NCBI GenBank assembly: GCA_030650025.1
Contig: JAUSEN010000029.1
Location: 287 to 64,286 of the forward strand
Source: Candidatus Magasanikiibacteriota bacterium
GTDB lineage: Bacteria > Patescibacteriota > Patescibacteriia > Magasanikbacterales > GWA2-37-8
DNA: 64,000 nucleotides
Reading direction: 5' to 3'
In this document: piece after piece, positions 1 to 64,000 of the stretch
How positions within the stretch are numbered: the first letter of the stretch is position 1
How the letters are laid out: each line of letters starts with the position of its first letter
The notes under the pieces: generated by a model
Told to the model about the DNA's origin: nothing
The model's input: the letters and a program-made list of their open reading frames with translations, nothing else
The model's database searches: none
Position numbers and translations under genes: made by a program

Positions 1-1
1 A

Positions 2-346
2 CGCGATCAGAATTTTTACAGCATTGAGTATTCTTGGCGTAAAGGCGAACATCCAACGCAGAGTAATTTTAATCCCGACTTCTTCCTGAAATTTGGCGAC
101 AATATCGTTGTTATTGAAATCAAAGCTGACGATGACGATTCGGACGAAAACAAAGCGAAGTTTCGTTGGGCAAAACAACATTTTGAAACGTTGAACGAAG
201 AATTGAAAAAGGATAAAATCAAACAGCGATACTTCTTCCATTTTTTGAGTCCGTCGAGCTATGCAGAATTTTCGGAATACGCGCTAGACGGCAGATTGTT
301 CAAGGGTGAGTTTCGTAGTTCGTTGGAAGATTTGCTCGACAAATAA
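2..346 (+). CDS. C-terminal fragment of a PD-(D/E)xK nuclease-domain protein, restriction-endonuclease-like. The 5' end lies outside the window.
   Basis: The frame is open from the window edge to TAA at 344-346. The translation ...NFNPDFFLKFGDNIVVIEIKADDDD... contains a PD-x(n)-E-x-K catalytic motif. It is absent from the ORF track because no start codon lies in the window. Confidence 0.4.
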   Translation, partial: RDQNFYSIEYSWRKGEHPTQSNFNPDFFLKFGDNIVVIEIKADDDDSDENKAKFRWAKQHFETLNEELKKDKIKQRYFFHFLSPSSYAEFSEYALDGRLFKGEFRSSLEDLLDK

Positions 347-788
347 TTGAATTGTCTGTTTTGATTTTAGAGCCCCGCCAAAAATCCCGCCCGAATTTCG
401 CCAAAAGAAAACAGTGGAGCAAATGGAAAATTCCTCCCCAAACCCCTCCTTTTCCATTTGCGACTTCCGAATTCAAAAACAAATCAGCCGAAGTTTTGGC
501 AAATCCTTTCCCCAAAAAATAGTTTTGCCAAAACTTCGTCCGCATTAGTCCCGCCACCTGCCCAGAAACTTCTAGGGCAGAACACCAAAGAAAAATGTCC
601 TTTCCATTTTCAAGAAAAATTTCACCCCCGCCAAATCAAAAAAGCAAGAGACATTTTTCTTTGGGGTTGCCGAGCGAAGCGAGGCAGTGGCGGAACGATA
701 CGAGCGTACAGGGCAGTTTCAAGCCACCACGCGCTCCGCGCGTGCGATTAGTCGGCATCAGGGTTGCTTTCAAAATACATTCGAACTT

Positions 789-796
789 TGTATAAT
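789..796 (+). promoter_or_regulatory. Extended -10 element (TGtATAAT) upstream of yidC
   Basis: tttgTATAATac lies 35 nt upstream of the ATG at 831. No good -35 sits at 17 bp spacing. Confidence 0.35.
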
Positions 797-830
797 ACAC
801 ACCGCTAGGCTTTTAATAAAAATCGTTTCT

Positions 831-1544
831 ATGTTTAACCTCATTTGGTCCGACTTCCTCTACCAGCCATTATTCAATGTTTTGATTTTTCTTTATAACA
901 CTATTGCCGGCCAAAATTTAGGCTGGGCCGTGGTGTGGTTAACAGTGCTACTGCGCGTGGCTTTATTGCCCCTTACTATTATTTCCGAATTTACCGAAGT
1001 ACGCCGCCAAAAAGCCGCCGTTGAGGCCGAGAAGGCAATTGTCGCCTATAAAAATGACCGCGTGGCCCAAAAAGAAATCGCGCGCAAAATCATGCGCAAG
1101 TATCACATTTCGCCGTGGGCCAAAGTTCTAATGCTTGGCATCCAGCTCTTGGTTTTAATTTTACTCTATCAGGTTTTTATTAGCGGCATCAGCGGCACGC
1201 GGATGGCTCGGACTTTATACCCAGGGGTGGACTACCCCGGCGCCATCAATGTTGATTTTTATGGTTTTAACATCGGCACCCCGCACGATATTTGGTGGAG
1301 CGGGATCTGCGCCATTTATTTGTTAGTATCTATTTATTTAGAACGGCGTAGCCGTCGCGGCTGGCAGCGCGCCGAGGTGTTTTATTGGATAAGTTTTCCG
1401 CTTTTCACTTTTGCCGCCCTCTGGTACCTGCCCATGGTAAAGTCGCTCTTTATTTTGACAACTATGGTGTTTTCTGATATAATCAGCCTTATAAGGAGCG
1501 CGATAAGATACGCCTTTAAGCCCGCCGCCGTTGCCAAGCATTAA
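831..1544 (+). CDS. yidC: Membrane protein insertase YidC/Oxa1 family (short form)
   Basis: MFNLIWSDFLYQPLFNVLIFLY...RKYHISPWAKVLMLGIQLLVLILLYQVF shows multiple TM segments with the YidC-type conserved core. The start was moved to the ATG at 831. The 687 start of the tracked ORF would add a non-hydrophobic N-extension overlapping a palindrome and the promoter. Confidence 0.7.
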   Translation: MFNLIWSDFLYQPLFNVLIFLYNTIAGQNLGWAVVWLTVLLRVALLPLTIISEFTEVRRQKAAVEAEKAIVAYKNDRVAQKEIARKIMRKYHISPWAKVLMLGIQLLVLILLYQVFISGISGTRMARTLYPGVDYPGAINVDFYGFNIGTPHDIWWSGICAIYLLVSIYLERRSRRGWQRAEVFYWISFPLFTFAALWYLPMVKSLFILTTMVFSDIISLIRSAIRYAFKPAAVAKH

Positions 1545-1561
1545 TTTTTCGCCATGTTATT

Positions 1562-2161
1562 ATGTCCACTGATTCTTTAGACAAAATAATGTATTCGTTC
1601 GTTGTGGACGATGTTCTCAAGGGTCTTTTTATTTATGTCCCGCCGGGTTATGTGGCTTGCGTCTATGATTTAGGCCGGGGCGTGCTTAAAAAAGTTTTAA
1701 CCCCCGGCCTCCACCTTAAAATTCCTTTTTGGCAAAAAGCCAAGCTGTTTAACGTCCAAACCCTCGAATATAGCATCTCGCGCCAGTTTAGCCTGGAGCA
1801 CGAACGGGCTCTTGGCGATATTCCCATTGCCGCGGTTACCCAAGAAGGCAAGCGCATCGGAATCGAGGGCACCATTCTCCTGCGCCTTGATATCCACCAG
1901 GTCCCGGCTATTTGGCAAACTATCGGCGAAGATTTTGTCGCCAAAATTGTTCGCCCGGCTATCCGGAGCCGCGTGCGCATGGTCTTTAGCCGTTTTAATT
2001 ATGCCGATATTGTGGGTGTCAGCCGCGCCGATGTTGAACACGAGCTCAAGAGCGAACTAGAACGCATTTTTTACTCCCGCGGTATTTTTGTAGAAAACGT
2101 CCTTTTAAGCGAAATCTCGCAGATTGCCGCCAGCGCTCCCCTCAAAGAAAAAGCCGAATAA
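1562..2161 (+). CDS. SPFH/band-7 (prohibitin/stomatin-like) domain protein
   Basis: An N-terminal hydrophobic segment is followed by ...PGYVACVYDLGRGVLKKVLTPGLHLKIPFWQKAKLFNVQT... and a C-terminal coiled region, typical of the SPFH fold. It sits immediately downstream of yidC. Confidence 0.55.
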   Translation: MSTDSLDKIMYSFVVDDVLKGLFIYVPPGYVACVYDLGRGVLKKVLTPGLHLKIPFWQKAKLFNVQTLEYSISRQFSLEHERALGDIPIAAVTQEGKRIGIEGTILLRLDIHQVPAIWQTIGEDFVAKIVRPAIRSRVRMVFSRFNYADIVGVSRADVEHELKSELERIFYSRGIFVENVLLSEISQIAASAPLKEKAE

Positions 2162-2179
2162 AATTGGTTTTCTTACCTC

Positions 2180-2208
2180 TTGACACCCATCTTCATCGTT
2201 GGTATATT
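2180..2208 (+). promoter_or_regulatory. Sigma-70-type promoter of hrcA: TTGACA, 17 bp spacer, TATATT
   Basis: TTGACA at 2180-2185, a 17-nt spacer (cccatcttcatcgttgg), then TATATT at 2203-2208. Confidence 0.6.
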
Positions 2209-2233
2209 ATCACTCATAAGTATAGAGTGATAA
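2207..2233 (+). promoter_or_regulatory. CIRCE-like HrcA operator: TTATCACTC, 9 nt spacer, GAGTGATAA
   Basis: A perfect 9-bp inverted repeat with a 9-nt spacer (ataagtata) overlaps the -10 and ends 2 nt before the hrcA ATG. It is a G-to-T variant of the canonical TTAGCACTC-N9-GAGTGCTAA. Confidence 0.7.
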
Positions 2234-2235
2234 CC

Positions 2236-2922
2236 ATGGAAACCAGGCAAGAACAATTACTCCAGCTGGTGATTGAAAACTATATTAAAACCGCCGAGCC
2301 GGTGGGTTCGCGTTTTTTAGTTACCGAAGCTGGTTTAGCGTGGAGCGAGGCCACGGTACGGAACGACCTGCGCGAACTCGAAGAGGCTGGTTATTTAACG
2401 CATCCGCACACTTCGGCCGGGCGCATCCCCACCACCAAAGGCTACCGCCATTATATTCAGAAACTTAATTTTTCCGGGCTGGAATTGCCCAAAAAAGAAT
2501 CCAGCGAATTGGAAAAAGCTTTTAAAGCCGAGGACGAATGGGAGGCGGCCTGCAAACAGCTCGCTAAAACAATGGTCGCGCTTTCTACTGAAACCGTGCT
2601 CCTCGCTTTTTCGTCCGAAAAAGTGTATTATACCGGCCTCGCGAGCTTGTTTCAAAAACCGGATTTTGGCGAGCAGAGCTTGGTGGTTGATGTGTCGGCT
2701 ATGTTTGACACGTTAGACGAAGTGTTGCCGGATTTTTTTAATATTGTTGCCGGTGAACCCAAGTATTTTTTGGGAGCGGAACACCCGTTTGGCGAAAAAC
2801 TAACGGTGCTCTCCACGCGTTTTGGGGAGGATGACCAGTCGCTTATCGCGCTCGTCGGCCCCCAGCGCATGGACTACAAGCACAATTGGGCTTTGCTAAA
2901 TAATATTTTGCAGTTTGTTTAG
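2236..2922 (+). CDS. hrcA: Heat-inducible transcription repressor HrcA (short form)
   Basis: METRQEQLLQLVIENYIKTAEPVGSRFLV is an HrcA-type N-terminal winged helix. The CIRCE operator lies immediately upstream and grpE/dnaK follow. The start is M25 of the tracked ORF. Confidence 0.75.
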   Translation: METRQEQLLQLVIENYIKTAEPVGSRFLVTEAGLAWSEATVRNDLRELEEAGYLTHPHTSAGRIPTTKGYRHYIQKLNFSGLELPKKESSELEKAFKAEDEWEAACKQLAKTMVALSTETVLLAFSSEKVYYTGLASLFQKPDFGEQSLVVDVSAMFDTLDEVLPDFFNIVAGEPKYFLGAEHPFGEKLTVLSTRFGEDDQSLIALVGPQRMDYKHNWALLNNILQFV

Positions 2923-2930
2923 AAATATTT

Positions 2931-3803
2931 ATGGACCAAGTGGAAAAAAAATACCCTATCATTGCCGTTGGCGCCCTCATTTATAATCAAGCGGGCAAGA
3001 TTCTTTTGGTGCGCGGGCCTAAGTTTGGCGATTTCTGGACAATCCCGGGCGGTAAAGTTGACCTTGGAGAAACTGTTGAACAGGCTCTGCGCCGCGAAAT
3101 TAAAGAAGAAATTAGCGTTGAAATTGGAAAGGTTGAGTTTGTGCAGTTTCAAGACGCGATCAATCCGCCCTCGTACCACGAACCCAAGCATTTTTTATTT
3201 ATAGACTTTCTCGCGGAATTAAAAAATGGCGAGCCGGCTGTTTCTAACGAAATTACGGAATTCATCTGGGTTGACGCCGCCACGGCGCGCCAAGATTTAA
3301 AAACTTCTCCGACTGTGGACAAATTGATTCAAGCCTATCTAGATAAAAGCAAACCAGCTGAAATTAAAAACGAAGATTATAAATTAAATTATCAGCGCGC
3401 CTTGGCGGATTATCAAAACTTAAAAAAAGAAACCGCCAGCCGCCGGGGGGAGTGGGCGCAATATTCCGAACAGATGATTCTGGAAGAATTTATTCCGGTG
3501 TATGATAATTTTAAAAAAGCCTATTGGCATAAACCCGAGATTGCGGGCGAGAGTGAGAAGCAATTTAAGCAGTGGGCGGACGGCATTGGTTTTATTCAAA
3601 AACAGTTTGGGGATATTTTAAAAGCGCACAATGTAATCGAAATAAAAACCGTGGGCGAAATGTTTGACCCTAAGTTTCACGAAACAGTTGGTGAAGACGC
3701 GGTGGAAGGCAAAACGCATGGCACAATCGTCAGAGAGGTGGAAGGAGGGTACACTATGGCTGGGCGGGTGATAAAAGTGGCGAAGGTGATTATTGCGAAA
3801 TGA
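2931..3803 (+). CDS. grpE: NUDIX hydrolase domain fused to nucleotide exchange factor GrpE
   Basis: Residues about 1-140 carry a Nudix box GGKVDLGETVEQALRREIKEEISV (GX5EX7REUXEEXGU). Residues about 150-290 form a GrpE coiled-coil (YQRALADYQNLKKE...IPVYDNFKKA) and a C-terminal beta domain (FDPKFHETVGED...GYTMAGRVIKVAKVII). It is a single uninterrupted frame. Confidence 0.7.
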   Translation: MDQVEKKYPIIAVGALIYNQAGKILLVRGPKFGDFWTIPGGKVDLGETVEQALRREIKEEISVEIGKVEFVQFQDAINPPSYHEPKHFLFIDFLAELKNGEPAVSNEITEFIWVDAATARQDLKTSPTVDKLIQAYLDKSKPAEIKNEDYKLNYQRALADYQNLKKETASRRGEWAQYSEQMILEEFIPVYDNFKKAYWHKPEIAGESEKQFKQWADGIGFIQKQFGDILKAHNVIEIKTVGEMFDPKFHETVGEDAVEGKTHGTIVREVEGGYTMAGRVIKVAKVIIAK

Positions 3804-3871
3804 TTTTTAGTTGTATGGAGTTCGATAAACACAACCCGCATCCATTTAAAAAATAATTATTTTAATTTTTT

Positions 3872-4540
3872 ATGCAAACCACTAAATATTATCACGTTAT
3901 TATCGCGCTTTTTAGCGTTTGTTTGGTCGTATCCAATATCATTGCCGTAAAAATTGGCAGTTTCCTGGGTTATTTCTTGCCTGTGGCGGTTATTTTATTC
4001 CCATTCACCTATATCTTGGGCGATGTTTTAACCGAAGTGTATGGCTACGCGGCCGCTCGCCGCGCTATTTGGACCGGCTTTTTCTGCAATTTAGTGGCGG
4101 TCATCGCCATTTGGTTGAGCATCAAAATTGTACCCGCGCCGTTTTTTGCCAATCAGCCCGCTTTTGCCGCTATTTTAGGGTTCACCCCGCGCTTACTAGT
4201 GGCTTCGTTTTTAGCTTACTTAGTTGGTCAGTTCGCTAATTCATATATTCTATCAAAATTAAAAATCAGAACCCAGGGTAAGCATCTGTGGGCGCGAACG
4301 GTTGGTTCTACTGTGGTTGGTGAAGGTTTGGACAGCCTGGTGTTCATTGTCCTGGCTTTTAGCGGTGTCTTGCCAAGTGTGGCTATCCCGACTTTGGTTT
4401 TAACGCAGTGGATTTTTAAAAGCGCGTTTGAAGTGGTGGCCACGCCATTTACCTATATTGTCGTGAATTATTTAAAACAGGCCGAAGGGTTAGATGTTTA
4501 CGATCATCAAACCAATTTTAATCCGGTGAAAATTAATTAA
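3872..4540 (+). CDS. Queuosine precursor transporter (YhhQ/DUF165 family)
   Basis: Polytopic membrane protein with ...VSNIIAVKIG...FPFTYILGDVLTEVYGY...RRAIWTGF..., the conserved YhhQ-family core. It sits immediately upstream of queF. Confidence 0.6.
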   Translation: MQTTKYYHVIIALFSVCLVVSNIIAVKIGSFLGYFLPVAVILFPFTYILGDVLTEVYGYAAARRAIWTGFFCNLVAVIAIWLSIKIVPAPFFANQPAFAAILGFTPRLLVASFLAYLVGQFANSYILSKLKIRTQGKHLWARTVGSTVVGEGLDSLVFIVLAFSGVLPSVAIPTLVLTQWIFKSAFEVVATPFTYIVVNYLKQAEGLDVYDHQTNFNPVKIN

Positions 4541-4578
4541 CAATGAACAAACAACAATTAACAAGTTGTTAATTTCTT

Positions 4579-4977
4579 ATGCCCACATCCAAACAGGACC
4601 TCTCGCAACTTACTGAACTTGGCAATAAAAAAGCCAAGCCCGCTCGCACGCTCGAAGCGTTTCCCAATCATGCCCCGGGCGATTTAGAGGTCAGTTTGCA
4701 TTGCAGAGAATTTACCTGCCGCTGCCCCTTAACGAACCAGCCAGATTATGCCACTATTGACATTGTGTATGTGCCAGATAAATTTGTAGTGGAGAGTAAG
4801 TCCCTGAAGCTGTATTTAGAAACCTATCGAGAAGAAGGCGTTTTTCACGAACATCTGGCCGTGGATATTGGCAGGGATTTCGTGAAGTTTATTAAACCCA
4901 AAAGCGTGAGCGTAAAAGTTAATTTTAATACGCGCGGCGGGATCGCGATCAGCGCGGAGTGGAAGAGTAAAAAGTAA
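4579..4977 (+). CDS. queF: NADPH-dependent 7-cyano-7-deazaguanine reductase QueF (unimodular type)
   Basis: The catalytic Cys lies in CPLTNQPDYA. The QueF motif E(S/L)K(S/A)hK(L/Y)(Y/F/W) is present as ESKSLKLYL. The length is about 130 aa. Confidence 0.8.
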   Translation: MPTSKQDLSQLTELGNKKAKPARTLEAFPNHAPGDLEVSLHCREFTCRCPLTNQPDYATIDIVYVPDKFVVESKSLKLYLETYREEGVFHEHLAVDIGRDFVKFIKPKSVSVKVNFNTRGGIAISAEWKSKK

Positions 4978-4987
4978 GCATATTACT

Positions 4988-5662
4988 ATGTCAGAGAGTA
5001 ATTTTCTTGCGAGGCATTGGAAAAAACTAGCGGCTGGTGTAGCGGCGCTCGGTATTACGGCGGGGGCTGTTGACATGAGCCGTTCACGGCGAAGCGAGGC
5101 AGACAGTGGTGATGCACAGGGCGAAGTCCACAAACCGGAAGTCCCCGACCAGGCAGCGAGAGATATGAAGGCGTTAGATAATGCAGGGCGTCTTCAAAAT
5201 GAGGAACGAGCCCGCGAACGGGACCAAGAAAAGATTGTAAATGTAAAAGCTGCGATTGACGCCATGTTTGCGCAATCACCGGTGGATAATACTCCGCATT
5301 ACGAAACACAAGAATTAAGTATAGCCGAGTTGAGGGCCGAAGGTTTAGAAGATTTTGCAAAAGTTGTAAATGAAGTGCCGAGTTTAAAAATTTTTGACGA
5401 CAGCATAGATGGGCCTGCTGTAACTTATTTAGATGATCAAGGTGGGCGATTTAAATTAGCGAATATTATGGTCGAAGACGATGGCAGTTTTACTCTAGAT
5501 GGCGGAAAATTTAACCGGGGACTTGCTGCGCAAATAAATGTGGATAGTTTAGATGGATTAAAATCTGTTTTGGAGGGAGTAAAAAGAAATTTTGTAACTG
5601 GCAGTTTAGAAGACGAGCAATATGATAGGGAACAAGAAAAATTAAGGAAATTACGTCAATAA
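4988..5662 (+). CDS. Hypothetical membrane-anchored acidic protein (module A, partner of a NYN protein)
   Basis: N-terminal hydrophobic anchor KKLAAGVAALGITAGAV, then a D/E/K/R-rich low-complexity body. It is a divergent paralog of the 6321-6962 ORF (anchors are similar; ARDMKALD...EERARERDQE vs PKDMREADA...EDKARGERAGE). Confidence 0.45.
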   Translation: MSESNFLARHWKKLAAGVAALGITAGAVDMSRSRRSEADSGDAQGEVHKPEVPDQAARDMKALDNAGRLQNEERARERDQEKIVNVKAAIDAMFAQSPVDNTPHYETQELSIAELRAEGLEDFAKVVNEVPSLKIFDDSIDGPAVTYLDDQGGRFKLANIMVEDDGSFTLDGGKFNRGLAAQINVDSLDGLKSVLEGVKRNFVTGSLEDEQYDREQEKLRKLRQ

Positions 5663-5702
5663 TAGTAATGAGTATAAAAAAGTGGAGTGATAAGAAATAA
5701 TT

Positions 5703-6209
5703 ATGATAGCGAGCCGAAAAAACAATTACGCGTTTATTGATAGCCAAAATTTAAACTTAAGCGTTCGGTCGCTTGGGTGGAAGTTAAATTTTGGCAGTTT
5801 TCGCGTTTATTTGCGTGAAAAATATTCTATTCAGCAAGCGTACCTATTTATTGGTTATCTACCAGGAAATCAGCATCTTTATACCGCCTTACAGATGGCC
5901 GGCTATATTTGTGTTTTTAAACCAACCTTAGAGCTACCAGACGGTACTGTAAAAGGCAATGTTGATGCCGAGTTGGTCCTTCACACCATGATACAATACA
6001 ATAATTTTGATAAAGCCCTGCTCGTTTCCGGCGATGGTGATTTCTTTTGTCTGGCGCAGTATTTGTTGGAACAAGATAAGTTGCTTAAAGTGTTAATTCC
6101 TAACCAGGCGCGATATTCAGGGTTGTTAAAACGCTTAAGTACACAACAAAATAACGTTTTTGATTTCATAAGTGAACTCCGGGTAAGGCTGGAATATCGT
6201 CCAAAATGA
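5703..6209 (+). CDS. NYN-domain (PIN-like RNase, LabA/NYN family) protein, module A
   Basis: AFIDSQNLNLS...KGNVDAELVLHTM...KALLVSGDGDFFCLAQYL carries the NYN acidic catalytic residues in the canonical order. Confidence 0.6.
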   Translation: MIASRKNNYAFIDSQNLNLSVRSLGWKLNFGSFRVYLREKYSIQQAYLFIGYLPGNQHLYTALQMAGYICVFKPTLELPDGTVKGNVDAELVLHTMIQYNNFDKALLVSGDGDFFCLAQYLLEQDKLLKVLIPNQARYSGLLKRLSTQQNNVFDFISELRVRLEYRPK

Positions 6210-6320
6210 AAAAGGCTCCAAGCGGTACAAAACCCGCTAAGAACCTAGATCGTCGTGATAAAACTAGTATAACATACTATATTAATTTGTCAAGGCCGGG
6301 CGCGAATAAACCTCAAAACT

Positions 6321-6962
6321 ATGTTGGAAGGCAAGAAAAAATGGATTGCTGCGGCGGTCGGCCTGGCCGGTTTAGTTGGCGTTGAAGCCGGCAGACGAGC
6401 CGAAAAAAAGACCCCGCCAAGAGTAACGGACGAATCAGCCGATGTAGCGAAGCGTCCCAAAGATATGCGCGAAGCAGATGCCATTGCCGAGGCACGGCGA
6501 GTGTTGGATGAAGATAAGGCCAGAGGAGAAAGGGCTGGAGAAAATTACCAAGAAGACTATGAGCAATATTGGCTTGAGAATATGGAAGCGAAGTTTGATG
6601 TGGCACACGCAGAATATCCAATTTTGTATAAAATATTAGAAAAAAGTCCCTATGATTTTACCAAAGACACTCTTTTTGCTGACCCACCACCCAGGTTGTA
6701 TTTATGGAAAAAAGTTGGCGAATTTGAGGGCACGCCACGAGCACTGGAAGGAGTTTTTGTTTTACGAAATGCAGATGGCACCTTGGGGTATGAGATAATT
6801 CCTCAAAATAATCTTTACAAACCAGACGGTCAGCATGTGATATTCACCGCAGAGCAGCTTTTACAGGAGCTTCAAGCAAGAGAATCTGTTGAAAGTCAAC
6901 TAGTTGAAGATAGGGGTAGCACTGATGAGCGCGAGGCTAGCGAAGAAAATAAAGAAGAATAA
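6321..6962 (+). CDS. Hypothetical membrane-anchored acidic protein (module B, paralog of 4988-5662)
   Basis: N-terminal anchor KKKWIAAAVGLAGLVGVEAG, then a charged, E-rich body with an acidic C-terminal tail. It has the same architecture and partial sequence similarity to module A. Confidence 0.45.
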   Translation: MLEGKKKWIAAAVGLAGLVGVEAGRRAEKKTPPRVTDESADVAKRPKDMREADAIAEARRVLDEDKARGERAGENYQEDYEQYWLENMEAKFDVAHAEYPILYKILEKSPYDFTKDTLFADPPPRLYLWKKVGEFEGTPRALEGVFVLRNADGTLGYEIIPQNNLYKPDGQHVIFTAEQLLQELQARESVESQLVEDRGSTDEREASEENKEE

Positions 6963-7001
6963 AATTTTTTAGGCATTTTTTATAAATTTATTTACACACT
7001 A

Positions 7002-7127
7002 TGTCCAAAGTTCTCGGAATCGATCTCGGCACCGCTAACTCCTGCATGGCCATTATCGAAGGCGTTGTGGCAATTAATTATACACTTGACAACGTTATGG
7101 CGACGTGTTATATTAGTAGTAACTAAA
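7002..7127 (+). pseudogene. Relic of the dnaK 5' end (first 21 codons conserved, then unrelated sequence to a stop)
   Basis: atgtccaaagttctcggaatcgatctcggcaccgctaactcctgcatggccattatcgaaggc encodes [21 protein letters not shown], versus [21 protein letters not shown] for the resident DnaK at 7882. Many synonymous third-position differences are GC-richer. Similarity ends after codon 21 and a stop falls at 7125-7127. Confidence 0.7.
7086..7114 (+). promoter_or_regulatory. Sigma-70-type promoter: TTGACA, 17 bp spacer, TATATT, inside the dnaK relic and upstream of NYN gene B
   Basis: TTGACA at 7086-7091, a 17-nt spacer (acgttatggcgacgtgt), then TATATT at 7109-7114. Confidence 0.45.
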
Positions 7128-7170
7128 ACCACCCACCCTGCCCCGTAAGGGGCCCGGTGGGGTTTTATTT
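7127..7170 (+). terminator. GC-rich stem-loop with a GNRA tetraloop followed by a T-run (terminator-like or 5'-leader structure)
   Basis: GCCCC-GTAA-GGGGC sits at 7140-7153 with extended pairing (ccaccc.../...ggtggg), followed by ttttatttt at 7162-7170. It lies between the promoter at 7086 and the NYN-B ATG at 7184. Confidence 0.4.
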
Positions 7171-7183
7171 TAGAGCAAGTTTT

Positions 7184-7741
7184 ATGGCAGAAACAAAAAG
7201 GCGAGCGGTGGTATTATTTGACGGTAGCAATTTTTATTATAAAATGCGTGATCTTAAGATTGGTAATTTAAGCAATTTTGATTATCGTGGTTTATCCGAG
7301 TGGTTAGCGCGGGATAGGGAATTGGTAGCAGTTGGGTATTACATCGGAGTGGTGCGGGCGCAATTGAACGACGTAAAAGGGCAAAAATTACGTTGGGCGC
7401 AAAGAAATTTGTTTAATCGCTTGAATGCTCAAAAGGTTGATGTCCATAAAGGTTATTTAATGAAAAATGATGGCGTGTATCACGAGAAAGGCGTGGATGT
7501 TAAAATCGCGACGGATTTATTGGTGGGCGCTTATGAAAATTTGTATGACGACGCGATCGTAATTTCCTCGGATACGGATTTAATACCGGCGTTTAGCAAA
7601 GTAAAACAGCTTGGCAAGGGCGTAGAGTACATCGGCTTTGGTCATCAGCCCACCCTGGCGTTGCAGAAGTTTTCCACGATCTCACGCCTGTTAGTTTTGG
7701 ACGAGTTAAAGAAGTTTTGTACAGAAGAAAATAAAAAATGA
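7184..7741 (+). CDS. NYN-domain (PIN-like RNase) protein, module B
   Basis: MAETKRRAVVLFDGSNFYYK...KGVDVKIATDLLVGAY...DAIVISSDTDLIPAF is the NYN/LabA-like catalytic core. The start is the ATG at 7184. The GTG at 7157 used in the ORF track lies inside the hairpin. Confidence 0.6.
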   Translation: MAETKRRAVVLFDGSNFYYKMRDLKIGNLSNFDYRGLSEWLARDRELVAVGYYIGVVRAQLNDVKGQKLRWAQRNLFNRLNAQKVDVHKGYLMKNDGVYHEKGVDVKIATDLLVGAYENLYDDAIVISSDTDLIPAFSKVKQLGKGVEYIGFGHQPTLALQKFSTISRLLVLDELKKFCTEENKK

Positions 7742-7771
7742 TTTTTGTTAATTACTAATCTTTCACACACT

Positions 7772-7852
7772 ATGTCCAAAGTATTAGGCATTGACCTCGG
7801 CCCGCCTGCGCTCGCGAGAGCTACGGCGAGGCGAAGCACAACTAATTCTTAA
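7772..7852 (+). pseudogene. Second relic of the dnaK 5' end (10 codons conserved)
   Basis: atgtccaaagtattaggcattgacctcggc encodes [10 protein letters not shown], then diverges ([16 protein letters not shown]). It shares an identical 18-nt stretch, acacactatgtccaaagt, with relic 1 that includes 7 nt upstream of the ATG. Confidence 0.65.
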
Positions 7853-7881
7853 TTTATTTACTTTTAATTTATTACAAAATT

Positions 7882-9795
7882 ATGTCTAAAGTTCTGGGTA
7901 TAGATTTGGGAACAACAAACTCCTGCATGGCCATTATTGAGGGTGGCACGCCCAAGGTGTTAGAAAATAAAGAAGGGGCGCGCACCACGCCCTCTATTGT
8001 CGCGATTTCAAAAGCCGGCGAGCGGTTGGTGGGGCTCTTGGCCAAGCGCCAGGCGGTAACTAATCCGGAAAATACGCTGTTTTCCATCAAGCGTTTAATC
8101 GGCCGCAAATGGGAAGATTCCGAAGTCCAGCGCGACCTTAAGCTGATGCCGTACAAAATCGTCAAAAGCGGGGAAGGCGTTAAAATTTCTATGGGTGGCA
8201 AAGAACACACTCCCGAAGAAATTTCGGCGATGATACTCGGCAAAATGAAAGCCGATGCCGAAGAGCGTTTGGGCGAACCAATTACCGATGCCGTAATTAC
8301 CGTGCCGGCGTATTTTGACGATGCCCAGCGCCAGGCCACCAAAAATGCCGGGGAAATCGCGGGTTTAAACGTACTGCGCATTATCAACGAACCGACCGCG
8401 GCCGCGCTGGCCTACGGGTTTGATAAAAAGAAAGACGAAAAAATTGTGGTCTACGATCTCGGGGGCGGTACGTTTGACGTATCGGTTTTGGAAGTAAGCG
8501 CGGATTCAGTTCAAGTTTTATCTACCAATGGCGACACCCACCTCGGCGGCGATGACTTTGACCAAATCTTAATTCGTTGGATAATTGATGAGTTTAAACG
8601 CCAAGAAGGGATTGATCTCGGCAATGATAAACTCTCCTTGCAACGCATTAAAGAAGCGGCTGAGAAAGCCAAAATAGAACTCTCCACCGCGCAAGAGAGT
8701 GAAATCAATCAGCCGTTTATCACTTCGGATGCTAACGGCCCCAAACACTTGGTGATGAAATTGACGCGCGCCAAGCTGGAAGAATTGGTGGGCGGACTGG
8801 TAGAAAAAACTTTTGGCCCGGTGAAACAAGCTTTGAGCGATGCCAAATTATCGTCTGCTGATATGAATGAAGTGGTAATGGTGGGCGGAATGACGCGTAT
8901 GCCCTTGGTACTCCAAAGCGTGGAAAAATTCTTCAATAAAAAACCAAACATTACCGTGAATCCGGACGAAGTGGTGGCGGTTGGCGCTGGAGTGCAGGGC
9001 GGCGTGTTAAAGGGCGATGTCAAAGACGTGCTCTTGCTGGACGTAACGCCGTTGTCTCTCGGCATTGAGACCATGGGCAGTGTGATGACCAAACTGATTG
9101 AGAAAAATACCACCATTCCAACTTCAAAATCTCAAGTATTCTCCACGGCCGCCGAAAATCAGCCGAGCGTGGAAATCCATGTTCTCCAAGGAGAAAGGCC
9201 CATGGCTCCGGATAACAAAACTCTCGGCCGGTTTATTCTGGACGGCATTCCGCCGGCCCCGCGCGGCGTGCCGCAAGTGGAAGTGAGTTTTGACATTGAC
9301 GCCAACGGCATCTTGAGTGTTAAGGCCAAAGACAAAGCCACCAGTAAAGAGCAGTCCATCCGCATTGAGGGCTCGAGCGGCCTCTCTAAAGAAGAAGTGG
9401 AGCGCATGAAAAAAGACGCCGAAGCCCATGCCGAAGAAGACAAGAAAAAGCAGGAGTTAATTGAGGCCAAGAATATCGCCGATACCATGGTGTATACTAC
9501 CGAAAAAATGATGAAAGACGTGGAGGAAAAGAAAATCACGTTGACTGATGATGAAAAGAAAAACGTTGCCGAGGGTCTGGTGTGGGTTAAAGACGTTAAA
9601 GACAAGGACGATTTAGAACTAATCAAAAAAGCTTCTGAAGCTTTGTCTAAATCCGCGCAAGCTGTTGGCATGAAGATGTACCAGGAAGAGCAGAAGAAGG
9701 GCCCAGCTAGCGGTGCCGCTGGCAGCCAGCCTGAAGGCGAAAAACCAAACGAAGGGCCAATTGAGGGTGAAGTGGTGGATGAGAAAAAATCTTAA
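7882..9795 (+). CDS. dnaK: Molecular chaperone DnaK (Hsp70)
   Basis: 637 aa with the full Hsp70 signatures [16 protein letters not shown] and [11 protein letters not shown], plus a C-terminal acidic tail. Confidence 0.95.
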
Positions 9796-9806
9796 ACCAC
9801 ACTATT

Positions 9807-10283
9807 ATGTCAGAAATATTTACTCCAGAACAAGAGACAAACGAGTTCCTGCAACGATTCCGGGCGTACATGATAAAAGTAATCGAGGAAACAAACAAAA
9901 CCGGGCCTGGCCATTTTGCGGAGATCAGCGACAGCAAGGAAGAGTATGTCAAGAAGTTTGGCCACAGCGAGATGACCGCAATTTTTTATCTGGCCGGAAT
10001 TTTGCGCGCCTTATCGGCCGACTCAATTGCGGCAACCGGCGTGCAGCATGTTGAGGTTTTAGTTCGGTCCGCCAGCCGCGGCGCGGATGGTTGTGAAAAA
10101 TTATTTGCGTCTTGGTATCGTACAGTGCTTACCCCTCTTACCCAGCTGGGCGATGGAAAAGGCGGATATCTGCCCTGGGAAAATTCGGAGAATCCAGAAG
10201 ATAGCATTTTATTTTTGGTGAACGAAGCCAAGCAGAGGTTGTTGCTAGATGAATTGCCAGAGACAAAAATTATTGAAAAATAA
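9807..10283 (+). CDS. Hypothetical protein inserted between dnaK and dnaJ
   Basis: 158-aa ORF in tight tandem (11-nt gap after dnaK, 15 nt before dnaJ). I recognise no motif. Confidence 0.4.
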   Translation: MSEIFTPEQETNEFLQRFRAYMIKVIEETNKTGPGHFAEISDSKEEYVKKFGHSEMTAIFYLAGILRALSADSIAATGVQHVEVLVRSASRGADGCEKLFASWYRTVLTPLTQLGDGKGGYLPWENSENPEDSILFLVNEAKQRLLLDELPETKIIEK

Positions 10284-10298
10284 CAGACTGAATTTAAA

Positions 10299-11411
10299 AT
10301 GTCCAAAGATTATTATAAATTACTCGGCATAGACAAAAATGCCACCACTGACGAAATAAAAAAAGCCTTTAAAAGGCTGGCTCTTCAGTTTCATCCCGAC
10401 CGCCCGGGCGGAGACGAAAAAAAATTCAAAGAAATTAACGAGGCTTACCAAGTGTTAAGTAATTCGGATAAGCGCGCTAAATACGACCAATTTGGCTCGG
10501 ATTTTGAACAGCAAGGCGGCTTTGGCGGCGGGGCGGGCTGGGAAGATTTTATGCGCGCCGCGCGGGGCGGCCAGGGCGGTGGAAATTCCCACTTTGATTT
10601 TGGCGATTTGGACTTGGGCGATTTATTTGGCGGCGCCTTCGGCGGCGGGGCCGCCTCTGGTCGTCGCGGGCGACCTTCGGCGAGCCGAGGGCGGGATATC
10701 CAAGTTGATGTGGAAGTAGACTTTAAAGAAGCGGCGTTTGGCGTGGAGCGAGAGCTTAGTTTGCGTAAACAAAGCGCCTGCGATGTTTGCCGTGGACACG
10801 GGGGCGAACCAGGTAGCAAACTAGATACTTGTCCCACTTGTAAAGGCCAGGGCCAAGTAATGCAAGTCCAGCGGACATTTTTAGGCGCTATGCAGACTGT
10901 GGTCGCCTGTACGAATTGCGAAGGGCGCGGTCAGAAGCCAGAAAAAAAATGCAAACATTGTGGGGGGTCGGGAGTGCACGCTAAAAATACCAGCGTTAAA
11001 ATAAAAATCCCTGGCGGAATTGATAATGGTCAGGCTATTAAACTAACTGGCCACGGTGAAGCCGCGCCGCATAATGGAGGCGTCGGCGATTTATACGTGC
11101 GTGTCCATATTAGGCCCCATAAAAATTTTACGCGCGAGGGTTTTGATGTTCATAGCCATATTGAAATTAGTTTTGCCGAAGCGGTTTTGGGAGCGCATGT
11201 TAAAATCGAAACGATCGACGGCCCGGCCGAGTTAAAAATTCCCGAAGGCACCGAAGCCGGCCAAGTTATTCGGCTCAAAAATAAAGGCGTGCCGGAACTG
11301 GGGAGGCCTTCCGCGCGCGGCGACCACTATGTCCATGTTAAATTGCGCGTTCCCAAAAAATTGAGCAAAGCGGCGCGACAGGCGCTGGAAAATATTAAAA
11401 ACGAGCTTTAA
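10299..11411 (+). CDS. dnaJ: Molecular chaperone DnaJ (Hsp40, type I)
   Basis: J domain (DYYKLLGIDKNATTDEIKKAFKRLALQFHPDR), a G/F-rich linker, four CxxCxGxG zinc-finger repeats and a C-terminal domain. Confidence 0.95.
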   Translation: MSKDYYKLLGIDKNATTDEIKKAFKRLALQFHPDRPGGDEKKFKEINEAYQVLSNSDKRAKYDQFGSDFEQQGGFGGGAGWEDFMRAARGGQGGGNSHFDFGDLDLGDLFGGAFGGGAASGRRGRPSASRGRDIQVDVEVDFKEAAFGVERELSLRKQSACDVCRGHGGEPGSKLDTCPTCKGQGQVMQVQRTFLGAMQTVVACTNCEGRGQKPEKKCKHCGGSGVHAKNTSVKIKIPGGIDNGQAIKLTGHGEAAPHNGGVGDLYVRVHIRPHKNFTREGFDVHSHIEISFAEAVLGAHVKIETIDGPAELKIPEGTEAGQVIRLKNKGVPELGRPSARGDHYVHVKLRVPKKLSKAARQALENIKNEL

Positions 11412-11415
11412 CAAT

Positions 11416-12633
11416 ATGCGGAAGCAAATTTTTGGAGTTTTATTCTTAACAGTTTTTGGTCTAACATTTTTCTTATCCAGTACCGCCGCCGCGGTCGCGA
11501 GCGCCAATCAAATAAATTTTTCCAAAATAATTTCCGGCTTGCCGGCTCGCCTTAAATTGTATGACTCGGCCGTCATAGCCGGTTCAACGCGCGTTGTGAC
11601 GTATAAAGAAGCGCCGCTGTCTCCGGCCGTGGCCTATCGCGATAATATCAAAACTAGCCAATTGCTCGCCATTTGGAACCGTCTGCTAAAAAGTGGCTTA
11701 ACCAGGCGTTCTAAATTCACGGTTGAACAAAATGGCAGAGAGGTAATTTACCGCGTTAAATTAAGGCTCACTTCGGCGCAAGCCAATGAATTTATCAAAC
11801 TCTACTGGCCGTTTATAGATATCAACGGTTTGACGGCCGCCCAACTTAAAACTTTTAAGCCTAGAGTACGCGGCATTACTTATGCCGAGGTTCAGGTATT
11901 TATTTCTGGTGTAACTAGTTTGCCAACTGGCCTCAAACTGACATGGGTAGTACAGATGGACAAGAAAAAACCAGCGACAGTTCAAAAGGTATCATCATTT
12001 ATTAGTTATTTTAAATTTCCCCAGACTACGCCTCCACCGGCCGCCGCGCCTGCCGCCACCTTTTCAGCCACCACTTCCATTATTAATGTTTTAGCTCCTC
12101 TCAAACAAATCGTCTCGGAAAGCAAAGTAGCCTTTTCTACTACTTCTACTTTTAACAATACTTCTGTGCCCGAGTCTGACGCGCCTCCTCTTTCATCTGT
12201 CATTGTTCAGGCGCCCTCTGGCGCCATGAATTTTAGGGGTGAGGGTGGAGTTACCGCTTCACAAGTCGCGCACCTTGATTCCATTGTTAATCGCGATCAA
12301 CAACGCCTTAACGACCTTGAGGCCATTAAACAAGCCCTGCAATTTTTTTATAAAGATCAAAATTATTATCCTCAAGCCGTTAAAATCAAACTAGGTTCCG
12401 CCGGTTATGCCTGTCTTAATAGTGACGGCTTCAACCAGGCGGATTGCCCTTATCCATACCTTCTGGCCGTTCCCAAAGATCCTTTAGATAACTCGTTTAG
12501 CTATGAGTACAGCGTGGTTTATAATCAAAATAATCTGGCCACAGCGTACCTGGTTCTCGCTAAGCTAGAAGGCCAAACTGATTCTCTTTCCGGATCAATT
12601 AAACTTACTCCGAGTGGCGTAGTAAAAAACTAA
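11416..12633 (+). CDS. Secreted protein with a Sec-type signal peptide. The C-terminal region resembles a pseudopilin (GspG-like) globular domain.
   Basis: N-terminal FGVLFLTVFGLTFFLSSTAAAVASA. The C-terminus ...DCPYPYLLAVPKDPLDNSFSYEYSVVYNQNNLATAYLVLAKLEG recalls the PKDP...Y-x-Y signature of pseudopilins. There is no prepilin cleavage motif. Confidence 0.35.
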   Translation: MRKQIFGVLFLTVFGLTFFLSSTAAAVASANQINFSKIISGLPARLKLYDSAVIAGSTRVVTYKEAPLSPAVAYRDNIKTSQLLAIWNRLLKSGLTRRSKFTVEQNGREVIYRVKLRLTSAQANEFIKLYWPFIDINGLTAAQLKTFKPRVRGITYAEVQVFISGVTSLPTGLKLTWVVQMDKKKPATVQKVSSFISYFKFPQTTPPPAAAPAATFSATTSIINVLAPLKQIVSESKVAFSTTSTFNNTSVPESDAPPLSSVIVQAPSGAMNFRGEGGVTASQVAHLDSIVNRDQQRLNDLEAIKQALQFFYKDQNYYPQAVKIKLGSAGYACLNSDGFNQADCPYPYLLAVPKDPLDNSFSYEYSVVYNQNNLATAYLVLAKLEGQTDSLSGSIKLTPSGVVKN

Positions 12634-12646
12634 TTTTGCGGAGCGT

Positions 12647-13171
12647 ATGGCCGGGAAATCCAAACAAGAGTTTGAGGATTTTTACAATCAACATTTTGAT
12701 AAAATTTATCGTTATGTTTATTTTCGGGTTGGCGCGAACCGCGCCTTAGCGGAAGATCTGGTCTCCGAAGTTTTTTTAAAGGCGCTTGAACATTTTGATT
12801 CTTACGACCCGGCTAGAGGCCAAAGCGCCTGGATTTTTACCATCGCTTCTAACCACCTAAAAAATTATTGGCGAGACCACAAACCCACGGAACCCTTGCC
12901 CGGTGAAGCTCTAAACGCAGGCGAAGAGGGGCACGCTCCCGATAAAGACTGGCTAAAGCCCGCCCTAGCCGCTTTAGAACAGCAGCTCACTCGGGCCGAG
13001 GTTACTAGTCTTGTCGCTCAGCTCGAGAGCCTGTCGGAACGCGAAATTGTAACTTTTCACTATATTTTAGGGTATAATTATAAAGAAATTGCCGATCAGA
13101 AGGGCATGAGCGAGTCCGCTGTCAAAGTGGCCGCGCACCGCGCTCTCAAGAAATTGCGGCAATTTATTTAA
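12647..13171 (+). CDS. RNA polymerase sigma factor, sigma-70/ECF-type (copy 1)
   Basis: Region 2 (FDKIYRYVYFRVGANRALAEDLVSEVFLKALEHFDSY) and region 4 HTH (EREIVTFHYILGYNYKEIADQKGMSESAVKVAAHRALKKLRQ). Confidence 0.8.
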   Translation: MAGKSKQEFEDFYNQHFDKIYRYVYFRVGANRALAEDLVSEVFLKALEHFDSYDPARGQSAWIFTIASNHLKNYWRDHKPTEPLPGEALNAGEEGHAPDKDWLKPALAALEQQLTRAEVTSLVAQLESLSEREIVTFHYILGYNYKEIADQKGMSESAVKVAAHRALKKLRQFI

Positions 13172-13175
13172 AAAT

Positions 13176-13802
13176 ATGCGCTTGATTCATTATAAATTTT
13201 GGAAAATTAGCCGCCATTTAAACGCCTCTAAATCGTTTAAATCTTCGCTTTGGAAAAAGCTCGAGGCGAATTTACCACAGGCTAACTTAATAGCCTATGC
13301 TTGGTTTGAACCGCCTTTTGTTCGCCGCTTAAGTGGCGTAGTAGCCGGGCTTGTTTTAGTTGCTACCAGCCTGACCAACGCTTACGCTTATGTGAGCCCG
13401 GAGGTGGCCGAAGGCGCCCTGCTCTACCCGCTTAAACAAGCTTGGGAAAAAGCCGAAGAAGCAACCAAAATAACTCCGGCCGCGGAAGCCCATTTTTATT
13501 TAAAGAAGCTGGCCCGCCGCGAAGCGGAAAGCGCTGTTTTAGAGCGTCGTCAGAAAAAAGCCACCAAAACCAAGGTTCAACTGGAGTTAATCGAACAACG
13601 TCTGGAAGTTGTTACCGAAAAGCTTGAGAAAGATTCTGACAATGCCAATCAAAAATTAGGCCATGATCTTCGTCAGCGCTTAATCAAGCGTCAAAAATTT
13701 TTGGAAACCAAGTTAAATAAGTTAAACAAAGCGCGATCTAAAAATTTCGTATCAGCCGTGCCCGCTACTCATAAAACTCTAGAAAAGAAACTTCCCGATT
13801 AG
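13176..13802 (+). CDS. Putative anti-sigma factor or membrane partner of ECF sigma (copy 1)
   Basis: It sits 4 nt downstream of the sigma gene. A single TM segment (GVVAGLVLVATSL) is followed by a helical K/E-rich region, the same architecture as the 17030-18292 ORF. Confidence 0.45.
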   Translation: MRLIHYKFWKISRHLNASKSFKSSLWKKLEANLPQANLIAYAWFEPPFVRRLSGVVAGLVLVATSLTNAYAYVSPEVAEGALLYPLKQAWEKAEEATKITPAAEAHFYLKKLARREAESAVLERRQKKATKTKVQLELIEQRLEVVTEKLEKDSDNANQKLGHDLRQRLIKRQKFLETKLNKLNKARSKNFVSAVPATHKTLEKKLPD

Positions 13803-15544
13803 CGCACTATCGCGCCCTTGGCCGCGCCGCGGTCAGTCGCTGGCAAAACATTGCTAAGCGAAGCTCGGCTTAAAGAGAACTCTCGGCCCACGGCGTCATC
13901 CGTGCCGGTAAAAAACATGTCGCGCGCTAAAATCAAGCTACTGCCCGCCTGCTCGGGCGTTGGTATTACTTCCACTTCAAAATAAAGACCAGTGACGCTA
14001 TTGGCCAGAAGCTCATAGTGGCTCCAGCTCACGCGCTGGCTGGTAGTGTCAAATTTCAGAGGCGGTCCTAAAGTGATGCTTTGTTTACCGGTAAACCTTA
14101 CCCCTGAAGGTAAGGTGGCGGCAAACGCGGCGTCGCGAACTTTATTGGTGCTATTATAAATTTGTACCCAGATCCAGTATTTCGTGGCGCTTCCCACTTG
14201 GGGTGGTAAAGGGCCGCGACCCAGCTGGTCGCCCTCGTCAGTATAATACCGGCTCGCTACGGAGAGCTGAACATCGGTCGCTAGTTTTAAGCGCGCGGTG
14301 GTGCCGCCTTGGGCGAAGCGCTGGCCTGAAACTGCCGGCACGCCCGCCTCGATAACCGGAGAAATAACTAGCTCGGTACTGTCTGTTTGGCCGGGCAAAA
14401 AGTGATCAGCCAAATATATATTGATGTTAAAAATGTCGCTAGCTCCGGGTTCGGCAGTGGCCAAGCTTGTCTTGGCTTTACCATCGATAACGAGTTTGCC
14501 GTTCTCAATTTTTAAGTTGTTATTTTTGGCAGTAGCAAAGAGGTCGATTACTCCCGGCGTTGTTTCTAGAATTATTTTCGCGTTAGTTAAGTTAAACGGG
14601 CTGTTATTGCGCCAACTTAATTCTATTGGTAAAACCTGTTTTGGTTCGCCGTAGCTCGGCGGGTTAAGCCAGCGCGTAGCTACGCCTAAGTCTGGGTAAA
14701 TAATCTTAACCCGGGCAGTGGCGGGATTTTGTTTGATTGGATAGTTGTTTATTTCTATTACCGGGCTTACGGTTAAAATCAATTCATCGGGTTTAAGAGG
14801 CGTCATGAGCGAGCCGGTAATTTGTTTAGTTTCACCCGGCGCTAATGCCAAATTGTTCCAATCGGATAGTCGTTCGTTAAGGCCGCGCCAAGATTTTACC
14901 AGATTAATTCGCTCGATTTTATGTTCCGAATTATTTGTCAAGTTAAAAGTATAATTCAAAGCATTAGCCGCGAGCGAGCTGGAGGCTGTTAAAATTTGGC
15001 CGCTTAAAATACTTTCGGGAAGTTTCAGTAAATATGACCCCAGCTTTTGTTCGCGGCGGTCAGTTTTTTCTGGCACGTAAGATAGCGAAGCGATTATATT
15101 TTCTTCAGCGTTGAACTCTGTCCACAGCCAACCGTATAAATCCACGCGGCCGCCGGCCCCGGGTAAAACGTCCGGCAGAGCCACGGTATTTTGTTTAGAA
15201 AAGTACGATTCCGAAGATTGGGTGCGGTCAATCAAAAATCCTTTGGGGAGTCTTAAAGCGAGCGCGGCCTCTTGTAGTATGAACTTACTATTATTAACGT
15301 AGTCCACTGTGAGGTGGACAGCCTCGCCGCTTTTAATGCGGCCGTTTCCGAGAGATAGGGAGAGCGCAATTTGATTTTGTAAACCCGGCTTCCAAAAAAA
15401 TAAAAATATCGCCACCCCCAAAAGCGACACGGCGGCGGCTAAAAGCGCCATGTCAAATACAAACAATTGTTTGGCATGGCGATAAATGCCATGGTATCTT
15501 CGGTGATAATGACGGTTAAGGTGGGTGTTTATTTTTTTAAGCAT
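13799..15544 (-). CDS. Large membrane-anchored extracellular protein (H/R-rich cytoplasmic N-terminus, one TM, roughly 520-aa beta-rich ectodomain)
   Basis: MLKKINTHLNRHYHRRYHGIYRHAKQ...MALLAAAVSLLGVAIFLFFW is followed by an N/T/S-rich ectodomain. It is convergent with 13176-13802 and overlaps it by 4 nt. Confidence 0.45.
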   Translation of the reverse strand: MLKKINTHLNRHYHRRYHGIYRHAKQLFVFDMALLAAAVSLLGVAIFLFFWKPGLQNQIALSLSLGNGRIKSGEAVHLTVDYVNNSKFILQEAALALRLPKGFLIDRTQSSESYFSKQNTVALPDVLPGAGGRVDLYGWLWTEFNAEENIIASLSYVPEKTDRREQKLGSYLLKLPESILSGQILTASSSLAANALNYTFNLTNNSEHKIERINLVKSWRGLNERLSDWNNLALAPGETKQITGSLMTPLKPDELILTVSPVIEINNYPIKQNPATARVKIIYPDLGVATRWLNPPSYGEPKQVLPIELSWRNNSPFNLTNAKIILETTPGVIDLFATAKNNNLKIENGKLVIDGKAKTSLATAEPGASDIFNINIYLADHFLPGQTDSTELVISPVIEAGVPAVSGQRFAQGGTTARLKLATDVQLSVASRYYTDEGDQLGRGPLPPQVGSATKYWIWVQIYNSTNKVRDAAFAATLPSGVRFTGKQSITLGPPLKFDTTSQRVSWSHYELLANSVTGLYFEVEVIPTPEQAGSSLILARDMFFTGTDDAVGREFSLSRASLSNVLPATDRGAAKGAIVR

Positions 15545-15693
15545 ATTTTATCTTAACTTTACTTTTTCTGTCATTCTGAATACCTATATTATACTCGCTC
15601 TAAAAGCAAAATGTCAAAAAACCCCAAGCCGTAGCCAAGGGGTTTAAAACAATTAAGTTTAGTTATGTTAATTATCATTATTTCTTGATATTT

Positions 15694-16029
15694 TTATTCT
15701 GCAGGCACGGCTTTAGGTTTAGATAAAGATTTGGGGTTAGGGGAGTAGAGGGGGTTTTTAATCTTCCAGCGATCCACATACTGGCCAATTCCTCTTTTTG
15801 CCAGTTTGTTTCGTATCGTAATATTACGTTGCGACCATTTAATTAAGCTTTCAAAGTTAAGTTTATAGCGCCCTGATACCACTACATAAGTAACTTCTTG
15901 GGCTTTAATCGCGCGCCTGATAGTTTGGTTATTAACACCAAACAATCTGGCCGCTTCTGACACAGAAATTCTGATCATTTCCTTAGAATCTACGTTATTT
16001 TGTTGATTTTCGACCATATTTAACCGCAT
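15694..16029 (-). CDS. Helix-turn-helix DNA-binding protein (excisionase/MerR-like HTH family)
   Basis: ISVSEAARLFGVNNQTIRRAIKAQEV is a typical excisionase-family HTH. It is a small basic protein transcribed divergently from the operator array. Confidence 0.55.
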   Translation of the reverse strand: MRLNMVENQQNNVDSKEMIRISVSEAARLFGVNNQTIRRAIKAQEVTYVVVSGRYKLNFESLIKWSQRNITIRNKLAKRGIGQYVDRWKIKNPLYSPNPKSLSKPKAVPAE

Positions 16030-16048
16030 TTAACTTTAATTATATATT

Positions 16049-16071
16049 TTTGTATACTGTAGTCTATACAA
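16049..16071. repeat. Operator/iteron repeat 1: TTTGTATAC, 5 nt spacer, TCTATACAAA (8-bp inverted half-sites)
   Basis: One of three near-identical 23-bp elements with TTTGTATA / TATACAAA half-sites. Confidence 0.65.
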
Positions 16072-16143
16072 TTATAGCAAAGTTAGATTAAAAAGTCAAG
16101 CCTTTCTAATAAAAGAGCTTATTAAAAATTTTATATTACTAAG

Positions 16144-16167
16144 TTTGTATACAACAATCTATACAAA
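16144..16167. repeat. Operator/iteron repeat 2 (same motif)
   Basis: TTTGTATACaacaaTCTATACAAA, 95 bp after repeat 1. Confidence 0.65.
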
Positions 16168-16236
16168 TTTAGTAATTTTTAGTGATTATTTACCTAAATT
16201 TGGCTAAGAATAAGCTTAAATGAACAAAGTATTTAA

Positions 16237-16260
16237 TTTGTATACACTAATCTATACAAA
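16237..16260. repeat. Operator/iteron repeat 3 (same motif)
   Basis: TTTGTATACactaaTCTATACAAA, 93 bp after repeat 2. Confidence 0.65.
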
Positions 16261-16337
16261 ACTACGACTTACGTCGGGGTTCGGAATGGCAGATTAATTA
16301 TGCGTGAGGTATATAGCATGTCACTTTATCCACACTA

Positions 16338-16366
16338 TTGAAAATTTAGCTAATTTATGGTAGAAT
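16338..16366 (+). promoter_or_regulatory. Promoter of the second ECF sigma operon: TTGAAA, 17 bp spacer, TG-n-TAGAAT
   Basis: TTGAAA at 16338-16343, a 17-nt spacer, then TAGAAT at 16361-16366 with an extended TG at 16358-16359. It lies about 110 nt upstream of the ATG at 16476. Confidence 0.5.
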
Positions 16367-16475
16367 GAAGAGCGTTAATGCACAGCTGTTTTACAGCTTT
16401 TTTTGGGTTATAATGTAAATATAAGGCGGCCCGGCTTATTAGTGTAACAAATAGGCCAAACCAGCGTCTTCTACT

Positions 16476-17021
16476 ATGAACAGCTCTTTAGAACAAAAAC
16501 GCCTCTTGTATCGCCTGCAAATTGAACACGACCCCGAAGCCTACGCGACGCTTTATGATTTGTTTGTAAAGCAAATCTATCGCTTCGTGTACTTTAAGGT
16601 CGCGAGCCGCGAAGAAGCCGAGGATATCACTTCCGAAGTCTTTCTCAAAGCCTGGCACTATTTGCAAGAAAACAAAGAGGTCAAAAGCTTTAGCGGCTTA
16701 TTATACAAAATAGCGCGCAATGCCATCATTGACTTGTATCGCAGTAAAAGCGCTCGCCCCGAAGCTTTAATAATAGACGCGGAATTTGACCTCGCGAGCG
16801 AGCCAGACTTGGCTCTCGGAGTAGAAAGCAAAATCGAACACGCCAGAATTTTAGGAGCTTTAAAAAAGTTAAAGCAAGAGTATCAGGAAGTTCTGACCCT
16901 GCGATATGTCGATGATCTCGGCATTAACGAGATTGCCGAAATTATTAGTAAGAACGAGATCAGCGTTCGGGTCACTATCCATCGGGCGTTGAAGCGCTTA
17001 AAAGAAATTCTCCAGCCTTAA
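16476..17021 (+). CDS. RNA polymerase sigma factor, sigma-70/ECF-type (copy 2)
   Basis: Region 2 (FVKQIYRFVYFKVASREEAEDITSEVFLKAWHYL) and region 4 (EVLTLRYVDDLGINEIAEIISKNEISVRVTIHRALKRLKE). It is paralogous to 12647-13171. Confidence 0.8.
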   Translation: MNSSLEQKRLLYRLQIEHDPEAYATLYDLFVKQIYRFVYFKVASREEAEDITSEVFLKAWHYLQENKEVKSFSGLLYKIARNAIIDLYRSKSARPEALIIDAEFDLASEPDLALGVESKIEHARILGALKKLKQEYQEVLTLRYVDDLGINEIAEIISKNEISVRVTIHRALKRLKEILQP

Positions 17022-17029
17022 TTAATCAC

Positions 17030-18292
17030 ATGAAGTCAATTCTAATAAAACAACTGCAAGGGCTCCGGCAGGGGCAAAGCGAACCTGCTCCCGAGTGGCT
17101 AAAAAATAGCCGCCAGTTGCTATTGACTCAAGTTAAAAATACCATTGACAAGGACACGGAACCAGCTAACCGCTTGGCTAATTTTTGGTCCTGGTTAGCT
17201 ATTTTTCTCCCTCAAGGTTTAGTATTTAACGTGGTCAGGCCTTTGGCAGTTTTGGTAGTGGTGGCTTTGGTCGGCACCAGCGGCTGGATCGCGAGCGTGG
17301 ACGCGGCTTATGACGCTCTCCCCGGAGACGGCGTGGCTTATTATCTCAAACGCGGCCTGGAAAAAACCCAAGTCGCGGTTATATCTTTAGTTGGCGACAG
17401 TGATGACGAGGCTAAACTCCATTTAAAATTTGCTTCTTCTCGCGCCAATGAAGTTAAAAAAATGTTAGCCGGGCATGATAAAAAGAAAGCCCGGCATGTG
17501 GCGCAAACAGTTCAGGATTTAAAACAAGAGATCACCACCGTTAATACCAAAATTGAAAAAAGTTCCAGCGCCGAAACTATTAAAGACGTGGCCGTAGATG
17601 CCAAAGAAATTAAAAATCTTCTTCAAGATGCGAAAAATCTACTGTCTGCTTCCACCACACCAGATTTAGCTCAACAGGTTAAAGATGTTAAAGATCTAGC
17701 CAAAGACACTTCTGTTAAAGCCATGGAAACACTGGTTAATAAAGTAGTTTCCGGAGACCAAACAGTCACGACCGAAGAAGTTAAGCAGGTGCTCGGCAAA
17801 GCTCTGCAGTCTGCCGCTACCGAAGCTATGGAATCTCAAGTGGCGGCTGAATCTTTAAAAGTGGCCGTGGATAGTGTTAAAAATGGTATCATTGGCGCCA
17901 CGACCACTCCAGATAACACATCATCCACCATCCAAGAAGTTAAAGATTTTGCGAAAATGGTCGCCGTCGCTTCAACCCAAACCAATATTGTGGTGGAGCA
18001 GACCATCCAAGTCAGCTCCGATGTTACTTCTCAAGTCACCGAAGCCCAGAAAGCCATTTTAAATGGTGACTTGGCTACGGCTGTCGGCACGATTAAAGAC
18101 GTGGCTCAAATTACTAAAACCGTGGAGCAACTTACGGACACGGTTGTGCAACAAGCCCAGTCGGTTTTGCCAGTGGCTTCGGTTGATGTTAATAATGTCA
18201 TAGTTGATTCTGCTTTTGCTGTTAGCAGTTCCACTGCTTTTCCCTCCGCTACCGCTACCAGTGTTCCCCAAATCAGCTCTACCGCTAATTAA
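17030..18292 (+). CDS. Putative anti-sigma factor or membrane partner (copy 2) with a long degenerate-repeat extracytoplasmic region
   Basis: It sits 8 nt after the sigma gene. One TM segment (LAVLVVVALVGTSGWIA) is followed by a region like copy 1 (VAYYLKRGLEKTQVA...KLHLKFASSRANEVKKMLA vs AHFYLKKLARREAE...) and about 250 aa of V/K/D/T-rich degenerate repeats. Confidence 0.45.
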   Translation: MKSILIKQLQGLRQGQSEPAPEWLKNSRQLLLTQVKNTIDKDTEPANRLANFWSWLAIFLPQGLVFNVVRPLAVLVVVALVGTSGWIASVDAAYDALPGDGVAYYLKRGLEKTQVAVISLVGDSDDEAKLHLKFASSRANEVKKMLAGHDKKKARHVAQTVQDLKQEITTVNTKIEKSSSAETIKDVAVDAKEIKNLLQDAKNLLSASTTPDLAQQVKDVKDLAKDTSVKAMETLVNKVVSGDQTVTTEEVKQVLGKALQSAATEAMESQVAAESLKVAVDSVKNGIIGATTTPDNTSSTIQEVKDFAKMVAVASTQTNIVVEQTIQVSSDVTSQVTEAQKAILNGDLATAVGTIKDVAQITKTVEQLTDTVVQQAQSVLPVASVDVNNVIVDSAFAVSSSTAFPSATATSVPQISSTAN

Positions 18293-18312
18293 AATTAATT
18301 TTTGGTTCTTTG

Positions 18313-18372
18313 CCCTATTCGCCTCTCGACTACACTCGAGGTAAATAGGGGAGAGAGACAATAGGTTTTATT
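18313..18372 (+). terminator. Nested stem-loop (CCCTATT...[CTCGA-ctacac-TCGAG]...AATAGGG) followed by a downstream T-run. Possible terminator or leader element.
   Basis: The 7-bp outer stem at 18313-18319 and 18344-18350 encloses a 5-bp inner hairpin. The T-run ttttatt at 18366-18372 lies 15 nt downstream, which is not ideal for an intrinsic terminator. Confidence 0.3.
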
Positions 18373-18535
18373 AAATCGGGTTTCGTTTCAAGGTCGAGAG
18401 TCCATGAGGACTTACGAAATTCATGTGACGGTACTTAAGCAAAATTGCAAAATTTTGTTTGGGCCGTAACCTCTCGCCGCGCTTGTCTAGTTCACACTCT
18501 ATAGGCGCTCGCGAGATTAAATTACTAAATTAATT

Positions 18536-21500
18536 ATGTCGACTGTTATAAAATCAATCAAAAAGGTTTTCACCTTCAGTGTAGTGTCGACCACCATTTT
18601 GTGGAGCAGCATGGTTTCCGTGCTTGTTCCTTCAATGGTCAGCGCGGCCGCCTGCCCAGCCGGATTCGGCCCAGGCTCCATGCTTAAGGTCGTTGGGCGT
18701 CCCCCTCTCTACATAATGAATAACAACAATCAATTGCTCTCATACTTTAGCGGTAGAGAGTACAAGACTTGGACTGCTGACGACAAATACAGCGGCCATT
18801 TTTACGTTTCGCAAGAATGCTTTGACGAACAGAAACTGCCGACGATGTTGCCGACCTTGGTTGGCTATCGCCCTGGTACTATGGTCGTAAAGCGGATCGC
18901 GTCTGACCAGCTCTATGCGGTTTTGCCAGGCAACACCTTGGCCAAAATCACCGTGGAGGCTGCCAAATCGCTCTATGGCGCCAATTTTACCGCCGTAGTT
19001 GTTGATGACGTCGCTTTCCCTCACTATGTTAACCGCGCCGCCACCGACATCACCGAAGCCAAGCCGCACGAAGGCATGTTGGTTTCGAACGGCGGTAAGA
19101 ATTGGTATGTGGATGCTGGCATGAAACTGCGTGAAGTAAATGGCACCGGTTTCTCCGCCAACAAATTCCAGACTCGGTATGTTCACCCGGTGAGCGACGC
19201 GATGGTCGCGGGCTACACCAGTGGTGAAGTTATTTCCGCCGAAGTGGCGGCCTTGGTAGATCGCACGCAAAGCGGTGGCGTTGTCGTCACCCCTCCACCC
19301 GTGAATCCTCCTGGCCCCACCCCAACCTCCACCCCGGCTCCAATCGGCGGTAACTTAACCGTTTCCTTGGCTGCCGATAACCCGGCCGCCACCTACTTGG
19401 CTTCAGGCACGGCTTTAAACCCGGTCTTGAAGCTTTCTTTGTCCGCTTCGAGCGATACCACTGTCACCAGCCTGAAAATTCGCAAATCCGGTTTCTACGC
19501 CAACACCAATATTACTGGTGCTGATGTTACAGACTCCAAGGGTATGCGTCATGGCAACGTGGTTTCCACTTTGAGCGCGGACAGCGATCTGAACATTGGT
19601 TTTGCCTCTGAACCTATTGTGGTAAAAGCAGGCATGCCAGAAACCGTCTTAGTTCGCGTTAACTTAATCGCGGGCGCCTTCACCGGCACCTTCGCGATGT
19701 CCGTTCTCGCGGCTGGTTCGGTTGGTTCCAACGGCACTGTTGGCGGTACCTTCCCAATCACGGGTAACACCTTCAACGTGCAAGATGGTTCCAGTTCAGT
19801 GGCCGCTGTTCAAATCAACCCACAATTGGTTGGTTCTAACATGACCCTCAATGCTGACGGCACCAATCTGCAAGACATTGCCAAATTTAGCATTCAGGAA
19901 ACCTCCAGCCGTGAAGAGGTTAACTTAATGAAGTTATCTCTTTACAACAATGGCACCGCCGCGGATTCAGACTACAAAGACGTTCAGCTCGTTGAACAGT
20001 CTTCCAACAAAGTTCTGGCCACGGCTCAACCCAAAAACAAGGTTGTAATGTTCGACCTTGGCACTGGGTACATGATTGGCAAAGGCCAAACCAAGTATTT
20101 CTTGGTGCGCGCTATATTAATGAACGGCGCGGCTCGTACCATTCAGTTCGTGGTTTATAACAACTACGATCTTGAGGTCAAGGGTACTACCACTGGTTCT
20201 TTGGTCCTTCCGACCACAGACAGCTCCACTGGTAACGTCAGTGCTACGGCGTTCCCAGCTGGTAATGCTACCAACTACAACAAAGTAACGATTGGTTCGG
20301 GCGCGGTTTCTTTCAACAAGAATTCCGACTCCCCATCCAACGCCGTTATTGCTGGCGCCAACAATGTTGTCTTAGCTAAGTTCTTTATCAAACCCTCGGG
20401 CGAAGATATGGAACTACGCAAGATGATGCTTGGTATTACCAACTCCGGTCCTAAGGCCTTGGCTGGCACCGCGTATGTTAAAGTAGATGGCGCTACTGTC
20501 TACAGTGTGGCCGCTTCGAGCGTCGTCACTACTATGGCTGGCGCGTCCATTTCGCTTTCTTCATACCCCGTGCTTAAAGCCGGTGTAAACAGCTATGTGA
20601 CAGTAGAAGCTAATATTGATTCTTCCGCTGGCACCACTAATGTTTACAAGGTATACATGCGCCCGTCCGAAGTTAAGCGTTTGATTACCAACGATATCAC
20701 GATTGACGCCACCACGGTATTGCCCGCCTCACTTTCGGCTGGCAACAATATCGCGGTTCAAGGCACGACTTTAGCGGTTACCACCATGTCCGCTCCAGTC
20801 GCCGCCAACGTGGTCGCTGGCACTAACAGCCACGAGTTTGCTCGTATTGAGCTTAACGCTGGCCCCTCTGGCGAAGACATCCGTGTTAACACGATCGTTG
20901 TCAGCGACGTCATTTCTGGCGGCGCCGCCTTAACGAACGTGGCTAACCTGACGCTCTATGCCAATGGTCAGCCGCTTCTTACCAACAACAGCACCGCGGT
21001 TAACGCCGCTTCCAACACCTTCACCTTCTCCACGCCTATCGTGGTAACCCGCGCTAACCCAGTAGTGATTAGCGTTAAAGGTGATGTCGTGGCTGGTACC
21101 GCTGGTTCGCACACCTACCGGGTGAGCGGCACCGCTGATGTGACTGCTTATGGCCAAGGATTCGGCAACACCGCCACCATTACCATTGCTGGTTCTGGCC
21201 AGGCGATGACCGTAGTGTCCGCCGGCACTCTCAACTTGTCGCTGGTTTCTGGCCCCACCGCCTCGCCGTCCAATGATCGTATGGTCACTGTCGGCACGGG
21301 CGATGTTTCAGTCTTTGGCTTCAAGATGAGCGCCCAGAACGAAGCGCAGAAACTTACCACTTTGGTACTGACCGCTTCTTCTACCGCTGGCAATACCTTA
21401 GGCAGCAACGACATCGTGAATGTGCGCCTCTATTTGAACAACTCGGCCACGCCGTTTGCTTCGGCCAACGCTGGCTCCTGCGCTAGCAGTGTCTGTACCT

Positions 21501-22264
21501 TTACCTGGACTAACACAGACAATGTCTTGCCAGAAACTGTTCAACCTGGCTTCCCCGCGACTGTCTATGTCAAAGCCAACATTGGTCAACCCGGCTCGGC
21601 CGCGGTTACCAACGCGTTTAAGTTCTACTTTGCGACTTCATCCACTACCGATGTTGTCTTCAAAGGAGCCTTTAGCGGCGCTACTTCCACTGTGGCTGGT
21701 CTTCCGATCGCCTCTGGCTTAACGATCGTCTCACCTTGGAACGTAACAATCAGTGGCGAAGCTCCGGCCGCCGGCACTTCGCTCACTCAAACAGTTGGCG
21801 CTGGCACCCAGATCGGCCGCTTCAAAATCATGAACAACGGTACGGGGCAGGTTACTGTCACGGATCTGCGGTTTACTGATAACGGCAGCCATACTGGCAC
21901 TACCACCACCTACAAGCTGTACTACTCGGATGAAGGGTCTACCAACTATATTGGTAATACCGCGACCACTACGGTCACGGACTTCTCCTCGAGCGTACTT
22001 GACTTCAGCGGTGGCATGACCAACTTTACCATCAACGGCAATTCTTATCGCTACATCACTGTCGCGATCAGCACTGCCGGCAATATTGCGGCTGGTAATT
22101 CTTGGGCCTTGGCGCTCCCTGCCTTCAGTGATGCCAAATATAGCATCACCGAATCTAACCTTGGCTACTCCAACAATGGCGACGCTGACCTTGAGGACAC
22201 CGTTACCGGTGCCTTCATGGAAGGTAAGCCATCGCTTGGCACCTTGGTTAAGCAGAGCACCTAA
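18536..22264 (+). CDS. Giant secreted surface protein (S-layer-like or adhesin-like) with an N-terminal unique domain and tandem beta-rich repeat domains
   Basis: Signal peptide (FTFSVVSTTILWSSMVSVLVPSMVSAAA). The 1242-aa sequence is T/S/G/A/V/N-rich with a P/T linker (PPPVNPPGPTPTSTPAP) and repeated roughly 100-aa modules. The gene is visibly GC-richer than its surroundings, with strong GC3 codon bias. Confidence 0.6.
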   Translation: MSTVIKSIKKVFTFSVVSTTILWSSMVSVLVPSMVSAAACPAGFGPGSMLKVVGRPPLYIMNNNNQLLSYFSGREYKTWTADDKYSGHFYVSQECFDEQKLPTMLPTLVGYRPGTMVVKRIASDQLYAVLPGNTLAKITVEAAKSLYGANFTAVVVDDVAFPHYVNRAATDITEAKPHEGMLVSNGGKNWYVDAGMKLREVNGTGFSANKFQTRYVHPVSDAMVAGYTSGEVISAEVAALVDRTQSGGVVVTPPPVNPPGPTPTSTPAPIGGNLTVSLAADNPAATYLASGTALNPVLKLSLSASSDTTVTSLKIRKSGFYANTNITGADVTDSKGMRHGNVVSTLSADSDLNIGFASEPIVVKAGMPETVLVRVNLIAGAFTGTFAMSVLAAGSVGSNGTVGGTFPITGNTFNVQDGSSSVAAVQINPQLVGSNMTLNADGTNLQDIAKFSIQETSSREEVNLMKLSLYNNGTAADSDYKDVQLVEQSSNKVLATAQPKNKVVMFDLGTGYMIGKGQTKYFLVRAILMNGAARTIQFVVYNNYDLEVKGTTTGSLVLPTTDSSTGNVSATAFPAGNATNYNKVTIGSGAVSFNKNSDSPSNAVIAGANNVVLAKFFIKPSGEDMELRKMMLGITNSGPKALAGTAYVKVDGATVYSVAASSVVTTMAGASISLSSYPVLKAGVNSYVTVEANIDSSAGTTNVYKVYMRPSEVKRLITNDITIDATTVLPASLSAGNNIAVQGTTLAVTTMSAPVAANVVAGTNSHEFARIELNAGPSGEDIRVNTIVVSDVISGGAALTNVANLTLYANGQPLLTNNSTAVNAASNTFTFSTPIVVTRANPVVISVKGDVVAGTAGSHTYRVSGTADVTAYGQGFGNTATITIAGSGQAMTVVSAGTLNLSLVSGPTASPSNDRMVTVGTGDVSVFGFKMSAQNEAQKLTTLVLTASSTAGNTLGSNDIVNVRLYLNNSATPFASANAGSCASSVCTFTWTNTDNVLPETVQPGFPATVYVKANIGQPGSAAVTNAFKFYFATSSTTDVVFKGAFSGATSTVAGLPIASGLTIVSPWNVTISGEAPAAGTSLTQTVGAGTQIGRFKIMNNGTGQVTVTDLRFTDNGSHTGTTTTYKLYYSDEGSTNYIGNTATTTVTDFSSSVLDFSGGMTNFTINGNSYRYITVAISTAGNIAAGNSWALALPAFSDAKYSITESNLGYSNNGDADLEDTVTGAFMEGKPSLGTLVKQST

Positions 22265-22290
22265 TTAGTTTCAGGATAGCTTACAATCCT

Positions 22291-22340
22291 AACCAAACAA
22301 CCCCCCTCCGCCCTTGGCGGGTGGGGGGTTGTTGGTTTTT
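22291..22340 (+). terminator. Rho-independent terminator with a roughly 22-bp near-perfect stem and a T-run
   Basis: aaccaaacaacccccctccgcc-cttg-ggcgggtggggggttgttggtt followed by ttttt. It sits 27 nt after the surface-protein stop. Confidence 0.8.
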
Positions 22341-22343
22341 AGT

Positions 22344-22372
22344 TTGACACTTTAGAACAAAATCCGTATAAT
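22344..22372 (+). promoter_or_regulatory. Consensus sigma-70 promoter: TTGACA, 17 bp spacer, TATAAT
   Basis: TTGACA at 22344-22349, a 17-nt spacer (ctttagaacaaaatccg), then TATAAT at 22367-22372. It lies 47 nt upstream of the ATG at 22419. Confidence 0.7.
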
Positions 22373-22418
22373 AAGCACCAGTCGCGCTTTATTAACGCTT
22401 AATTTTTTTACAAATATT

Positions 22419-24443
22419 ATGCAAAAAAACCTGGAGTATTTTATTAAAGGTTTAGTATATTTAAGTTTTTTTGTACCTTTATTGGTTTTACCATCGTCGT
22501 TTATTTTTCCATTTATTGTCCCGAAAATTTTGTTGTTTCGCTCGCTCTCCATCTTAATGTTTGGGGCGTATCTGCTCCTCTGTGTCAGTAACCCGCGCCA
22601 ATATTTACCGCGCCTTAGCCCGGTTTTGGTAGCTCTGGGGTTGTTTATATTAAGTTTTAGCATTAGCACCTTCGCGGGCGTCGATGCCTACCACAGCTTT
22701 TGGGACAACCACGAGCGCATGCTCGGCCTCTTCACTATTTTGCACTATTTTATTTATTTTTTGGTAATCACAGCCATCTTTCGCTCTTGGAGCGAATGGC
22801 GGCAGTTATTTTGGGTTTTTTTAATAGCCGGCTCGGCAGTTATGTTCGTTGGAATGTTGCAAGTTGGTAATGCCGATCTGCTTTTGAATCAAGGCAGTGA
22901 CCGCGTCGCCTCGACGCTCGGCAACCCTATTTATGTTGGTGGTTACGGTCTTTTTTTGGCATTCGTCGCCGCTCTCCTCATAGCCAAAGAACGCCAACTG
23001 GCGTGGCGATTGGCCGCCGCCTTCTTCGGTATTTTCGCGCTCCTCGGGATGTTTTATAGTGGTACGCGCGGTTCTATGCTCGGGTTCATCGCCGGGCTTT
23101 TCTCCAGCCTCATTATTTACGGGATTTTTAGTAAAACTAATTTTAAAGCTCGTTTAGCATCGGGCCTTGTTTTAGCCAGCCTTTTGGTATTAGTTAGTTT
23201 CGCTTACAATTGGCGGCATACCACGTTCGTACAAAATATTCCGGCTGTGGGGCGCGCGGTCAACACTTCGCTTTCTAGTGTTAAAAGCAGCCCGCGCTGG
23301 GTAGCTTGGGCGATTGCTTGGGAGAGCTTTGTCGAGCGCCCAGTTTTTGGCTGGGGTCCCAATAACTTTTTCTACGCTTTCAACAAACATTATAATCCGC
23401 GCTCTTTAGAGTTTGGTTACGGCGAAACTTGGTTCGACAATGCCCACAATATCATTATGAATACTCTCTCGGTGCAGGGCGGGCTTGGCCTAGTTACTTA
23501 TTTAGGCATTTTCGCTATGGCGGTAGGCGTTCTCTTGCGGCAGTATCGCCGCGGCGCCGTGGAATTGAATATTGTTTTGTTTGGCAGTGCTTTTTTAGTG
23601 GCACACCTCGTGCAAAATATTACTGTTTTTGAAAACCCCACGTCGTATCTTTACTTCATGGTTTGGTTGGCCTTTGTTAATCGCTTTACAACCGCGTCTG
23701 CGGATCAATCCGCTCTTCGCGCTCCATTTGTCAGCCGCCCTATCTCGAAGAGCGCCCTAGGCGCTACCGCTTTAGTCTTGATTTTGTGGATTTATGTCTT
23801 TAACGTCCAGCCCGCCCGCGCTAACTCTCTGGCTTTAAAAACACTGCGCGCTATCAGCCAAGACCCGGTTGGTTCTAGCAATCAAATTAAAGCGGCGTTG
23901 GCGTTTAATTCGCCCCACATCGATGATGTCAGAAACGACATCGGTCGTATTATCCTAAATGCCGTGCCTGATGTCTCTCAAAAATTTGGTTCTGATAAAG
24001 CCAAAGAACTAATGGACTTGTTAGAGCCAGCTTTACTCGAGAATACTAGGTTGCATCCCGGAGATATAAGGGTGTATATGCTTTTGGGGCAATTATACCG
24101 TTTTCGCGCCACGCTCGATCGCGACCCGCAAGAAGTAATGAGAGCCATTACAGTTTATGAACAAGCTCTGGTGCACTCTCCCCGCCGCCAGCAGTTGGTA
24201 TATTCTTTGGCCGAATTATATGGCATGATTGGTAACAATAAAAAAGCTGTCGAGCTCATAGAGCAGTCGATTGTTGATAATCCCAAAATTGCCGAAGGGT
24301 ATATTCGCCTGGCCTATTTATACAGCACCGCTAAACAGCCGGCCGAAGCCGCCAAAATAATTGCCACAGCCAAAGAGCGGGGCGTAGTTTTTAATTCGAG
24401 CGAAGCGGCCGCGGCCACGCAAATTTTAGGCGCTACCAAATAA
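22419..24443 (+). CDS. O-antigen ligase/polymerase-like (Wzy_C-type) polytopic membrane protein fused to a C-terminal TPR-like soluble domain
   Basis: About 12 TM helices with the characteristic large periplasmic loop. The C-terminal roughly 200 aa contain helical repeats (LGQLYRF..., AELYGMIGNNKKAVELIEQS..., AYLYSTAKQPAEAAKI). Confidence 0.55.
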   Translation: MQKNLEYFIKGLVYLSFFVPLLVLPSSFIFPFIVPKILLFRSLSILMFGAYLLLCVSNPRQYLPRLSPVLVALGLFILSFSISTFAGVDAYHSFWDNHERMLGLFTILHYFIYFLVITAIFRSWSEWRQLFWVFLIAGSAVMFVGMLQVGNADLLLNQGSDRVASTLGNPIYVGGYGLFLAFVAALLIAKERQLAWRLAAAFFGIFALLGMFYSGTRGSMLGFIAGLFSSLIIYGIFSKTNFKARLASGLVLASLLVLVSFAYNWRHTTFVQNIPAVGRAVNTSLSSVKSSPRWVAWAIAWESFVERPVFGWGPNNFFYAFNKHYNPRSLEFGYGETWFDNAHNIIMNTLSVQGGLGLVTYLGIFAMAVGVLLRQYRRGAVELNIVLFGSAFLVAHLVQNITVFENPTSYLYFMVWLAFVNRFTTASADQSALRAPFVSRPISKSALGATALVLILWIYVFNVQPARANSLALKTLRAISQDPVGSSNQIKAALAFNSPHIDDVRNDIGRIILNAVPDVSQKFGSDKAKELMDLLEPALLENTRLHPGDIRVYMLLGQLYRFRATLDRDPQEVMRAITVYEQALVHSPRRQQLVYSLAELYGMIGNNKKAVELIEQSIVDNPKIAEGYIRLAYLYSTAKQPAEAAKIIATAKERGVVFNSSEAAAATQILGATK

Positions 24444-24503
24444 ATATGGCAGAGCCTGACTCAAAAATAATCTTCTCCGTCTTTAGCCAAAGCTAGGGAT
24501 AGT

Positions 24504-25160
24504 ATGATGAATAACGCATTTTACAAAGTCATGAACGACGCTGTTTTGGGCGCTCGAGTATTACATGTTGGCTGCGTGGGAACAAGAGCCATCGGCGCCA
24601 ATAATTTTCCCTTGCACCGGTTTTTAACCAAACGAGCGCGAGGGGTTTATGGGATAGATATTGATGCCGAGGGAATCGCGCAAATGGCAGCGCTTGGTTT
24701 TGCCTGCGAAGCGACTCCGGCCGAAAGCTATTTTTGTTCCGAACACTACGATGTGGTAACCGTTTCGAGTGTCTTGCAGTTTGTGGCTTCACCCATTGGT
24801 GTAATCACAAACTTAGCACGGTCTTTAAAGCCGGGTGGTATCATGCTAGTGGAAGTGCCCAACGCCTACAGCCTTATTGAGATCATGCGCAATGCCACAA
24901 AATTTGCGAAGCTTAAACCAATTCAGTTAACCGGGCAGTCCACCTTGGGGGAAGTGAATCTGTTTAGTAGCGCCACGTTAGCCGCGCTGATTATAGGCAG
25001 TGGGTTAGAATTAATTAGCGTCAAAAGCTATGTTCGTAAAACCGCTCGTGATCAAAAAAATTTAAAACTAAAAATTAGGACGGCCATCAATAATTTTCCG
25101 CGCTATCTCTCGCCAGCTTGGGGCCCAACGCTCTTAGCTACCGCTCGAAAAATTGTTTAA
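24504..25160 (+). CDS. Class I SAM-dependent methyltransferase
   Basis: The glycine-rich motif-I region is (VLHVGCVGT) and the post-I acidic residue is (GIDID). It is a Rossmann-fold methyltransferase. Confidence 0.5.
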   Translation: MMNNAFYKVMNDAVLGARVLHVGCVGTRAIGANNFPLHRFLTKRARGVYGIDIDAEGIAQMAALGFACEATPAESYFCSEHYDVVTVSSVLQFVASPIGVITNLARSLKPGGIMLVEVPNAYSLIEIMRNATKFAKLKPIQLTGQSTLGEVNLFSSATLAALIIGSGLELISVKSYVRKTARDQKNLKLKIRTAINNFPRYLSPAWGPTLLATARKIV

Positions 25161-26325
25161 AAATATGTATCCAATTGCGCGGCCGTACGTTACTATTCGT
25201 CAACTGTGCGCCCTTCTGAATATTTTAAAATATCGCGCCCAAACAGTCGAGGATTTTGAAAATCAGTTCGCGACCAGTGTAGGGCGCGCTTATGCCTGCG
25301 CGTTTTCGGGAGGGCGCGTGGCCATTCAAAAAGTATTTGAAGCCTTAGAAATAAAAAATCAAACTGTGGCCATGCCATCGTATACCTGCCTGGTTGTGCC
25401 ATATGCTGTTGAATTGTCCGGCAACCGGCCATTGTTTGTTGAGCCAAAAGTTGGGGAGTTTGGCACCACAGCGGCGGCGCTTCAGGCGGTTGCGGCGATC
25501 AGTATACCAACGCACATGTTTGGCAAAGTGCGGGACCAGCCAGTATTATCACCTAATACTCTGGTTATCGAAGACGCCTGTTTGGCATTTGGCTCAAAAA
25601 TCGCGGGGCGAGCCGCCGGGACACTCGGTGATGTTTCCATTTTTAGTTTTAATCGCTCCAAACAGCTAAGTTGTTTTGGCGGTGGCATTGCCGTCACCGA
25701 TCGCCGTGATATTTATGAGAAATTAAAAGTATTCGCTCAATACCACGCCACTTTTTGGGACGAAGTGGCGCAAGTTTTTAAGTCGTTCTTTTTTTGGTGG
25801 TTCTACCGCCCTAGTATTTATTCATTTTTGAAAATGTTTGGTTCGGCCTCGGCTAATGTTACCGATTTTTCTCTTGGAGATTGCTCTCTTGATAAGAGTT
25901 ATTCAAAAAGTTTTCTCAAATCGCAAGCCATTTTAGGCTTAGGTCAGCTCAAAAATGCTGATGTCATCCTCGCGGAGCGTCGGCGTATTGCCGCCTGGTA
26001 TGATGCCAATCTAAGAAATTTTTCAGACATTACCATCCCCAGACTGACGCCGGATGTTGAACTTAGCCACTACTGGGTACTTCTTAAAAAGCCCCGAGCC
26101 ATTGTCAAAGAACGCTTATTTAAAGAGGGGATAGCCGTTGGGGTTCCGAACGACTATTCGTGTCCTCTCACGGCGCATTACGCCGCCAATTATAACCCCG
26201 CAGACTTTTCTGTTTCTTCAGCCCTAGCGTCGTCGATTATTAGTTTGCCGTTTTATGTCGGCTTAACAGAACGAGCCGTGCGTCAAATTTGTGCAAAATT
26301 TAAACAGGTATATGAGAGTGTTTGA
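25153..26325 (+). CDS. DegT/DnrJ/EryC1/StrS-family PLP-dependent sugar aminotransferase (divergent)
   Basis: FSFNRSKQLSCFGGGIAV is the Schiff-base lysine region. The overall layout matches the family but it is more divergent than the 27472 copy. Confidence 0.5.
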   Translation: MFKNMYPIARPYVTIRQLCALLNILKYRAQTVEDFENQFATSVGRAYACAFSGGRVAIQKVFEALEIKNQTVAMPSYTCLVVPYAVELSGNRPLFVEPKVGEFGTTAAALQAVAAISIPTHMFGKVRDQPVLSPNTLVIEDACLAFGSKIAGRAAGTLGDVSIFSFNRSKQLSCFGGGIAVTDRRDIYEKLKVFAQYHATFWDEVAQVFKSFFFWWFYRPSIYSFLKMFGSASANVTDFSLGDCSLDKSYSKSFLKSQAILGLGQLKNADVILAERRRIAAWYDANLRNFSDITIPRLTPDVELSHYWVLLKKPRAIVKERLFKEGIAVGVPNDYSCPLTAHYAANYNPADFSVSSALASSIISLPFYVGLTERAVRQICAKFKQVYESV

Positions 26326-27475
26326 TCGTGAATTGGTAGTCATCGGCTCTAATGAATACTCGGTGCAAGGCGGGCATTGCTATTTTCGTAGTGGTTTAGA
26401 ACAGCAAATTGAGGATTTAGCCCGCCATTTTCGTAAAGCCTATCACTATTCACCCCAGAGCCATCTTACGTTTTTTGGTTTTGAATTTAGTAGCCAGGTA
26501 GTTGTCCGGCCTTTTGCTATCAGACACCATGAGAGTCGGCGCGAGCTTTGGCATCGCCGCCGTGAATATTGGCAGAGCGTGCGCTCCATATACGCCGCTC
26601 ACCCCGGCGCTTTATTTTTAGTTTTTATTCCCGATTCATACATCGGCCTTATCGCCGCGATCTATTTAAAACTACATCACGCCACCTTTTTTGTGCGGAT
26701 TACTGCCAACCAGATAGAAGAATTAAAGGTTCGCGGGCATCGGTTAGTGCGTAAAATATTGTATCTATTGCTCAAATGGCCGTATTACTTTTTTATGCGC
26801 TGGCTCTTTAAAGGAGTGGTGCAAATCTATACCGGGAGAAAGGTGTATTATACAAATAATTTTGCGTACTCAATCGTTTCGTCCAATATTATTGAGAGCG
26901 ATATTCAGGTGCGCCCGCCGCTATTTGCCACTGCCAAAAATTTGCAGTATGTGGGGCGATTTGATACACTAAAAGGTCTTGAATATTTTTTTGCCGCCAT
27001 ACCTTTAGTAAAATCTAAAATCAGCGTACGGATTGTCGGTTTTGGCGAACCAGCCGACGTTGCTAAGGTTAAGCGTCGCGTGGCGTCGTTATCAGCCTAT
27101 TATGACATTACCTTTGTGGGGCAAGTTCCTTATGGCCCTAAACTTTTTGCCGAATATGATCAAGCCGATATTGTGGTAATGCCTTCTTTGTATGAAACGC
27201 AGGGCAAGGCGCATCTCGAAGCGATGGCCCGCGGCGTCGCGGTGGTCGCTACCAACATTCCAGCCATTAGCGCGATTATTGTTAACGGTATCAACGGATT
27301 ATTAGTGCCACCACGTTCCAGAGAGGCAATCGCAGAAGCGATTGATATCCTGATTGCGGATAATAATTTGCGAACCAAGCTCGTTACTAATGCCTACCAA
27401 ACAATCCGCGGGCTTACTATGCAGAAGTCAACTAACGCTATTATTAACGCTCTTAATGATCATCAACTAATATGA
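26312..27475 (+). CDS. Glycosyltransferase family 4 (GT-B)
   Basis: The C-terminal EX7E-type motif is VMPSLYETQGKAHLEAMARGVAVVATNIPAISAIIVNGINGLLV. The start was moved to the ATG at 26312. Confidence 0.65.
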   Translation: MRVFDRELVVIGSNEYSVQGGHCYFRSGLEQQIEDLARHFRKAYHYSPQSHLTFFGFEFSSQVVVRPFAIRHHESRRELWHRRREYWQSVRSIYAAHPGALFLVFIPDSYIGLIAAIYLKLHHATFFVRITANQIEELKVRGHRLVRKILYLLLKWPYYFFMRWLFKGVVQIYTGRKVYYTNNFAYSIVSSNIIESDIQVRPPLFATAKNLQYVGRFDTLKGLEYFFAAIPLVKSKISVRIVGFGEPADVAKVKRRVASLSAYYDITFVGQVPYGPKLFAEYDQADIVVMPSLYETQGKAHLEAMARGVAVVATNIPAISAIIVNGINGLLVPPRSREAIAEAIDILIADNNLRTKLVTNAYQTIRGLTMQKSTNAIINALNDHQLI

Positions 27476-28569
27476 TTCCTGTTGCCAAACCAACGTTATC
27501 CGGTCAAGAAAAAAATAATGTTCTTCAGGCTCTCGATAGCGGTTGGATTTCATCAACTGGAGAATTTGTTTCTGCTTTCGAGGCAGGCCTCGCTCGCTAC
27601 CTCGGTACGGCGCAGGTTGCCACCACATCCAACGGCACAACCGCTCTGCATCTGGCGCTCTTGGCTCTTGGTGTTGGGCCATGTGATGAAGTGATAGTCC
27701 CGGCCTGTTCTTTCATCGCGACGTTAAACGCCGTGCTGTATACTGGCGCAGAGCCGGTATTTGTTGATATTGAACTCGATACGTGGGGGCTTGATCCCGA
27801 ACAGGTTCGCTCCAAAATTACTAAACGCACCAAAGCCATTCTGGCCGTACATTTATATGGGTTTCCGTGCAGAATTACCGAATTAAACGCGTTGGCCAAA
27901 GAACACGGCCTGTTTTTGGTTGAAGATAATGCCGAAGCATTTGGTGCCAGTGTCAACGGAAAAAAATTAGGCACTATCGGCGATATCGGCACGTATAGTT
28001 TTTTTGGTAATAAAATAATTACAACGGGCGAAGGCGGAGCGGTTAGCAGTGATAATGCCACCTTCATGGATCGCGTACGCTTATACAAAAATCAAGGTCG
28101 CAAAACTAACAAAATCTTTCAGCATGAGGTTTTGGGGTATAACTATCGGATGACAAACCTTCAAGCCGCCATAGGCCTCGCCCAATTAGCTCAAGCGGAC
28201 GATTTTATTGCCGCTCGCCGGCACATCGAGTCTCTGTATGATGCTAGGCTTGCCGGGTTGATTTACCAACCAAAAGACATGCCCGGGGCCGAACACGTTA
28301 ATTGGCTTTACACCCGAATGTTTAATCATAAAGAATTAGACATTACCGCCCTAGGGGGTTTTTTAGAGCAAAATGGTATTGACACGAGACGAGTTTTTTC
28401 TTCAATGAGTAGCGTCGCATACTTAGGCCCAGAATATCAAAGGCTTAATTTCCCCAACACTAACCGGCTTCACAACCTGGGGTTGACCCTGCCAACGTAT
28501 GTTGGCTTAACAGACGCTGAAATTACGCAAGTAACCGACGCGGTCAATACATTTATTCGTGGACTATGA
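27472..28569 (+). CDS. DegT/DnrJ/EryC1-family sugar aminotransferase
   Basis: MIPVAKPTLSGQEKNNVLQALDSGWISSTGEFVSAFEAGLARYLG... and YSFFGNKIITTGEGGAV show the canonical family layout. Confidence 0.75.
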   Translation: MIPVAKPTLSGQEKNNVLQALDSGWISSTGEFVSAFEAGLARYLGTAQVATTSNGTTALHLALLALGVGPCDEVIVPACSFIATLNAVLYTGAEPVFVDIELDTWGLDPEQVRSKITKRTKAILAVHLYGFPCRITELNALAKEHGLFLVEDNAEAFGASVNGKKLGTIGDIGTYSFFGNKIITTGEGGAVSSDNATFMDRVRLYKNQGRKTNKIFQHEVLGYNYRMTNLQAAIGLAQLAQADDFIAARRHIESLYDARLAGLIYQPKDMPGAEHVNWLYTRMFNHKELDITALGGFLEQNGIDTRRVFSSMSSVAYLGPEYQRLNFPNTNRLHNLGLTLPTYVGLTDAEITQVTDAVNTFIRGL

Positions 28570-29765
28570 AACGTACCATTTTAGCTTTTTGTCCAATATT
28601 TTACCCGCACATGGGAGGCGCCGAGCGCACGGTGTTTGAGCTATTTAGCCGTTTAATAAAACGTCATGGCTACACGGTGCATTTGGTTACTATTAATACG
28701 GAAAACGCCCCCGCGTATGAATTTTTGAGCGGTATTCATGTGTATCGAATTGGTAAAAGTTATTCCAATAAAGTAATAAAATTTTTGATGTTTCAATGGT
28801 TTTTTGCCAAACTTTATTTTGGTAAGCTGTACCGCACTAAGTTTGATATTTTTAATGTGCATTACGCCTTTCCCTTATCAATTTTCTCCATTCTGTTTGC
28901 TTTGTTTTCAAAAAAATTATTGGTGGTAACAGAGTATCATTTTGGGCTAGGATCAGAAATGAAGGTAACCATTGACAATCCCGCCGATTACTACCAGCAC
29001 CACCCCAAATACATTAATTATGTATCGGGGTTGGTGTATAAACTAGCCGATTTTATTTTGACTATTTCTGAAGATAATAAAAAATTTATTCAAAGATATA
29101 TTGGCTCCGCCAACAAAGTCGTCGTCATTAAACAGGGTACGGATCAAGTTTTTTTTGCGCCGAGTTTTTTTAGCCCCGTTGCCAAAGCCAAGCTGGCTCG
29201 CGGGCACCAGTTTGTCTGCGTAACCACCTCGCGTATTAGCCCCCGAAAAAATTTACTCGATATGGTGGCGGTCATAGGGTATTTGCGTGGGCAAAATTGT
29301 GATGTTATTTTGCTTATCAACGGAACGCCAGATCGTAATGACCAGAGCTATTTCACTGAGCTGAAAAACAGCGTGGCGACCGCGGGTCTTACTGAATATA
29401 TTATTTTTAATAACTTTGTGACTGATGAAGAGTTGCGTGTTATCTACGCGTGCGCTGATTTATTTTTTTTAACCTCCAAGAGTGAAGGCTTTGGCATCGT
29501 TAATGTTGAAGCCCTCGCTTCAGGCACTCCGGTAATTACCTACGACACGGGGGCGGCTAAAGATTTTATTGTAAACGGCTCCAATGGCTATATTACTCAA
29601 AATAATCCTCAATCTTTTGCCGAGATTGCGCGCCAAGTTTTGACCGACGCTAACCTTCTCAAACAAATGCGCCACAATGCTCGCGCCTGTGTTGAGCGCG
29701 AGCTTAATTGGGACCATTACGCGGACAGAACCCACGATTACCTCGCCCAATTGTCTCACCGATAA
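28566..29765 (+). CDS. Glycosyltransferase family 4
   Basis: FLTSKSEGFGIVNVEALASGTPVITYDTGAAKDFIVNGSNGYI is the GT4 C-terminal motif. The ATGA start overlaps the upstream stop. Confidence 0.65.
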   Translation: MKRTILAFCPIFYPHMGGAERTVFELFSRLIKRHGYTVHLVTINTENAPAYEFLSGIHVYRIGKSYSNKVIKFLMFQWFFAKLYFGKLYRTKFDIFNVHYAFPLSIFSILFALFSKKLLVVTEYHFGLGSEMKVTIDNPADYYQHHPKYINYVSGLVYKLADFILTISEDNKKFIQRYIGSANKVVVIKQGTDQVFFAPSFFSPVAKAKLARGHQFVCVTTSRISPRKNLLDMVAVIGYLRGQNCDVILLINGTPDRNDQSYFTELKNSVATAGLTEYIIFNNFVTDEELRVIYACADLFFLTSKSEGFGIVNVEALASGTPVITYDTGAAKDFIVNGSNGYITQNNPQSFAEIARQVLTDANLLKQMRHNARACVERELNWDHYADRTHDYLAQLSHR

Positions 29766-29772
29766 AAATTCT

Positions 29773-30807
29773 ATGCCTTCGCCATTAACCGTTAATCCAG
29801 AGATTATCAAAGATATTTTTGGCGCTCGCCAGGTCGTTATCGAAGACAGTCAGGTAGTAGTGGATGGCCGGCGCTATCCGGTAATTGACGGAGTAATTAT
29901 CGCCCTGCCTCCCGAAAAATACACGGTTGCGGTAAAACAAAAATTGCGACTGGGTGCTATTGCCAAAACTCGGCGGTCAGAATTATTTGCCGAAGATATT
30001 CAGTATTCTTTTGGTCACGAATGGCAATCGTATCAAGAACCCCTGCCTGAATATGCCAAAGAATTTAAGGCTTACTTTGATCTGGTCCCCCTTGAGCGTC
30101 TTAAGACCAAAAAAGTATGTGATCTAGGTTGCGGGAGCGGCCGCTGGAGCGCTTTTTTGAAAGGCAAGTGTCGCGCGCTTATACTCGTGGATTTTTCTGA
30201 TGCGATTTTTATCGCGCGCCATAACCTGGGGTCAGACGAGAACATTCTATATGTGATGGCCGATATCCTGGATTTGCCATTTCGGCCAGGCGCTTTTGAT
30301 TTTCTTTTCAGTATCGGTGTCTTGCATCATCTTCCCTCTGATTGTTTGCAGGCCGTCAGGCGTCTCAAAAACTTTGCCGCGGAACTTCTTATTTATTTAT
30401 ACTATGCCCTAGACAATCGGCCATGGTATTTTCGCAGGTTGCTGTCTTTGGTAACTTTCTGGCGTCAGCGCCTCAGTAAAATTCGTAGTGAAAATTTTAG
30501 AAATGCTTTTTCTTTTCTTGGAGCGATCATCTTTTATTATCCTTGTATTGGCCTGGGGCGTGTTTTGCAAATTTGGCGCCTCGGCGACCGCGTGCCGCTC
30601 TATAAATTTTATCACCACAAATCACTCACCAGAATTCGTCAGGATGTTTATGATAGATTCTTTACCAGCATTGAACAGCGCGTTTCCAGAAATCAAATTA
30701 TGAGCTTGCGCGATACTTTTGCCGAGGTAATTATTTCCGAACAAGAACCATACTGGCACTTTGTATGTAGCAGTCTCCCCACGGCCACTTCGCCGCCTAG
30801 CTTTTAA
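29773..30807 (+). CDS. SAM-dependent methyltransferase with an N-terminal extension
   Basis: Motif I is VCDLGCGSGRWSAFL and the post-I region is ILVDFSD. The start is set at M33 of the tracked ORF (ATG at 29773). Confidence 0.55.
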   Translation: MPSPLTVNPEIIKDIFGARQVVIEDSQVVVDGRRYPVIDGVIIALPPEKYTVAVKQKLRLGAIAKTRRSELFAEDIQYSFGHEWQSYQEPLPEYAKEFKAYFDLVPLERLKTKKVCDLGCGSGRWSAFLKGKCRALILVDFSDAIFIARHNLGSDENILYVMADILDLPFRPGAFDFLFSIGVLHHLPSDCLQAVRRLKNFAAELLIYLYYALDNRPWYFRRLLSLVTFWRQRLSKIRSENFRNAFSFLGAIIFYYPCIGLGRVLQIWRLGDRVPLYKFYHHKSLTRIRQDVYDRFFTSIEQRVSRNQIMSLRDTFAEVIISEQEPYWHFVCSSLPTATSPPSF

Positions 30808-30817
30808 ATAATTTGGT

Positions 30818-31963
30818 ATGGGTTCGGGAAAAATATTACTATGTGTAAACTCCGATATTGGGCGTAGCAATACCATTGGTTTTCGTTTTGGAAAAATTGC
30901 CATCGAACTGATACGCCAAGGTATCCCGGTTGATATTATCGCGCGCGCCAACTATACTTCCTCCCTAAAAGTGAGGCAACCTTGGCTAGGGAATAAATTA
31001 GCGCGAGTTTTAAACGCCATCCGTATCTATATTTTTCCTAAGTTTGATTCGCGCCGCTCGGATGTATATTTTTTTGAAAGGTTTGTGTTGCGAGCGCTTC
31101 AAAAAACGGGCGCGAAATATTCCGTGGCGCATCTCGGTGAATTTATGCCGACCGTTACTCGGTATCTTAAAAATCAGGGAGCGCGCGTTCTGCTTGATAT
31201 GCCCATTGGCCATGACTCGTACAGCGTGGCGCTAAAAAGACAGGGTATAACTGTCGGCGTCGATGTGCGCCCCGCCCCAGCTTATTTGGACGCGGCTTTG
31301 GCAGCTGCCGATGAGGTAATTGTGCCGTCAGAATTTGTGGCGAGCACTTTGGTAAGCGTCGGGCTTGGAGCTGTTCCAATGAAGCGCATACCATTTGGAG
31401 TGGCGCGCCCCACAAATTTTACGGTCACGGATATCATATCCCGTCTTAAACAAAAACCCATGATTTTTTTATTCGCGGGCAATGCCAATTATCGCAAGGG
31501 GCTTGGCTATCTGCTCGAAGCCTGGCGTCGGGCCAATCTAACAGACGCAAAATTAATCATCTGTGGGCGGGTCTATAAAGAAATCCAAGGGGATATTAAA
31601 AAATATCAATCAGCTACCATACAGTTTACCGGTTTTGTTTCCAATATCAATGATTATTTAAAATCTGCCCACGCATTTGTTTTTCCTACTTTGCTCGAGG
31701 GTTCCGCTAAGATTGTTTATGAAGCCATGAGTTATGGGTTGCCGGTAATTACCACGGCCAATGCCGGTTCCCTAATTGAGGACAATGTCGATGGTTATAT
31801 TATTCCCCTAGCCGACCCCGTAACACTCGCGGATAAATTACGTTTTTTATATGAACATAAAGACGTGGTGGCGGTCTTAGGTGCGCGTGCCTTTGCCAAA
31901 GTGCAAGCTTATACCTGGGAACGGTATGCTAAAGCTGTTATTGCCGAGTATCAAATAAACTAA
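30818..31963 (+). CDS. Glycosyltransferase family 4
   Basis: FVFPTLLEGSAKIVYEAMSYGLPVITTANAGSLIEDNVDGYIIP. Confidence 0.65.
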   Translation: MGSGKILLCVNSDIGRSNTIGFRFGKIAIELIRQGIPVDIIARANYTSSLKVRQPWLGNKLARVLNAIRIYIFPKFDSRRSDVYFFERFVLRALQKTGAKYSVAHLGEFMPTVTRYLKNQGARVLLDMPIGHDSYSVALKRQGITVGVDVRPAPAYLDAALAAADEVIVPSEFVASTLVSVGLGAVPMKRIPFGVARPTNFTVTDIISRLKQKPMIFLFAGNANYRKGLGYLLEAWRRANLTDAKLIICGRVYKEIQGDIKKYQSATIQFTGFVSNINDYLKSAHAFVFPTLLEGSAKIVYEAMSYGLPVITTANAGSLIEDNVDGYIIPLADPVTLADKLRFLYEHKDVVAVLGARAFAKVQAYTWERYAKAVIAEYQIN

Positions 31964-31977
31964 TTATATTTTATAGT

Positions 31978-32496
31978 ATGCGTTTAGCCCCCTACACGCT
32001 CCGAGAAAAAATAATTGTTAAAATTTCTCAGCACATTATGCCGACGTTAACGCTGTTTTTATGGTCCCATCGGCTCAATACGTTGGTATGGAGGCTCCTT
32101 GGAGCAAACGTCGGTAGAAAAAGTACTATTCGACTCGGCACCATTATTAACGCGCCATTTGCAATCAAAATTGGCAATGGCTCCCATATTCATGGAAATT
32201 TTTTATCGCGCGGAGGAGTTACAATTGGCAATCGGGTGTACATTTGTAACGCCACCATTAGTACTCAAGCGCAAGACTTGCGCTCGCCACAGTTTGAACC
32301 GATTTTTCAGCCCGTAGTTTTTGAGGATCATGCTTGGGTATCTCTTAATAGTACGGTGTTACAGGGAGTGACAGTCAAAGAAGGTGGCATCGTAGCGGCG
32401 GGAGCCGTTGTTACTAATGATGTCGCTCCTTGGACAGTCGTTGGCGGCGTGCCCGCCAAGCCCATCGGCGAACGCGCCCGTTTAATTCGTAATTAA
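31978..32496 (+). CDS. Sugar O-acetyltransferase (left-handed beta-helix, hexapeptide-repeat family)
   Basis: Hexapeptide repeats (IGNGSHIHGN..., VTIGNRVYI..., VFEDHAWVSLNSTVLQGVTVKEGGIVAAGAVV) end with ...VGGVPAKPIGER. Confidence 0.65.
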   Translation: MRLAPYTLREKIIVKISQHIMPTLTLFLWSHRLNTLVWRLLGANVGRKSTIRLGTIINAPFAIKIGNGSHIHGNFLSRGGVTIGNRVYICNATISTQAQDLRSPQFEPIFQPVVFEDHAWVSLNSTVLQGVTVKEGGIVAAGAVVTNDVAPWTVVGGVPAKPIGERARLIRN

Positions 32497-32505
32497 TTTT
32501 AGTTT

Positions 32506-33585
32506 GTGCGCCTCGCTTATATTACCACCGCCACCATGTCCTTGCATGACGCGCAATCTTTGCAGATAAGCGCCATGGCTCAGGCTTTTTCCCAATTATT
32601 ATATAATGATTTTATTTTTATTTCTCCCCGTTCGGTACGGAACACCACGGAAAAAGTCGGGTATCGTTGGATCCAATTGCGAACGATAATGCAGCCAAGA
32701 ATTATTCGTTACCTGTTTGTCATACTCCGTTCGCGTAAAGTTTCGGCTGCCTTTAAACCGGATTGTATTTATACGCGAGATATCGGTGTTGCCGCGTGGT
32801 ATCACTTGGCTGGTTTTAGAGTGTGTTATGAAATGCACAAACCTTTTGTTACCCTGGCAGGCCAAGCGTTATTTCGATTATTCGCGAGCAAAATTAAAAT
32901 CATTTTTATTTCTCGGGCCTTAAAAGATATGGTAACTGATCGGTATGCGTTATTAGATAAAAATCTGTATGTTGCTCATGATGGCGTTTGGACCAATGAT
33001 TTTAAGGGCACGATCAAAAATCGAGAACAAATTAAACAAAATTTATTTGGCGTTAAGAATGGCGTATCTGTTATCATGTACTCTGGCACGTTTCAACCAG
33101 GGAAGGGGCTGGATGTTATCTTATTATTGGCTGATTATTTTGCCAAAAATAATGCCCCCATTATTTTTGCGTGTCTTGGCGGAGAACGACCCCGAAGTTG
33201 TATACTTAAAAATATTTTGTTTATTCCCCGTGTGCCGCAACCTCAAGTGGTTAGTTATCTCAAGGTTGCTGATATTTTACTGCTTCCGAACACTACAGAA
33301 CTCTCATATTTTAATTATACTTCGCCGCTCAAATTGTTTGAATATATGGCCAGCGGCACGCCGTTTGTCGTTTCGCGATCGCAGTCAATTACCGAGATCG
33401 CCAACGAGAAAAACGCCTGGTTGTTTGACCCGGGGGATGTTGGCCAATGTATAGCGCAAATTAAAAACGTGTTGAGCAATCCAGTCGCCGCTAAACAACG
33501 AGCCGAGCAAGCGCTGGGTGATGTAGCGCGCTACGATTGGCAAAATCGTTGTCAAAATATTGTTCAATTTTTAGAAATCTGTTAG
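32506..33585 (+). CDS. Glycosyltransferase family 4
   Basis: LLPNTTELSYFNYTSPLKLFEYMASGTPFVVSRSQSITEIANEKNAWLF is the GT-B C-terminal nucleotide-sugar-binding motif. Confidence 0.55.
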   Translation: MRLAYITTATMSLHDAQSLQISAMAQAFSQLLYNDFIFISPRSVRNTTEKVGYRWIQLRTIMQPRIIRYLFVILRSRKVSAAFKPDCIYTRDIGVAAWYHLAGFRVCYEMHKPFVTLAGQALFRLFASKIKIIFISRALKDMVTDRYALLDKNLYVAHDGVWTNDFKGTIKNREQIKQNLFGVKNGVSVIMYSGTFQPGKGLDVILLLADYFAKNNAPIIFACLGGERPRSCILKNILFIPRVPQPQVVSYLKVADILLLPNTTELSYFNYTSPLKLFEYMASGTPFVVSRSQSITEIANEKNAWLFDPGDVGQCIAQIKNVLSNPVAAKQRAEQALGDVARYDWQNRCQNIVQFLEIC

Positions 33586-33612
33586 TAAGATTATAGTAGA
33601 AATATAGAATTT

Positions 33613-34545
33613 ATGATTACCAAAAAGGCTCTTATTACCGGCATTGACGGTTTTGTCGGACCCTATTTAAAAGCCGAGCTTGCCAATAACGGGTATGATG
33701 TCTTTGGTTTGTCTCTGGCTCAAGCAGACGCTAGTAATCAGATTTTCAAATGCGATATTTCCGATCGCGCGGCAGTTGCGGAAATAATAAAAGCTCATAA
33801 ATTTGACTATATTTTTCATCTGGCCGGGTTTAGCTCGCCCCAAGAGGCCGAGCGCCACCCGGAATTAGTTTTTGAGGTTAATGTCAATGGCACAATCAAT
33901 TTATTAGATGCCTTAGTTGAATTTTCTCCTACCACTAAAATTTTAATTGTAAGTTCATCGTATGCGTATGGCCATCCCAAGTATTTACCCATTAACGAAC
34001 AGCATCCCCTCGCTGGCACGGGCGCGTATGCGGCCAGCCGCATAGCGCAAGAAAAAGCCGCCTTAACCTATACCGATCGCTTGGCGCTTATTATCACTCG
34101 TAGTTTTAACCATACCGGCCCCGGGCAAATGGCCACTGTTATTATTCCCAAAATTATCCAAAGCGTGGTGGCTATCAAGCAAGGGAAGCAAAAATCTTTG
34201 CTTATGGGTAACAGCCATATCCGGCGCGACATTACCGATGTTCGCGACGTGGTCCGTGCCTACCGGCTCCTTATGGAGCAACGCCAGCGCGGCTTAGTTT
34301 GTAATGTTTGCCGCGGTGAGTCGATTAGCTTGCAAGAAGTGATAGATTATATTAAAATTAAGTCCCGGATTAGCTTCCCGGTCGAGATAGCGCCAGAATT
34401 GCTACGTAAAAATGAACCTCTCAATATCTACGGCGACACTAGTTTACTCAAGTCCTTGATAGTTTGGAATAATTTAATCAGCTATCCGGCTATGCTTGAT
34501 GATATTTACGATTATTATTTACAGTTCAATAACACTTTTCTCTAA
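33613..34545 (+). CDS. rmd: GDP-4-keto-6-deoxy-D-mannose reductase (Rmd-like SDR), giving GDP-D-rhamnose
   Basis: [66 protein letters not shown] and CNVCRGE follow the Rmd pattern. The gene is adjacent to gmd. Confidence 0.6.
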
Positions 34546-34546
34546 T

Positions 34547-35530
34547 ATGAAAAAAGCTCTTATTACCGGCATCAGCGGCCAGGACGGTTCGTATTTAACG
34601 GAGTTTTTGCTAAAAAAAGGTTATGAAGTGCACGGCATCGTGCGGCGGAGCAGTACCGTGGTTCGTAGCCGGCTGGATTTTATCTCTCCAGAGGTTAATC
34701 GCCAGAATTTATTTTTGCATTATGGCGATCTCTCGGACGGTTCCTCGCTATTCAAATTAGTAAATCGTATTAAGCCGGACGAGGTCTATAATTTGGGGGC
34801 GCAAAGCCATGTCCGGATTAGCTTTGATATTCCACTTTATACGGCTGATGTCGATGGTTTAGGCACTCTGCGCCTGCTCGATGCCATTCGCGATTCACAC
34901 AGCCAGGCCAAATTTTATCAGGCCTCATCGAGCGAAATGTTTGGGCTAGTTCAAACCACTCCCCAAAACGAAAGTACGCCCTTTCATCCCCGCAGTCCCT
35001 ATGCTTGTGCCAAGGTATTCGCGCACTACCAAACTATAAATTACCGTGAAAGCCACGGTCTGTTTGCTTGTTGCGGCATTCTTTTTAACCACGAATCACC
35101 GCGTCGCGGCGAAAACTTTGTGACCAGAAAAATTTGTAAAGGCGTCGCCGAGATTAAAAGTGGTAAACGCCAAAAGATTACCCTCGGCAATCTAGACGCC
35201 CGGCGCGATTGGGGATATGCGCCCGAATATGTTGAGGCCATGTGGCTTATGCTCCAGCAACAGACGGCGGATGATTATGTTATCGCGACTGGCGAAACCC
35301 ATTCGGTAAAAGAATTTGTCGAAGCGGCCTTTGCTTATGTGGGACTCAATTGGCAAGAGCACGTGGAGTTTGACCAAAAGTATACTCGCCCCGCCGAAGT
35401 GGATTTATTACAGGGCGATTATTCTAAAGCCAAACAAAAACTGGGTTGGGAACCAAAAGTCAAATTTAAAGATTTGCTCGCGATCATGATGGAGGCGGAG
35501 CTCACAGGAGAGCCTGTCTCGAGGCTATGA
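34547..35530 (+). CDS. gmd: GDP-mannose 4,6-dehydratase
   Basis: [60 protein letters not shown] and [10 protein letters not shown] are canonical Gmd. The start is the ATG at 34547. Confidence 0.9.
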
Positions 35531-36630
35531 AAGTTTTATATTTTGTTCACCATCTGTTTGGCAAAGACGGTTGGAGTGTTAACGCCCTTAATACTATTGA
35601 GCCCATGGTATCCATGGGTAGGCAGTGCGTAGCAATAGTTAACGAAGTTAACCCCGCCATACCAGTAGTACAGATCGCAATTTTACGCAAGCCCCTGCGG
35701 TATTTGCGATATCCTTTTTTAATTTTTTTAGATCTTTTTAAAATTTTAAAGATAATAAAAAAAGAAAAACCCGATGTCATTCATTTTTTAGTTGAGCCAT
35801 ACGCATTTTTTTCTTATTTTATAAAACTTTTTTTCAATTGCAAACAGGTTCTTACTGTTTGCGGCACTTACGCGGTTTTGCCATATAACCAATTACGAAC
35901 AAAATTATTAAGCATATTATATTACCGCTCCATCGATTTTATTATTTCTATAAGCGGATATACCGCGAGCCGATTACTTAAAATTTTGCCAAAACTTAAA
36001 GATAAAGTCATTGTCATTCCCGCTGGTATTAATTGGGCTGATCTTAAGTCCGCCGCCGCGGCCACCAAACAGACGCCCCAGACAGCCATATCGATAGTTT
36101 TTACCGGTCAAATTAAAGAGCGCAAGGGAGTGCTCGAGGCTCTTCAGGCTCTTAGCCTTTACAAAAATACCTACCATAGTAATTTTATTTTTTCTATTAT
36201 CGGGCAATACGACCGCCATCAAAAATATTGGCAGGAACTAAACGCCTACATCACTGCCAACGGCCTAACAAATAATGTGGAATTTTGCGGGTTACTCCCG
36301 GAAAGTCAGAAGAATGAAAAATTAAAAAATGCCGATCTATTCATAATGCTTTCGCGGGTGGATGGCGACCATTTCGAAGGTTATGGGTTGGTATACCTCG
36401 AGGCTAATGCTTTTGGTGTGCCGGTGATTGGCCCGAATGATAGTGGTACTACTCAACCTATTAAAGATGGTTATTCCGGGTATGTCGTGACCCCGTCGGA
36501 TCCCCGGCAAGTTGTCGAAAAAATTGATTTGATTCTTAATAAACACAGCATCAACGCCCAAAATTGTTTACTCTGGGCAGAGGCTCACGATCGTCGCAAA
36601 ATTTCCCAACAAATTTTTGCACTTTACTAG
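35527..36630 (+). CDS. Glycosyltransferase family 4
   Basis: [37 protein letters not shown]. Confidence 0.6.
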
Positions 36631-36665
36631 TAGCTAATTATTATAATAAGCAAGCGTTTGGCATC

Positions 36666-36694
36666 TTGCATAGTTTCAAGAAAACCTATATAGT
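36666..36694 (+). promoter_or_regulatory. Sigma-70-type promoter: TTGCAT, 17 bp spacer, TATAGT upstream of the HAD/DAHPS-like/KdsB-like unit
   Basis: TTGCAT at 36666-36671, a 17-nt spacer, then TATAGT at 36689-36694. It lies 24 nt before the ATG at 36719. Confidence 0.45.
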
Positions 36695-36718
36695 ATTCTT
36701 GTTTTTAAGCCATAAATT

Positions 36719-37366
36719 ATGCCCCTGCAATGGATTTTATTAGATATTGATAATTGCCTGTATAATGGGCTAAATCCAGACGGAAGTTTTACGGAATACA
36801 AACAAAGTATGCGCAACGCTGATGAGGCTTGGGCCGTGATATTAACGAAAGATTTGGCGGGATTGCGTAGTTACCGGCAAAAACGCGCCGAAGAAGTGGG
36901 TATGGATAAGTCACTTTTAGAATTTCTTTTTATCAAGACAGGGAAAGAGTATGGCATCGACCAATTGGCTACTCATCGCAATGGCCCGAACGGCTATAAA
37001 CCTGAGCAGTTCTTAAAGTCCGATCCTGAATTAGTCGCTTGTTTAGGCAATTTGCAAAACGCGGGTTATAAAATTGCGGCGCTCACCGACAATCCAGCCG
37101 GCAAAAGAGTGCTTACAGTGCTTGGACTTTTGCCCAAAATTATTAAAGAAGAGTTTGTCTTTGATAGCACCAGAATGGGCATGCTAAAAAATAAGGAATT
37201 TTATAAAAATGTTTTAGAAATATTGGCCGCTCAAGCTAATGAAGCAATTATGTTCGGCGATTCTCTTTCTTCTGACATTATTCCGGCCGAAGCCGTTGGC
37301 ATTAAGGGTCAATATGCCAAAAATCGTGATGAATTAATGCAACATTTGTGCGCCTTGCTGAAATAA
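36719..37366 (+). CDS. HAD-superfamily phosphatase (possible sugar-acid phosphate phosphatase)
   Basis: The N-terminal DxD motif is LLDIDNCLY and the C-terminal motif is MFGDSLSSD. The protein has a HAD fold. Confidence 0.55.
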   Translation: MPLQWILLDIDNCLYNGLNPDGSFTEYKQSMRNADEAWAVILTKDLAGLRSYRQKRAEEVGMDKSLLEFLFIKTGKEYGIDQLATHRNGPNGYKPEQFLKSDPELVACLGNLQNAGYKIAALTDNPAGKRVLTVLGLLPKIIKEEFVFDSTRMGMLKNKEFYKNVLEILAAQANEAIMFGDSLSSDIIPAEAVGIKGQYAKNRDELMQHLCALLK

Positions 37367-37367
37367 T

Positions 37368-38414
37368 ATGGCTATTAAAATCATCAAAAAAATTCCCAGC
37401 CAAGAGGAAATAGAACAAGCCGCCCCCCTTTCGGCTGTCGGTTACACGGCTATTTTAAAAGATCGTCAGGAAATTTGTGACATTTTATCCGGGAAGGACG
37501 ATCGCCTGCTGTTAATTATTGGACCTTGCTCGGCGTGGCCCTTTGACGCGGTGATTGAATACGCCACTCGTCTAATTTCTTTAAAAAAAGAATTGAATTT
37601 GGAAAAAGAATTTAAAGTTATCATGCGCGTTTATACCCAAAAGCCGCGCACCACTACTGGCTGGAACGGCCCCATTAATCAACCCGATCCGCTGGGCCAA
37701 CCCGATATTGCCGGTGGTATTAAATATACCAGAAAATTAATGGTCCAGCTTATAGAAATGGGTCTGCCCATCGCCAATGAAGCGGTTTTCACTCATGATA
37801 GCATGAAGTTTTTCCCGGATCTACTTTCTTGGATGGCGATTGGCGCGAGGAGCAGTGAAGATCAGGAACATCGCATATACGCTTCGGCGGTTGATTGCCC
37901 GGTCGGAATGAAAAATCCCACCAGTGGATCCATAAAAATCGGCGTTAATAGCATTATCGCGGCGCAAACATCTCAAGTCGCCGTATTTCACGGCCACCAA
38001 ATTGAAAGCAGCGGCAATAAATATGCCCACTTAGTTTTGCGCGGTGGAGAAAGTGGCCCCAATTACGCGACCAAGTTTGTGCTGGAAGCGGGGGACTTAA
38101 TGAAAAAAAATAATATTTTAAATCCGGCTATTATTATTGACGCTAGCCACGATAACTCCAAAGTTGATGGCAAAAAAAATCCTGAACAACAAATTAAGGT
38201 CGTTCAGGAATCAATCGCTGAACTTAAGTCAAACTTGGCTGTAAAAAATTTAGTGAAGGGGTTTATGATCGAAAGTTTTATAAAATCCGGGTCGCAAACA
38301 ATTGATCCGCGTTATCCAGAATCAATTGATCGGGGGGGGCTGTCGGTAACCGATCCCTGTATAAATTGGGAAACAACGGCGGAACTTTTATCGGCAATTT
38401 TTAAAAAAATTTAA
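37368..38414 (+). CDS. DAHP-synthase class I (AroG-type) homolog: 3-deoxy-ulosonate phosphate synthase
   Basis: LLLIIGPCSAWPFDAVIEYA...KVIMRVYTQKPRTTTGWNGPINQPDP closely follows the AroG IGPCS / RVYFEKPRTTVGWKG signature, at about 350 aa. Confidence 0.6.
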   Translation: MAIKIIKKIPSQEEIEQAAPLSAVGYTAILKDRQEICDILSGKDDRLLLIIGPCSAWPFDAVIEYATRLISLKKELNLEKEFKVIMRVYTQKPRTTTGWNGPINQPDPLGQPDIAGGIKYTRKLMVQLIEMGLPIANEAVFTHDSMKFFPDLLSWMAIGARSSEDQEHRIYASAVDCPVGMKNPTSGSIKIGVNSIIAAQTSQVAVFHGHQIESSGNKYAHLVLRGGESGPNYATKFVLEAGDLMKKNNILNPAIIIDASHDNSKVDGKKNPEQQIKVVQESIAELKSNLAVKNLVKGFMIESFIKSGSQTIDPRYPESIDRGGLSVTDPCINWETTAELLSAIFKKI

Positions 38415-38415
38415 T

Positions 38416-39201
38416 ATGTTAACAACCATTGCCATTATTCCCGCCCGTATGGCCTCAAGCCGGTTTCCCGGTAAACCGCTCAAACCAATAGTCGGTATGC
38501 CGATGGTTGGTCATGTTTATAAAAGAACTAAAATGAGCGGGGTAGACGCGGTGTATGTCGCTACTTATGACCAGGCCATTAAAGATTATGTGGAATCAAT
38601 AGGCGGGCAAGCCGTTCTTTTACAGGAAAAATTCGAACGGCCAACGGAATGTACCGCGGCGGCATTGCAAGAGATCGAGAGGGCCACCGGAGAAACGATT
38701 AAAAATATTTTGATGATTCAAGGAGATGAACCGGTAATTTTTCCGGAGACAGTAAATGATTTAGCCGCGGCTGTCAGCCAAAGAGCCAGCGGAGTAGTAA
38801 ATATCGTTAATAATATTCGCGATCGGCAAATTTTTTTAGATAAAAATATTGTTAAAGCCGTTCTTGATCAGCAGGGGAGGATTATCTGGTTTTTTCGTTT
38901 GCCCAGTCTTTTTTGGCAAGAACGTATTGACGAACTTACATCGGTAAAAATTCAGACCGGAATTATTGGTTTTAAGAGAGAGGCCTTGCTTTCTTACGCC
39001 ATGCTTAAATCCACAGATTTTGAAAAGGTCAACTCGGTGGATATGTTTCGCTTTGTGGAACACGGCATTCCCGTGTCAGCGTTGCTTTCTCCGCAGCGCC
39101 TTTATAGCGTTGATACACCCAAAGATCTAGAGTTGGTGAGCGAAATTATGAGTAATGATCCCTTGTTTCAAAAATACAATCAGCATGATAATCGAGGTTA
39201 G
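38416..39201 (+). CDS. KdsB/NeuA-family cytidylyltransferase (CMP-3-deoxy-ulosonate synthetase-like)
   Basis: AIIPARMASSRFPGKPLKPIVGMPMVGHVYKR matches the KdsB N-terminal motif IIPARxxSxRxPGKPL. Confidence 0.65.
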   Translation: MLTTIAIIPARMASSRFPGKPLKPIVGMPMVGHVYKRTKMSGVDAVYVATYDQAIKDYVESIGGQAVLLQEKFERPTECTAAALQEIERATGETIKNILMIQGDEPVIFPETVNDLAAAVSQRASGVVNIVNNIRDRQIFLDKNIVKAVLDQQGRIIWFFRLPSLFWQERIDELTSVKIQTGIIGFKREALLSYAMLKSTDFEKVNSVDMFRFVEHGIPVSALLSPQRLYSVDTPKDLELVSEIMSNDPLFQKYNQHDNRG

Positions 39202-40753
39202 CGTTATTGGCGAAGAGGTGCGTGTAATTGCGGGAAAAATGCAGAAGATTTTTTTTATTCGCGAAAATTTATCTTTGATGTTGGCAAAATTGAAAATGAT
39301 AAATGGTCTTAAATTTAAAAACGGCTCTCCCATCTACGATTCTAGAAAATATGGTTCGATTTCTCTTTGGAGTTTTTTTCAGGATTTTATTTTTTGGAAA
39401 CGATTGTATTTTTTTGTTAGGTTTTCCGAAGTAATTAAATTTATCACGGAGCAAAAATATACTCATATTTTAGTTAATAATCGAGAGTTGGCGGGCGTGC
39501 TACAAATGCTGCCCGGATTGAAGGTAAAATCAAAAAAGAATTTTTTAGCCTATCCCGCGCGATTGGTTTTAAAAGTATTTGGTTTTTTTATAAGTCATTT
39601 GGCAATTTTAATCCTATGGCTAAGAAAAACTCCCTACCTCGTTTATTCTCCGGATATTGCCGTTGGAAAATATGCTTGCGATTTTCGCTTAACCTCACTT
39701 TACGAATTTTTAATGTCGCGAAAAATTAAATTTCAAGAAATATTTCATACTAATATCGGGCTTAATTTTATCAGAAATTTTGTGCGGCGCTGGCGCGGCG
39801 TTTTATACTTGGAATCTTTAGTATTTTTTACCTCCAAAACAGATTTTAATCCTGCGGCGGTATCCTGGCCAAATTTGCCTGATTATGAAAGATTTTTTTT
39901 GGGTTTGGTTTTGAAAGAAGTGGATCGCATGTGTAATCACAGCGCTAAATTAATTAAAAAATTGATATTTATATTTAAGTACAGTAATGTAAAAAAATTG
40001 GCGGCTTTGGATGACATGAGGTACACCAACGAGCTCATTATTGCTTGCCGCGAAAATAGTATCGCCACTTTTGGTTTTCAGCATGGGCAATTTACGAAGT
40101 ATCATATCGGTTGGATGCATTATGATATGCCGCCAGAAAACAGCGTAACCTTTGACACCCTGTTTGTCTGGAATTCCTATTGGCAAAATATTCTTTGCCA
40201 GTATAGTCTTAAATATACCCTAGAGAACACAGCCATTTCGGGGGCACCTAAGAAATTTTTTGGCGAAGTAAAAAAGCGCGATAAACCAGCGTCACCAAAA
40301 AATCTGCTCATTTTATTTGAGTCATTTGTTTCTAAAAACGAAATTCAGCCTTATATCAATCGACTATTGGATTGTGGGTTTGTTTTATATTTAAGTTTGC
40401 GTCCCGACCTGCCTAAAAATGCGCAATTACAGCGTTATGGCTTAGTTGGTAATAATAGTGTGCAAGTGGTAAGTAAATTGGATGCTCAAATTATAAGCGA
40501 GCTTGATGCCGTTGTGGGTGTGCATAGTACGTTACTTAGTGAATTGATGTATTATGATTTGCCGGTTTTTCAAATTGAGTCCAGTTTTGATTTGGGGCAT
40601 CAATTAAGAGATAATTCGCTGTCAATTGCCTTGCCTAAAAATTTTACAACCGAATATATTAATTCGGCGATTGATTCATTCCAGTCAAAAAAGAACGTAG
40701 TTTGGCCATCGGCGCCGTCAATTAACGAAACATATCAAAAAATATTTAGTTAG
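39185..40753 (+). CDS. Hypothetical protein (about 520 aa). Possible glycosyl or ulosonic-acid transferase by context only.
   Basis: Large soluble ORF overlapping the end of the kdsB-like gene. I recognise no motif. The start is set at the ATG at 39185. Confidence 0.3.
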   Translation: MIIEVSVIGEEVRVIAGKMQKIFFIRENLSLMLAKLKMINGLKFKNGSPIYDSRKYGSISLWSFFQDFIFWKRLYFFVRFSEVIKFITEQKYTHILVNNRELAGVLQMLPGLKVKSKKNFLAYPARLVLKVFGFFISHLAILILWLRKTPYLVYSPDIAVGKYACDFRLTSLYEFLMSRKIKFQEIFHTNIGLNFIRNFVRRWRGVLYLESLVFFTSKTDFNPAAVSWPNLPDYERFFLGLVLKEVDRMCNHSAKLIKKLIFIFKYSNVKKLAALDDMRYTNELIIACRENSIATFGFQHGQFTKYHIGWMHYDMPPENSVTFDTLFVWNSYWQNILCQYSLKYTLENTAISGAPKKFFGEVKKRDKPASPKNLLILFESFVSKNEIQPYINRLLDCGFVLYLSLRPDLPKNAQLQRYGLVGNNSVQVVSKLDAQIISELDAVVGVHSTLLSELMYYDLPVFQIESSFDLGHQLRDNSLSIALPKNFTTEYINSAIDSFQSKKNVVWPSAPSINETYQKIFS

Positions 40754-40754
40754 T

Positions 40755-41480
40755 ATGTCTCTAATTAAGTTAGTAAAAAAAATTAGCGGTGATTTTAAAC
40801 AAATTTTTGGTTATCCAAAATGCGATTATGGGACAGATTATACTGTGGATTACCAAAAATATTGGTTACAGCGGCGCGGCCTTGGTCCCGTATCTTTAAG
40901 CCCATGGCAAACCCAGCGGGCCGCTTGGGCGTTAAGTTTATTCGAAACGGGATCATCCATTCTTGACGTTGGTTGGAAGGACGGTGACGTGGTGGGATTT
41001 TTATGTGAACAAGGGGGTTATAAACGTATTGACGCCAGTATTGATGAAAATGTTCTATTGCTCGCCAAAAGCCTTGGTATTAGTAACGTTGGTATCAATT
41101 TTTCTGACCTTGAAGCCATTGATAAGTTGGGAATGGCGGACTATATTTTGGGTTTTGATATCTTAGAGCATGTGGGCAATAGCGAGACTGTTCTTTTCCA
41201 CTTACTTAAGAAAGCTAACAAAGGCCTGTTGGTTTCGTTTCCCAACTCCGGTTATTTTGCGCATCGACTGCGCCTTCTGTTTGGCCGTTTTCCCTTGCAG
41301 TGGCGCACGCACCCTGGCGAGCACCTTCGTTTTTGGACAGTGCGCGATATGAGATTTTGGTTAAATTCTTTAGGTTTAAAAAAACAAGCGCGAATAATTT
41401 TATATGAAGGGATACCGATTTTAAACAAAGTTTTCCCTAAATTATTTGCTCAAGGAATCCTCATTTTTATCAAAAAGTAA
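40755..41480 (+). CDS. MetW-like SAM methyltransferase paralog with a degenerate SAM motif I
   Basis: FPNSGYFAHRLRLLFGRFPLQWRTHPGEHLRFWTVRDMRFW is shared with the downstream paralog, but motif I reads LDVGWKDGD instead of DIGCGDG. Confidence 0.5.
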   Translation: MSLIKLVKKISGDFKQIFGYPKCDYGTDYTVDYQKYWLQRRGLGPVSLSPWQTQRAAWALSLFETGSSILDVGWKDGDVVGFLCEQGGYKRIDASIDENVLLLAKSLGISNVGINFSDLEAIDKLGMADYILGFDILEHVGNSETVLFHLLKKANKGLLVSFPNSGYFAHRLRLLFGRFPLQWRTHPGEHLRFWTVRDMRFWLNSLGLKKQARIILYEGIPILNKVFPKLFAQGILIFIKK

Positions 41481-41487
41481 TTAGGGT

Positions 41488-42204
41488 ATGAAGCAGTTTT
41501 TGGTTAGATTAAAAAATGATGTCAGCCAGATTTTTGGCTACCCCATATGCGCGTATGGCCAGGATTTTTCGGTTGATTACCAAAAATATTGGGAGCGTCG
41601 CCGCGATAGTGGTACGGCCGTACTAACCGCGTGGCAGAAACAACGCGCGGCTGAGGCTCTTAAAATTATTACTCCCGGCGCCACGGTTATGGACATTGGC
41701 TGTGGCGATGGCGCCATTCTTGATTTCATGCGTTCAGCCTCCCGTATCAAAGGCATCGGTGTCGATATTGATTCATCAATTTTAGAGAGTGCCAAAAAGT
41801 TAGGTGTTCAAACAGTCTGCGCGGATATTAATGATCTTTCCGCTGTCGACGCGTTTCCCGCAGCTGATTATATAATAGCTTTTGAAGTTTTAGAGCATAT
41901 GCCCAGCCCAGAAAGATTTATCGCGCATATTCTCAAGAAGGCTACGCAGGGGCTCATTTTTTCCGTGCCAAACACCGGTTATTACGCGCATCGCTTGCGC
42001 CTGGCGTCTGGTCGTTTTCCTCTCCAATGGGTAGCGCATCCCGGCGAACATCTTCGTTTTTGGACCGTGCGCGATATGCGTTTTTGGGTCGCGTCGCTCG
42101 GTTTAAAAATAGAGAAATTAGTCTTGTATCAGGGTCTGCCTGTTCTCAATAAAATTTTTCCTAAATTATTTAGCCAAGGCATGATTGTTTTTATTAAAAA
42201 ATAA
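41488..42204 (+). CDS. MetW-like class I SAM-dependent methyltransferase
   Basis: Motif I MDIGCGDGAILDF, plus VPNTGYYAHRLRLASGRFPLQWVAHPGEHLRFWTVRDMRFW. Confidence 0.55.
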   Translation: MKQFLVRLKNDVSQIFGYPICAYGQDFSVDYQKYWERRRDSGTAVLTAWQKQRAAEALKIITPGATVMDIGCGDGAILDFMRSASRIKGIGVDIDSSILESAKKLGVQTVCADINDLSAVDAFPAADYIIAFEVLEHMPSPERFIAHILKKATQGLIFSVPNTGYYAHRLRLASGRFPLQWVAHPGEHLRFWTVRDMRFWVASLGLKIEKLVLYQGLPVLNKIFPKLFSQGMIVFIKK

Positions 42205-42208
42205 TTAT

Positions 42209-43675
42209 ATGAAATTATTTTTAATTAACTGGGGTCATCGTGAACCGCTTACCGCGGACATTGCTCATGATTTAGAAACACAAGGTCACCAAGTTTTGTA
42301 TTGGGTGCGTTCTAATAAGAATTTTAGAGTTGATGCTTCAAAATACCCCCATACCATTATTCAGGATTGGAACGATGCCATGGCGTGCCGGGCGCCCCAG
42401 GGGATAGACAAAGAAGCCTTTCCAGTACCCAGTAAAAATTTGCTAGCGCAATTCGCGGCCGAGGAACTTTTGGCTGTTTGCCTGCTCGACCGCGACTACC
42501 CGGAATATTCCGCTACTCAAAAGAGCGAAATTTATCATGATTATTTTCGTTTTTGGTATGGGCTAATTTTTCAAAAAAAGCCTGATGTCATTGTTTTCTC
42601 CGATACCCCGCATCGTGTGGTGGATTTCATGATTTATTCTGTTGCCAAAAAATTAGGTCTGCCGGTTATTTTATTTGGCGCTACAGTCATCGGCGACCGG
42701 AGTTATATCGCCTATGACTACGACCAAGGCTTTACCACGGGGTTTAAGCCCGGTCAAAACGCGCGCCTCGAGAATTTGAGTGTTGACATCGCGCTATATT
42801 ATAAAAATCAAACATCAGGCGCGGTTGATAACACTCCAATTTATATGAAACAGCAGGACGCGTACTTTTCTTGGGCGCGCAAATTAAAACGCAAGCTCAT
42901 GCACGCGCCTCGTCTTTTAGTCAAAATGGACCTCGTCGGACCCTTACAAAGAAATTTGCGTGACCTGGCGACGTATATTGGCTTCGGTGACGATATGATC
43001 AAAAAATATTGTCAACTGCAAAAGCCAGTAGATTACAATAGTAAATATGTCTACGTCCCTCTTCATTATCAACCCGAGCGCACGACTATGCCACAGGGTG
43101 GAGTATTTATGGACCAAATTTTAATGGTGCGTACCGTGGCCGCCGCCTTGCCGGCCGGGTGGAATATCTATGTAAAAGAGCACCGCTCCCAGTGGTATTT
43201 ATCTGGTCGCAGGCCATCTCAATTTCGGGCCTCGGATTATTACGAACGCTTGGCACAAATTCGGAATGTTACTCTTATTTCCGCTAATGAGAGTAGCTTT
43301 AAATTAATTAAAAGCGCCCAGGCAGTTGTAACTGTAACCGGCACCGCGGGTTGGGAATCAGTTCTGCGCAATGTACCGTCGTTAATTTTTGGCGCGCCCT
43401 GGTATCAGGGTTGCCCGGGCACGTTCCGTGTTTCTAGCGTCGAAGACTGTCATCAATTTTTTGCCGATTTGCAATCGGGTTATAAAATTTCTCAACAAGA
43501 AATAATCGATTTTCTTTACTTTATTGATTGCCACACATTTCATGGTTATTTGCAGACATATCAGCATAGTCAAACAAAGTTGACGGAAATAGAAAATAGA
43601 AATAATATCTTGACAATTTTACTGAATGAAATTGAAAAATTATCGCCCCGAAAAGCTTCCGACTGGTTATTTTGA
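42209..43675 (+). CDS. Hypothetical protein (about 490 aa). Possible capsule-type glycosyltransferase by context.
   Basis: Large soluble ORF between the methyltransferase pair and pseB. The start is set at the ATG at 42209. Confidence 0.3.
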   Translation: MKLFLINWGHREPLTADIAHDLETQGHQVLYWVRSNKNFRVDASKYPHTIIQDWNDAMACRAPQGIDKEAFPVPSKNLLAQFAAEELLAVCLLDRDYPEYSATQKSEIYHDYFRFWYGLIFQKKPDVIVFSDTPHRVVDFMIYSVAKKLGLPVILFGATVIGDRSYIAYDYDQGFTTGFKPGQNARLENLSVDIALYYKNQTSGAVDNTPIYMKQQDAYFSWARKLKRKLMHAPRLLVKMDLVGPLQRNLRDLATYIGFGDDMIKKYCQLQKPVDYNSKYVYVPLHYQPERTTMPQGGVFMDQILMVRTVAAALPAGWNIYVKEHRSQWYLSGRRPSQFRASDYYERLAQIRNVTLISANESSFKLIKSAQAVVTVTGTAGWESVLRNVPSLIFGAPWYQGCPGTFRVSSVEDCHQFFADLQSGYKISQQEIIDFLYFIDCHTFHGYLQTYQHSQTKLTEIENRNNILTILLNEIEKLSPRKASDWLF

Positions 43676-43751
43676 CATCGGGACTTCAAAACTTGATTTT
43701 TTTTGGATTTTTTGTTATAGTTACCAATATTTATAACGTAATAATTGTATT

Positions 43752-44738
43752 ATGATTTTGGAATTTTTAAAAGGAAAGTCAGTTTTAGTTACCGGTGGCA
43801 CTGGCTCTTTCGGCCAAAAATTCATTAAAACTTTGCTTGCCAATAGCGCGGCGCGGCGTATTATTATTTTTAGCCGCGACGAATTTAAGCAGTCGGTTAT
43901 GGCCAGTGAGTTATCCGACCCGGAGCGTCGTTTACGATTTTTTTTAGGCGATGTGCGCGACCTTGATCGCCTACAGATGGCTTTCCACGGAGTTGATTAT
44001 GTTATACACGCGGCCGCGCTTAAGCAGGTCCCCCTGCTCGAATACAACCCATTTGAAGCTATCAAAACTAACATTATTGGCACTCAAAATGTTATTACCG
44101 CCGCTATTAACCAGGGAGTCGCTCGGGTGGTGCTTGTTTCAACCGATAAGGCGGCCAACCCGGCGAATCTATATGGCGCCACCAAGCTGTGCGCCGAGCG
44201 TTTGATGATTAGTGGCAATGCTTATGGTGCTCGCCAGACAATTTTCGGAGTCGTGCGATATGGCAATGTCGTTGGGAGCCGCGGGAGCCTAGTTCAGCTT
44301 GTTGAGGATCAACGCAAAACTGGCACGGTCATGCTGACTCATGAAGACATGACCCGATTTTGGATTACGCTTGATCAGGGCGTTAATTTGGTGCTCTTGG
44401 CGCTAGAAAAAATGCATGGCGGCGAAATTTTTATTCCGAAAGTGCCGAGCATGCGCGTCAAGGAATTTTTACAGACTTTTGCTCCAGACGCTAAAATTAA
44501 AATTATGGGTATTCGTCCCGGAGAAAAACTGCATGAAATTTTGGTTACTCCCGAGGAAGCGCGCCATGCCAAAGATTTTGATACTCATTATATTATTTTG
44601 CCGGAACATGCTAATTGGCCGCACCGTGATAAATACGATAAATTAGGCAAAGTCTTGCCCCACGATTTTTATTTTAGCAGTCAAAATAATACCGATTGGC
44701 TTACCGCGGAATCGCTTAAAAAATTATTGGGAATTTAG
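43752..44738 (+). CDS. pseB: UDP-N-acetylglucosamine 4,6-dehydratase (inverting), PseB/FlaA1-like
   Basis: KSVLVTGGTGSFGQKFIKTLL...RIIIFSRDEFKQ...GDVRD...STDKAANPANLYGATKLCAE matches the PseB/CapD short form. Confidence 0.8.
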   Translation: MILEFLKGKSVLVTGGTGSFGQKFIKTLLANSAARRIIIFSRDEFKQSVMASELSDPERRLRFFLGDVRDLDRLQMAFHGVDYVIHAAALKQVPLLEYNPFEAIKTNIIGTQNVITAAINQGVARVVLVSTDKAANPANLYGATKLCAERLMISGNAYGARQTIFGVVRYGNVVGSRGSLVQLVEDQRKTGTVMLTHEDMTRFWITLDQGVNLVLLALEKMHGGEIFIPKVPSMRVKEFLQTFAPDAKIKIMGIRPGEKLHEILVTPEEARHAKDFDTHYIILPEHANWPHRDKYDKLGKVLPHDFYFSSQNNTDWLTAESLKKLLGI

Positions 44739-44741
44739 GCT

Positions 44742-45893
44742 ATGATTATCCCATACGGTAGACAATCCATTGGGGCCGATGATATTGCCGCTGTGGAGGC
44801 GGTGCTCCGATCGGATCGGCTGACCCAAGGGCCCAAGGTGGAAGAGTTCGAGCAGGCGCTTGCCGAGTACTGCGGCGCTCGGTTTGCCGTCGTTACCAGT
44901 AGTGGCACTAGCGCGCTCCATACCGCGTATGCCGCTGTCGGGCTTAGCGCCGGAGATGAAATTATTTCTTCGCCTATTACTTTTCCGGCTACTACTAATG
45001 CCGCGCTTTGGCAGGGCGCTAAGCCAGTATTTGTGGATGTAGAATCAAAAACCGGGAATATCAATGTTGACTTAATTAAAGCCAGCATTACTTCCAAAAC
45101 CAAGGCCATTGTGCCGGTTGATTATACTGGTCGGCCGGTTAATTTGGCTGCCATTAAAAAATTGGCACAGCAGCATAATTTGGTGGTTATTGAAGATGCT
45201 TGCCAGGCGCTCGGCGCAACGTATCACGGCAAAAAAATCGGTTCTATTAGTGATTTAACCGTGTTTAGTTTTCATCCTGTCAAGAGTATTACCACGGGCG
45301 AGGGTGGAGCCGTGCTGACTGACAATGAAAATTGGTACAAAAAAATGAAGATGTTTGTTACCCACGGCGTAACAAAAGCACCGGATAATCTTACGATTTC
45401 TTCCCCCGGTGCTTGGTATTTTGAAATGCAATTATTGGGTAATAATTATCGTTTAACCGACCTACAAGCCGCGCTCGGCATCAGCCAATTAAAAAAGCTT
45501 GATCAGTTTGTGGCTCGCCGTCGTGAATTAGTTACGCGGTATAGCGCCGCCTTAGCAGATCAGGCCGCTATTGTCACTCCGCCGGCTGATTCTACTTCAG
45601 AAGAATCAGCGTGGCACTTGTATGTTATTCAGTTGCAAGGAAAATTATCAGGCCAGCGCGCGGAGATGTTCAAAAAACTGCAAGAGTCTGGGGTTGGAGT
45701 TCAAGTTCATCATATGCTTTCGTATTATCATCCATATTATCAGAAACTTGGGTATTTGCGTGGTGCCTGCCCACGGGCAGAGGCCTGGTACGAATCAATT
45801 ATTTCTTTGCCGCTATATCCTGATTTAACACTGGCGGATCAAGATTATGTCATAAAAACCGTTAAAGATTTCGCAGAAAGCTTGCAAAAATAA
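44742..45893 (+). CDS. pseC: UDP-4-amino-4,6-dideoxy-N-acetyl-beta-L-altrosamine transaminase (PseC-like, DegT family)
   Basis: MIIPYGRQSIGADDIAAVEAVLRSDRLTQGPKVEEFE..., FSFHPVKSITTGEGGAV, and the position directly after pseB. Confidence 0.75.
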   Translation: MIIPYGRQSIGADDIAAVEAVLRSDRLTQGPKVEEFEQALAEYCGARFAVVTSSGTSALHTAYAAVGLSAGDEIISSPITFPATTNAALWQGAKPVFVDVESKTGNINVDLIKASITSKTKAIVPVDYTGRPVNLAAIKKLAQQHNLVVIEDACQALGATYHGKKIGSISDLTVFSFHPVKSITTGEGGAVLTDNENWYKKMKMFVTHGVTKAPDNLTISSPGAWYFEMQLLGNNYRLTDLQAALGISQLKKLDQFVARRRELVTRYSAALADQAAIVTPPADSTSEESAWHLYVIQLQGKLSGQRAEMFKKLQESGVGVQVHHMLSYYHPYYQKLGYLRGACPRAEAWYESIISLPLYPDLTLADQDYVIKTVKDFAESLQK

Positions 45894-45902
45894 AGCTTTT
45901 GT

Positions 45903-46601
45903 ATGGAGAAAAATATTTTGGCAATCATTACCGCTCGGGGCGGCAGCAAGAGAATCCCGCGCAAAAATATTAAATTATTTTTAGGCCAGCCAATTATTAA
46001 ATATTCTATCGGGGCCTCGCTACAAGCTGGTATTTTTGCGGAAGTAATGGTATCTACGGACGATCGCGCCATCGCTGACGTGGCAGAAAGTTCCGGCGCC
46101 ACCGTGCCCTTTTTCCGTTCCGAAAAAAATTCCGGAGACCAGGCCACTACCGCTGATGTCATGCTAGAGGTGCTAGCTGAATATCAAAAACAAGGTAAAA
46201 ATTTTGATTATGTTTGTTGTTTATATCCGACCGCTCCCTTCGTAACCTCGGCCCGGTTGGTTGAAGCAGTAAAGTTATTAGACCAAACTGGTTCGGACGC
46301 CGTGTTGCCAGTAACCCGTTTTAGTTTTCCCATTCAACGAGCGTTAAAAATTGAGAGCAATCTTGTCAAGATGATCTGGCCAGAAAATTTAAATATCCGC
46401 TCGCAAGACTTAATGCCCGCGTATCATGACTGTGGACAATTTTATGCTTTAAATATTAAAAGTTTTTTGGAGCAAAAAAAATTATATATGGATAAAACCG
46501 CGCCGCTTATCATACCTGAGTCCGAAGTGCAAGATATCGACACCGAAGAAGACTGGAAGATTGCGGAAATGAAATATAAAATTTTACAAGCCGGCAAGTA
46601 A
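45903..46601 (+). CDS. pseF: CMP-nonulosonic acid synthetase (PseF/NeuA-family cytidylyltransferase)
   Basis: AIITARGGSKRIPRKNIK matches the acylneuraminate cytidylyltransferase N-terminal motif. Confidence 0.7.
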   Translation: MEKNILAIITARGGSKRIPRKNIKLFLGQPIIKYSIGASLQAGIFAEVMVSTDDRAIADVAESSGATVPFFRSEKNSGDQATTADVMLEVLAEYQKQGKNFDYVCCLYPTAPFVTSARLVEAVKLLDQTGSDAVLPVTRFSFPIQRALKIESNLVKMIWPENLNIRSQDLMPAYHDCGQFYALNIKSFLEQKKLYMDKTAPLIIPESEVQDIDTEEDWKIAEMKYKILQAGK

Positions 46602-46622
46602 ATATTTAATTAAACTAACAGC

Positions 46623-47705
46623 ATGGAGCCAATCGTTATCCAAACTCCAAAAGGAAAAAAGAAAATTGGGCCGGGAGAACCGTGTTTTATTATTGCTGAA
46701 ATGTCTGTGAATCATCAGCAGAATTATGAACAGGCGGCGGAAATTGTGCGCGCGGCGGCGCGCTCTGGTGCTGATGCCATTAAAGTGCAGACGTTTACGC
46801 CGGAGAGCCTCACGATTGATTCTGATAAACGCTGGTTTACACAGCGTAGCCAAGATAACCCGGCCGAGTGGGGCGGGCAGACTCTCTACCAACTATACCA
46901 AAAAGCCACCATGCCCTGGGAGTGGCAGCCCAAGTTACAAAAAATTGCCCACGAAGAGGGTATAGTATTTTTTTCTACGCCCCAAGACCAAGCCTCGGTT
47001 GATTTTTTGGAAACGTTACAGGTGCCGTGCTATAAAGTTGCGTCGTACGAAGCAGTGGATATTTCTTTGTTGCATATGGTGGCAAGAACCAAAAAGCCGG
47101 TTATTTTATCGGTGGGTTTTGCGACGCAGGACGAAATTAAAGAGGCGGTCCAGGCTTTGCGTTCAGGCGGCGGGGGCGATATCGCGCTCCTCCATTGCCT
47201 TACCTCATACGCAGACAACTCTGACTATGTTACCGCTAATTTGCGCACCATGCAGGATTTGCAAAAGCAGTACGGTGTGGTAGTCGGGTTTTCCGATAAC
47301 AATGGCGGCATAGAAATTCCCGTAATGGCGGTGACTGCCGGCGCCGCGATTGTTGAGAAGCACTTGGTGCTCGAACACGGCACCGGCGCGCTTGATGATA
47401 GGTTTTCTCTGTCAGTTGATGAGTTTGGCGAAATGGTAAAACGCATTCGTCGTGCTGAAGCAATTTTAGGCGCAGTGCATTATGGGCCGCAGAATGATTT
47501 TGAAAAACAGAATCTTTATTTTCGGCGGTCTTTATTCGTGGTCGAAGCCATTAAAAAAGGAGAGGTGTTTACTTTAAAAAATGTTCGTTCGATACGCCCC
47601 TCGCACGGCCTGCCGCCCAGCGAACTCGATAAAATTATTGGCAAAACCGCGGCCTGCGATATCGAGCGCGGCACGCCGCTAAACTGGGAAATAGTGTCTA
47701 GGTAA
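46623..47705 (+). CDS. pseI: Nonulosonic acid synthase (PseI/NeuB family) with a C-terminal SAF domain
   Basis: CFIIAEMSVNHQQNYEQAAEIVRAAARSGADAIKVQTF matches the NeuB N-terminal motif. The C-terminal about 60 aa (FTLKNVRSIRPSHGL) is SAF-like. Confidence 0.75.
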   Translation: MEPIVIQTPKGKKKIGPGEPCFIIAEMSVNHQQNYEQAAEIVRAAARSGADAIKVQTFTPESLTIDSDKRWFTQRSQDNPAEWGGQTLYQLYQKATMPWEWQPKLQKIAHEEGIVFFSTPQDQASVDFLETLQVPCYKVASYEAVDISLLHMVARTKKPVILSVGFATQDEIKEAVQALRSGGGGDIALLHCLTSYADNSDYVTANLRTMQDLQKQYGVVVGFSDNNGGIEIPVMAVTAGAAIVEKHLVLEHGTGALDDRFSLSVDEFGEMVKRIRRAEAILGAVHYGPQNDFEKQNLYFRRSLFVVEAIKKGEVFTLKNVRSIRPSHGLPPSELDKIIGKTAACDIERGTPLNWEIVSR

Positions 47706-47709
47706 TTGT

Positions 47710-48678
47710 ATGAGCCACCCCGCTATTAAAAATATTCTTATCACCTGCGCCGGCGGCAGTGGGCCGTTGTATTTGGCTAAACAACTTAAGAAAAAAGGGT
47801 ACCACGTGTACCTCTCTGACGGCAGCAACGAGTCGATAGCTCGGTTTTTGGGTTTTCCGTTTGCTCTCATGCCGTTTGGCAATAGCCAGCAATACCTGCC
47901 GGCTGTAAAAGACCTGATTCGTCGCTGGAATATACAATGTATTGTGCCGGGCGCGGATGAAGAATTGTTAGCAGTTGCAAAATTGTGTGAAGAGATTCCT
48001 CATTTACAAGCAGTACTTCCACGCAAAGATTTTATTGCGGCCTGCCTTAATAAAAAAGAGTTAATGAAACGTTTAGCGAAGCTGTCAATTTCTTCTTTAC
48101 TGTCTTTTGCCACGCGGCGCTCGGTTGCGTACCCGGCCGCTGTTAAGCCTATGTACGGCCGCGGATCCCGTGGGTTCCACATTGTTCATAATAGCCGGCA
48201 GTTAGCCGGTTATCTGGCGTTATACAATAAAAAATTCAGCGAGCTGGTAGTGCAGCCGTATATTGCCGGTGACGAATACACGGTTTCGGTAATTGTAAAT
48301 AATAAGAATCAATTGTTAGCAATAGTCTGCAAGAAAATCTTGCTCAAGCGCGGCATAACCAAGGCGGCGGTGGTGGTTAAAAATAATGTCATCGATCGCG
48401 TATGCCGAATGATTGTTAAAAAAATGTCGCCTGGCGGTCCCTTTAACGTGCAGTTAAAGCTGTATAAAGGCAAGGTTTATATTTTTGAGATTAATCCTCG
48501 GTTGTCAACAACCTCGGTGTTAACCGACCAAGCTTGTGGCAATGAGGTTGAGCTGTATATCCATAGTTTTAATCGCGCGGTTATTAAAAAGCAACTCCCG
48601 GTACAGAGTGGCATTTTTTTGTATCGATACGAAGAAAATTTTTTTAAGTTTTCACGAACCAAGCTAAAACGCGTATGA
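47710..48678 (+). CDS. ATP-grasp domain protein (carboxylate-amine ligase-like)
   Basis: AVKPMYGRGSRGFHIV...ELVVQPYIAGDEYTVSVI...YIFEINPRLSTT follows the ATP-grasp pattern. Confidence 0.55.
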   Translation: MSHPAIKNILITCAGGSGPLYLAKQLKKKGYHVYLSDGSNESIARFLGFPFALMPFGNSQQYLPAVKDLIRRWNIQCIVPGADEELLAVAKLCEEIPHLQAVLPRKDFIAACLNKKELMKRLAKLSISSLLSFATRRSVAYPAAVKPMYGRGSRGFHIVHNSRQLAGYLALYNKKFSELVVQPYIAGDEYTVSVIVNNKNQLLAIVCKKILLKRGITKAAVVVKNNVIDRVCRMIVKKMSPGGPFNVQLKLYKGKVYIFEINPRLSTTSVLTDQACGNEVELYIHSFNRAVIKKQLPVQSGIFLYRYEENFFKFSRTKLKRV

Positions 48679-49532
48679 AGGTACTCTTGATCGGCGGTTC
48701 GCGCTTTACCGGCCCGGCCATTGTCGCCGAATTGCTTAAAAAAAATTACGAGGTGACGGTTTTTAATCGCGGTAATATTACCGAAAGGCACGACCCCAAG
48801 GTTCGCTTTATTAAAGGGGATCGCAACAGCGGGTTTAACCTCCGTGATCATTTTGATGCGGTAATCGACACTTGCGCGTACACCAAAGAGCAGATCAAGC
48901 GGTCACTCGGCGAATTACAGTTCGATTATTATCTATTCGTAAGTACGGCAGCAGTGTATCGCAAAACGCACGTTTTTCCTTTAACCGAAGTCAATTCGCC
49001 GCGCGGGCCCTGGCCTGTGTGGGGGGAATATAGTGCGAGAAAAATTGAGTGTGAAGAAGCGCTCGAGCACAGCGGCGCGGCGCATGCGATTGTTCGCCCG
49101 GTATATATTTTAGGCCCGCACAATCCGGTTGATCGCGAAAATTTTATTTATTCTCGGTTAAGAAACAACACCCCACTCACACTGCCGGGTAATGGATCAG
49201 CCATCATTCAGTTTATTTTTGTGCAGGATATCGCTCGGATCTACGCAAGGTTAGTTGAACAAAAAATTACCGGCATTTTTAATTGCGCTGGCTCCGAAGG
49301 TATTACCTTAATTGGCTTAGTTGAGGAAATGGCGCGTATCGTGGGGGTACCACCCCAGATTGAATTTAACCCGGCCGCTGATGGTGACAAATTTGACGAG
49401 CGTCAATTCCCTTTTGCGAATGAAAATTTTTTTTGTGATAACATCAAACTCAAGCAACTTGGTTTTACCCCCAGCTCGCTCATAACAGGATTGCGTCAAG
49501 ATTACGTTGGCTACTATCGAGATTTTCGTTAA
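48675..49532 (+). CDS. NAD(P)-dependent oxidoreductase (atypical SDR/NmrA-like)
   Basis: MKVLLIGGSRFTGPAIVAELLKKNYEVTVFNRG is a Rossmann N-terminus. Confidence 0.5.
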   Translation: MKVLLIGGSRFTGPAIVAELLKKNYEVTVFNRGNITERHDPKVRFIKGDRNSGFNLRDHFDAVIDTCAYTKEQIKRSLGELQFDYYLFVSTAAVYRKTHVFPLTEVNSPRGPWPVWGEYSARKIECEEALEHSGAAHAIVRPVYILGPHNPVDRENFIYSRLRNNTPLTLPGNGSAIIQFIFVQDIARIYARLVEQKITGIFNCAGSEGITLIGLVEEMARIVGVPPQIEFNPAADGDKFDERQFPFANENFFCDNIKLKQLGFTPSSLITGLRQDYVGYYRDFR

Positions 49533-49542
49533 AGATTAGCGC

Positions 49543-50241
49543 GTGAGTATGTATTTTATTGGCGACGTTCACAACAATATTCAAGAACTTAAGAAACTAC
49601 TGGCAACCCTCAATTTATCAGGCGGAGCCGAGCTCGTTTTTTTAGGTGACTACATTGACAAAAATACTTCAACCCAGGAAACCGTAGAGTTTCTCCTTTC
49701 GCTTTGCCAAGAGTATCACTGTGTCTTTCTCAAAGGGAATCACGATTTTGTATGGGACAGGTACCTTAACCATCAGGAGTACGCGCGGCAGGAGTTTCTC
49801 CTCAAGTACGGTTCAGCAGAATCTTTGCGGCAGTACAGTGGTTCCCCCGAGGTTTTAATTAAAAATAATGATGTCGCCGCGATCAAAGTTTTTTTCCGAG
49901 ACTACTTGAAACTTCTAGCGCTCACGCAGGATTATTTTCTAGCCGATTCATATCTGGCGGTTCACGCCGGGCTGTCGCCGGACCAGCTTAATCAGCAGCC
50001 GCTCGTTTGGAGCGAACTTAACTATTTTTTACGACCCAAGCGCATGGTGCTGGATAAAAAATATCTCGGTACCCATGCCGTAGTGGCCGGTCACACTTTT
50101 TTGTCAGACACCCCGACTATTTATCCCGGGTATATCAACGTCGATTTAGGGGCTGGATATGGCCAGTACCTGGGCGCTTTGAGCACGGAAGACAACGCCG
50201 TTATAAGATCAGATGGAAAAATATTTACTCTTAATATTTAA
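49543..50241 (+). CDS. Calcineurin-like metallophosphoesterase
   Basis: GDVHNN, LVFLGDYIDKN and FLKGNHDF correspond to the GDxHG / GDxxDRG / GNH(D/E) metal-binding motifs. Confidence 0.65.
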   Translation: MSMYFIGDVHNNIQELKKLLATLNLSGGAELVFLGDYIDKNTSTQETVEFLLSLCQEYHCVFLKGNHDFVWDRYLNHQEYARQEFLLKYGSAESLRQYSGSPEVLIKNNDVAAIKVFFRDYLKLLALTQDYFLADSYLAVHAGLSPDQLNQQPLVWSELNYFLRPKRMVLDKKYLGTHAVVAGHTFLSDTPTIYPGYINVDLGAGYGQYLGALSTEDNAVIRSDGKIFTLNI

Positions 50242-50244
50242 AAT

Positions 50245-50916
50245 ATGAAGTCAAAAATTTTGGTTGTTGCCGCTCATCCGGATGATGAGCTCCTTGGAGT
50301 TGGGGGAACAGTGGCGTATCACAGCGGAAAAGGGGATAGCGTGTATGCTCTTATTTTAGGGCAAGGAGCATTATCGCGAAGCGGAGCCAAACCAGCCGCA
50401 GTTACTAAATTGCACGAACAGGCCAAACAGGCCAGCAAGATAATTGGATTTAGAGAAGTTTTTTTTGCAGATTTTCCTGACAATGCCTTTGATTCCGTAA
50501 GTTTACTTACGATTACTCAGGAGGTCGAAAAGTATCTTACCAAGATTGCGCCAGACCGAGTGTATACTCATCATGAATATGATCTCAATATTGATCACCG
50601 ACTAACTTTCCAGGCTGTCCTTACTGCCTGCCGGCCTTGCAATCAGTATTGCCCGCGCGAACTGTACACGTTCGAGACACTTTCTTCCACAGAATGGCAG
50701 AGTAAAGATCATAAACAGTTTCAACCAACAGTGTATCAAGATATTACCGCTACTATTGGTACAAAGTTAAAAGCCTTAGCCTGCTATGCCGGTGAAATGC
50801 GCTCATATCCGCACCCACGTTCGTTAGAAGGAGCGAAAATTTTGGCTCAATGTCGAGGATTAGAAGTACAGCTTAAATACGCTGAAGCTTTTCATTTAAT
50901 AAGGAAGATTCAATAA
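50245..50916 (+). CDS. PIG-L/LmbE-family N-deacetylase
   Basis: ILVVAAHPDDELLGVGGTVA is the signature HPDDE zinc-binding N-terminus. Confidence 0.7.
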   Translation: MKSKILVVAAHPDDELLGVGGTVAYHSGKGDSVYALILGQGALSRSGAKPAAVTKLHEQAKQASKIIGFREVFFADFPDNAFDSVSLLTITQEVEKYLTKIAPDRVYTHHEYDLNIDHRLTFQAVLTACRPCNQYCPRELYTFETLSSTEWQSKDHKQFQPTVYQDITATIGTKLKALACYAGEMRSYPHPRSLEGAKILAQCRGLEVQLKYAEAFHLIRKIQ

Positions 50917-50924
50917 AGTAAAGT

Positions 50925-51521
50925 ATGGAAGCTGCTGATCAATTGCAAGAAATGTTGGAAAACGAGGCGCCTAGTCGGAGCGATGCTATTGTTTGGTTAC
51001 AAGGCGATCAATATGATCGAGGCAAAAAAGTGTTCGAGTTATACCAAGAAAAATTTGCGCCGCGGATTATTATAACTGGAAATGATGAATTGATTGGCCA
51101 AGGGAAGCGTTTTGAAGAGAGTAATATTTCACTTAATGCCATGCGTAGTTGGTTGCTAGCCCGGGGGGTAGCGCCGCCAGATATTACCGTTGATGCTGAT
51201 CCGCTCAATACGCGCGAACAAGCCGAGCACGTTATCCAACTTGCCAAAAAAAATGATTGGCGCCAGCTAATATTAGTTGGCTCTATATATTATCAAATGC
51301 GTGCTTTCCTAACTTTTTTAAAGTACGCTAAAGAAAGTGACTGGACGGGACGCATTTTGAATCAGATGGCAAAAATTAAGTGGGACGATGTACCAAGCGG
51401 ACGTCAACAAACCGCTCGGACGTATTTTTTGGTTGACAAGAAAAAAATTGAGCAGTATCGAGCGCACGTCGCGCCCGTCGCCGAGGGGATTGCTTATTTA
51501 AAATCACGCCGAAGCATATGA
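50925..51521 (+). CDS. DUF218/YdcF-like domain protein
   Basis: IVWLQGDQYDRG...RIIITGN...GVAPPDITVDADPLNTREQAEH follows the YdcF/ElyC pattern. Confidence 0.45.
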   Translation: MEAADQLQEMLENEAPSRSDAIVWLQGDQYDRGKKVFELYQEKFAPRIIITGNDELIGQGKRFEESNISLNAMRSWLLARGVAPPDITVDADPLNTREQAEHVIQLAKKNDWRQLILVGSIYYQMRAFLTFLKYAKESDWTGRILNQMAKIKWDDVPSGRQQTARTYFLVDKKKIEQYRAHVAPVAEGIAYLKSRRSI

Positions 51522-52156
51522 TAATTAATCTACTCACTGATAATCCACAAAGTTGGATTATCCCATACGTTAAGCAGGCAGCAGAAGAATTGCGTTCTCT
51601 TGGCCACACGGTATATTTTGTCCACAATCAAAAAGATATTGTGGCGGGAGACTGCGCCTTTTTTTTGGGGTGTGAAAAACTAGTAAAATCCGAGACGCTC
51701 AAAAAAAATAAACACAATCTTGTAATTCATGAAAGCGCTCTGCCCGCGGGCAAGGGTTGGTCGCCGCTCACCTGGCAAATTTTAGATGGAAAAAATGACA
51801 TACCCGTGTCGCTGTTTGAAGCGGAAGCGGCAGTTGATAACGGCCCGATTTATTTTCAGGACACGCTTCATTTTGCGGGGTATGAATTAAATAAAGAATT
51901 GAAAGAGGCCCAGGGGCGACTATCAATAGAGTTAGTTAAGCGTTTTGTTCTCGCCTACCCGGCGATTACTGGGCAGAGGCAGGCTGGCGCCGCGACTTTT
52001 TATTCGCGGCGCACTCCTAAAGACAGCGAATTAGACGTAAACAAAACAATCGCCGAGCAATTTAATTTGTTCCGAGTTGTTGATAATGAAAACTACCCCG
52101 CTTTTTTCAATCACCTCGGCCATAAATATATAATAAAAATATACAAATTCGAATAA
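51518..52156 (+). CDS. Formyltransferase (sugar N-formyltransferase-like, Fmt/PurN fold)
   Basis: NLVIHESALPAGKGWSPLTWQILDG matches the formyltransferase catalytic motif (HxSLLPxxxG). Confidence 0.6.
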   Translation: MIINLLTDNPQSWIIPYVKQAAEELRSLGHTVYFVHNQKDIVAGDCAFFLGCEKLVKSETLKKNKHNLVIHESALPAGKGWSPLTWQILDGKNDIPVSLFEAEAAVDNGPIYFQDTLHFAGYELNKELKEAQGRLSIELVKRFVLAYPAITGQRQAGAATFYSRRTPKDSELDVNKTIAEQFNLFRVVDNENYPAFFNHLGHKYIIKIYKFE

Positions 52157-52180
52157 AAATCAGCTATCGAATTAAAAATC

Positions 52181-53443
52181 TCACCGATATCTTCTAAAGA
52201 GAAAGAGTAGTAGCACAAAGTACACTCCTTGTGCCGCGAGTCTCGAGGCCACCAGCCCCCACAGGCCATAAATTGGCAATAGTACTAAGTACAAAACAAT
52301 TTTGGTAATTGAATTCGCTGTATTTACCACGTACAGCTCTTTCTTTTTGGCGTGAGCAAAAAAGGTTTGCGCAATCAAGACGTCCATCGTCAAAATTATT
52401 GCCAACGACAGTACTTGTGAATACTTTATTGACTCCAGGTATTGTGGGAAAATGAGCTTAAAGACATAGGGCACGGCTATGATATAAATTATGATTAACA
52501 TGAGGCTCAATATAAATAGTCTAAGCATTTTGGCTGTCAAACCAGCTTTAATTTCTTGAATAGTTTTAGCGCTTAATTTAGGTAAACTGATATCTTTTAA
52601 GAGCCCTTTGGTGATGTCCGATAGCATATCCACCGGTTTGGTGGCAAAGGCGTAAATTGCGAGTTTGGCCGGCCCTAAAAAGTGGAATACCAGAATTTTA
52701 TCAATTTGATTGGCGATACTCGTGAGTACATTTATCAGCGTCAAATGCTTAGCAAAATTAAATGTTTCCTGGTCGATAAGATTATTTTCCAGTTTTATAA
52801 TTTTGGGAGTATAAAAATAATAAAAACTGACTACCGCGGTATTAATCAAAAAATAAAGAAAAATGATAACCAAAATCTGGGTTGTCAGGAGCAGGGCGGC
52901 AGTAATTGTTAAAAGATACAAGCTGGTTTGAATAATATTATAAATACTGATTAATTTAAAGTTTTTTTTGCCGGATAAATACGGCATATAAATTCCCACA
53001 CATTCCTGGAACGGCGAAAATAGCCCGATAATTAGCATGGCTGAACCGAGCAGCGTCTGTCCGTGTAAAAAGTAGAAGATAGCAGTACTCGCGGCAACCA
53101 CCGGTATGATTAGGCTCCCTTTTAAACGTACCCAAAAAGCCTTTTTATACATGCCATCGAAACCTTTGGCAAACGCTGGAATTAGCGCCTTATTCATTCC
53201 GGCCGTGAGCGAAAATCCAGAAATAGTCGCTGATAAGGCGAGGATATACTTAAAAACTCCGTAATTTTCTGGAGACAACAAATTGGCAAAAAGTATGGAT
53301 GTCGTTAACCCGGCAAAAATAGCGTATCCGTTATTGAGAGTAATCCAAAAACCGCTTTTTGTAATATACAACATGTCGGTTTTGGTATATTTTTGGCTCC
53401 ACAGCAAGAATGCCTTAATTTTGCTTCTAAAAAAATTTAGCAT
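52181..53443 (-). CDS. wzx: Polysaccharide biosynthesis protein / oligosaccharide flippase (Wzx family)
   Basis: 420 aa with about 12 TM helices and a Polysacc_synt-type N-terminus (YAIFAGLTTSILFANLLSPENYGVFKYILAL). Confidence 0.6.
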   Translation of the reverse strand: MLNFFRSKIKAFLLWSQKYTKTDMLYITKSGFWITLNNGYAIFAGLTTSILFANLLSPENYGVFKYILALSATISGFSLTAGMNKALIPAFAKGFDGMYKKAFWVRLKGSLIIPVVAASTAIFYFLHGQTLLGSAMLIIGLFSPFQECVGIYMPYLSGKKNFKLISIYNIIQTSLYLLTITAALLLTTQILVIIFLYFLINTAVVSFYYFYTPKIIKLENNLIDQETFNFAKHLTLINVLTSIANQIDKILVFHFLGPAKLAIYAFATKPVDMLSDITKGLLKDISLPKLSAKTIQEIKAGLTAKMLRLFILSLMLIIIYIIAVPYVFKLIFPQYLESIKYSQVLSLAIILTMDVLIAQTFFAHAKKKELYVVNTANSITKIVLYLVLLPIYGLWGLVASRLAAQGVYFVLLLFLFRRYR

Positions 53444-53448
53444 AAGAT

Positions 53449-55266
53449 TTACTGGTTTTTAAAAAATTGGTCATACCACGCGGCGAGCATAATTAAAGAC
53501 CAAATTTTCTTGTCATTACCCGCCGTTGGTTTTTTTACAATGGTTTGGAGCGCGGCGTTATTAAACCCGAGGCGCGGCAGTACTCTCTCGAGCAAATTTT
53601 CTTGGATCTGCTCGAGCGCCGTGGCTTTAAGCCAGTTTTTAATTGGAAAATCAAACCCCTGCTTAGGCCGATCAATACAAGCGCCGGGCAGGAAGCGCCG
53701 CGCGATTTTTTTAAAAATTATTTTTTTATTCCAGATATTAAATTTTAAATTAATTGGCATCTTAGCGGTTAGTTCGATTAGTTCCTGGTCGAGGAGCGGG
53801 GAGCGGACTTCTAGCGAGTGCGCCATACTCGCAATATCGACTTTGGGAATGAGTCCGCCTGGTAAATGAGCGGTAAACCCCGCGTAGAGAATTTGGTCCA
53901 GTTCGTTGGTAATATTTTTGTTCAGTTCAATGTTTCTTGGCGCGCGAAAAGCCTCCGGCCACAAAGCCTTTTTTTCTTCAGCCGTAAAAATATTCGTAAT
54001 GCTATCATAAGTCTCGGCAGGAGAAGCGTTCGCGAGAGCCAAGAGCCGAGCGGCGCGGCGCGCCCCTACGGCGCGGGCGAGCCCAGCGAGAGTTTTACTA
54101 CCGGGGATACGGCGAAGTAGCTGGTGTATGGCCATGGCCTGGTAGCGGTAGTAGCCGCCAAACAGTTCATCCCCGCCATCGCCATTGAGTGCCACTGTCA
54201 ACCCATCCCGCGTAGCCCTACATAAATACCATGTGGGCACGGCCGAGTTATCAGCAAACGGTTCTTCGTACTGGTAGGCCAGTTTAGGAATCAGTTCGAG
54301 CGCGTTCATTGCCAGTATAATTTCGTGGTGCTCCGTGCCGTAGCGGTCGGCCACGAGTTTGGCATAGGGCAATTCGTTGTACGTTTGTTCGGCAAAACCA
54401 ACCGAGTAGGTTTTTATGGGTGTGCTACTCTCGGCGGCCATTAGTGCGACAATTAAGCTGGAATCAATCCCTCCCGACAAATGCGCTCCGAGCGGCACAT
54501 CAGCCATGAGGCGAATTTTAACAGCTTCTCGCAATTTAGAGAGTAATATTTCTTCCCACTCGGGTTTTGTATGCGTGAGTTTTTTAGTAAAATCAATATC
54601 CCAGTAACGCTTTTTTTGAACTTCACCGCTCTCTTTAACAATTAAATAATGCGCCGGTTCTAACTTGGCAATATTTTTAAAGCCCGTGCGCGGGGAGGGC
54701 ACATAGCCGAGCGACAGGTATTCATCTAGCGCCGCAGGGTCCACCTCACGCGCCACGGCCGGATTATTTAAAAACGCTTTTAACTCTGAAGCGAAAATAA
54801 AAGTTTGTTTATCCAAGTAATATTTAAGCGGCTTTTTGCCCACCCGATCACGGGCCACGAACAGCTCTCTTTTGTTAGTATCCCAAATTGCCAAGGCAAA
54901 CATACCGCGGAGCTTCATCAGGCAGGCCGCGCCATATTTTATATATAAATAGATTATTACTTCAGTATCCGAGCGCGATTTAAACACGACGCCGTCCTGT
55001 TCGAGCTCGCGCCGCAAATCCAGAAAATTATAAATTTCGCCGTTAAAAGTTATCCGGTAATTTCCACTCGCGTCACTCATAGGCTGGTGGCCGGCCGGGG
55101 AGAGATCGATAATCGCTAAGCGGCGGTGCCCGAGGCCTAAGGGTCCAGACACAAAAACACCGCTATCATCTGGTCCGCGGTGGGCAATTCTCTCCGCCAT
55201 AATTCTAATTTCGCGTTCTTCAACCGGAACGCCATTAAAATTAAATTTTCCCACGATTCCGCACAT
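53449..55266 (-). CDS. asnB: Asparagine synthetase B-type glutamine amidotransferase (likely sugar-acid amidotransferase in this context)
   Basis: The N-terminal MCGIVG is the Ntn catalytic Cys2. The SGGIDSS PP-loop is present. Length is 605 aa. Confidence 0.8.
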   Translation of the reverse strand: MCGIVGKFNFNGVPVEEREIRIMAERIAHRGPDDSGVFVSGPLGLGHRRLAIIDLSPAGHQPMSDASGNYRITFNGEIYNFLDLRRELEQDGVVFKSRSDTEVIIYLYIKYGAACLMKLRGMFALAIWDTNKRELFVARDRVGKKPLKYYLDKQTFIFASELKAFLNNPAVAREVDPAALDEYLSLGYVPSPRTGFKNIAKLEPAHYLIVKESGEVQKKRYWDIDFTKKLTHTKPEWEEILLSKLREAVKIRLMADVPLGAHLSGGIDSSLIVALMAAESSTPIKTYSVGFAEQTYNELPYAKLVADRYGTEHHEIILAMNALELIPKLAYQYEEPFADNSAVPTWYLCRATRDGLTVALNGDGGDELFGGYYRYQAMAIHQLLRRIPGSKTLAGLARAVGARRAARLLALANASPAETYDSITNIFTAEEKKALWPEAFRAPRNIELNKNITNELDQILYAGFTAHLPGGLIPKVDIASMAHSLEVRSPLLDQELIELTAKMPINLKFNIWNKKIIFKKIARRFLPGACIDRPKQGFDFPIKNWLKATALEQIQENLLERVLPRLGFNNAALQTIVKKPTAGNDKKIWSLIMLAAWYDQFFKNQ

Positions 55267-55278
55267 ATAATTACTTAC

Positions 55279-56412
55279 TTAAGAAGCATAGAGTTTTTGG
55301 TAAGAGGCCACTGTCGTTGTCACCGCAAAATCTTTAGCCCGCTCCGCGGCTAGCTGTGATAATTTTATCCTGGCCGAAGGATTCATTGCCAGATGATTAA
55401 TTTGGTTAACCAGGCCCGGGCTGTCGTTCAACCCGAAAAATAAAGCGGCCTCTCGAAGAGTTTCTCGATTAGGGGGGATATCGCTCGCAATAATTGGTAG
55501 TTGAACGTTTAGAGCCTCGAGGAGCGTTAAGGACATTCCTTCATAGCGGGAGGGGAGCACAAAAATATCAAACGCTGGCAAAAATCGGGACGCCTTTTCG
55601 ATTCCGCCCGTAAAGATCACGCGGTCATTTAAGTGGAGCTTAGTGGCTAAATTTTTTAGATTTAATTCTTCCGGGCCATCGCCAATAATTAAAAATACCA
55701 TTTCGGCAGGCAGAGCTTTATTTTGGGCCAAAGCATTTAATAGCCAAGCGTAGTTTTTTTGGTAAGCTAACCGGCCAATTGAGCCGACCAGAAATTTATT
55801 ATTGACAAATTCTTTTCCGATAATCGCGGCGAGCTCGGCGCGCGCTTCTTCTTTGCCCCACCCTTCTCTTGGCAAGTTAACGCCATTATAAATAACCCGG
55901 CTGTTTTTGGCTAGGTTCAGCTTACGGGCCGCGGTTTGGTTAACTTCCGAAACAAAGACCTGGTGGTCGCAAAATTTTAACAATAACCAAAACAGTATTT
56001 TATAAACCCCGCGCGTTAAAGTGTTCTTATAATTTTCGTCTAGTATTGATAAACCTCGCCACGTAAAGACTACTTTTGGTCCAGGTTTTATAAGTTTAGC
56101 GCCAAGAGCCGCGAATAATGTGTTAGTGCTGTTGCAATGAAGTACCTGATAGTTGGATTTAATTAAAAATCGCCGTAGCTCCCAAATAAATAGCAAATTA
56201 GTAATCGGGTTGAGAGTGCGTTTTAAATGCTTAAATTTAACAAAATTAATTCCGGATTTTTTCAGTTCATTTTCCAGGTACCACCCTTCGCCAAACCCTA
56301 CGGCGACGTCCCCTCCACGCGCTTTGAGCCCCGTGGCCAAAACCAAGACCGATTGTTGCGCGCCGCCGAGCTCTCCCTTAGTTATTAATAGCAGAACCTT
56401 CATAATTGCCAA
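55279..56412 (-). CDS. Glycosyltransferase family 4
   Basis: IFVLPSRYEGMSLTLLEALNVQLPIIASDIPPNRETL. Confidence 0.6.
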   Translation of the reverse strand: MAIMKVLLLITKGELGGAQQSVLVLATGLKARGGDVAVGFGEGWYLENELKKSGINFVKFKHLKRTLNPITNLLFIWELRRFLIKSNYQVLHCNSTNTLFAALGAKLIKPGPKVVFTWRGLSILDENYKNTLTRGVYKILFWLLLKFCDHQVFVSEVNQTAARKLNLAKNSRVIYNGVNLPREGWGKEEARAELAAIIGKEFVNNKFLVGSIGRLAYQKNYAWLLNALAQNKALPAEMVFLIIGDGPEELNLKNLATKLHLNDRVIFTGGIEKASRFLPAFDIFVLPSRYEGMSLTLLEALNVQLPIIASDIPPNRETLREAALFFGLNDSPGLVNQINHLAMNPSARIKLSQLAAERAKDFAVTTTVASYQKLYAS

Positions 56413-56475
56413 AGCTTGAATATTTTAGCGCCAAGTTATATAATAACGCAGTTAGTATTAACGCTTTTTAAGGAT

Positions 56476-57867
56476 ATGCGAATTATCTATATCGGTTCCG
56501 GTTTTGTGGGCGCTTGCAGCGCCGCGGTAGCGGCGGGGAGCGGGCACGACACTCTGGTTTATGATATTGATCAGAACAAGATAGACTTGCTTAGTTCTGG
56601 CGATCGCGCCCGGATCGAATCCTGTCTTTTTGAAGAAGGTTTAAGTGATTTGCTGGTGCGCAATAGCGAGCGTATCCATTTTACCACAAATTACTCTAAA
56701 GTAAAGGAGTATTTGGCCGCGGCCGCGGCTGTATTCTTGTGTTTGCCGACGCCCGAAATTGCCGAAACAGGCGAGAGTAATATGAGTTATTATTGGGCCG
56801 CGTGCGAGGTGCTGGCTAAAGCGATGGCCGAGCGCGCTCAAGGCGCGCAAAGCAACCACATCACCATTATAAATAAAAGCACGGTGCCGATTGGCACAGC
56901 GCGAACAATTGAAGATTTTTTTAAAAACCAAGGCGTTAAAAATTTTGGTATCGCGGCTAACCCCGAATTCTTAGTAGAAGGCAAAGCTATCTTGGGCTCT
57001 CTTAAACCCGATCGTATCGTGGTCGGGGCTTCTGCCCCCGAGGATTTCGCTATTTTGCGCGGCATTTACCAGCGTTTTACCGATTCACCAACTACCGAGT
57101 ATCTCGAAGTTACTCCTTCCGAGGCCGAGGCGGGCAAGCTCCTGGCCAACTTTTATTTGTTTAACCGGTTGGCAGTTTGTTTTGATGTTATCGGGCGCAC
57201 TGCCGAGACTTTTAAAGATATTAAATTTGAAAGCCTGCGCCGTATTTTAACCTCTGACCCCCGCATTGGCGGGTGGGGGTTTTATGACAGCCTGTATGCG
57301 GGTGGCAGCTGCTTTATCAAAGATTCCCGGTCCTTAGCTACCCAGTTCGAAAAAAACGGCGCGGCCTCGCCTTTAGTCCAAAATACTTACCAGGCTAACG
57401 AACGCCAGCTGGAGCAATTTTTGAAGCGTGCTAACACGGAAGCAAATTTTTCTTTTCAAGGCCAAACCATAACTATTTTAGGGGTGGCTTTTAAACGCGA
57501 CACTAATGACGTGCGCCATAGCCCGGCTTTTAAAATTGTTAGCCGCTTAGGAGATGAGGGCGTTGCCAAAATTAATATCTACGATCCGGCCGCGGCCGCT
57601 TATTTTAAAGCCGCTCTAGAGGGCAACAATAAACTTAATTTTTTTGATTCTGCCGAAGAAGCTATGGAGTCGGCGAGTGCTATTATTATCGCCACTGACT
57701 GGCCGCAATTTCGCGGGCTAGCCGATGTTTTGCTTAGCCCGAAGTTTACCGCCCGCCCTCTTATTATGGATGGCCGGCGCATGCTCCAGCACCGCTACCA
57801 GGATTTAGAGTCCGCTGGTTTTAGCATTATTGCCGTGGGTTCGCCGTTTATCCGTGCTCTCCAATAA
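56476..57867 (+). CDS. Nucleotide-sugar 6-dehydrogenase (UDP-glucose/GDP-mannose dehydrogenase family)
   Basis: MRIIYIGSGFVGACSAAV is a Rossmann N-terminus. The central catalytic domain contains GGSCFIKD. The start is set at the ATG at 56476. Confidence 0.75.
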   Translation: MRIIYIGSGFVGACSAAVAAGSGHDTLVYDIDQNKIDLLSSGDRARIESCLFEEGLSDLLVRNSERIHFTTNYSKVKEYLAAAAAVFLCLPTPEIAETGESNMSYYWAACEVLAKAMAERAQGAQSNHITIINKSTVPIGTARTIEDFFKNQGVKNFGIAANPEFLVEGKAILGSLKPDRIVVGASAPEDFAILRGIYQRFTDSPTTEYLEVTPSEAEAGKLLANFYLFNRLAVCFDVIGRTAETFKDIKFESLRRILTSDPRIGGWGFYDSLYAGGSCFIKDSRSLATQFEKNGAASPLVQNTYQANERQLEQFLKRANTEANFSFQGQTITILGVAFKRDTNDVRHSPAFKIVSRLGDEGVAKINIYDPAAAAYFKAALEGNNKLNFFDSAEEAMESASAIIIATDWPQFRGLADVLLSPKFTARPLIMDGRRMLQHRYQDLESAGFSIIAVGSPFIRALQ

Positions 57868-57871
57868 CTTT

Positions 57872-59173
57872 ATGGTAACGCTTGAGGCACTTAAAAATAA
57901 ATCAGAATCCGTGGCCATAGTCGGCCTTGGCTATGTTGGTTTGCCATTGGCCGTGGAATTGGCCAAACATTTTGCTGTGACCGGCTTTGATATTAGTCAG
58001 CGCCGCGTGGCCGATTTAAAATCCGGCGTGGATTACACCAGAGAAGTTTTACCCGAAAAATTAAGCCAAGCCAAAATTCACTATACCGCGGACCCCACGG
58101 AATTAAACCAATGCCAATTTATTATTGTCGCGGTACCAACGCCCATTGACAAAAATAATAACCCGGATTTAAGTTTGGTCGTAAGCGCCTCAAAAATTGT
58201 CGGCCAAAATTTCAGTGCTGGTTCCATAATTTCGTACGAATCAACCGTTTACCCGGGCGTCACCGAGGATGTTTGTCTGCCCATTCTGGCCGCGGAATCA
58301 GGCCTCAAAGCGCACCAAGACTTTAAAATTGCTTATTCGCCAGAACGCGTCAACCCGGGTGATCGCGAGCACACGATTGATAAAATTACCAAAGTAGTTT
58401 CGGCCGAAGATGCCGAATCACTAGAGGTGGTAGCGGGAGTTTATGGCGCTATCACCAAAGTATTCAGTGCCGCCTCTATCAAAGTCGCCGAAGCGGCCAA
58501 AGTAATCGAAAATACCCAGCGCGATTTAAATATCGCGCTCATGAATGAGCTGGCCATAATTTTCAACAAAATGGGTTTTAGCATTTATGATGTTTTGGCC
58601 GCCGCTGATACTAAATGGAATTTTTTGAATTTTAAACCCGGGCTAGTCGGCGGCCACTGCATTGGGGTGGACCCGTACTATTTAACGCACCGCGCCGCCG
58701 AGCTTGGCTATAAATCAGAAGTTATTTTATCGGGTCGTAAAATTAACGATAGTATGGCAGAGTGGCTCGCCTCTCAAATTTCTGCTAAACTACTAACCAC
58801 ACACCCTCTAAGTCAAAAGCCCTCTGTTCTAGTAGGCGGAATTACTTTTAAAGAAAATATTCCCGATGTGCGCAATTCCAAAGCCGCCGATTTAGTAAGA
58901 GCGCTCGAAAACAAGGGCATCACCGTCTATGTGATTGACCCCGAGGCGGACAGAGAATCAGTTGAGCGCGAGTATGGCCTCACGCTCTCGAATTTAGACG
59001 CCGTTCCTAAAGTCAACGCTATTATTATGGCGGTCGCTCACCAAAAATTTCAGGAGCTTGACTTGCAAGCTTGGCGCGCCTATTGCACAAAGAACCCGCT
59101 TTTGTTTGATATCAAAAAAATGTTTACCGCTTCGGCGGCTGAATCCGCCGGCTTTAACTATTGGACTTTATAA
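57872..59173 (+). CDS. UDP-N-acetyl-hexosamine 6-dehydrogenase (WecC/WbpA/Cap5O-like)
   Basis: VAIVGLGYVGLPLAVELAK...GGHCIGVDPYY matches the WecC/WbpA-like subfamily. The start is set at the ATG at 57872. Confidence 0.7.
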   Translation: MVTLEALKNKSESVAIVGLGYVGLPLAVELAKHFAVTGFDISQRRVADLKSGVDYTREVLPEKLSQAKIHYTADPTELNQCQFIIVAVPTPIDKNNNPDLSLVVSASKIVGQNFSAGSIISYESTVYPGVTEDVCLPILAAESGLKAHQDFKIAYSPERVNPGDREHTIDKITKVVSAEDAESLEVVAGVYGAITKVFSAASIKVAEAAKVIENTQRDLNIALMNELAIIFNKMGFSIYDVLAAADTKWNFLNFKPGLVGGHCIGVDPYYLTHRAAELGYKSEVILSGRKINDSMAEWLASQISAKLLTTHPLSQKPSVLVGGITFKENIPDVRNSKAADLVRALENKGITVYVIDPEADRESVEREYGLTLSNLDAVPKVNAIIMAVAHQKFQELDLQAWRAYCTKNPLLFDIKKMFTASAAESAGFNYWTL

Positions 59174-59176
59174 TTT

Positions 59177-60091
59177 ATGGCCAAATACCTTGTTACCGGC
59201 GGCGCTGGTTTTATCGGCACCAATTTAGTTAAAAAACTTTTAGAAGACAACCACGTTGTCACTGTCATTGACAATTACGCGTCCGGCCGCCTGCCCGATC
59301 GAGTCCTGGCCGGCGCTGAATATATCGAAGCCGATATCCGTGATTTTAATGCTGTCAAACAAGCTTGCCAGGGGGTAGACGGCATTTTTCATTTGGCCGC
59401 TTTACCGCGCGTGTTATTTTCGGTAGAGCACCCTCTTGCCACTCATGATGTTAATATTAATGGCACGTTTAATGTGCTTTTAGCCGCCCGCGATACTGGC
59501 GTTAAACGAGTTGTTTTTTCCACTTCCTCGGCCGCTTACGGCGACCAGGCAGTTTACCCGCTTAAAGAAGACGGGATTATCAAAAAACCAGTCAGCCCTT
59601 ATGGCTTTCATAAATTAGTGGGAGAGGAGTATTGCCGGTTATTTTCTGAACTTTATAAATTAGAAACCGTCTCGCTTTGCTATTTTAATATTTACGGCCC
59701 GCATTTTGACCCGAAGGGCGCTTACGCTTTGGTAATTGGGCGTTTCTTAAAACTGCGCCAAGAGGGCAAGCCGCTTACGGTAAGAGGGGACGGCGAAATG
59801 TTTCGCGACTACACCCATGTTTTTGACGCTGTCACCGCGAACATTTTAGCTATGACTAAAAATACCGTGGGCCACGGAGAAGTTATTAACATTGGTTATG
59901 GTGAGCCTCACTCGGTCAATGAAATCGTTAAACTAATTGGCGGTGATTTTGTCTTTGTGGATCCTTTGCCTGGTGAGATGAAGTTTACTCATGCCGATAA
60001 TTCCAAAGCGCGAGAGTTATTGGGCTGGCAGCCGACCATTGATTTGGCCGAGGGTATCGCGCGGCTTAAACAGGAGTGGCATTTGGACTAA
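59177..60091 (+). CDS. NAD-dependent nucleotide-sugar epimerase/dehydratase (UDP-hexose 4-epimerase or UDP-glucuronate decarboxylase-like)
   Basis: YLVTGGAGFIGTNLVKKLL...YGFHKLVGE are the SDR motifs TGGAGFIG and YxxxK. Confidence 0.6.
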   Translation: MAKYLVTGGAGFIGTNLVKKLLEDNHVVTVIDNYASGRLPDRVLAGAEYIEADIRDFNAVKQACQGVDGIFHLAALPRVLFSVEHPLATHDVNINGTFNVLLAARDTGVKRVVFSTSSAAYGDQAVYPLKEDGIIKKPVSPYGFHKLVGEEYCRLFSELYKLETVSLCYFNIYGPHFDPKGAYALVIGRFLKLRQEGKPLTVRGDGEMFRDYTHVFDAVTANILAMTKNTVGHGEVINIGYGEPHSVNEIVKLIGGDFVFVDPLPGEMKFTHADNSKARELLGWQPTIDLAEGIARLKQEWHLD

Positions 60092-60110
60092 TCAGTTCCC
60101 GCTCAAATTA

Positions 60111-60141
60111 AAAAACCTCTCCAGTTTAGGGAGAGGTTTTT
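60111..60141. terminator. Bidirectional intrinsic terminator between convergent genes
   Basis: aaaaaCCTCTCCagtttagGGAGAGGttttt is a 7-bp stem flanked by an A-run and a T-run. It sits between the end of the epimerase gene (60091) and the end of rpmA (60159). Confidence 0.7.
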
Positions 60142-60158
60142 AAGTTAACAAAAAAATC

Positions 60159-60437
60159 TTACGCCGCGACTACTTGCACAAACTTAGCCGGACGCAAATT
60201 ACCATCAAAGCGCAGACGTTTGTGGTGATAAAACTTCACTTTGCCGGCTATTTTAGCGTACAAAGTATCATCGCCGCCGCGCTTAACATTCGTGCCAGCA
60301 TGCCATTTACTGCCGCGCTGGCGCACTATAATCATGCCCGCTTTAATAACCTGGCCATCATGGATTTTAACGCCCAATCTTTGGGCTTGCGAATCGCGCC
60401 CGAGCCGTGTGGAGCCGCCCGCTTTCTTATGTGACAT
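60159..60437 (-). CDS. rpmA: 50S ribosomal protein L27
   Basis: [61 protein letters not shown] is canonical L27. Confidence 0.95.
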
Positions 60438-60613
60438 ATGAATTATTCGAAATAATGCGATTTAACGAAATCGTGCCGAGTGACGACTATTTAAACTCGG
60501 CCCGCGCAACGACATTTAAAGCGCGGCGCAATATTGATTAATTTAAGTCCGGATAGTATAATATAAAAACATGGTACTTGTCAAGGCCATTTTTTGCCTT
60601 ATTTTAAAGATCT

Positions 60614-60964
60614 ATGTATTTACCCCGTTTATTTATTAAAGATTGGTGGGTCGCCTCTCCCATGGCGATTTGCATTTTAACCCAAGGTTATTTGTGGTGG
60701 TATTTAAGCGCCCATCTCGAGCCCTCTGCCGAGCAGTTTTTTTTGCATTATAACAGCGTTTTTGGGGTGGATCTGGTGGGGCCGTGGTGGCAGGTATTTT
60801 TGGCGCCGCTCGGGGGGTTAATCCTAATCGCTCTAAATTTTGGTGTGGGTCTATTTTTGTATAATCGCGACCGATTTTTATCTCGCGCTCTCTCGGTGGC
60901 GGCCGCCATCTTTCTTTTGGGCTTAGTTATTACCGCCCATATGCTGGTAGGCATAAATAGTTAA
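60614..60964 (+). CDS. Small hypothetical integral membrane protein (3-4 TM)
   Basis: Hydrophobic 116-aa ORF ending 1 nt before the ftsW/rodA start. Confidence 0.4.
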   Translation: MYLPRLFIKDWWVASPMAICILTQGYLWWYLSAHLEPSAEQFFLHYNSVFGVDLVGPWWQVFLAPLGGLILIALNFGVGLFLYNRDRFLSRALSVAAAIFLLGLVITAHMLVGINS

Positions 60965-60965
60965 T

Positions 60966-62087
60966 ATGCGCCTTGTGGTCCCCAAGCGCCTCCTCGATCG
61001 CCAATTAATTATTTACTTATCAATTTTGGTTTTAGCGGGCTTGGTGGTATTAATTTCGGCCAGCGCCCCTCAAGGATATGCTAAATTCAATGATGGTTAT
61101 TTTTTCTTAAAACGCCAAATTGCCTATGGGTTATTGCCCGGGCTGGTATTTTTTTTATACCTGTCGCGCCGCGATTACCAGTGGACAGCCAAGCGAGCCT
61201 ATTTAATTTATTTTCTCTCGCTCATTCTTTTAGCCAGCGTTTTTATTCCTGGCCTCGGCACGGTTTTAAATGGTTCCCGGAGCTGGATAAGTCTCGGCGG
61301 TTTCACTGTTCAGCCTTCCGAATTTGCCAAATTAGGAATTATAATTATGGCCGCCTATTTACTTAGTCGCCGTCAAATCAATTGGGGTAATTGGTCGCAA
61401 AGCCTTTTACCAATGCTCGCCGTGCTCGCTCCGGCCCTTGGACTAGTCTTGGCCGAGCCAGACGTTGGCACACTGTCTATTTTGGTATTTATTATCTGCG
61501 CCCTGTTTTTTGTGGCGGGTATCCCGTATCGGTTGTTGCTTCTTCTTGGTAGTTTGAGTTTAGCGGGCTTAGTAATTTTGATACTAGTGGCGCCTTATCG
61601 TTTGGAGCGCATCACCACCTTTCTGCATCCCGAACTTGATCCGCAGGGCGTTGGTTACCATATCAACCAGGCTTTTCTCGCCATCGGTTCGGGCGGTTTT
61701 TGGGGCCTCGGTTATGGCGCCTCGCGGCAGAAGTTCCAATACTTGCCCGAAACCAGCGCTGACTCTATTTTCGCTGTGGTTGCTGAAGAGAATGGTTTTT
61801 TAATTGCCTCGGCCTTGGTCATTTTATTTTTCCTAATCGGCTGGCGCGGGTTACGAATCGCGCGGGAAGCTAGCGACAGCTTTGGTAAATATTTGGTTTT
61901 TGGCGTCACGGTTTGGTTTTTGTGGCAAGCTACTCTTAACATTGGCGCTATGGTTGGCATTCTGCCCTTGACGGGCGTCCCTTTGCCCTTAGTTTCGCAT
62001 GGCGGTAGCGCCTATATTGCCATGTTGATTGGCTGGGCTTTGGTAGTAAGCGTCAGCCGCGGATCTAAAAAATTAGCCACCAGTTAA
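60966..62087 (+). CDS. SEDS-family peptidoglycan glycosyltransferase (FtsW/RodA)
   Basis: Ten TM segments with the conserved FtsW/RodA region GYHINQAFLAIGSGGFWGLGYGASRQKFQYLPETSADSIFAVVAEENGF. Confidence 0.85.
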   Translation: MRLVVPKRLLDRQLIIYLSILVLAGLVVLISASAPQGYAKFNDGYFFLKRQIAYGLLPGLVFFLYLSRRDYQWTAKRAYLIYFLSLILLASVFIPGLGTVLNGSRSWISLGGFTVQPSEFAKLGIIIMAAYLLSRRQINWGNWSQSLLPMLAVLAPALGLVLAEPDVGTLSILVFIICALFFVAGIPYRLLLLLGSLSLAGLVILILVAPYRLERITTFLHPELDPQGVGYHINQAFLAIGSGGFWGLGYGASRQKFQYLPETSADSIFAVVAEENGFLIASALVILFFLIGWRGLRIAREASDSFGKYLVFGVTVWFLWQATLNIGAMVGILPLTGVPLPLVSHGGSAYIAMLIGWALVVSVSRGSKKLATS

Positions 62088-62091
62088 TTAT

Positions 62092-63102
62092 ATGAAAATT
62101 TTAGTTACCGGTGGAGCCGGGTTTATTGGTTCCAATTTTATTCACTATGTCTTGGCCAATCACCCCGAGGATATTATCATTAATTTTGATGCCTTGACTT
62201 ATGCCGGTAATTTAGCTAACCTCGCCGCTGTGGCCCAAAATCCGCGTTATAGCTTTTTTAAAGCCGATATTACGGACGCCGCCGCTGTATCAGAGGCCGT
62301 GGCACTCGCTCCCGATGCCATTGTAAATTTTGCCGCCGAAACCCATGTTGATCGGTCTATCATGGACAGTTCCGCCTTTGTTAAAACCAATGTGCTCGGT
62401 GTGCAGATTTTGCTCGAAGCCGCGCGTCAAGCCGGCAACATTCGCTTTCACCATATCTCCACCGATGAAGTTTTTGGCAGTCTCCTGCCCCATGACCCTC
62501 CTTTTAACGAAAACACTCCTTATGCGCCGCGCAGTCCTTATAGCGCCAGCAAAGCCGCGGCCGATTTACTAGTTCGCGCCTATTTTACTACTTATAATTT
62601 ACCGGTCACTATTTCCAACTGCTCCAACAATTATGGCCCTTATCAATTCCCCGAAAAATTGCACGGATTGTTTATTACCAATTTACTAGAAAACAAAAAA
62701 GTTCCAGTTTATGGCGATGGTTTGCAAATCAGAGATTGGCTATATGCCACGGATCACTGCGAAGCCATTGATTTAATACTGCGGCGCGGCCGGCTAGGGG
62801 AGAGCTATTGTATTGGCGGCGCTTCGGAAAAAACAAATTTAGCCATTGCCGAACATCTCTTAAAATTGCTTAATTTGGATCAGAGTTATATTCAGCATGT
62901 CGCTGATCGCCCCGGGCATGACCGGCGCTACGCGCTTAACTTTGATAAACTAAAAAACGAACTGGGCTGGGAGCCCAAGACTAGTTTTGCGGATGGCATG
63001 CAGAAGACAGTTGCGTGGTATAAAGCCAATACGGATTGGTGGCAAAAAATTAAGTCTGGTGAATATCAAGAATATTATAAAAAACAGTATCCGCAGAAAT
63101 AA
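62092..63102 (+). CDS. rfbB: dTDP-glucose 4,6-dehydratase
   Basis: MKILVTGGAGFIGSNFIHYVL, HISTDEVFG and YSASKAAADLLVRAY follow the RfbB pattern. Confidence 0.85.
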   Translation: MKILVTGGAGFIGSNFIHYVLANHPEDIIINFDALTYAGNLANLAAVAQNPRYSFFKADITDAAAVSEAVALAPDAIVNFAAETHVDRSIMDSSAFVKTNVLGVQILLEAARQAGNIRFHHISTDEVFGSLLPHDPPFNENTPYAPRSPYSASKAAADLLVRAYFTTYNLPVTISNCSNNYGPYQFPEKLHGLFITNLLENKKVPVYGDGLQIRDWLYATDHCEAIDLILRRGRLGESYCIGGASEKTNLAIAEHLLKLLNLDQSYIQHVADRPGHDRRYALNFDKLKNELGWEPKTSFADGMQKTVAWYKANTDWWQKIKSGEYQEYYKKQYPQK

Positions 63103-63136
63103 TATCAGCTTTAATAAAACATTAACTCAAACTATT

Positions 63137-63982
63137 ATGAAAATCCTAATCATCGGCCAAGGTTATTTAGGGTCACGTTGCCACGCCGAGTGGGGCGATT
63201 CTGTAATTTCTAACGACCATATCGCGTCTATAGACGATGTTTTGAAGATTTTAAACACTCATGAGCCAGACGTAGTTTTAAATGCCGCTGGCATTGTGGG
63301 TAAGCCTAATGTAGATTGGTGCGAATCACATCAGATGGAAACGATCCAGGGTAATACAATTTTGCCGATTATAATTGCCGAGGCTTGCCAGAAAAAAAAT
63401 ATTTATTTACTTCACATGGGCACGGGGTGTATTTATTATGGCTATGCGGAGGATAAAAACGGCTGGAAAGAATCGGATTACGCTAACCCCGTGGCGGTCT
63501 ACACGCGCGCCAAATATGCCGCGGATTTAGTCTTGGCCACTATGCCAAACATTGGCATTGCCAGAATCCGTATGCCGATTGATAGTATTCCCCATCCTGG
63601 CAATTTAATAAATAAATTAGCGTCATTTTCTAAAGTCATTGACGTAGTAAACAGCGTTACTCTTGTTCCCGATATGATAAAAGTATTTCGTGCGCTTTTA
63701 GAGCAGAAAGCTAGCGGCATTTTTCACGTCACTAACCCGGGCGCGCTTAAACATAAAGAAATTTTGGAACTTTACGAGGAATTAGTAGACCAGAATCATC
63801 ATAACGAATGGATTCAAGAAGGCGATTTGTTAAAACAAGGGTTAGTGAATAAAAAAAGATCTAACAATATTTTGCAGTCGGAGAATTTAGCTAAATTTGG
63901 CATTGCTATGCCAGAGGTTCACGAATCACTGCGCGTTGTAATGTCCGAATACGCGCGCCATAAAACCAATCCCGCCCCTTAA
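63137..63982 (+). CDS. RmlD-like sugar-nucleotide reductase (dTDP-4-dehydrorhamnose reductase family)
   Basis: MKILIIGQGYLGS...NAAGIVGKPNVDWCESHQMETIQGNTILPIIIAEACQKKNIYLLHMGTGCIYYG has an RmlD substrate-binding-domain-like layout. It follows rfbB. The start is set at the ATG at 63137. Confidence 0.45.
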   Translation: MKILIIGQGYLGSRCHAEWGDSVISNDHIASIDDVLKILNTHEPDVVLNAAGIVGKPNVDWCESHQMETIQGNTILPIIIAEACQKKNIYLLHMGTGCIYYGYAEDKNGWKESDYANPVAVYTRAKYAADLVLATMPNIGIARIRMPIDSIPHPGNLINKLASFSKVIDVVNSVTLVPDMIKVFRALLEQKASGIFHVTNPGALKHKEILELYEELVDQNHHNEWIQEGDLLKQGLVNKKRSNNILQSENLAKFGIAMPEVHESLRVVMSEYARHKTNPAP

Positions 63983-64000
63983 ATATTCATGCCTAATAAA

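What the first reader, a model, noticed from the sequence alone, without database searches (positions are those of the whole stretch)
36666..39201. Non-canonical 3-deoxy-ulosonic acid module: HAD phosphatase, AroG-type DAHP synthase homolog and KdsB-like CMP-transferase under their own promoter
The standard Kdo pathway is KdsD-KdsA-KdsC-KdsB. Here the aldolase slot is occupied by a roughly 350-aa class-I DAHP-synthase-like protein (IGPCS...RVYTQKPRTTTGWNGPINQPDP, the AroG signature) instead of a KdsA-type enzyme.
- A HAD phosphatase precedes it and a KdsB/NeuA-family cytidylyltransferase (IIPARMASSRFPGKPL) follows.
- No sugar-phosphate isomerase or other shikimate-pathway genes are nearby, and the module is embedded in a glycan locus.
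- The simplest reading is synthesis of a CMP-activated 3-deoxy-heptulosonate (from PEP plus erythrose-4-P) or an octulosonate made by a DAHPS-derived enzyme. This would be an unusual sugar-acid route for surface glycans.
- If the organism lacks the shikimate pathway (typical for small-genome lineages), the DAHPS homolog cannot be serving aromatic amino acid synthesis.
Basis: partly seen in the sequence, partly recalled or inferred. Interest (0 to 1): 0.7.

Follow-up and report, generated by a model that had tools for sequence, protein, structure and literature searches.

The report
Shikimate enzyme recruited for surface-sugar synthesis
A tiny-genome (CPR) bacterium carries a conserved three-gene unit in which a copy of the first enzyme of aromatic amino-acid synthesis sits with a phosphatase and a CMP-activating enzyme, which most likely makes an undescribed activated 7-carbon sugar acid for its cell-surface glycans.

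Summary
The three ORFs are real: HAD phosphatase 36719-37366, type I-alpha DAHP synthase 37368-38414, KdsB-like cytidylyltransferase 38416-39201. They are separated by single bases, in a ~34-kb glycan island of a Ca. Magasanikbacteria contig. The "own promoter" is not demonstrable.

The DAHPS keeps every catalytic, PEP-binding and KPRT-loop residue and passes the aroFGH cutoff; no KdsA model matches.

Its closest relatives split two ways. A 9-member clade (100/100 bootstrap) has the same HAD upstream in all seven members whose context was read, and the CTase downstream wherever the contig reaches. Relatives at 50-64% identity mostly sit in shikimate operons, including a complete one in another Magasanikbacteria.

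The cassette also carries a rare 532-aa GT-B-fold protein (15 homologs, no Pfam) and MetW-type methyltransferases.

In related loci the same CTase/GT-B core pairs with a divergent I-beta-like synthase plus KdsC-like phosphatase, or with HpcH/HpaI aldolases.

Best reading (~0.6): PEP + E4P -> DAHP -> DAH -> CMP-DAH -> glycan, a 7-carbon analogue of the Kdo pathway. I found no such nucleotide sugar in the searchable literature.

Untested: biochemistry, and whether this genome has a shikimate pathway elsewhere. New variant of a known kind.

The parts
36631..36718 (+). 88-nt AT-rich intergenic gap upstream of the HAD gene. It contains or abuts a weak sigma-70-like match (TTTGCA-17-TATTAT at 36616-36644).
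   Evidence: Promoter-like matches are not above the shuffled expectation, so promoter function is unproven.
36719..37366 (+). HAD-superfamily phosphatase (215 aa, C1-capped HAD-IA-like, not KdsC-type). Inferred role: dephosphorylation of the 7-phosphate of DAHP.
   Evidence: PF00702, 38.6 bits. There are no KdsC-model hits. Motifs DIDNC, TDNP, a conserved Lys and GDS..SD are invariant in 7 cassette orthologs at 53-63% identity. It lies immediately upstream of the DAHPS in every cassette locus.
37368..38414 (+). Type I-alpha DAHP synthase paralog (348 aa) belonging to a cassette-specific clade.
   Evidence: TIGR00034, 287 bits against a 173 cutoff. The best PDB hits are AroF, Neisseria DAHPS and AroG (E 1e-64 to 1e-60). 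GPCS, KPRTT, GAR, GMKN, LRGG, SHDNS, IES and TDPC are all conserved. Clade monophyly is 100/100. The private signature is ANEA.F.HDSMKFFP.
38416..39201 (+). KdsB-family CMP-ulosonate synthetase (261 aa), divergent from canonical CMP-Kdo synthetases.
   Evidence: PF02348, 119 bits. It is below all five NCBIfam KdsB cutoffs. PDB hits at E 1e-29 to 2e-17 are all KdsB. R10, R15, K19, Q98, D100 and D235 are conserved. The cassette clade has private changes in the sugar-binding domain.
39155..40753 (+). 532-aa protein (database start 39185, 522 aa) of a rare unannotated family with a GT-B fold. Inferred role: transferase for the CMP-activated sugar acid.
40755..41480 (+). MetW-type methyltransferase paralog 1. 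It has a degenerate SAM motif I (GWKDGD), which is conserved in the L001 and L002 orthologs.
   Evidence: PF07021, 32.1 bits; alignment.
41488..42204 (+). MetW-type class I SAM methyltransferase paralog 2 with a canonical GCGDGA motif. Inferred role: O-methylation of the sugar acid or glycan.
   Evidence: PF13489 and PF07021, 63-64 bits. Orthologs occur in all cassette loci at 45-76% identity.
42185..43675 (+). 496-aa KpsC/KpsS-like (PF05159 Capsule_synth) putative ulosonic-acid transferase. It may serve the adjacent nonulosonic-acid module rather than the DAHPS module.
   Evidence: PF05159, 31.9 bits against a 20 cutoff. Orthologs are found only in loci that also carry a second CTase or NeuB (L001, L002, L091).
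35527..36630 (+). GT4 glycosyltransferase. It is a conserved neighbour of the cassette.
   Evidence: PF00534, 98.6 bits. Orthologs occur in L091 (57%) and L001 (38%).

Best explanation
The three genes form a dedicated pathway to a CMP-activated 3-deoxy-D-arabino-heptulosonic acid (DAH). It is a 7-carbon analogue of the Kdo pathway.

Inferred steps:
1. The DAHPS paralog condenses PEP with erythrose-4-phosphate to give DAHP. The chemistry is inferred from fully conserved catalytic, PEP-binding and KPRT-loop residues.
2. The HAD phosphatase removes the 7-phosphate to give free DAH. This is inferred from synteny and intact HAD motifs.
3. The KdsB-family enzyme couples DAH to CTP to give CMP-DAH. 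This is inferred from homology, conserved catalytic residues and a remodelled sugar pocket.
4. The adjacent GT-B-fold protein transfers the sugar acid to a growing surface glycan, and the MetW-type methyltransferases probably O-methylate it. These roles are inferred from fold and co-occurrence.

The DAHPS was recruited by duplication from the housekeeping shikimate enzyme of CPR bacteria. The only clade-wide changes it acquired lie outside the catalytic residues.
For: (a) Enzyme identity. It scores TIGR00034 287 bits against a 173 cutoff, and no KdsA model hits at E<=0.01. Metal ligands (GPCS, SHDNS, IES, TDPC), PEP-binding residues (GAR, GMKN, LRGG) and the KPRTT loop all align with E. coli AroF.

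(b) Dedicated clade. Nine sequences are monophyletic in 100/100 NJ bootstraps, nested among CPR shikimate-operon DAHPSs.

(c) Synteny. All seven members whose context was read have the orthologous HAD immediately upstream: the window, L001, L002/L003, L006/L007, L088, L089 and L090. The CTase is downstream wherever the contig reaches; in L088 and L089 only the start of the CTase gene is on the contig. Relatives at 50-64% identity mostly sit among aroA/K/Q/E/B/C genes.

(d) Operon structure. One-base intergenic spacers join the three genes, and the next gene overlaps the CTase.

(e) CTase. The CTase is KdsB-like with catalytic R10, K19, D100 and D235 intact, but it falls below all curated KdsB cutoffs. 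The cassette clade has private substitutions in the sugar-binding domain: FSREPIPS to FFRLPSPFW, K164 to Q/E/D, K180 to I, E207 to N, and L212 to F.

(f) Modular synthase slot. The same CTase and GT-B core recurs with a divergent I-beta-type DAHPS-like protein plus a KdsC-like phosphatase in L091. It also recurs next to HpcH/HpaI aldolases plus a homolog of this HAD in L093. A phosphatase is retained each time, which suggests the ulosonate is made as a phosphate ester.

(g) Glycan setting. The module lies in a ~34-kb glycan island, and a GT-B protein accompanies the CTase in every locus that extends far enough.

(h) No isomerase. No A5P-isomerase (SIS) gene occurs in the window ORFs scanned or among the called genes of the cassette loci.
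Against: - No biochemistry exists. The acceptor substrate is inferred only from residue conservation.
- To my knowledge, type I-alpha DAHPSs can turn over 5-carbon sugar phosphates poorly, so a shifted specificity is not excluded.
- The variant cassette in L091 uses a KdsC-like phosphatase. Its CTase nests inside the cassette CTase clade, which could equally mean that both versions make a Kdo-like sugar.
- The rest of this genome could not be examined, so the cassette DAHPS might also be the cell's only DAHPS and serve aromatic synthesis as well.
- DAH has, as far as I could find, never been reported in a natural glycan. That is why the finding is interesting, but it also lowers the prior.
Confidence: 0.6

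Rival explanations
1. This is the same kind of dedicated glycan module, but the product is not DAH. The recruited DAHPS paralog has shifted to another aldose phosphate (for example arabinose-5-P, giving a Kdo-type octulosonate, or a modified tetrose or pentose phosphate). The CTase then activates that acid.
For: - The closely related L091 locus keeps the CTase (54% identity, nested in the same clade), the GT-B, the methyltransferase and the second transferase, but uses a KdsC-like phosphatase (124 bits to the KdsC model) with a divergent synthase.
- The cassette DAHPS clade has private changes, including a one-residue insertion, in loop 137-148.
- To my knowledge, promiscuity of I-alpha DAHPS toward 5-carbon phosphates has been reported.
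Against: - The KPRT loop, which distinguishes DAHPS from the KANRS loop of KDO8PS (the KANRS motif is from my own knowledge), is intact, as is every other catalytic residue.
- No KdsA model hit was found.
- The L091 synthase's best models are type I-beta DAHPS, not KdsA.
- No SIS/API gene occurs in the window or in the cassette loci examined.
- The CTase fails all curated KdsB cutoffs.
Confidence: 0.2
2. The DAHPS is simply the organism's housekeeping first enzyme of aromatic amino-acid synthesis and happens to lie in a glycan island. The HAD and the CTase serve an unrelated sugar.
For: It passes the aroFGH equivalog cutoff. It is 64% identical to a DAHPS inside a complete shikimate operon of another Magasanikbacteria. 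The rest of this genome could not be checked.
Against: - The cassette DAHPSs form their own 100/100 clade with private substitutions.
- HAD-DAHPS-CTase order with 1-nt spacing (in the window) is conserved across contigs that differ by up to 40% in protein sequence.
- No aro gene lies within 64 kb, whereas most shikimate-type relatives are operon-embedded.
- No other ulosonate synthase (KdsA, or a NeuB unaccounted for by the downstream NulO module) is available in the locus to supply the KdsB-like CTase.
Confidence: 0.08
3. The module makes a CMP-activated intermediate for a non-glycan small molecule, such as a DAHP-derived natural product, rather than a glycan building block.
For: DAHPS paralogs are known in secondary-metabolite clusters (for example PhzC; PMC8772962 appeared). 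Some cassette loci carry B12-radical-SAM enzymes and AsnB-like amidotransferases.
Against: The cassette is always embedded among glycosyltransferases, flippase/Wzy genes and nucleotide-sugar enzymes. A GT-B-fold protein is its most constant partner. No core natural-product enzymes were seen in the window.
Confidence: 0.07

Closest known systems
Kdo pathway (KdsD-KdsA-KdsC-KdsB) of Gram-negative bacteria
   Same: The logic is the same: a PEP-dependent aldol synthase of the DAHP_synth_1 superfamily makes a 3-deoxy-2-ulosonate phosphate, a HAD phosphatase frees it, and a KdsB-family enzyme makes the CMP-sugar for a transferase. The CTase is a true KdsB homolog with conserved catalytic residues.
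   Different: - The synthase is a type I-alpha DAHPS, not KdsA.
- The phosphatase is a capped HAD-IA-like enzyme, not KdsC.
- No A5P isomerase is present.
- The CTase lacks the E. coli KdsB sugar-contact residues H181 and Y185 and fails the curated cutoffs (Kdo contacts from PMC12199768).
- The host is a CPR bacterium, a group generally considered to lack LPS (my knowledge).
- The predicted product has 7 carbons and is epimeric at C5 relative to Kdo.
Housekeeping type I-alpha DAHP synthase (AroF/G/H; the CPR- and Neisseriales-type subfamily NF009395)
   Same: Same fold and the same catalytic, metal, PEP and KPRT residues. It is 55-64% identical to operon-embedded enzymes.
   Different: It forms a separate clade (100/100). 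Its genomic partners are a phosphatase and a cytidylyltransferase instead of aroB, aroA and the rest. It has the private substitutions D137N, N144D, +M146 and G148F. These lie in the segment that aligns with the E. coli AroF 143-155 / AroG D146-Q151 region, where changes alter feedback inhibition (AroG D146N and Aro3 Q159: PMC10349828). The regulatory consequence was not tested.
Animal and Bacteroides-type Neu5Ac-9-P / Kdn-9-P pathways (synthase, HAD phosphatase, CMP-sialate synthetase)
   Same: The three-step architecture is identical: a phosphorylated ulosonate, then a HAD phosphatase, then CMP activation. A Kdn-9-P phosphatase model (NF058599) even matches the KdsC-like phosphatase of the L091 variant.
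   Different: Those pathways use NeuB-family synthases and 9-carbon products. Here a NeuB-based module is present separately downstream (46623-47705) with its own CTase (45903-46601).
[quoted passage not shown]
   Same: It is the only natural 7-carbon 3-deoxy-2-ulosonic-type glycan residue I could find (PMC4019464).
   Different: Dha is a diacid with lyxo (Kdo-like) configuration, and no DAHPS-based route to it is known to me. The same paper calls the mono-acid lyxo analogue 'Kdh' non-natural. DAH would have the arabino configuration and a C7 hydroxymethyl group.
TagF/TarL-type and GT38 polysialyltransferase GT-B enzymes; KpsC/KpsS (PF05159) beta-Kdo transferases

Membership tests
Type I-alpha DAHP synthase (TIGR00034 aroFGH) | Score above the curated equivalog cutoff | tested here: met
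   287 bits against 173, and NF009395 344.9 against 343. It is below the AroG-specific (238 against 568) and AroH-specific (275 against 463) cutoffs.
Type I-alpha DAHP synthase (TIGR00034 aroFGH) | Metal ligands Cys/His/Glu/Asp, PEP-binding Arg/Lys residues and the KPRT(S/T) sugar-phosphate loop | tested here: met
   GPCS, SHDNS, IES, TDPC, GAR, GMKN, LRGG and KPRTT align with the AroF residues.
Type I-alpha DAHP synthase (TIGR00034 aroFGH) | Functional context: operates with aroB through aroC in chorismate synthesis | tested here: not met
   No aro, phe or tyr gene lies in 64 kb. The neighbours are a HAD and a CTase on all cassette contigs. The genome-wide situation is not testable with these tools.
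Type I-alpha DAHP synthase (TIGR00034 aroFGH) | Catalysis of PEP + E4P to DAHP | not testable with these tools
   Requires an enzyme assay.
KDO8P synthase (KdsA) | Match to KdsA family models, and the KANRS-type loop | tested here: not met
   No KdsA model appears among NCBIfam hits at E<=0.01. The loop is KPRTT. The KANRS criterion comes from my own knowledge.
CMP-Kdo synthetase KdsB | Homology and catalytic residues R10, R15, K19, D100 and D235 (E. coli numbering) | tested here: met
   PDB hits at E 1e-29 to 2e-17 are all KdsB. All of these residues are conserved.
CMP-Kdo synthetase KdsB | Score above curated KdsB cutoffs | tested here: not met
   203.7 against 255, 188.7 against 193, 151.1 against 234, 134.5 against 281, and 123.8 against 155.2.
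CMP-Kdo synthetase KdsB | Kdo-contact residues Q98 and Y185 (C5-OH) and H181, as in E. coli KdsB (PMC12199768) | tested here: not met
   Q98 is kept, but Y185 becomes I and H181 becomes Q. These changes are shared by the whole PRK13368-like subfamily, so they are not diagnostic on their own. The cassette clade adds private changes (S156F, K164Q/E/D, K180I, E207N, L212F).
CMP-Kdo synthetase KdsB | Partnership with KdsA/KdsC/KdsD | tested here: not met
   None of these are in the window or the cassette loci.
KdsC (HAD-IIIA YrbI) phosphatase | Match to KdsC models | tested here: not met
   The window HAD hits only generic HAD-IA-type models below their cutoffs. The L091 variant, by contrast, does carry a KdsC-like protein.
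HAD phosphatase superfamily | Motifs I-IV (DxD, T/S, K, DD/GDxxxD) | tested here: met
   DIDNC, TDNP, a conserved K and GDS..SD are invariant in 7 orthologs. PF00702 scores above its cutoff.
KpsC/KpsS beta-Kdo transferases (PF05159, GT107) | Pfam gathering threshold | tested here: met
   This holds for the 496-aa protein only: 31.9 bits against 20. The 532-aa protein has no hit (not met), and only a generic GT-B fold is shown for it.

The most novel reading that the evidence does not exclude
CMP-3-deoxy-D-arabino-heptulosonate is a genuine, previously unrecognised nucleotide sugar, and (O-methylated) DAH is a component of CPR cell-surface glycans.

More broadly, the PRK13368-like 'KdsB' subfamily would mark an unrecognised class of CMP-activated 2-keto-3-deoxy acids. 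The synthase slot in these modules is interchangeable: recruited shikimate DAHPS I-alpha, a divergent I-beta-like enzyme, or HpcH/HpaI pyruvate aldolases. The products would be installed by a new GT-B transferase family, of which the 532-aa protein is a member.
Probability: 0.45. Interest if true: 0.8.

Novelty: new variant of a known kind. Interest (0 to 1): 0.65.

Why it matters
- **Chemistry.** If correct, this adds a 7-carbon member to the short list of CMP-activated ulosonic acids (Kdo, sialic, Kdn, pseudaminic and legionaminic acids).
- **Evolution.** It would show a primary-metabolism enzyme, the gateway to aromatic amino acids, being duplicated and rewired into envelope glycan synthesis.
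- **CPR biology.** It gives a concrete, testable handle on the surface chemistry of CPR/Patescibacteria. These organisms are mostly uncultured, depend on attachment to host cells, and have essentially uncharacterised glycans.
- **Annotation.** It warns annotators that a "3-deoxy-7-phosphoheptulonate synthase" call in these genomes is not evidence of aromatic amino-acid biosynthesis, and that many "KdsB" calls are probably not CMP-Kdo synthetases.
- **Enzymology.** It nominates a new GT-B family as an ulosonic-acid transferase.

Tried and rejected
1. **Exact look-up failed.** The exact-sequence look-up of the window DAHPS found nothing, so the source assembly and its other contigs could not be reached. 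The genome-contig scan did not return the window's own genome. The genome-wide shikimate question therefore stays open.

2. **A CTase clue that did not hold.** I first read Y185 to I, H181 to Q, E210 to D and Q211 to M as evidence for a non-Kdo sugar, since Y185 contacts the Kdo C5-OH (PMC12199768). The same residues occur in all 112 non-cassette relatives, so I dropped them as cassette-specific evidence. Only the private changes are used.

3. **Promoter claim.** The consensus scan shows no enrichment over shuffles. I rejected the claim as unsupported.

4. **Feedback-loop mapping.** The clade-specific loop aligns with the AroF 143-155 segment, but the whole CPR-type subfamily already differs from E. 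coli there (for example K in place of AroF Q152). I cite this only as a suggestion. The metabolic-engineering review did not list the mutations, and PMC10349828 supports only AroG D146 and Aro3 Q159.

6. **L091 synthase.** The 312-aa synthase of L091 has no PDB sequence match and only sub-threshold DAHP_synth_1 and I-beta hits. Its substrate cannot be assigned.

7. **Literature.** The Heyes 2009 KdsB paper was not held. Searches for DAHPS plus cytidylyltransferase, for CMP-heptulosonate, for HpcH plus cytidylyltransferase, and for CPR ulosonic acids found no precedent.

8. **KdsA reading rejected.** I considered and rejected the idea that the middle gene is a mis-called KdsA: it is far above the aroFGH cutoff and has no KdsA hit.


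Full report
**1. What is in the sequence**

ORF listing shows three co-directional genes with one-base spacers:
- 36719-37366 (215 aa)
- 37368-38414 (348 aa)
- 38416-39201 (261 aa)

The next gene is 39155-40753; the database start for the identical protein P0241 corresponds to 39185. It overlaps the end of the third gene.

Family assignments come from Pfam and NCBIfam.
- The first protein is a HAD hydrolase (PF00702, 38.6 bits). It is of a generic capped HAD-IA type and is not KdsC.
- The second is a type I-alpha DAHP synthase. It scores 170 bits on PF00793, 287 bits on TIGR00034 aroFGH (cutoff 173), and 344.9 on NF009395 (cutoff 343). It is well below the AroG-specific and AroH-specific cutoffs, and no KdsA model matches.
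- The third belongs to the KdsB family (PF02348, 119 bits). It is below every curated KdsB cutoff.

The "own promoter" is not demonstrable. There is an 88-nt AT-rich gap and a 9/12 sigma-70-like match at 36616-36644. Promoter-like matches in the region are at chance level (27 found against 21.2 +/- 4.7 expected).

**2. Source and setting**

The identical protein in the public collection is named as Candidatus Magasanikbacteria, a CPR/Patescibacteria lineage, on a 73-kb contig.

The window from about 22.4 to 56.4 kb is a glycan island. It contains:
- a Wzy_C-type ligase/polymerase
- six GT4 glycosyltransferases
- three DegT aminotransferases
- Gmd plus an epimerase
- the module under study
- a complete NeuB-type nonulosonic-acid module with its own cytidylyltransferase (43752-52156)
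- a Wzx-type flippase
- AsnB

tblastn with eight shikimate/Phe/Tyr proteins from a related genome finds nothing in the 64-kb window. No SIS-type isomerase was seen in any ORF scanned.

**3. The DAHPS is catalytically orthodox**

Alignment to E. coli AroF, to Neisseria DAHPS and to AroG structures gives E values of 1e-64 to 1e-60. Inspection of 192 homologs shows that all of the following are conserved:
- the metal ligands (GPCS, SHDNS, IES, TDPC)
- the PEP-binding residues (GAR, GMKN, LRGG)
- the KPRTT loop that binds the sugar phosphate

Nothing in the catalytic core distinguishes it from enzymes that sit in shikimate operons.

**4. It nevertheless belongs to a separate, context-defined clade**

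The closest public relatives (55-71% identity) are mostly from CPR lineages. Context look-ups show two situations.

- P0006 is 64% identical and also from Magasanikbacteria. It sits inside a complete aroA-aroK-aroQ-aroE-DAHPS-aroB-aroC-pheA-tyrA-CM operon.
- P0004, P0005, P0012, P0007, P0015 and P0003 (60-71% identity) each have the orthologous HAD directly upstream. Wherever the contig continues they have the KdsB-like gene directly downstream; on the P0007 and P0015 contigs only the start of that gene is present.

In a scan of one genome per species, 80 loci were retrieved. Only two carried the cassette, both on contigs already seen. About 45 had shikimate neighbours.

A neighbour-joining tree places the nine cassette-type sequences in one clade nested within the CPR shikimate-type enzymes. 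Monophyly is recovered in 100 of 100 bootstrap replicates.

The clade-wide private changes are few. They are I90T, D137N, N144D, a one-residue insertion (M146), G148F, V156M and F171Y. They give the signature ANEA.F.HDSMKFFP, where shikimate-type relatives have ADEA.FTHNA-KGF.

This segment aligns with AroF 143-155. That region contains AroG D146 and the residue equivalent to Aro3 Q159, which influence feedback inhibition (PMC10349828). A change in regulation is therefore plausible but unproven. I could not measure distances to the active site.

**5. The partners**

*HAD.* The HAD orthologs (53-63% identity) keep DIDNC, TDNP, a conserved Lys and GDS..SD invariant. They are therefore expected to be active phosphatases.

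*Cytidylyltransferase.* The strong PDB sequence hits are all KdsB, at E 1e-29 to 2e-17. R10, R15, K19, Q98, D100 and D235 are conserved.

E. coli KdsB binds the Kdo C5-OH through Q98 and Y185 (PMC12199768). Here Y185 is Ile and H181 is Gln. These substitutions are shared by all 112 non-cassette relatives at 43-47% identity, so they characterise a whole subfamily (PRK13368-like) and not this clade alone.

The cassette CTases form their own clade of eight. They have private changes in the sugar-binding domain: FSREPIPS to FFRLPSPFW, K164 to Q/E/D, K180 to I, E207 to N, and L212 to F.

*The 496-aa protein.* It passes the KpsC/KpsS Pfam threshold. It occurs only where a second CTase or NeuB module is nearby, so it may belong to the 9-carbon pathway.

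*Methyltransferases.* MetW-type methyltransferases accompany all cassettes.

**6. The synthase slot is modular**

Locus L091 shares the GT4 (57%), CTase (54%), GT-B (46-47%), MetW methyltransferase (76%) and PF05159 protein (63%) with the window. For all of these except the CTase (60% in L001), the L091 copy is closer to the window than L001's is.

L091 nevertheless has no I-alpha DAHPS and no HAD-IA. In their place are:
- a 312-aa, very divergent DAHP_synth_1 protein. Its best models are type I-beta DAHPS at 37 and 27 bits, it has no PDB sequence hit, and it reads KSKTS where KPRT would be.
- a KdsC-like phosphatase (124 bits).

In L093, the sister CTase (50%) and a GT-B of the same family sit near two HpcH/HpaI pyruvate aldolases and a 35%-identical homolog of the window's HAD. 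L092 and L094 (CTases at 44%) also pair with HpcH/HpaI aldolases and not with KdsA.

So a CTase plus GT-B core persists while the enzyme that builds the keto-acid is exchanged. A phosphatase is present in the window-type cassette and in L091, L093 and L094. This fits a generic scheme: a 2-keto-3-deoxy acid phosphate is made, dephosphorylated and CMP-activated. It is the strongest argument that the window's DAHPS is working for the glycan pathway.

**7. Mechanism proposed**

The proposed route is PEP + E4P to DAHP (DAHPS paralog), then DAH (HAD), then CMP-DAH (KdsB-like CTase). The sugar acid is then transferred by the GT-B protein, with O-methylation by MetW-type enzymes.

What is shown:
- gene identities
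- conserved catalytic residues
- clade separation
- synteny
- the fold of the 532-aa protein

What is inferred:
- every substrate and product
- the role of the GT-B protein
- the methylation target

I put about 0.85 on "dedicated ulosonic-acid glycan module" and about 0.6 on the product being DAH specifically.

Rivals:
- a shifted acceptor, giving a Kdo-like or other acid (0.2)
- a housekeeping DAHPS located here by chance (0.08)
- a non-glycan small-molecule pathway (0.07)

**8. Comparison with what is known**

The module works like the Kdo pathway, and like the Neu5Ac-9-P and Kdn-9-P pathways. It is not a member of the Kdo pathway.
- The synthase fails KdsA membership.
- The phosphatase fails KdsC membership.
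- The CTase fails the curated KdsB thresholds and lacks two E. coli Kdo-contact residues.

The synthase is a member of the I-alpha DAHPS family by sequence and residues, but not by genomic role.

I found no report of a CMP-heptulosonate or of DAH in a glycan. The nearest natural 7-carbon residue is Dha, a lyxo-configured diacid. The same source calls the lyxo mono-acid "Kdh" non-natural (PMC4019464). A 2026 preprint on untargeted nucleotide-sugar profiling states that ulosonic acids are known only as CMP conjugates, and it reports new higher-carbon species, not 7-carbon ones. The literature tool covers open-access papers only, so absence of a precedent is not proof.

**9. Limits**
- The window's genome beyond this contig was unreachable, so presence or absence of a shikimate pathway, kdsA or kdsD elsewhere is unknown.
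- Trees are neighbour-joining on p-distance-derived Kimura distances, not maximum likelihood.
- Taxon labels of some TPA assemblies may be unreliable. For example, "uncultured Gammaproteobacteria" is the label for the 550-kb contig that carries the cassette.

**10. Verdict**

The finding is best classed as a new variant of a known kind of pathway, with a plausible new nucleotide sugar and a new transferase family attached. Interest 0.65.

Noticed in passing
L092:6022-8768, L093:4256-10224, L094:3117-8780: The PRK13368-like 'KdsB' subfamily comprises 112 relatives at 43-47% identity, all with Q181/I185/D210/M211 in place of E. coli H181/Y185/E210/Q211. In all three members looked up, the CTase sits next to HpcH/HpaI pyruvate aldolases rather than KdsA. 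Partners include DHQS-like, SIS_2, transketolase/transaldolase, HAD or 2-hydroxyacid dehydrogenase genes. One of the three is on a contig with topoisomerase VI (archaeal type). These may be CMP-activating enzymes for unknown 2-keto-3-deoxy acids that are widely annotated as CMP-Kdo synthetases.
   Followed up: partly
L091:7038-10912: This is a variant cassette in a close relative. A 312-aa, extremely divergent DAHP_synth_1 protein (sub-threshold, best models type I-beta DAHPS, no PDB sequence hit, KSKTS in place of KPRT) and a KdsC-like phosphatase replace the I-alpha DAHPS and the HAD-IA. The CTase, GT-B, MetW methyltransferase and PF05159 protein are retained.
   Followed up: partly
window 40755-41480 (and L001:11878-12552, L002:11911-12633): The MetW-type methyltransferase paralog placed right after the CTase/GT-B pair (directly after the CTase in L001 and L002) has a conserved degenerate SAM motif I (D[VI]GW[KR]DGD). 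The second paralog (41488-42204) has the canonical DxGCGxGA. The first may be a non-catalytic or re-purposed paralog.
   Followed up: partly
window 43752-52156: A complete NeuB-type nonulosonic-acid module lies here: PseB-like, PseC-like, a CTase, NeuB+SAF and an ATP-grasp protein. It also has a PIG-L deacetylase (50245-50916) and a formyltransferase-like gene (51518-52156). That combination resembles the Leg-type cluster linked to free-amine and N-formyl NulOs in Ca. Kuenenia in the SugarBase preprint.
   Followed up: no
L004:6805-16393 (also L005): Another Candidatus Magasanikbacteria genome carries a complete shikimate plus Phe/Tyr operon (aroA, aroK, aroQ, aroE, DAHPS, aroB, aroC, pheA, tyrA, chorismate mutase, aminotransferase). 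CPR bacteria are therefore not uniformly devoid of aromatic amino-acid synthesis.
   Followed up: partly
L001:2605-4020 and 7611-9002; L002:3900-5312 and 7765-9192; L088; L089; L093:2832-4241: Most other cassette loci have one or two B12-binding radical-SAM enzymes (class B methylase-like) just upstream of the HAD gene, together with an AsnB-like amidotransferase. tblastn with the L001 copies found no counterpart in the window. This suggests lineage-specific C-methylation or amidation of the glycan or the sugar acid.
   Followed up: no
window 18536-22264, 13799-15544 (-), 11416-12633: Three large ORFs (1242, 581 and 405 aa) lie just upstream of the glycan island and have no Pfam match. The 1242-aa one directly precedes the Wzy_C/TPR protein.
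   Followed up: no
L009 (= L006; contig CAYHBZ010000001.1, 550 kb): The record title says 'uncultured Gammaproteobacteria', yet the contig carries the CPR-type cassette with 47-60% identity to the Magasanikbacteria proteins. Several 'uncultured Neisseria sp.' labels also appear among the shikimate-type relatives. The taxon labels of these TPA assemblies may be unreliable.
   Followed up: no

Follow-up and report, generated by a model that had tools for sequence, protein, structure and literature searches.

A predicted Patescibacteria surface-glycan operon with two putative glycosyltransferase and methyltransferase modules and a degenerate MetW-like paralog

The enzymes nearest to ORF-B, one of two large proteins described here, are the retaining beta-Kdo transferases KpsC and KpsS (PF05159, CAZy GT107) and their relatives WbbB (GT99), the pseudaminyltransferase KpsS1 (GT118) and KrkA (GT140), among which KpsS1 provides a precedent for transfer of pseudaminic acid within the KpsC/KpsS superfamily (PMC12887879). 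The Kdo transferase WaaA/KdtA (CAZy GT30) is a GT-B enzyme associated with the membrane and has CMP-Kdo as its donor, and the Kdo pathway comprises KdsD-KdsA-KdsC-KdsB. Among methyltransferase-fold proteins, MetW (TIGR02081) is a partner of the homoserine O-acyltransferase MetX, and pairs of one active and one inactive methyltransferase paralog are exemplified by METTL3-METTL14, Trm61-Trm6 and DNMT3A-DNMT3L. We compared these systems with a locus in a 64,000-nucleotide stretch of DNA from a Candidatus Magasanikiibacteriota bacterium (the window).

Layout of the locus and proposed modules

Seven densely packed, co-directional genes occupy positions 36719-43675 of the + strand, with intergenic gaps of -17 to +7 nt, and lead into the Pse genes.

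36719..37366, + strand: HAD-family phosphatase (Pfam Hydrolase/HAD_2), first gene of the ulosonate cassette
37368..38414, + strand: type I-alpha DAHP-synthase-like enzyme (NCBIfam NF009395, 344.9 bits, cut-off 343; TIGR00034 aroFGH, 287, cut-off 173)
38416..39201, + strand: KdsB-like CMP-ulosonate cytidylyltransferase (Pfam CTP_transf_3, 119 bits)
39185..40753 (alternative start 39155), + strand: ORF-A, GT-B-fold protein, putative CMP-ulosonate glycosyltransferase (AF2 model, Foldseek, synteny, KdsB fusion)
40755..41480, + strand: MT1, paralog with a MetW-like class I methyltransferase fold whose SAM-binding residues are eroded, 241 aa (PF07021, 32.1 bits)
41488..42204, + strand: MT2, predicted intact MetW-like class I SAM-dependent methyltransferase, 238 aa (six methyltransferase Pfam families above their cut-offs)
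42209..43675, + strand: ORF-B, Capsule_synth (PF05159)-type GT-B-like transferase, 488 aa (PF05159, KpsC profile match, AF2 model)
43752..47705, + strand: PseB, PseC, PseF and a NeuB-family synthase (NCBIfam equivalogs above cut-off: PseB 439, PseC 484, PseF 293 bits; NeuB family match)

A preliminary description had placed ORF-A, MT1, MT2 and ORF-B between a CMP-ulosonate module and a pse cluster, and the ORF coordinates agree with this, as do the HAD, DAHP-synthase-like and KdsB-like genes upstream and the PseB, PseC, PseF and NeuB-family genes downstream. The HAD phosphatase keeps its position in loci L002, L003 and L006 (54-62% identity). The DAHP-synthase-like sequence contains GPCS, KPRT, IGARSSEDQ and DASHDNS, which we take to be the active-site motifs of E. 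coli AroG, and the top NCBIfam models for the KdsB-like gene are all 3-deoxy-manno-octulosonate cytidylyltransferases, each scoring below its cut-off. The cassette parallels the Kdo pathway in its PEP-aldose-phosphate condensing enzyme, HAD phosphatase, KdsB-like cytidylyltransferase and subsequent transferase, but its condensing enzyme is a type I-alpha DAHP synthase; because this enzyme passes the aroFGH cut-offs and keeps KPRT, a 7-carbon acid rather than Kdo is expected as product. No CMP-heptulosonate pathway was described in the literature searched. The Pse genes are predicted to supply CMP-pseudaminic acid.

We consider it reasonably likely that the locus comprises two glycosyltransferase-plus-methyltransferase modules in which ORF-A and ORF-B transfer CMP-sugar acids and MT1 is non-catalytic. 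The modules would be joined in one large Wzx/Wzy-type surface-glycan operon of this Patescibacteria genome. By analogy with KdsA/KdsC/KdsB, module A (HAD phosphatase, DAHP synthase, KdsB-like enzyme, ORF-A and MT1) would make a 3-deoxy-2-ulosonic acid in CMP-activated form, probably the 7-carbon 3-deoxy-heptulosonate, which ORF-A would move onto the growing glycan as a membrane-anchored GT-B enzyme. Module B (MT2, ORF-B and the Pse genes) would rely on ORF-B as a KpsC/KpsS-superfamily enzyme whose CMP-activated sugar-acid donor we infer to be, most probably, pseudaminic acid. MetW-like methyltransferases are the usual neighbours of such transferases, and their probable target is either the sugar acid that is transferred or the acceptor. 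Within the lineage using the DAHP-synthase cassette, the ORF-A-linked MT1 has lost its canonical SAM contacts while strong purifying selection persists; MT1 would most likely no longer transfer methyl groups, with catalysis coming from MT2, and may be kept as a non-catalytic partner that binds substrate or acts as a scaffold for ORF-A or for the intact paralog.

The tandem methyltransferase-fold paralogs

MT1 and MT2 share 53% identity over 233 aa (E = 2e-99) and the common block GRFPLQW..HPGEHLRFWTVRDMRFW. The paralogy and shared C-terminal block had been recognized beforehand, and we found the block to be invariant across the whole MetW-like subfamily rather than specific to the pair. The two proteins fall in separate clades with no sign of gene conversion between them, and they are old paralogs rather than recent duplicates. 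As in MetW, both show a PF07021 match and a C-terminal block of the MetW type (PN-GY--R--L--GR-P...W..P..H...T), but they score far below the MetW equivalog cut-off (45 and 79 bits versus 189.5) and lie in a glycan-synthesis context, with metX absent nearby.

40965..40988, + strand: degenerate motif I of MT1, D71-V-G-W-K-D-G-D78 (GW[KR]DGD in 3/3 clade members)
41692..41712, + strand: canonical motif I of MT2, D69-I-G-C-G-D-G75 (sequence comparison)

MT2 also carries GVDID and ADIND, and among solved structures it is closest to 3cc8 and the Hen1 methyltransferase domain. The G-x-G-x-G motif is present in at least 113 of 120 MT-family homologs. The mutation of MT1 motif I noted in the preliminary description (DVGWKDGD versus DIGCGDG) proved to be one of three replacements of canonical SAM contacts: besides GWKDG in place of GCGDG, Ser has replaced the beta2 Asp, and Asn the Asp of motif III. 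All three losses recur in two orthologs. The MT1 clade comprises three proteins (P0136-P0138, from the window, L002 and L006) that have in common GW[KR]DGD, Ser or Asn where an acidic beta2 residue is usual, and Asn in motif III, and a search that included metagenome contigs revealed no further members.

Synteny links MT1 to ORF-A and MT2 to ORF-B, and this bears on the active/inactive heterodimer proposed in the preliminary description, a possible but improbable alternative that the comparative data do not support: a dead MT1 would pair obligately with an active MT2, and the dimer would be the functional methyltransferase. The two genes are in tandem, 7 nt apart, MT1 keeps the entire fold and the C-terminal block that is invariant in the family despite its lost SAM contacts, and an intact MetW-like paralog accompanies the eroded copy in the same cluster in 5/5 loci. 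As in METTL3-METTL14-type pairs, the SAM site is intact in one paralog and degenerate in the other, and the degenerate MT1 is conserved rather than decaying; it is, however, linked genetically to a glycosyltransferase and not to the intact paralog. Among the loci compared, only this window has the tandem. The MT1-type gene of L002 and of L006 lies between the KdsB-like gene and ORF-A, and the intact paralog, a member of a different clade, is found 4-5 kb upstream next to a B12-radical-SAM gene. MT2-type genes adjoin ORF-B in L007, L008 and L032, and MT2 orthologs accompany ORF-B without any MT1-type gene.

About equally doubtful is the alternative that MT1 is still active, binding SAM or another cofactor non-canonically and modifying a different position or substrate than MT2. 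Its strong conservation (61-80% identity to orthologs) is consistent with this, as is the retention of two motif I glycines (the first and third), of motif IV (DYILGF[DE]I[LI]EH) and of all family-invariant residues in the C-terminal half, and identical replacements in all three clade members fit a re-tuned site better than random decay. However, three independent SAM contacts changed together (central Gly of GxGxG to Lys/Arg, beta2 acidic residue to Ser/Asn, motif III Asp to Asn), and a long side chain in place of the central Gly of a class I methyltransferase would be expected to collide with bound SAM. PF07021 is also the sole Pfam model whose cut-off MT1 passes, its scores falling below cut-off for all the general methyltransferase models that MT2 passes.

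The two large open reading frames

Transfer of CMP-activated sugar acids is the most likely function of ORF-A and ORF-B. The preliminary description had proposed such a role and had found no assignable motifs in either protein; the role is supported for both proteins, whereas the lack of motifs holds for ORF-A and not for ORF-B, which matches PF05159 Capsule_synth at 31.9 bits (cut-off 20).

39563..39625, + strand: hydrophobic helix of ORF-A, probable membrane anchor (aa 137-157 in 532-aa numbering; Kyte-Doolittle 19-mer mean 2.21)
40079..40087, + strand: Q-H-G of ORF-A (in QHGQFTKY), candidate active-site loop (97-99% conserved in 156 family representatives; invariant in A1)
40400..40408, + strand: R-P-D of ORF-A (K-x-R-P-D), following strand 2 of the C-terminal domain (R 99%, D 91% conserved)
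43070..43078, + strand: Q288-P-E290 of ORF-B (in PLHYQPE; Q and E invariant in 34 sequences)
43175..43186, + strand: K-E-H-R of ORF-B, counterpart of the family's HP-type CMP-binding motif YVKEHP, with Arg in place of Pro

Start 39185 gives ORF-A 522 aa, in agreement with the public annotation (P0001) and with the N-terminal strands of the structural model. ORF-A had no matches in Pfam, NCBIfam or PDB sequence searches, and sequence and profile searches including hhalign detected no significant similarity to any characterised transferase or CMP-sugar transferase, the KpsC-type superfamily among them. Its family is undescribed, with 1,195 cluster representatives predominantly from Patescibacteria. 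Structure prediction, which had been suggested as a check on both large proteins, gave a GT-B fold for ORF-A (pLDDT 86.4, pTM 0.84), in which about 120 aa of beta-rich N-terminal domain precede a hydrophobic helix (model residues 132-157) and two Rossmann-like domains. The helix is hydrophobic at the same position in 13/14 homologs (1.6-2.7). Polar residues fixed in the family are D157, D166, R168, R202, R204, D276, R279, QHG, E379, RPD and GxxST; the loop adjoining QHG is the sole internal low-confidence stretch of the model, and RPD would lie where KpsC-type enzymes have their HP motif (KVHPD/KEHP). ORF-A resembles WaaA in its GT-B fold, its hydrophobic membrane-association element and its position directly after a KdsB-type gene, and WaaA (2xci) is among its Foldseek matches (E = 6e-8). 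It differs in having no match to the WaaA Pfam domains and in its additional N-terminal domain, and with 10-11% identity and a TM-score of 0.36-0.49 WaaA is no closer to it than unrelated GT-B enzymes are.

It is conceivable, though we think it unlikely, that ORF-A is another kind of GT-B-fold enzyme, such as a nucleotide-sugar 2-epimerase or hydrolase or a TagF-like polyol-phosphate transferase. Foldseek returned generic GT-B matches (OleD, MurG, WaaA, NeuC; E = 1e-9 to 1e-7) with TM-scores of only 0.35-0.57, and NeuC and UDP-GlcNAc 2-epimerases scored about as well as true glycosyltransferases; homology to CMP-sugar transferases was undetectable. The genomic context argues otherwise, with KdsB, KdsC, KdsD or DAHP-synthase genes recurring next to family members. 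A KdsB-type gene lies directly upstream of ORF-A in L001-L004, L006, L007, L010, L013 and L027, KdsD and KdsC homologs neighbour the family gene in L005 and L007, and in one case (P0387) the ORF-A domain is fused to KdsB, the KdsB part scoring above the TIGR00466 cut-off. CDP-alcohol genes are absent nearby, and the many conserved Arg residues and hydrophobic anchor fit an anionic donor and a membrane-bound acceptor.

For ORF-B (equal to P0016) a role as CMP-pseudaminic acid transferase is probable. Its PF05159 match is limited to 96 C-terminal residues, but the family profile finds KpsC structures in the PDB (8fuw/6mgc, E = 1.2e-8; WbbB, 0.26), and the AF2 model (pLDDT 92.1) is GT-B-like with two domains and has KpsC chains among its top Foldseek matches, with the highest identity (17-18%). 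The family, with more than 471 homologs predominantly from Patescibacteria, shares with KpsC/KpsS an invariant His within a motif of the YVKEHP type, and ORF-B itself lies beside CMP-sugar-acid genes. The family differs in a helical insertion of about 80 residues, in the Pro of the motif, kept by most members but changed to R or I in the window clade (H-R rather than H-P in the window protein), and in PL[HN][YF]QPE where known enzymes have the QXXXD nucleophile motif. From manual comparison QPE may occupy the QXXXD position; the HMMER alignment did not cover this stretch. ORF-B lies directly upstream of Pse genes in the window and in L003, L004, L008, L009, L018 and L056. Distant relatives sometimes have no nonulosonate neighbours, as in a CDP-glycerol-type context (L054) and beside an oxidoreductase, aminotransferase and acetyltransferase set (L055).

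Conservation of the MT1 losses

Of 38 independent loci, about 26 have a MetW-like gene directly beside the member of the ORF-A family. Identity between MT1 and its orthologs is 61%, on par with the values for the HAD and KdsB-like enzymes and above those for ORF-A (38%) and ORF-B (32-34%), and the L002/L006 pair of MT1-type proteins, at 79.6%, has the top identity in the cassette. It is highly improbable that MT1 is a redundant duplicate decaying without a function of its own, as its adjoining intact paralog and its branch, the longest of its clade in an NJ tree, could suggest, given its intact full-length frame, the same degenerate motifs in two further genomes at an identity matching that of the neighbouring enzymes, and its 53% identity to MT2 in a separate clade. 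Because two orthologs have the same losses and are conserved like neighbouring enzymes, we infer that MT1 is a maintained and probably SAM-blind protein.

The ORF-A-adjacent methyltransferase departs from canonical SAM motifs in 5/5 loci with the DAHP-synthase cassette; in loci lacking the cassette there is one copy, with an essentially intact glycine-rich motif. The departure is strong in three of the cassette loci and affects a single position in L003 and L010, where this mild erosion may leave activity intact.

The four-ORF region, in which the large ORF-A and ORF-B flank the MetW-like paralogs MT1 and MT2, belongs to a long run of co-directional genes on the + strand; neighbouring genes overlap by up to 17 nt or stand up to 7 nt apart, indicating that the genes form one operon.

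Genes of the region (position, strand, product)
36719-37366, +, HAD hydrolase, upstream of ORF-A
37368-38414, +, DAHP-synthase-like gene, upstream of ORF-A
38416-39201, +, KdsB-like cytidylyltransferase, upstream of ORF-A
39185-40753, +, ORF-A, 522 aa (longest frame begins at 39155)
40755-41480, +, MT1, 241 aa
41488-42204, +, MT2, 238 aa
42209-43675, +, ORF-B, 488 aa (protein record P0016)

The ORF-A start at 39185 is that of the public annotation (protein record P0001) and also suits the first strand of the AF2 model. PseB, PseC, PseF, a NeuB-family synthase and tailoring genes lie 3' of ORF-B, and the rest of the window encodes GT4 transferases, aminotransferases, a GDP-mannose dehydratase, a Wzy_C/TPR protein and a Wzx-type flippase; the whole is a surface-glycan cluster of the Wzx/Wzy type. 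Proteins identical to these are recorded from a MAG labelled Candidatus Magasanikbacteria, and relatives come nearly all from Patescibacteria MAGs. Below, module A denotes the first five genes listed and module B denotes MT2, ORF-B and the Pse genes.

Fold, family and gene context of ORF-A

At E<=0.01 ORF-A matched neither Pfam nor NCBIfam families, it had no PDB match by sequence or with a profile, it failed to match GT30 WaaA, GT52/GT80 sialyltransferases or GT107/GT99 by either route, and ten members of its family gave no Pfam match within the ORF-A domain (0/10). Its AF2 model (pLDDT 86.4, pTM 0.84) comprises an N-terminal three-stranded domain, a long hydrophobic helix (aa 132-157, Kyte-Doolittle 2.21) that recurs in homologs, and two Rossmann-like domains, with alternating strand-helix elements at aa 161-340 and 383-493 and the inter-domain cleft of a GT-B fold. 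Foldseek returned 241 PDB matches at E<=1e-3, the best 50 of which are GT-B-fold proteins; these are generic GT-B matches (OleD, MurG, WaaA, BshA and NeuC, E 1e-9 to 1e-7), with TM-scores of 0.35-0.57 and 10-13% identity. As modelled, ORF-A belongs among the GT-B enzymes, in a family not yet described.

That family is large, with 15 relatives recovered by word-indexed search and 1,195 cluster representatives by exhaustive profile search, 383 of them below 1e-30. Most representatives are about 490 aa long and do not have about the first 65 residues. Across 156 representatives the nearly invariant residues (numbered on the 522-aa protein) are D157, D166, R168, R202, R204, D276, R279, Q299-H300-G301, E379, R406-P-D408, G445 and S448-T449. 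Remote homology between ORF-A and ORF-B was rejected, as hhalign of the ORF-A alignment A1 against ORF-B and against the ORF-B alignment A4 gave probabilities of 0.1-0.2%; the motif parallels between E379/RPD and QPE/KEHP are thus an unproven impression. Some relatives sit on contigs labelled Archaeoglobus sp., Bdellovibrionota or 'uncultured Gammaproteobacteria' (L014, MTMJ01000044.1; L010; L013; and others), which most likely reflects errors of binning or labelling, although horizontal transfer is possible.

The function of ORF-A is proposed from its gene context. A KdsB-type cytidylyltransferase lies immediately 5' of the ORF-A family gene in nine loci (L001-L004, L006, L007, L010, L013 and L027), a KpsF/KdsD isomerase neighbours it in L005 and a KdsC-like phosphatase in L007, and the 700-aa protein P0387 is a natural fusion of an ORF-A domain to a C-terminal KdsB scoring above the TIGR00466 cut-off. 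A transferase using a CMP-activated Kdo-like sugar acid would be expected to show this pattern, and on these grounds ORF-A would function as a CMP-sugar-acid transferase. A second natural fusion, P0309 (885 aa), joins an N-terminal GT4 domain to an ORF-A family domain.

The HAD, DAHP synthase and KdsB-like trio (36719-39201 in the window) recurs in L002, L003, L006 and L010. Its DAHP-synthase-like enzyme (type I-alpha) passes the aroFGH cut-offs and keeps GPCS, KPRT, IGARSSEDQ and DASHDNS, so that the module A sugar is probably a 7-carbon acid, and the cassette resembles a Kdo-type pathway remodelled for a 7-carbon sugar acid. Organisms of this kind are not generally known to make aromatic amino acids. 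Literature searches found nothing on nonulosonic acids in Patescibacteria, and neither a sugar pathway combining a DAHP synthase with a cytidylyltransferase nor a CMP-heptulosonate pathway; papers on MetW/MetX added nothing of use.

ORF-B and its genomic neighbours

The preliminary description had found no assignable motifs in either large ORF, which stands for ORF-A, where no family matches, but not for ORF-B, which scores 31.9 bits against Pfam PF05159 Capsule_synth (gathering cut-off 20), over aa 314-409 only. The ORF-B family is large (>471 matches), and among the ORF-B matches listed most of 120 homologs carry a precomputed PF05159 match. A family profile built from 34 members retrieved E. 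coli KpsC from the PDB (8fuw, 8fux and 6mgc at E 1.2e-8 to 1.5e-8; 6mgb at 1.2e-5), with a weak match to WbbB (5fa0, 0.26). The AF2 model (pLDDT 92.1, pTM 0.90) led Foldseek to GT-B proteins and shows the modified GT-B fold of the KpsC-KpsS superfamily; KpsC chains were among the top matches (6mgd and 8fux, E 4.5e-8 to 7.4e-8) and had the highest identity (17-18%), at low global TM-scores (0.28-0.46).

Retaining Kdo transferases are defined by a QXXXD motif with a nucleophilic Asp and an HP CMP-binding motif (PMC10148158, PMC12887879). The ORF-B family lacks Q-x3-D and has PL[HNSG][YF]QPE instead, with Q288 and E290 invariant, and its consensus YVKEHP, with an invariant His, may correspond to KpsC KVHPD, judging from a manual alignment. 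A HMMER comparison of ORF-B with a KpsC fragment rebuilt from the paper and tool output aligned only the C-terminal 71 residues and left out the QXXXD region. ORF-B itself has H-R (window 43175-43186) in place of the well-conserved family HP, and its two closest relatives (P0017 and P0018) have H-R or H-I. With QPE in its family and H-R in the protein itself, against the QXXXD and HP of the characterised enzymes, ORF-B is a divergent relative within the KpsC/KpsS superfamily rather than a demonstrated GT107 member.

Pse genes lie directly downstream of ORF-B in the window, and likewise in L003, L004, L008, L009, L018 and L056. A constant link between the ORF-B family and nonulosonate genes was rejected once distant members were sampled, as such genes are not adjacent to those in L054 and L055; the Pse assignment therefore holds for the clade of ORF-B, not for the whole family. 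As cited in PMC12887879, KpsS1 of A. baumannii is a pseudaminyltransferase, so the KpsC/KpsS superfamily can transfer Pse. From its gene context, ORF-B would be a CMP-sugar-acid (2-ulosonic acid) transferase with a Pse donor.

In many genomes a fused ABC exporter (ABC_membrane and ABC_tran) lies immediately 5' of the ORF-B relative; it is a steadier neighbour of the family than the nonulosonate genes and is absent from the window. The window (52181-53443, minus strand) and the closest relatives L007 and L008 have a Wzx-type flippase instead. Elsewhere, ORF-B relatives are followed by a GFO_IDH_MocA oxidoreductase, a DegT aminotransferase, an acetyltransferase and a protein of about 320 aa, with no Pse genes and, in L002 and L006, with a cytidylyltransferase ahead of the set; this is a different CMP-sugar pathway.

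Neighbours of ORF-B relatives in other loci (locus, position, feature)
L002, 8380-10101, ABC exporter
L003, 12353-14146, ABC exporter
L004, 3066-4850, ABC exporter
L006, 12359-14149, ABC exporter
L055, 5205-7004, ABC exporter
L056, 5199-6986, ABC exporter
L002, 11566-16063, non-Pse set
L006, 15656-20148, non-Pse set
L055, 8445-12174, non-Pse set

MT1, MT2 and the origin of the tandem

MT1 and MT2 are 53% identical (E 2e-99). Class I methyltransferases make three canonical SAM contacts, at motif I, at an acidic residue closing beta2 and at the Asp of motif III. MT2, a canonical class I enzyme, has all three and scores above the cut-off for six methyltransferase Pfam families, whereas MT1 departs from GxGxG, the beta2 acidic residue and the motif III Asp alike.

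SAM-contact motifs (site, MT2, MT1)
Motif I: DIGCGDG in MT2; DVGWKDGD in MT1, central Gly to Lys
End of beta2: GVDID in MT2; DASID in MT1, Asp to Ser
Motif III: ADIND in MT2; INFSD in MT1, Asp to Asn

The earlier report of a destroyed motif I in MT1 was therefore borne out, with two further contacts replaced. MT1 passes the MetW model only (PF07021, 32.1 versus a cut-off of 21), keeping a fold-level match, and retains the family-invariant C-terminal half; both paralogs fall below the TIGR02081 MetW equivalog cut-off of 189.5 bits (MT1 45.3, MT2 79.3). Among the 120 best homologs, at least 113 have G-x-G-x-G and only three have GW[KR]DGD: P0136 (window), P0137 (L002) and P0138 (L006), which also share the beta2 and motif III changes and form one clade apart from MT2 in an NJ tree. 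A search of metagenome contigs with the degenerate DNA pattern for L-D-[IV]-G-W-[KR]-D-G-D-V found no further MT1-type genes; its five matches were rejected as chance, none encoding an MT1 relative (0/5).

MT1 is 61% identical to its L002 and L006 orthologs, on a par with the HAD (60-62%) and KdsB-like (59-60%) proteins and well above ORF-A (38%) and ORF-B (32-34%), indicating that it is maintained by selection and not decaying; no other gene of the cassette is as well conserved between L002 and L006 as the MT1-type gene (79.6%). Recent gene conversion in the C-terminal block shared by MT1 and MT2 was rejected, with 76% nucleotide identity and third positions identical at 17 of 29 conserved codons. 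MT1 is a degenerate but conserved paralog within a known class of enzymes and, judging from its sequence, is likely SAM-blind.

The preliminary description had suggested an active/inactive heterodimer of MT2 and MT1. MT1 does carry the conserved degenerate SAM site expected of one paralog in such a pair, but the tandem occurs in the window alone and not as an inherited linked pair; in L002 and L006 the MT1-type and intact genes lie 4-5 kb apart with other genes between them, and the intact copy is from another clade. In about 26 of 38 independent loci the ORF-A family gene has a MetW-like gene directly beside it, and the closest relatives of MT2 lie immediately 5' of ORF-B relatives in L007 and L008. 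The usual order in relatives is ORF-A, methyltransferase, ABC exporter, ORF-B, so that in the window, which is without the exporter, the ORF-A-linked and ORF-B-linked methyltransferase copies are now adjacent. The tandem looks like the place where two modules meet, not like a dedicated pair.

All five loci with the DAHP-synthase cassette have an ORF-A-adjacent copy that deviates from the canonical SAM motifs, strongly in the window, L002 and L006, and at single positions in L003 (beta2 Asp to Ser) and L010 (third Gly to Ser), and each of these loci also carries another MetW-like paralog that is intact. Where the cassette is absent there is one methyltransferase copy, with an essentially intact glycine-rich motif. 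The simplest reading of these sequences is that the copy linked to ORF-A may have lost catalysis and kept another role after a second paralog had become available. In related loci, an intact MetW-like methyltransferase and a B12-binding radical-SAM enzyme are paired just 5' of the cassette (L002 990-3153; L003 5260-7429; L006 4997-7125); no radical-SAM gene was found among the window ORFs scanned.

Proposed pathway and the wider cluster

We propose that module A would make a CMP-3-deoxy-ulosonate that ORF-A transfers at the membrane, that module B would make CMP-Pse for transfer by ORF-B, and that MT2 may methylate one of these residues or its acceptor; donor identities, methylation target and the partner role of MT1 are suggested by gene context and sequence. 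MT1 could be a SAM-blind partner of ORF-A, the reading we tentatively prefer, or of MT2, which we consider somewhat less probable. The full combination, in which ORF-A represents a new family of Kdo-like-acid transferases widespread in Patescibacteria, a recruited DAHP synthase supplies CMP-3-deoxy-heptulosonate and MT1 is a non-catalytic subunit of ORF-A or MT2, is possible but on balance unlikely. If true, a DAHP synthase taken over from aromatic amino acid synthesis would make a 7-carbon 3-deoxy-heptulosonate not reported before, and MT1 would be the first pseudoenzyme of this kind to be described in the assembly of bacterial glycans.

ORF-B adds a member to a known superfamily and ORF-A a new family to a known fold, and nothing here is categorically new; a literature search found nothing on proteins of the ORF-A, ORF-B or MT1 types. 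Patescibacteria are uncultured bacteria with tiny genomes whose surface chemistry is almost unknown. The locus suggests that they bear acidic, methylated surface glycans built through a large GT family undescribed in databases (about 1,200 cluster representatives), that a Kdo-like pathway to a 7-carbon sugar may start from a DAHP synthase converted to this use, and that they retain a protein of methyltransferase fold without the canonical cofactor contacts, which would exemplify a bacterial pseudoenzyme. Confirmation would make ORF-A the founder of a new CAZy family and add CMP-heptulosonate as a new nucleotide sugar; otherwise, ORF-B would still be annotated as KpsC/KpsS-type and the methyltransferases would be ordinary tailoring enzymes.

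Past the Pse core, window 47710-52156 encodes an ATP-grasp ligase, an epimerase-like protein, a metallophosphoesterase, a PIG-L deacetylase, a DUF218 protein and a formyltransferase-like protein, a set that suggests an unusually decorated pseudaminic acid. A 1,242-aa ORF without a Pfam match (18536-22264), immediately 5' of the glycan cluster and within the part of the window that has the highest G+C content (0.50-0.53), is a possible surface protein and glycosylation target. At 22419-24443 lies a gene for a 674-aa protein with a Wzy_C (O-antigen ligase-like) domain and C-terminal TPR repeats, and a similar Wzy_C/TPR gene is found near the ORF-B relative in L054 (14145 onward).

Follow-up and report, generated by a model that had tools for sequence, protein, structure and literature searches.

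A pseudaminic acid gene cluster of a Candidatus Magasanikiibacteriota bacterium with candidate replacements for PseG and PseH

In the canonical pseudaminic acid (Pse) pathway of Campylobacter jejuni and Helicobacter pylori, PseB-PseC-PseH-PseG-PseI-PseF, a GNAT acetyltransferase (PseH) acylates the sugar nucleotide and a GT-B (GT28-like) hydrolase (PseG) frees the sugar from UDP. The locus described here, found in a 64-kb stretch of a MAG (the window), encodes PseB, PseC, PseI and PseF orthologs in clustered genes and inferred chemistry of the same sugar backbone, but neither PseH nor PseG. This raises the question of which proteins carry out the two steps. With moderate confidence we favour a Pse operon in which a formyltransferase and a DUF218 protein replace PseH and PseG, accompanied by a tailoring module. 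Two textbook steps would then apparently be performed by non-homologous enzymes in an uncultured, ultra-small (CPR) bacterium; as the Pse pathway itself is known, both the substitution and the module are variations on it.

An operon-like pse cluster lacking pseG and pseH in the window

The cluster consists of ten tightly packed genes, all on the + strand (43752-52156), and each open reading frame was confirmed at the coordinates given here. Candidatus Magasanikbacteria MAG proteins from a 73,229-bp contig match three of the encoded proteins at 100% identity. Gaps range from -4 to +21 bp, with 4-bp overlaps at the ATP-grasp/SDR and DUF218/formyltransferase gene pairs, making the array operon-like. 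Families were assigned by Pfam and NCBIfam scans, using the NCBIfam equivalog cut-offs, and about 50 related loci served for comparison. The first four genes encode PseB, the inverting UDP-GlcNAc 4,6-dehydratase (43752..44738; TIGR03589, 439 bits vs cut-off 408; Polysacc_synt_2, 317 bits), the PLP-dependent aminotransferase PseC, producing UDP-4-amino-4,6-dideoxy-L-AltNAc (44742..45893; TIGR03588, 484 bits vs 423), the CMP-pseudaminic acid synthetase PseF (45903..46601; TIGR03584, 293 bits vs 206) and the pseudaminic acid synthase PseI with NeuB and SAF domains (46623..47705; TIGR03586, 404 bits vs 340). The original prediction had listed dehydratase, aminotransferase, synthase and CMP-synthetase in this order. 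All four are present above their equivalog cut-offs, but the order is pseB-pseC-pseF-pseI, with the cytidylyltransferase preceding the synthase. We are confident that these core steps are orthodox.

The pse cluster forms the distal end of a surface-polysaccharide locus of about 36 kb that includes Wzx, a Wzy-like protein and GT4 glycosyltransferases, and thus differs from pse genes in a flagellin island. Directly upstream, also on the + strand, lies a gene for a 496 aa KpsS/Capsule_synth-like protein (42185..43675; Pfam Capsule_synth, E 1.3e-7). Homologs of this protein are encoded after PseI in eight related loci (L003, L009, L079, L086, L013, L062, L066 and L090), and KpsS1 is the predicted Pse transferase of Acinetobacter K loci. 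The upstream protein is likely a CMP-Pse-dependent glycosyltransferase.

The absence of PseG and PseH from the cluster, predicted originally, holds for the entire 64-kb window. Pfam and NCBIfam scans, which covered the ORFs of 150 aa or more at 24.5-63 kb and ten ORFs at 0.7-24.4 kb, detected no GT28 or GNAT domain, tblastn searches of the whole window with seven PseG and five PseH-like sequences of relatives produced only noise, and a PseG profile, applied without filters to all six-frame ORFs of 70 aa or longer, gave zero matches. Together with the equivalog-level PseB, PseC, PseF and PseI, this bears out a Pse-type nonulosonic acid cluster without PseG and PseH. Since the window covers 64 kb of a MAG, pseG or pseH could sit elsewhere in the incomplete genome; the pathway would then be an ordinary one, with the formyltransferase, the DUF218 protein and the other accessory proteins as tailoring or regulatory extras. 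However, in every PseG-containing relative pseG is located inside the cluster, and CPR genomes are small and gene-poor. Including the evidence presented below, we consider an ordinary pathway rather unlikely.

Candidates for the PseG step

Two cluster proteins come into question for sugar release. The original prediction had tentatively assigned this step to the metallophosphoesterase g7 (49543..50241; Metallophos), acting as a UDP-sugar pyrophosphatase like LpxH, whereas the DUF218/YdcF-family protein g9 (50925..51521; DUF218, 47.5 bits vs cut-off 27.6) was correctly recognised and left without a role. If g7 replaced PseG, g9 would be an unrelated accessory protein. Some metallophosphoesterases, e.g. 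LpxH, do hydrolyse nucleotide-diphosphate linkages, and LpxH shares the calcineurin-like metallophosphoesterase character of g7. Moreover, ApaH was among the structural matches of g7, ApaH/PrpE families were among its weak NCBIfam matches, and in about eight loci that contain the enzyme, PseG and DUF218 are both missing from the 10 kb to either side.

Fold and genomic behaviour of g7 nevertheless argue against UDP-sugar cleavage. The protein belongs to a distinct family comprising about 68 clusters, mainly from Patescibacteria. Foldseek searches with its AlphaFold2 model (pLDDT 96) returned RLPH2, lambda phosphatase, the Pnkp phosphatase and PP1 as top matches, while LpxH was not among the top 50. 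A profile search against the PDB agreed, placing g7 in the PPP (lambda-phosphatase/ApaH) phosphomonoesterase branch. Furthermore, nine loci encode both a g7 homolog and an authentic PseG, in one case as a PseG-PseH fusion within an island for flagellin glycosylation, and g7 homologs are missing from PseG-less pse clusters (L090, L091, L092 and L096). The invariable partner of the g7 gene is the ATP-grasp gene, not the genes for PseH or PseI: in all related loci the two lie side by side or with just an SDR gene between them, and g7 is an obligate partner of the ATP-grasp gene. In addition, a pyrophosphatase would leave a sugar-1-phosphate and hence require a further phosphatase. We therefore rejected g7 as a PseG substitute, a role that we judge improbable.

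The DUF218 protein appears better suited. In the loci chosen solely via the metallophosphoesterase, PseG was found in nine and DUF218 in ten, both in none, and neither in the eight or so mentioned above (naive Fisher p 0.009, a statistic that ignores phylogenetic non-independence). The loci with neither gene imply that the hydrolase can be encoded elsewhere or supplied otherwise. The four PseG-less clusters devoid of the metallophosphoesterase gene were all selected via DUF218. Regarding gene position, the DUF218 gene sits between the PseC and PseI genes in L005, immediately precedes the PseI gene in L062 and L080, and adjoins a PseH or formyltransferase gene in the window, L002, L006, L011 and L067/68.

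Gene fusions follow the same pattern. The 150 best-ranking representatives of the family, taken from clusters at 50% identity, included 26 DUF218 fusions. In 24 of these the partner is a GNAT with homology to the PseH half of PseG-PseH fusions; the other two carry a g10-type formyltransferase (50% identity) and PseC (53% identity), respectively. Strict exclusivity of PseG and DUF218 over the 19 informative loci, combined with a fusion repertoire copying that of PseG, would not be expected if DUF218 were a mere tailoring enzyme, and thus speaks against an ordinary pathway with a distant pseG.

The AlphaFold2 model of g9 (pLDDT 95) adopts the nucleotide-binding Rossmann-like fold of E. coli YdcF, its best PDB match (3ca8), and R32, R126, T96, Q99 and S120 are invariant. 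To our knowledge, no catalytic activity is known for any DUF218 member. For two E. coli family members, SanA and ElyC, an enzymatic role on sugar-diphosphate-lipid intermediates of the cell envelope has been proposed (PMC12176290). YdcF has been described as SAM-binding (PDB 3ca8 title; PMC12176290), and within an ordinary pathway DUF218 might accordingly act as a SAM-dependent modifier. Although g9 shares Pfam family and fold with YdcF, SanA and ElyC, it is a soluble, cytoplasmic protein of 198 aa from a distinct subfamily of nonulosonic acid (NulO) clusters, and its structural alignment with YdcF showed an identity of no more than about 12%. For SanA a Thr/His/Glu triad has been proposed, whose His is not a conserved residue of the g9 subfamily; g9 has Tyr-Tyr at this place. 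Altogether, exclusivity, gene position and fusions suggest that DUF218 is a better PseG substitute than the metallophosphoesterase and the leading candidate for the absent hydrolase.

A formyltransferase as candidate PseH equivalent

The last gene of the cluster encodes the 212 aa formyltransferase g10 (51518..52156), overlapping the DUF218 gene by 4 bp. Matches to Formyl_trans_N in Pfam were weak (29 bits) and ArnA-like matches in NCBIfam reached 54 bits. Across 31 homologs, neither the catalytic His and Asp nor the HxSxLPxGxG motif varies (H71, S73, L75, P76, G78, G80 and D107).

Several associations support the originally predicted N-formyl donor function. Two Desulfospira genomes (L019 and L021) encode fusions of an N-terminal PseG to a C-terminal formyltransferase that is 52% identical to g10, an architecture matching that of the PseG-PseH fusions in L001, L003 and L009. 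All these fusions join the N4-acylation step to UDP release in one protein; in the window DUF218 takes the place of PseG as the hydrolase partner and is encoded by a separate gene, which overlaps the g10 gene by 4 bp. A DUF218-formyltransferase fusion (P0308) has a formyltransferase half 50% identical to g10. Moreover, two pse loci of cultured Clostridia (L093 and L094) contain a g10-type formyltransferase (56-61% identical) and no GNAT. A PseH-like GNAT and a formyltransferase occur together in L002, L013, L016 and L067/68, which is in line with an ordinary pathway and implies that the formyltransferase does not always replace PseH. In the window, where formyltransferase and DUF218 occupy the genomic and fusion positions of PseH and PseG, the formyltransferase plausibly acts in place of PseH and supplies the missing N-acylation.

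A proposed tailoring module and the predicted product

The four genes between pseI and the DUF218 gene have no counterpart in the canonical pathway. The ATP-grasp protein (47710..48678) is a carboxylate-amine ligase of the PRK12767 'CPS-like' type (ATPgrasp_Ter, ATP-grasp_3 and PRK12767-like matches in Pfam and NCBIfam); its family profile matched 2pn1 in the PDB (1e-25), followed by CPS, Ddl/VanA, PurK, L-amino-acid ligase and PurT. The SDR (48675..49532; 285 aa; Epimerase family), previously called atypical, turned out to be an extended SDR with the nucleotide motif GGSRFTG and a conserved T91/Y119/K123 triad, which suggests that it is probably active. These three residues and G7, G8 and G13 are invariant in ten orthologs. 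The SDR is a variable member of the set and occurs in roughly half of the loci; others have a different type of SDR or an aldo-keto reductase in its place, the latter in L086 and L010. The PIG-L/LmbE-family de-N-acetylase (50245..50916; PIG-L, 91 bits) retains AHPDDE (residues 10-15), D117-H118 and H190 in all 16 orthologs.

The six accessory genes could in principle belong to an unrelated operon merely abutting pseBCFI, a general possibility that the comparative data already contradict. A PIG-L and a NeuB homolog are encoded within a few kb of the ATP-grasp/metallophosphoesterase pair, and about 40 independent loci from Patescibacteria, Omnitrophota, Clostridia, Planctomycetia, Desulfobacterota, Bacteroidota and one archaeal MAG have the set next to homologs of NeuB/PseI and PseB/C. 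Across these loci (at least seven phyla) accessory and pse genes are intermingled in varying orders, and in the window they are joined by overlaps and gaps of at most 10 bp. An unrelated operon is thus highly improbable, confirming the original assignment of the accessory genes to the cluster. We infer that ATP-grasp, SDR, phosphatase and PIG-L form a separate conserved tailoring module, in which PIG-L and ATP-grasp plausibly perform an N-acyl swap.

These assignments rest on observed gene content, family membership, catalytic-motif conservation, co-occurrence and fusions; the enzymatic activities, step order and acyl group of the pathway that they yield are all predictions. PseB and PseC would convert UDP-GlcNAc to UDP-4-amino-4,6-dideoxy-L-AltNAc, whose C4 amine (the future N7) would be N-formylated by g10, and g9 would free the sugar from UDP; the g9/g10 gene overlap may allow translational coupling. 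The 2-N-acetyl group, at what becomes N5 of Pse, would be cleaved off by PIG-L, and the ATP-grasp enzyme would link a carboxylic acid to the freed amine by an amide bond. Phosphatase and SDR would process this acyl group or the sugar; in a speculative version, the phosphatase would dephosphorylate a phospho-acid such as phosphoglycerate. A simple ATP-grasp amide ligation needs no phosphatase, which counts against the explanation favoured here. Finally, PseI would condense the released hexose with PEP and PseF would activate the product with CTP, giving a CMP-Pse with a 7-N-formyl and a non-acetyl 5-N-acyl group that is probably transferred by the upstream KpsS-like protein.

A comparable combination of NulO genes with a de-N-acetylase and a formyltransferase is reported for Ca. 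Kuenenia stuttgartiensis, whose cluster is Leg-type rather than Pse-type and whose gene assignments are likewise inferred (SugarBase preprint, bioRxiv 10.64898/2026.04.20.719630). Term counts found 'ATP-grasp', 'metallophosphoesterase' and 'PIG-L' absent from that preprint, which reports mass-spectrometric observation of CMP-NulOs whose two amines are free in one case and formylated in the other. Among the loci compared here, a second formyltransferase accompanies PIG-L in L094 and L096.

Gene content of the pse cluster and its surroundings

Ten open reading frames (ORFs) running in the same direction fill positions 43752-52156, with intergenic gaps of -4 to +21 bp and 4-bp overlaps at two pairs, ATP-grasp/SDR and DUF218/formyltransferase. 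Four of the products scored above the NCBIfam cut-offs for enzymes of the pseudaminic acid (Pse) pathway: the inverting UDP-GlcNAc 4,6-dehydratase PseB (TIGR03589, 439.2 bits vs. a cut-off of 407.75), the aminotransferase PseC (TIGR03588, 484.4 vs. 423.5), the cytidylyltransferase PseF (TIGR03584, 292.9 vs. 205.7) and the synthase PseI with its NeuB and SAF domains (TIGR03586, 403.7 vs. 340.25). In the best-supported model these four enzymes are orthodox. Their genes are arranged in the order B-C-F-I, not B-C-I-F, which corrects the original prediction that the synthase precedes the CMP-synthetase. The remaining genes encode an ATP-grasp protein of the PRK12767 'carbamoyl-phosphate-synthase-like' type matching multiple ATP-grasp Pfam families, an SDR of the Epimerase family and a calcineurin-like metallophosphoesterase, g7 (both by Pfam/NCBIfam), the PIG-L deacetylase g8 (PF02585, 91 bits), the DUF218 protein g9 (PF02698, 47.5 bits vs. 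a cut-off of 27.6), and the short formyltransferase (FMT) g10 (Formyl_trans_N, 29 bits vs. a Pfam cut-off of 26.1; 54 bits with the ArnA model).

Neither the GT-B-type UDP-sugar hydrolase PseG nor the GNAT N-acetyltransferase PseH was detected in the window. Domain scans of the ORFs ≥150 aa in the 24.5-63 kb interval and of ten ORFs from 0.7-24.4 kb revealed no GT28 (Glyco_tran_28_C) or GNAT domain, tblastn of seven PseG and five PseH-like sequences of relatives against the window gave only noise, and a PseG HMM applied with filters off to all six-frame window ORFs of at least 70 aa found no match. The observation of a Pse-type cluster devoid of PseG and PseH is thus confirmed within the window. 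The cluster is real and more than a routine pse cluster, representing a variation on the known Pse pathway.

The cluster forms the distal end of a polysaccharide locus of about 36 kb, in which a Wzy_C/TPR protein beginning at 22419 is followed by several GT4 glycosyltransferases, DegT aminotransferases, GDP-mannose-dehydratase-type enzymes and methyltransferases. Downstream of the cluster, the opposite strand encodes a Wzx-like flippase, an AsnB-like amidotransferase and a GT4 glycosyltransferase, beyond which UDP-sugar dehydrogenases are found on the + strand. A KpsS/Capsule_synth-like protein is encoded directly upstream of pseB (42185-43675). Since KpsS-like homologs come after PseI in many relatives, this protein is probably the Pse transferase.

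Within the same glycan locus, a HAD phosphatase, a class-I DAHP synthase (TIGR00034, 287 bits vs. a cut-off of 173) and a KdsB-like cytidylyltransferase scoring below its family cut-off are encoded consecutively (36719-39201, +), followed by a 532-aa protein without family match (39155-40753) and two methyltransferases. For a CPR genome, this row looks more like a route to a CMP-activated sugar of 3-deoxy-heptulosonic (DAH/Kdo-like) type than one to aromatic amino acids; none of the related loci showed a DAHP synthase homolog. Elsewhere in the window, a single ORF upstream of dnaK and dnaJ (2931-3803, +) joins an N-terminal NUDIX hydrolase to a C-terminal GrpE domain, and ORFs of 405, 581 and 1242 aa (11416-12633, +; 13799-15544, -; 18536-22264, +) gave zero Pfam matches at E ≤1e-6.

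Related loci and the metallophosphoesterase

About 50 related loci were obtained from GTDB genomes and JGI metagenomes in scans with an alignment as query, and their ORFs were compared by BLAST, jackhmmer and hmmsearch. An alignment was required at this step, as a single-sequence scan of genome contigs with g7 recovered zero relatives. Looking up g7, g8 and the protein P0001 by exact sequence likewise gave no match. The g7 family is sharply bounded, comprising about 68 clusters with 43-59% identity, beyond which scores fall below 90 bits. In every locus with a true g7 ortholog the ATP-grasp gene is adjoining or separated only by an SDR gene, and PIG-L and a NeuB/PseI homolog are located within a few kb, usually together with PseB and PseC. 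Hosts of this module are Patescibacteria (Peribacteria, Komeilibacteria, Chisholmbacteria, Saccharibacteria and Paceibacterota), two 'Gammaproteobacteria' MAGs and one archaeal MAG, while a more distant g7 group with 26-32% identity occurs in Omnitrophota, Clostridia, Planctomycetia, Desulfospira and Flavobacteriaceae. The archaeal occurrence, a 3,060-bp contig labelled 'archaeon' which carries PIG-L, ATP-grasp, SDR and metallophosphoesterase (L014), could reflect misbinning or may be due to horizontal transfer of the module. An assignment of the accessory genes to an unrelated operon in relatives was not borne out: the module stays beside NeuB/PseI across these loci, which implies that it is part of the nonulosonic acid (NulO) system and not of an abutting operon.

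The original prediction had assigned to g7 an LpxH-analogous UDP-sugar step, i.e. the role of PseG. Nine distinct loci carry PseG together with the phosphoesterase. One of these, the flagellin-glycosylation island L001 on a 4.77-Mb contig, encodes a PseG-PseH fusion plus a g7-type phosphoesterase in the order PseB-PseC-PseF, amidotransferase set, PseG-PseH fusion, PseI, methyltransferase, ATP-grasp, metallophosphoesterase, PIG-L, Maf protein and flagellin. Moreover, four pse clusters (L090, L091, L092 and L096) are devoid of both PseG and the phosphoesterase. The g7 family profile matched PPP-type structures in the PDB (Pnkp phosphatase domain, RLPH2, PP2A and PP1), and the nearest folds to the AlphaFold2 model of g7 (pLDDT 96) were RLPH2, lambda phosphatase, the Pnkp phosphatase domain, PP1 and ApaH, with LpxH absent from the top 50 fold matches. 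As a PPP-type protein that coexists with PseG in some loci and is missing from several PseG-less clusters, g7 is most probably not the PseG substitute, and the LpxH-like step appears to have been misassigned. ORFs labelled PseH that precede the g7-type gene in two loci (L079 and L086) were also considered as hidden PseG-PseH fusions and dismissed, as they comprise only 157-160 aa; the gene following the ~160-aa ORF in L086 encodes an aldo-keto reductase.

The DUF218 protein as candidate for the PseG step

Pfam scans of unassigned ORFs from PseG-less loci repeatedly detected DUF218 (L005, L011 and L013). In L005 the DUF218 gene is situated between PseC and PseI, and in L013, a Paceibacterota pse locus, DUF218 is fused to a GFO/IDH/MocA oxidoreductase (2434-4059, +). 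Stand-alone GFO/IDH/MocA genes adjoin DegT aminotransferase genes in L020 and L091. A subfamily profile added DUF218 proteins in L062, L067/68, L077 and L080/88. Among loci picked solely via the phosphoesterase, nine carried PseG, ten DUF218, none both, and about eight neither within reach, a mutual exclusivity with a naive Fisher p of 0.009 that ignores phylogeny. An independent sample of the DUF218 subfamily was collected via g9 itself, and all members examined were encoded in pse clusters without PseG. Examples are PseB-PseC-PseF-PseI-methyltransferase-DUF218 with an acetamidino gene set and the gene of a KpsS-like protein next in line (L090), PseB, carbamoyltransferase and NeuB followed by DUF218 (L091), and PseB-PseC ... 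DUF218-GNAT-PseF-PseI (L092).

HMMER, run exhaustively against 1.84 billion representatives, yielded 171 matches to the DUF218 subfamily at E ≤1e-30. Among the best 150 of these 171 representatives, 28 are at least 320 aa long, and 24 of the long proteins are fusions of DUF218 and GNAT in both domain orders. One further long protein carries a formyltransferase half 50% identical to g10 (P0308), and another a DegT half 53% identical to the PseC of the window (P0333). Homology (E down to 1e-28) links the GNAT halves of the DUF218 fusions to the PseH portions of PseG-PseH fusion proteins. One DUF218-GNAT fusion is encoded in a further Magasanikbacteria pse cluster (L096), after PseB-PseC-GNAT ... 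PseI-FMT2-PIG-L. Thus, DUF218 shares the neighbours and fusion partners of PseG, and the two are mutually exclusive; a role as generic neighbour was rejected on the basis of the fusion and exclusivity patterns. Altogether, strong comparative evidence suggests that g9 takes over the role of PseG.

Foldseek identified E. coli YdcF (PDB 3ca8, E 1.5e-6) as best match to the AlphaFold2 model of g9 (pLDDT 95), followed by generic nucleotide-binding Rossmann-like folds. PseG was absent from the top 50 fold matches, implying that the replacement would be non-homologous. The sequence profile of the subfamily gave only noise against the PDB, YdcF being recovered solely by fold. R32, R126, T96, Q99 and S120 are invariant in the subfamily. 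A Thr/His/Glu triad was proposed for SanA, and SanA and ElyC themselves are proposed to be enzymes acting on peptidoglycan and ECA intermediates (PMC12176290). Judged by motif and not by an alignment to SanA, the Thr of this triad would correspond to the invariant T96, and 33 of 35 sequences have E or D at position 98; where the His would be expected, again judged by motif, the subfamily is not conserved and has H or Y, with YY in the window protein. In the literature found, no enzymatic activity was assigned to DUF218, and our literature search retrieved no report linking DUF218 or YdcF to pseudaminic acid or PseG. If DUF218 is a hydrolase, the released sugar would be the 6-deoxy-altrosamine precursor, detached from UDP. 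This would be the first biochemical activity for DUF218, and it would suggest that SanA and ElyC hydrolyse sugar-diphosphate (undecaprenyl-PP-linked) envelope intermediates. The large family that includes these E. coli envelope factors hence has a concrete biochemical hypothesis.

One further locus with a GNAT-DUF218 fusion (L095) encodes a 510-aa NeuB-family synthase fused to a cupin domain (8097-9629, +) and two B12-binding radical SAM proteins.

The formyltransferase and a proposed N-acyl tailoring module

Two Desulfospira genomes encode PseG-FMT fusions of 573 or 582 aa (L019:10725-12446, -; L021:10735-12483, -), in which the part after PseG shares 52% identity with g10. This architecture matches the PseG-PseH fusions of three other loci (L001, L003 and L009). 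With 978 matches the g10 family is large, and its members are typically stand-alone proteins of about 212 aa. Across 31 homologs, residues H71, S73, L75, P76, G78, G80 and D107 do not vary; His71, Asp107 and the HxSxLPxGxG motif of g10 agree with the catalytic His and Asp and the HxSLLPxxxG-type folate motif of N10-formyl-THF-dependent formyltransferases (PurN/Fmt/ArnA and sugar N-formyltransferases). The Asn usually located two residues before the catalytic His is instead found at -4 in g10 (N67, nearly invariant).

In cultured Clostridia, g10 homologs with 56-61% identity are encoded in flagellin pse loci of Crassaminicella indica (L093, CP078093) and Clostridiaceae bacterium M8S5 (L094, CP118523). 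Both loci comprise PseB/C/F/I, PseG, PIG-L and two different formyltransferases, the second beside or near PIG-L, and zero GNAT. This arrangement suggests a division of labour, with the C4 amine as target of one formyltransferase and re-acylation of the PIG-L-exposed amine by the other; the expected sugar is a pseudaminic acid that is di-N-formylated or carries formyl and another acyl group. In Ca. Kuenenia, CMP-NulOs with one amine formylated and one free were reported, and its legionaminic acid (Leg)-type cluster combines a deacetylase with a formyltransferase (2026 preprint, bioRxiv 10.64898/2026.04.20.719630). The proposed N-formylation is supported by the PseG-FMT fusions and the GNAT-free Clostridia loci, with the formyltransferase as PseH stand-in, and in the best-supported model g10 would take over the role of PseH.

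The other accessory proteins retain the hallmarks of their families. In PIG-L, the zinc-binding/catalytic motif AHPDDE (10-15) and, downstream of it, D117-H118 and H190 are invariant in 16 orthologs, and the SDR of the window conserves the T/Y/K triad and the glycine-rich nucleotide motif. The ATP-grasp profile best matched the uncharacterised CPS-like structure 2pn1 in the PDB, followed by CPS, Ddl/VanA, PurK, L-amino-acid ligase and PurT, and the family has 36 invariant columns, including K146, E189, E260 and N262, in keeping with the conserved nucleotide- and Mg-binding residues of the ATP-grasp fold. By these profile matches, the window protein is a carboxylate-amine ligase. PIG-L enzymes de-N-acetylate 2-acetamido sugars. 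For loci combining PseH, PIG-L and ATP-grasp, an economical reading is that PIG-L would free the 2-amine (the future N5) and ATP-grasp would re-acylate it. The ATP-grasp ligase is always accompanied by the PPP-type phosphatase and often by a reductase, either SDR or aldo-keto reductase (L086 and L010). We speculate that a phosphorylated acid is ligated and then dephosphorylated, e.g. phosphoglycerate giving N-glyceroyl. Alternatively, the sugar may undergo redox tailoring or epimerisation, by analogy to EpaA/EpaB in Acinetobacter. Our literature search found no study combining pseudaminic acid with ATP-grasp and deacetylase, and the accessory module is absent from the Clostridium, Geobacillus, Shewanella and Tannerella papers found.

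Pseudaminic acids are present on flagella, pili, capsules and LPS, and they influence recognition by hosts and phages. NulO types are predicted from genomes on the basis of their pathway, which is taken to be an invariable route of six enzymes. A widespread subset of clusters, here mostly from CPR/Patescibacteria, appears to use a DUF218 hydrolase and a formyltransferase as N-acylating enzyme, so that pipelines requiring PseG and PseH miss such clusters or call them incomplete. In the proposed mechanism, g10 would replace PseH, N-acylation occurring by formyl, g9 would act in place of PseG, and PIG-L, ATP-grasp, phosphatase and SDR would act together as a conserved module for N-acyl tailoring. 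This model predicts that the CPR cell surface carries a pseudaminic acid with formyl on N7 and an acyl group other than acetyl on N5. Tentatively, and as a reading nearly as probable as its opposite, we propose that DUF218 is a PseG-unrelated UDP-sugar hydrolase in many PseG-less pathways and that the module adds an undescribed 5-N-acyl group to the sugar displayed on CPR surfaces. This would point to an uncharacterised four-gene tailoring module in CPR bacteria, and would imply that these ultra-small episymbionts devote resources to a complex surface sugar resembling sialic acid, with bearing on host-cell interaction.

Two further gene sets were observed inside pse clusters. PEP-utilising-enzyme proteins adjoin ATP-grasp genes in L011 (7715-9046, +) and L008 (3790-6095, -); they contain the PEP-binding domain, in some cases together with the mobile His domain, like a split PEP synthase/PPDK, and may supply PEP for PseI or mediate phosphotransfer. 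Two unrelated loci (L007:11822-14329, +; L092:1292-4088, +) harbor an ATP-citrate lyase/citryl-CoA synthetase-like trio composed of an ATP-grasp_2 and Citrate_bind protein, a CoA-ligase protein and a citrate-synthase C-terminal-domain protein, which may be the source of an unusual acyl-CoA donor.
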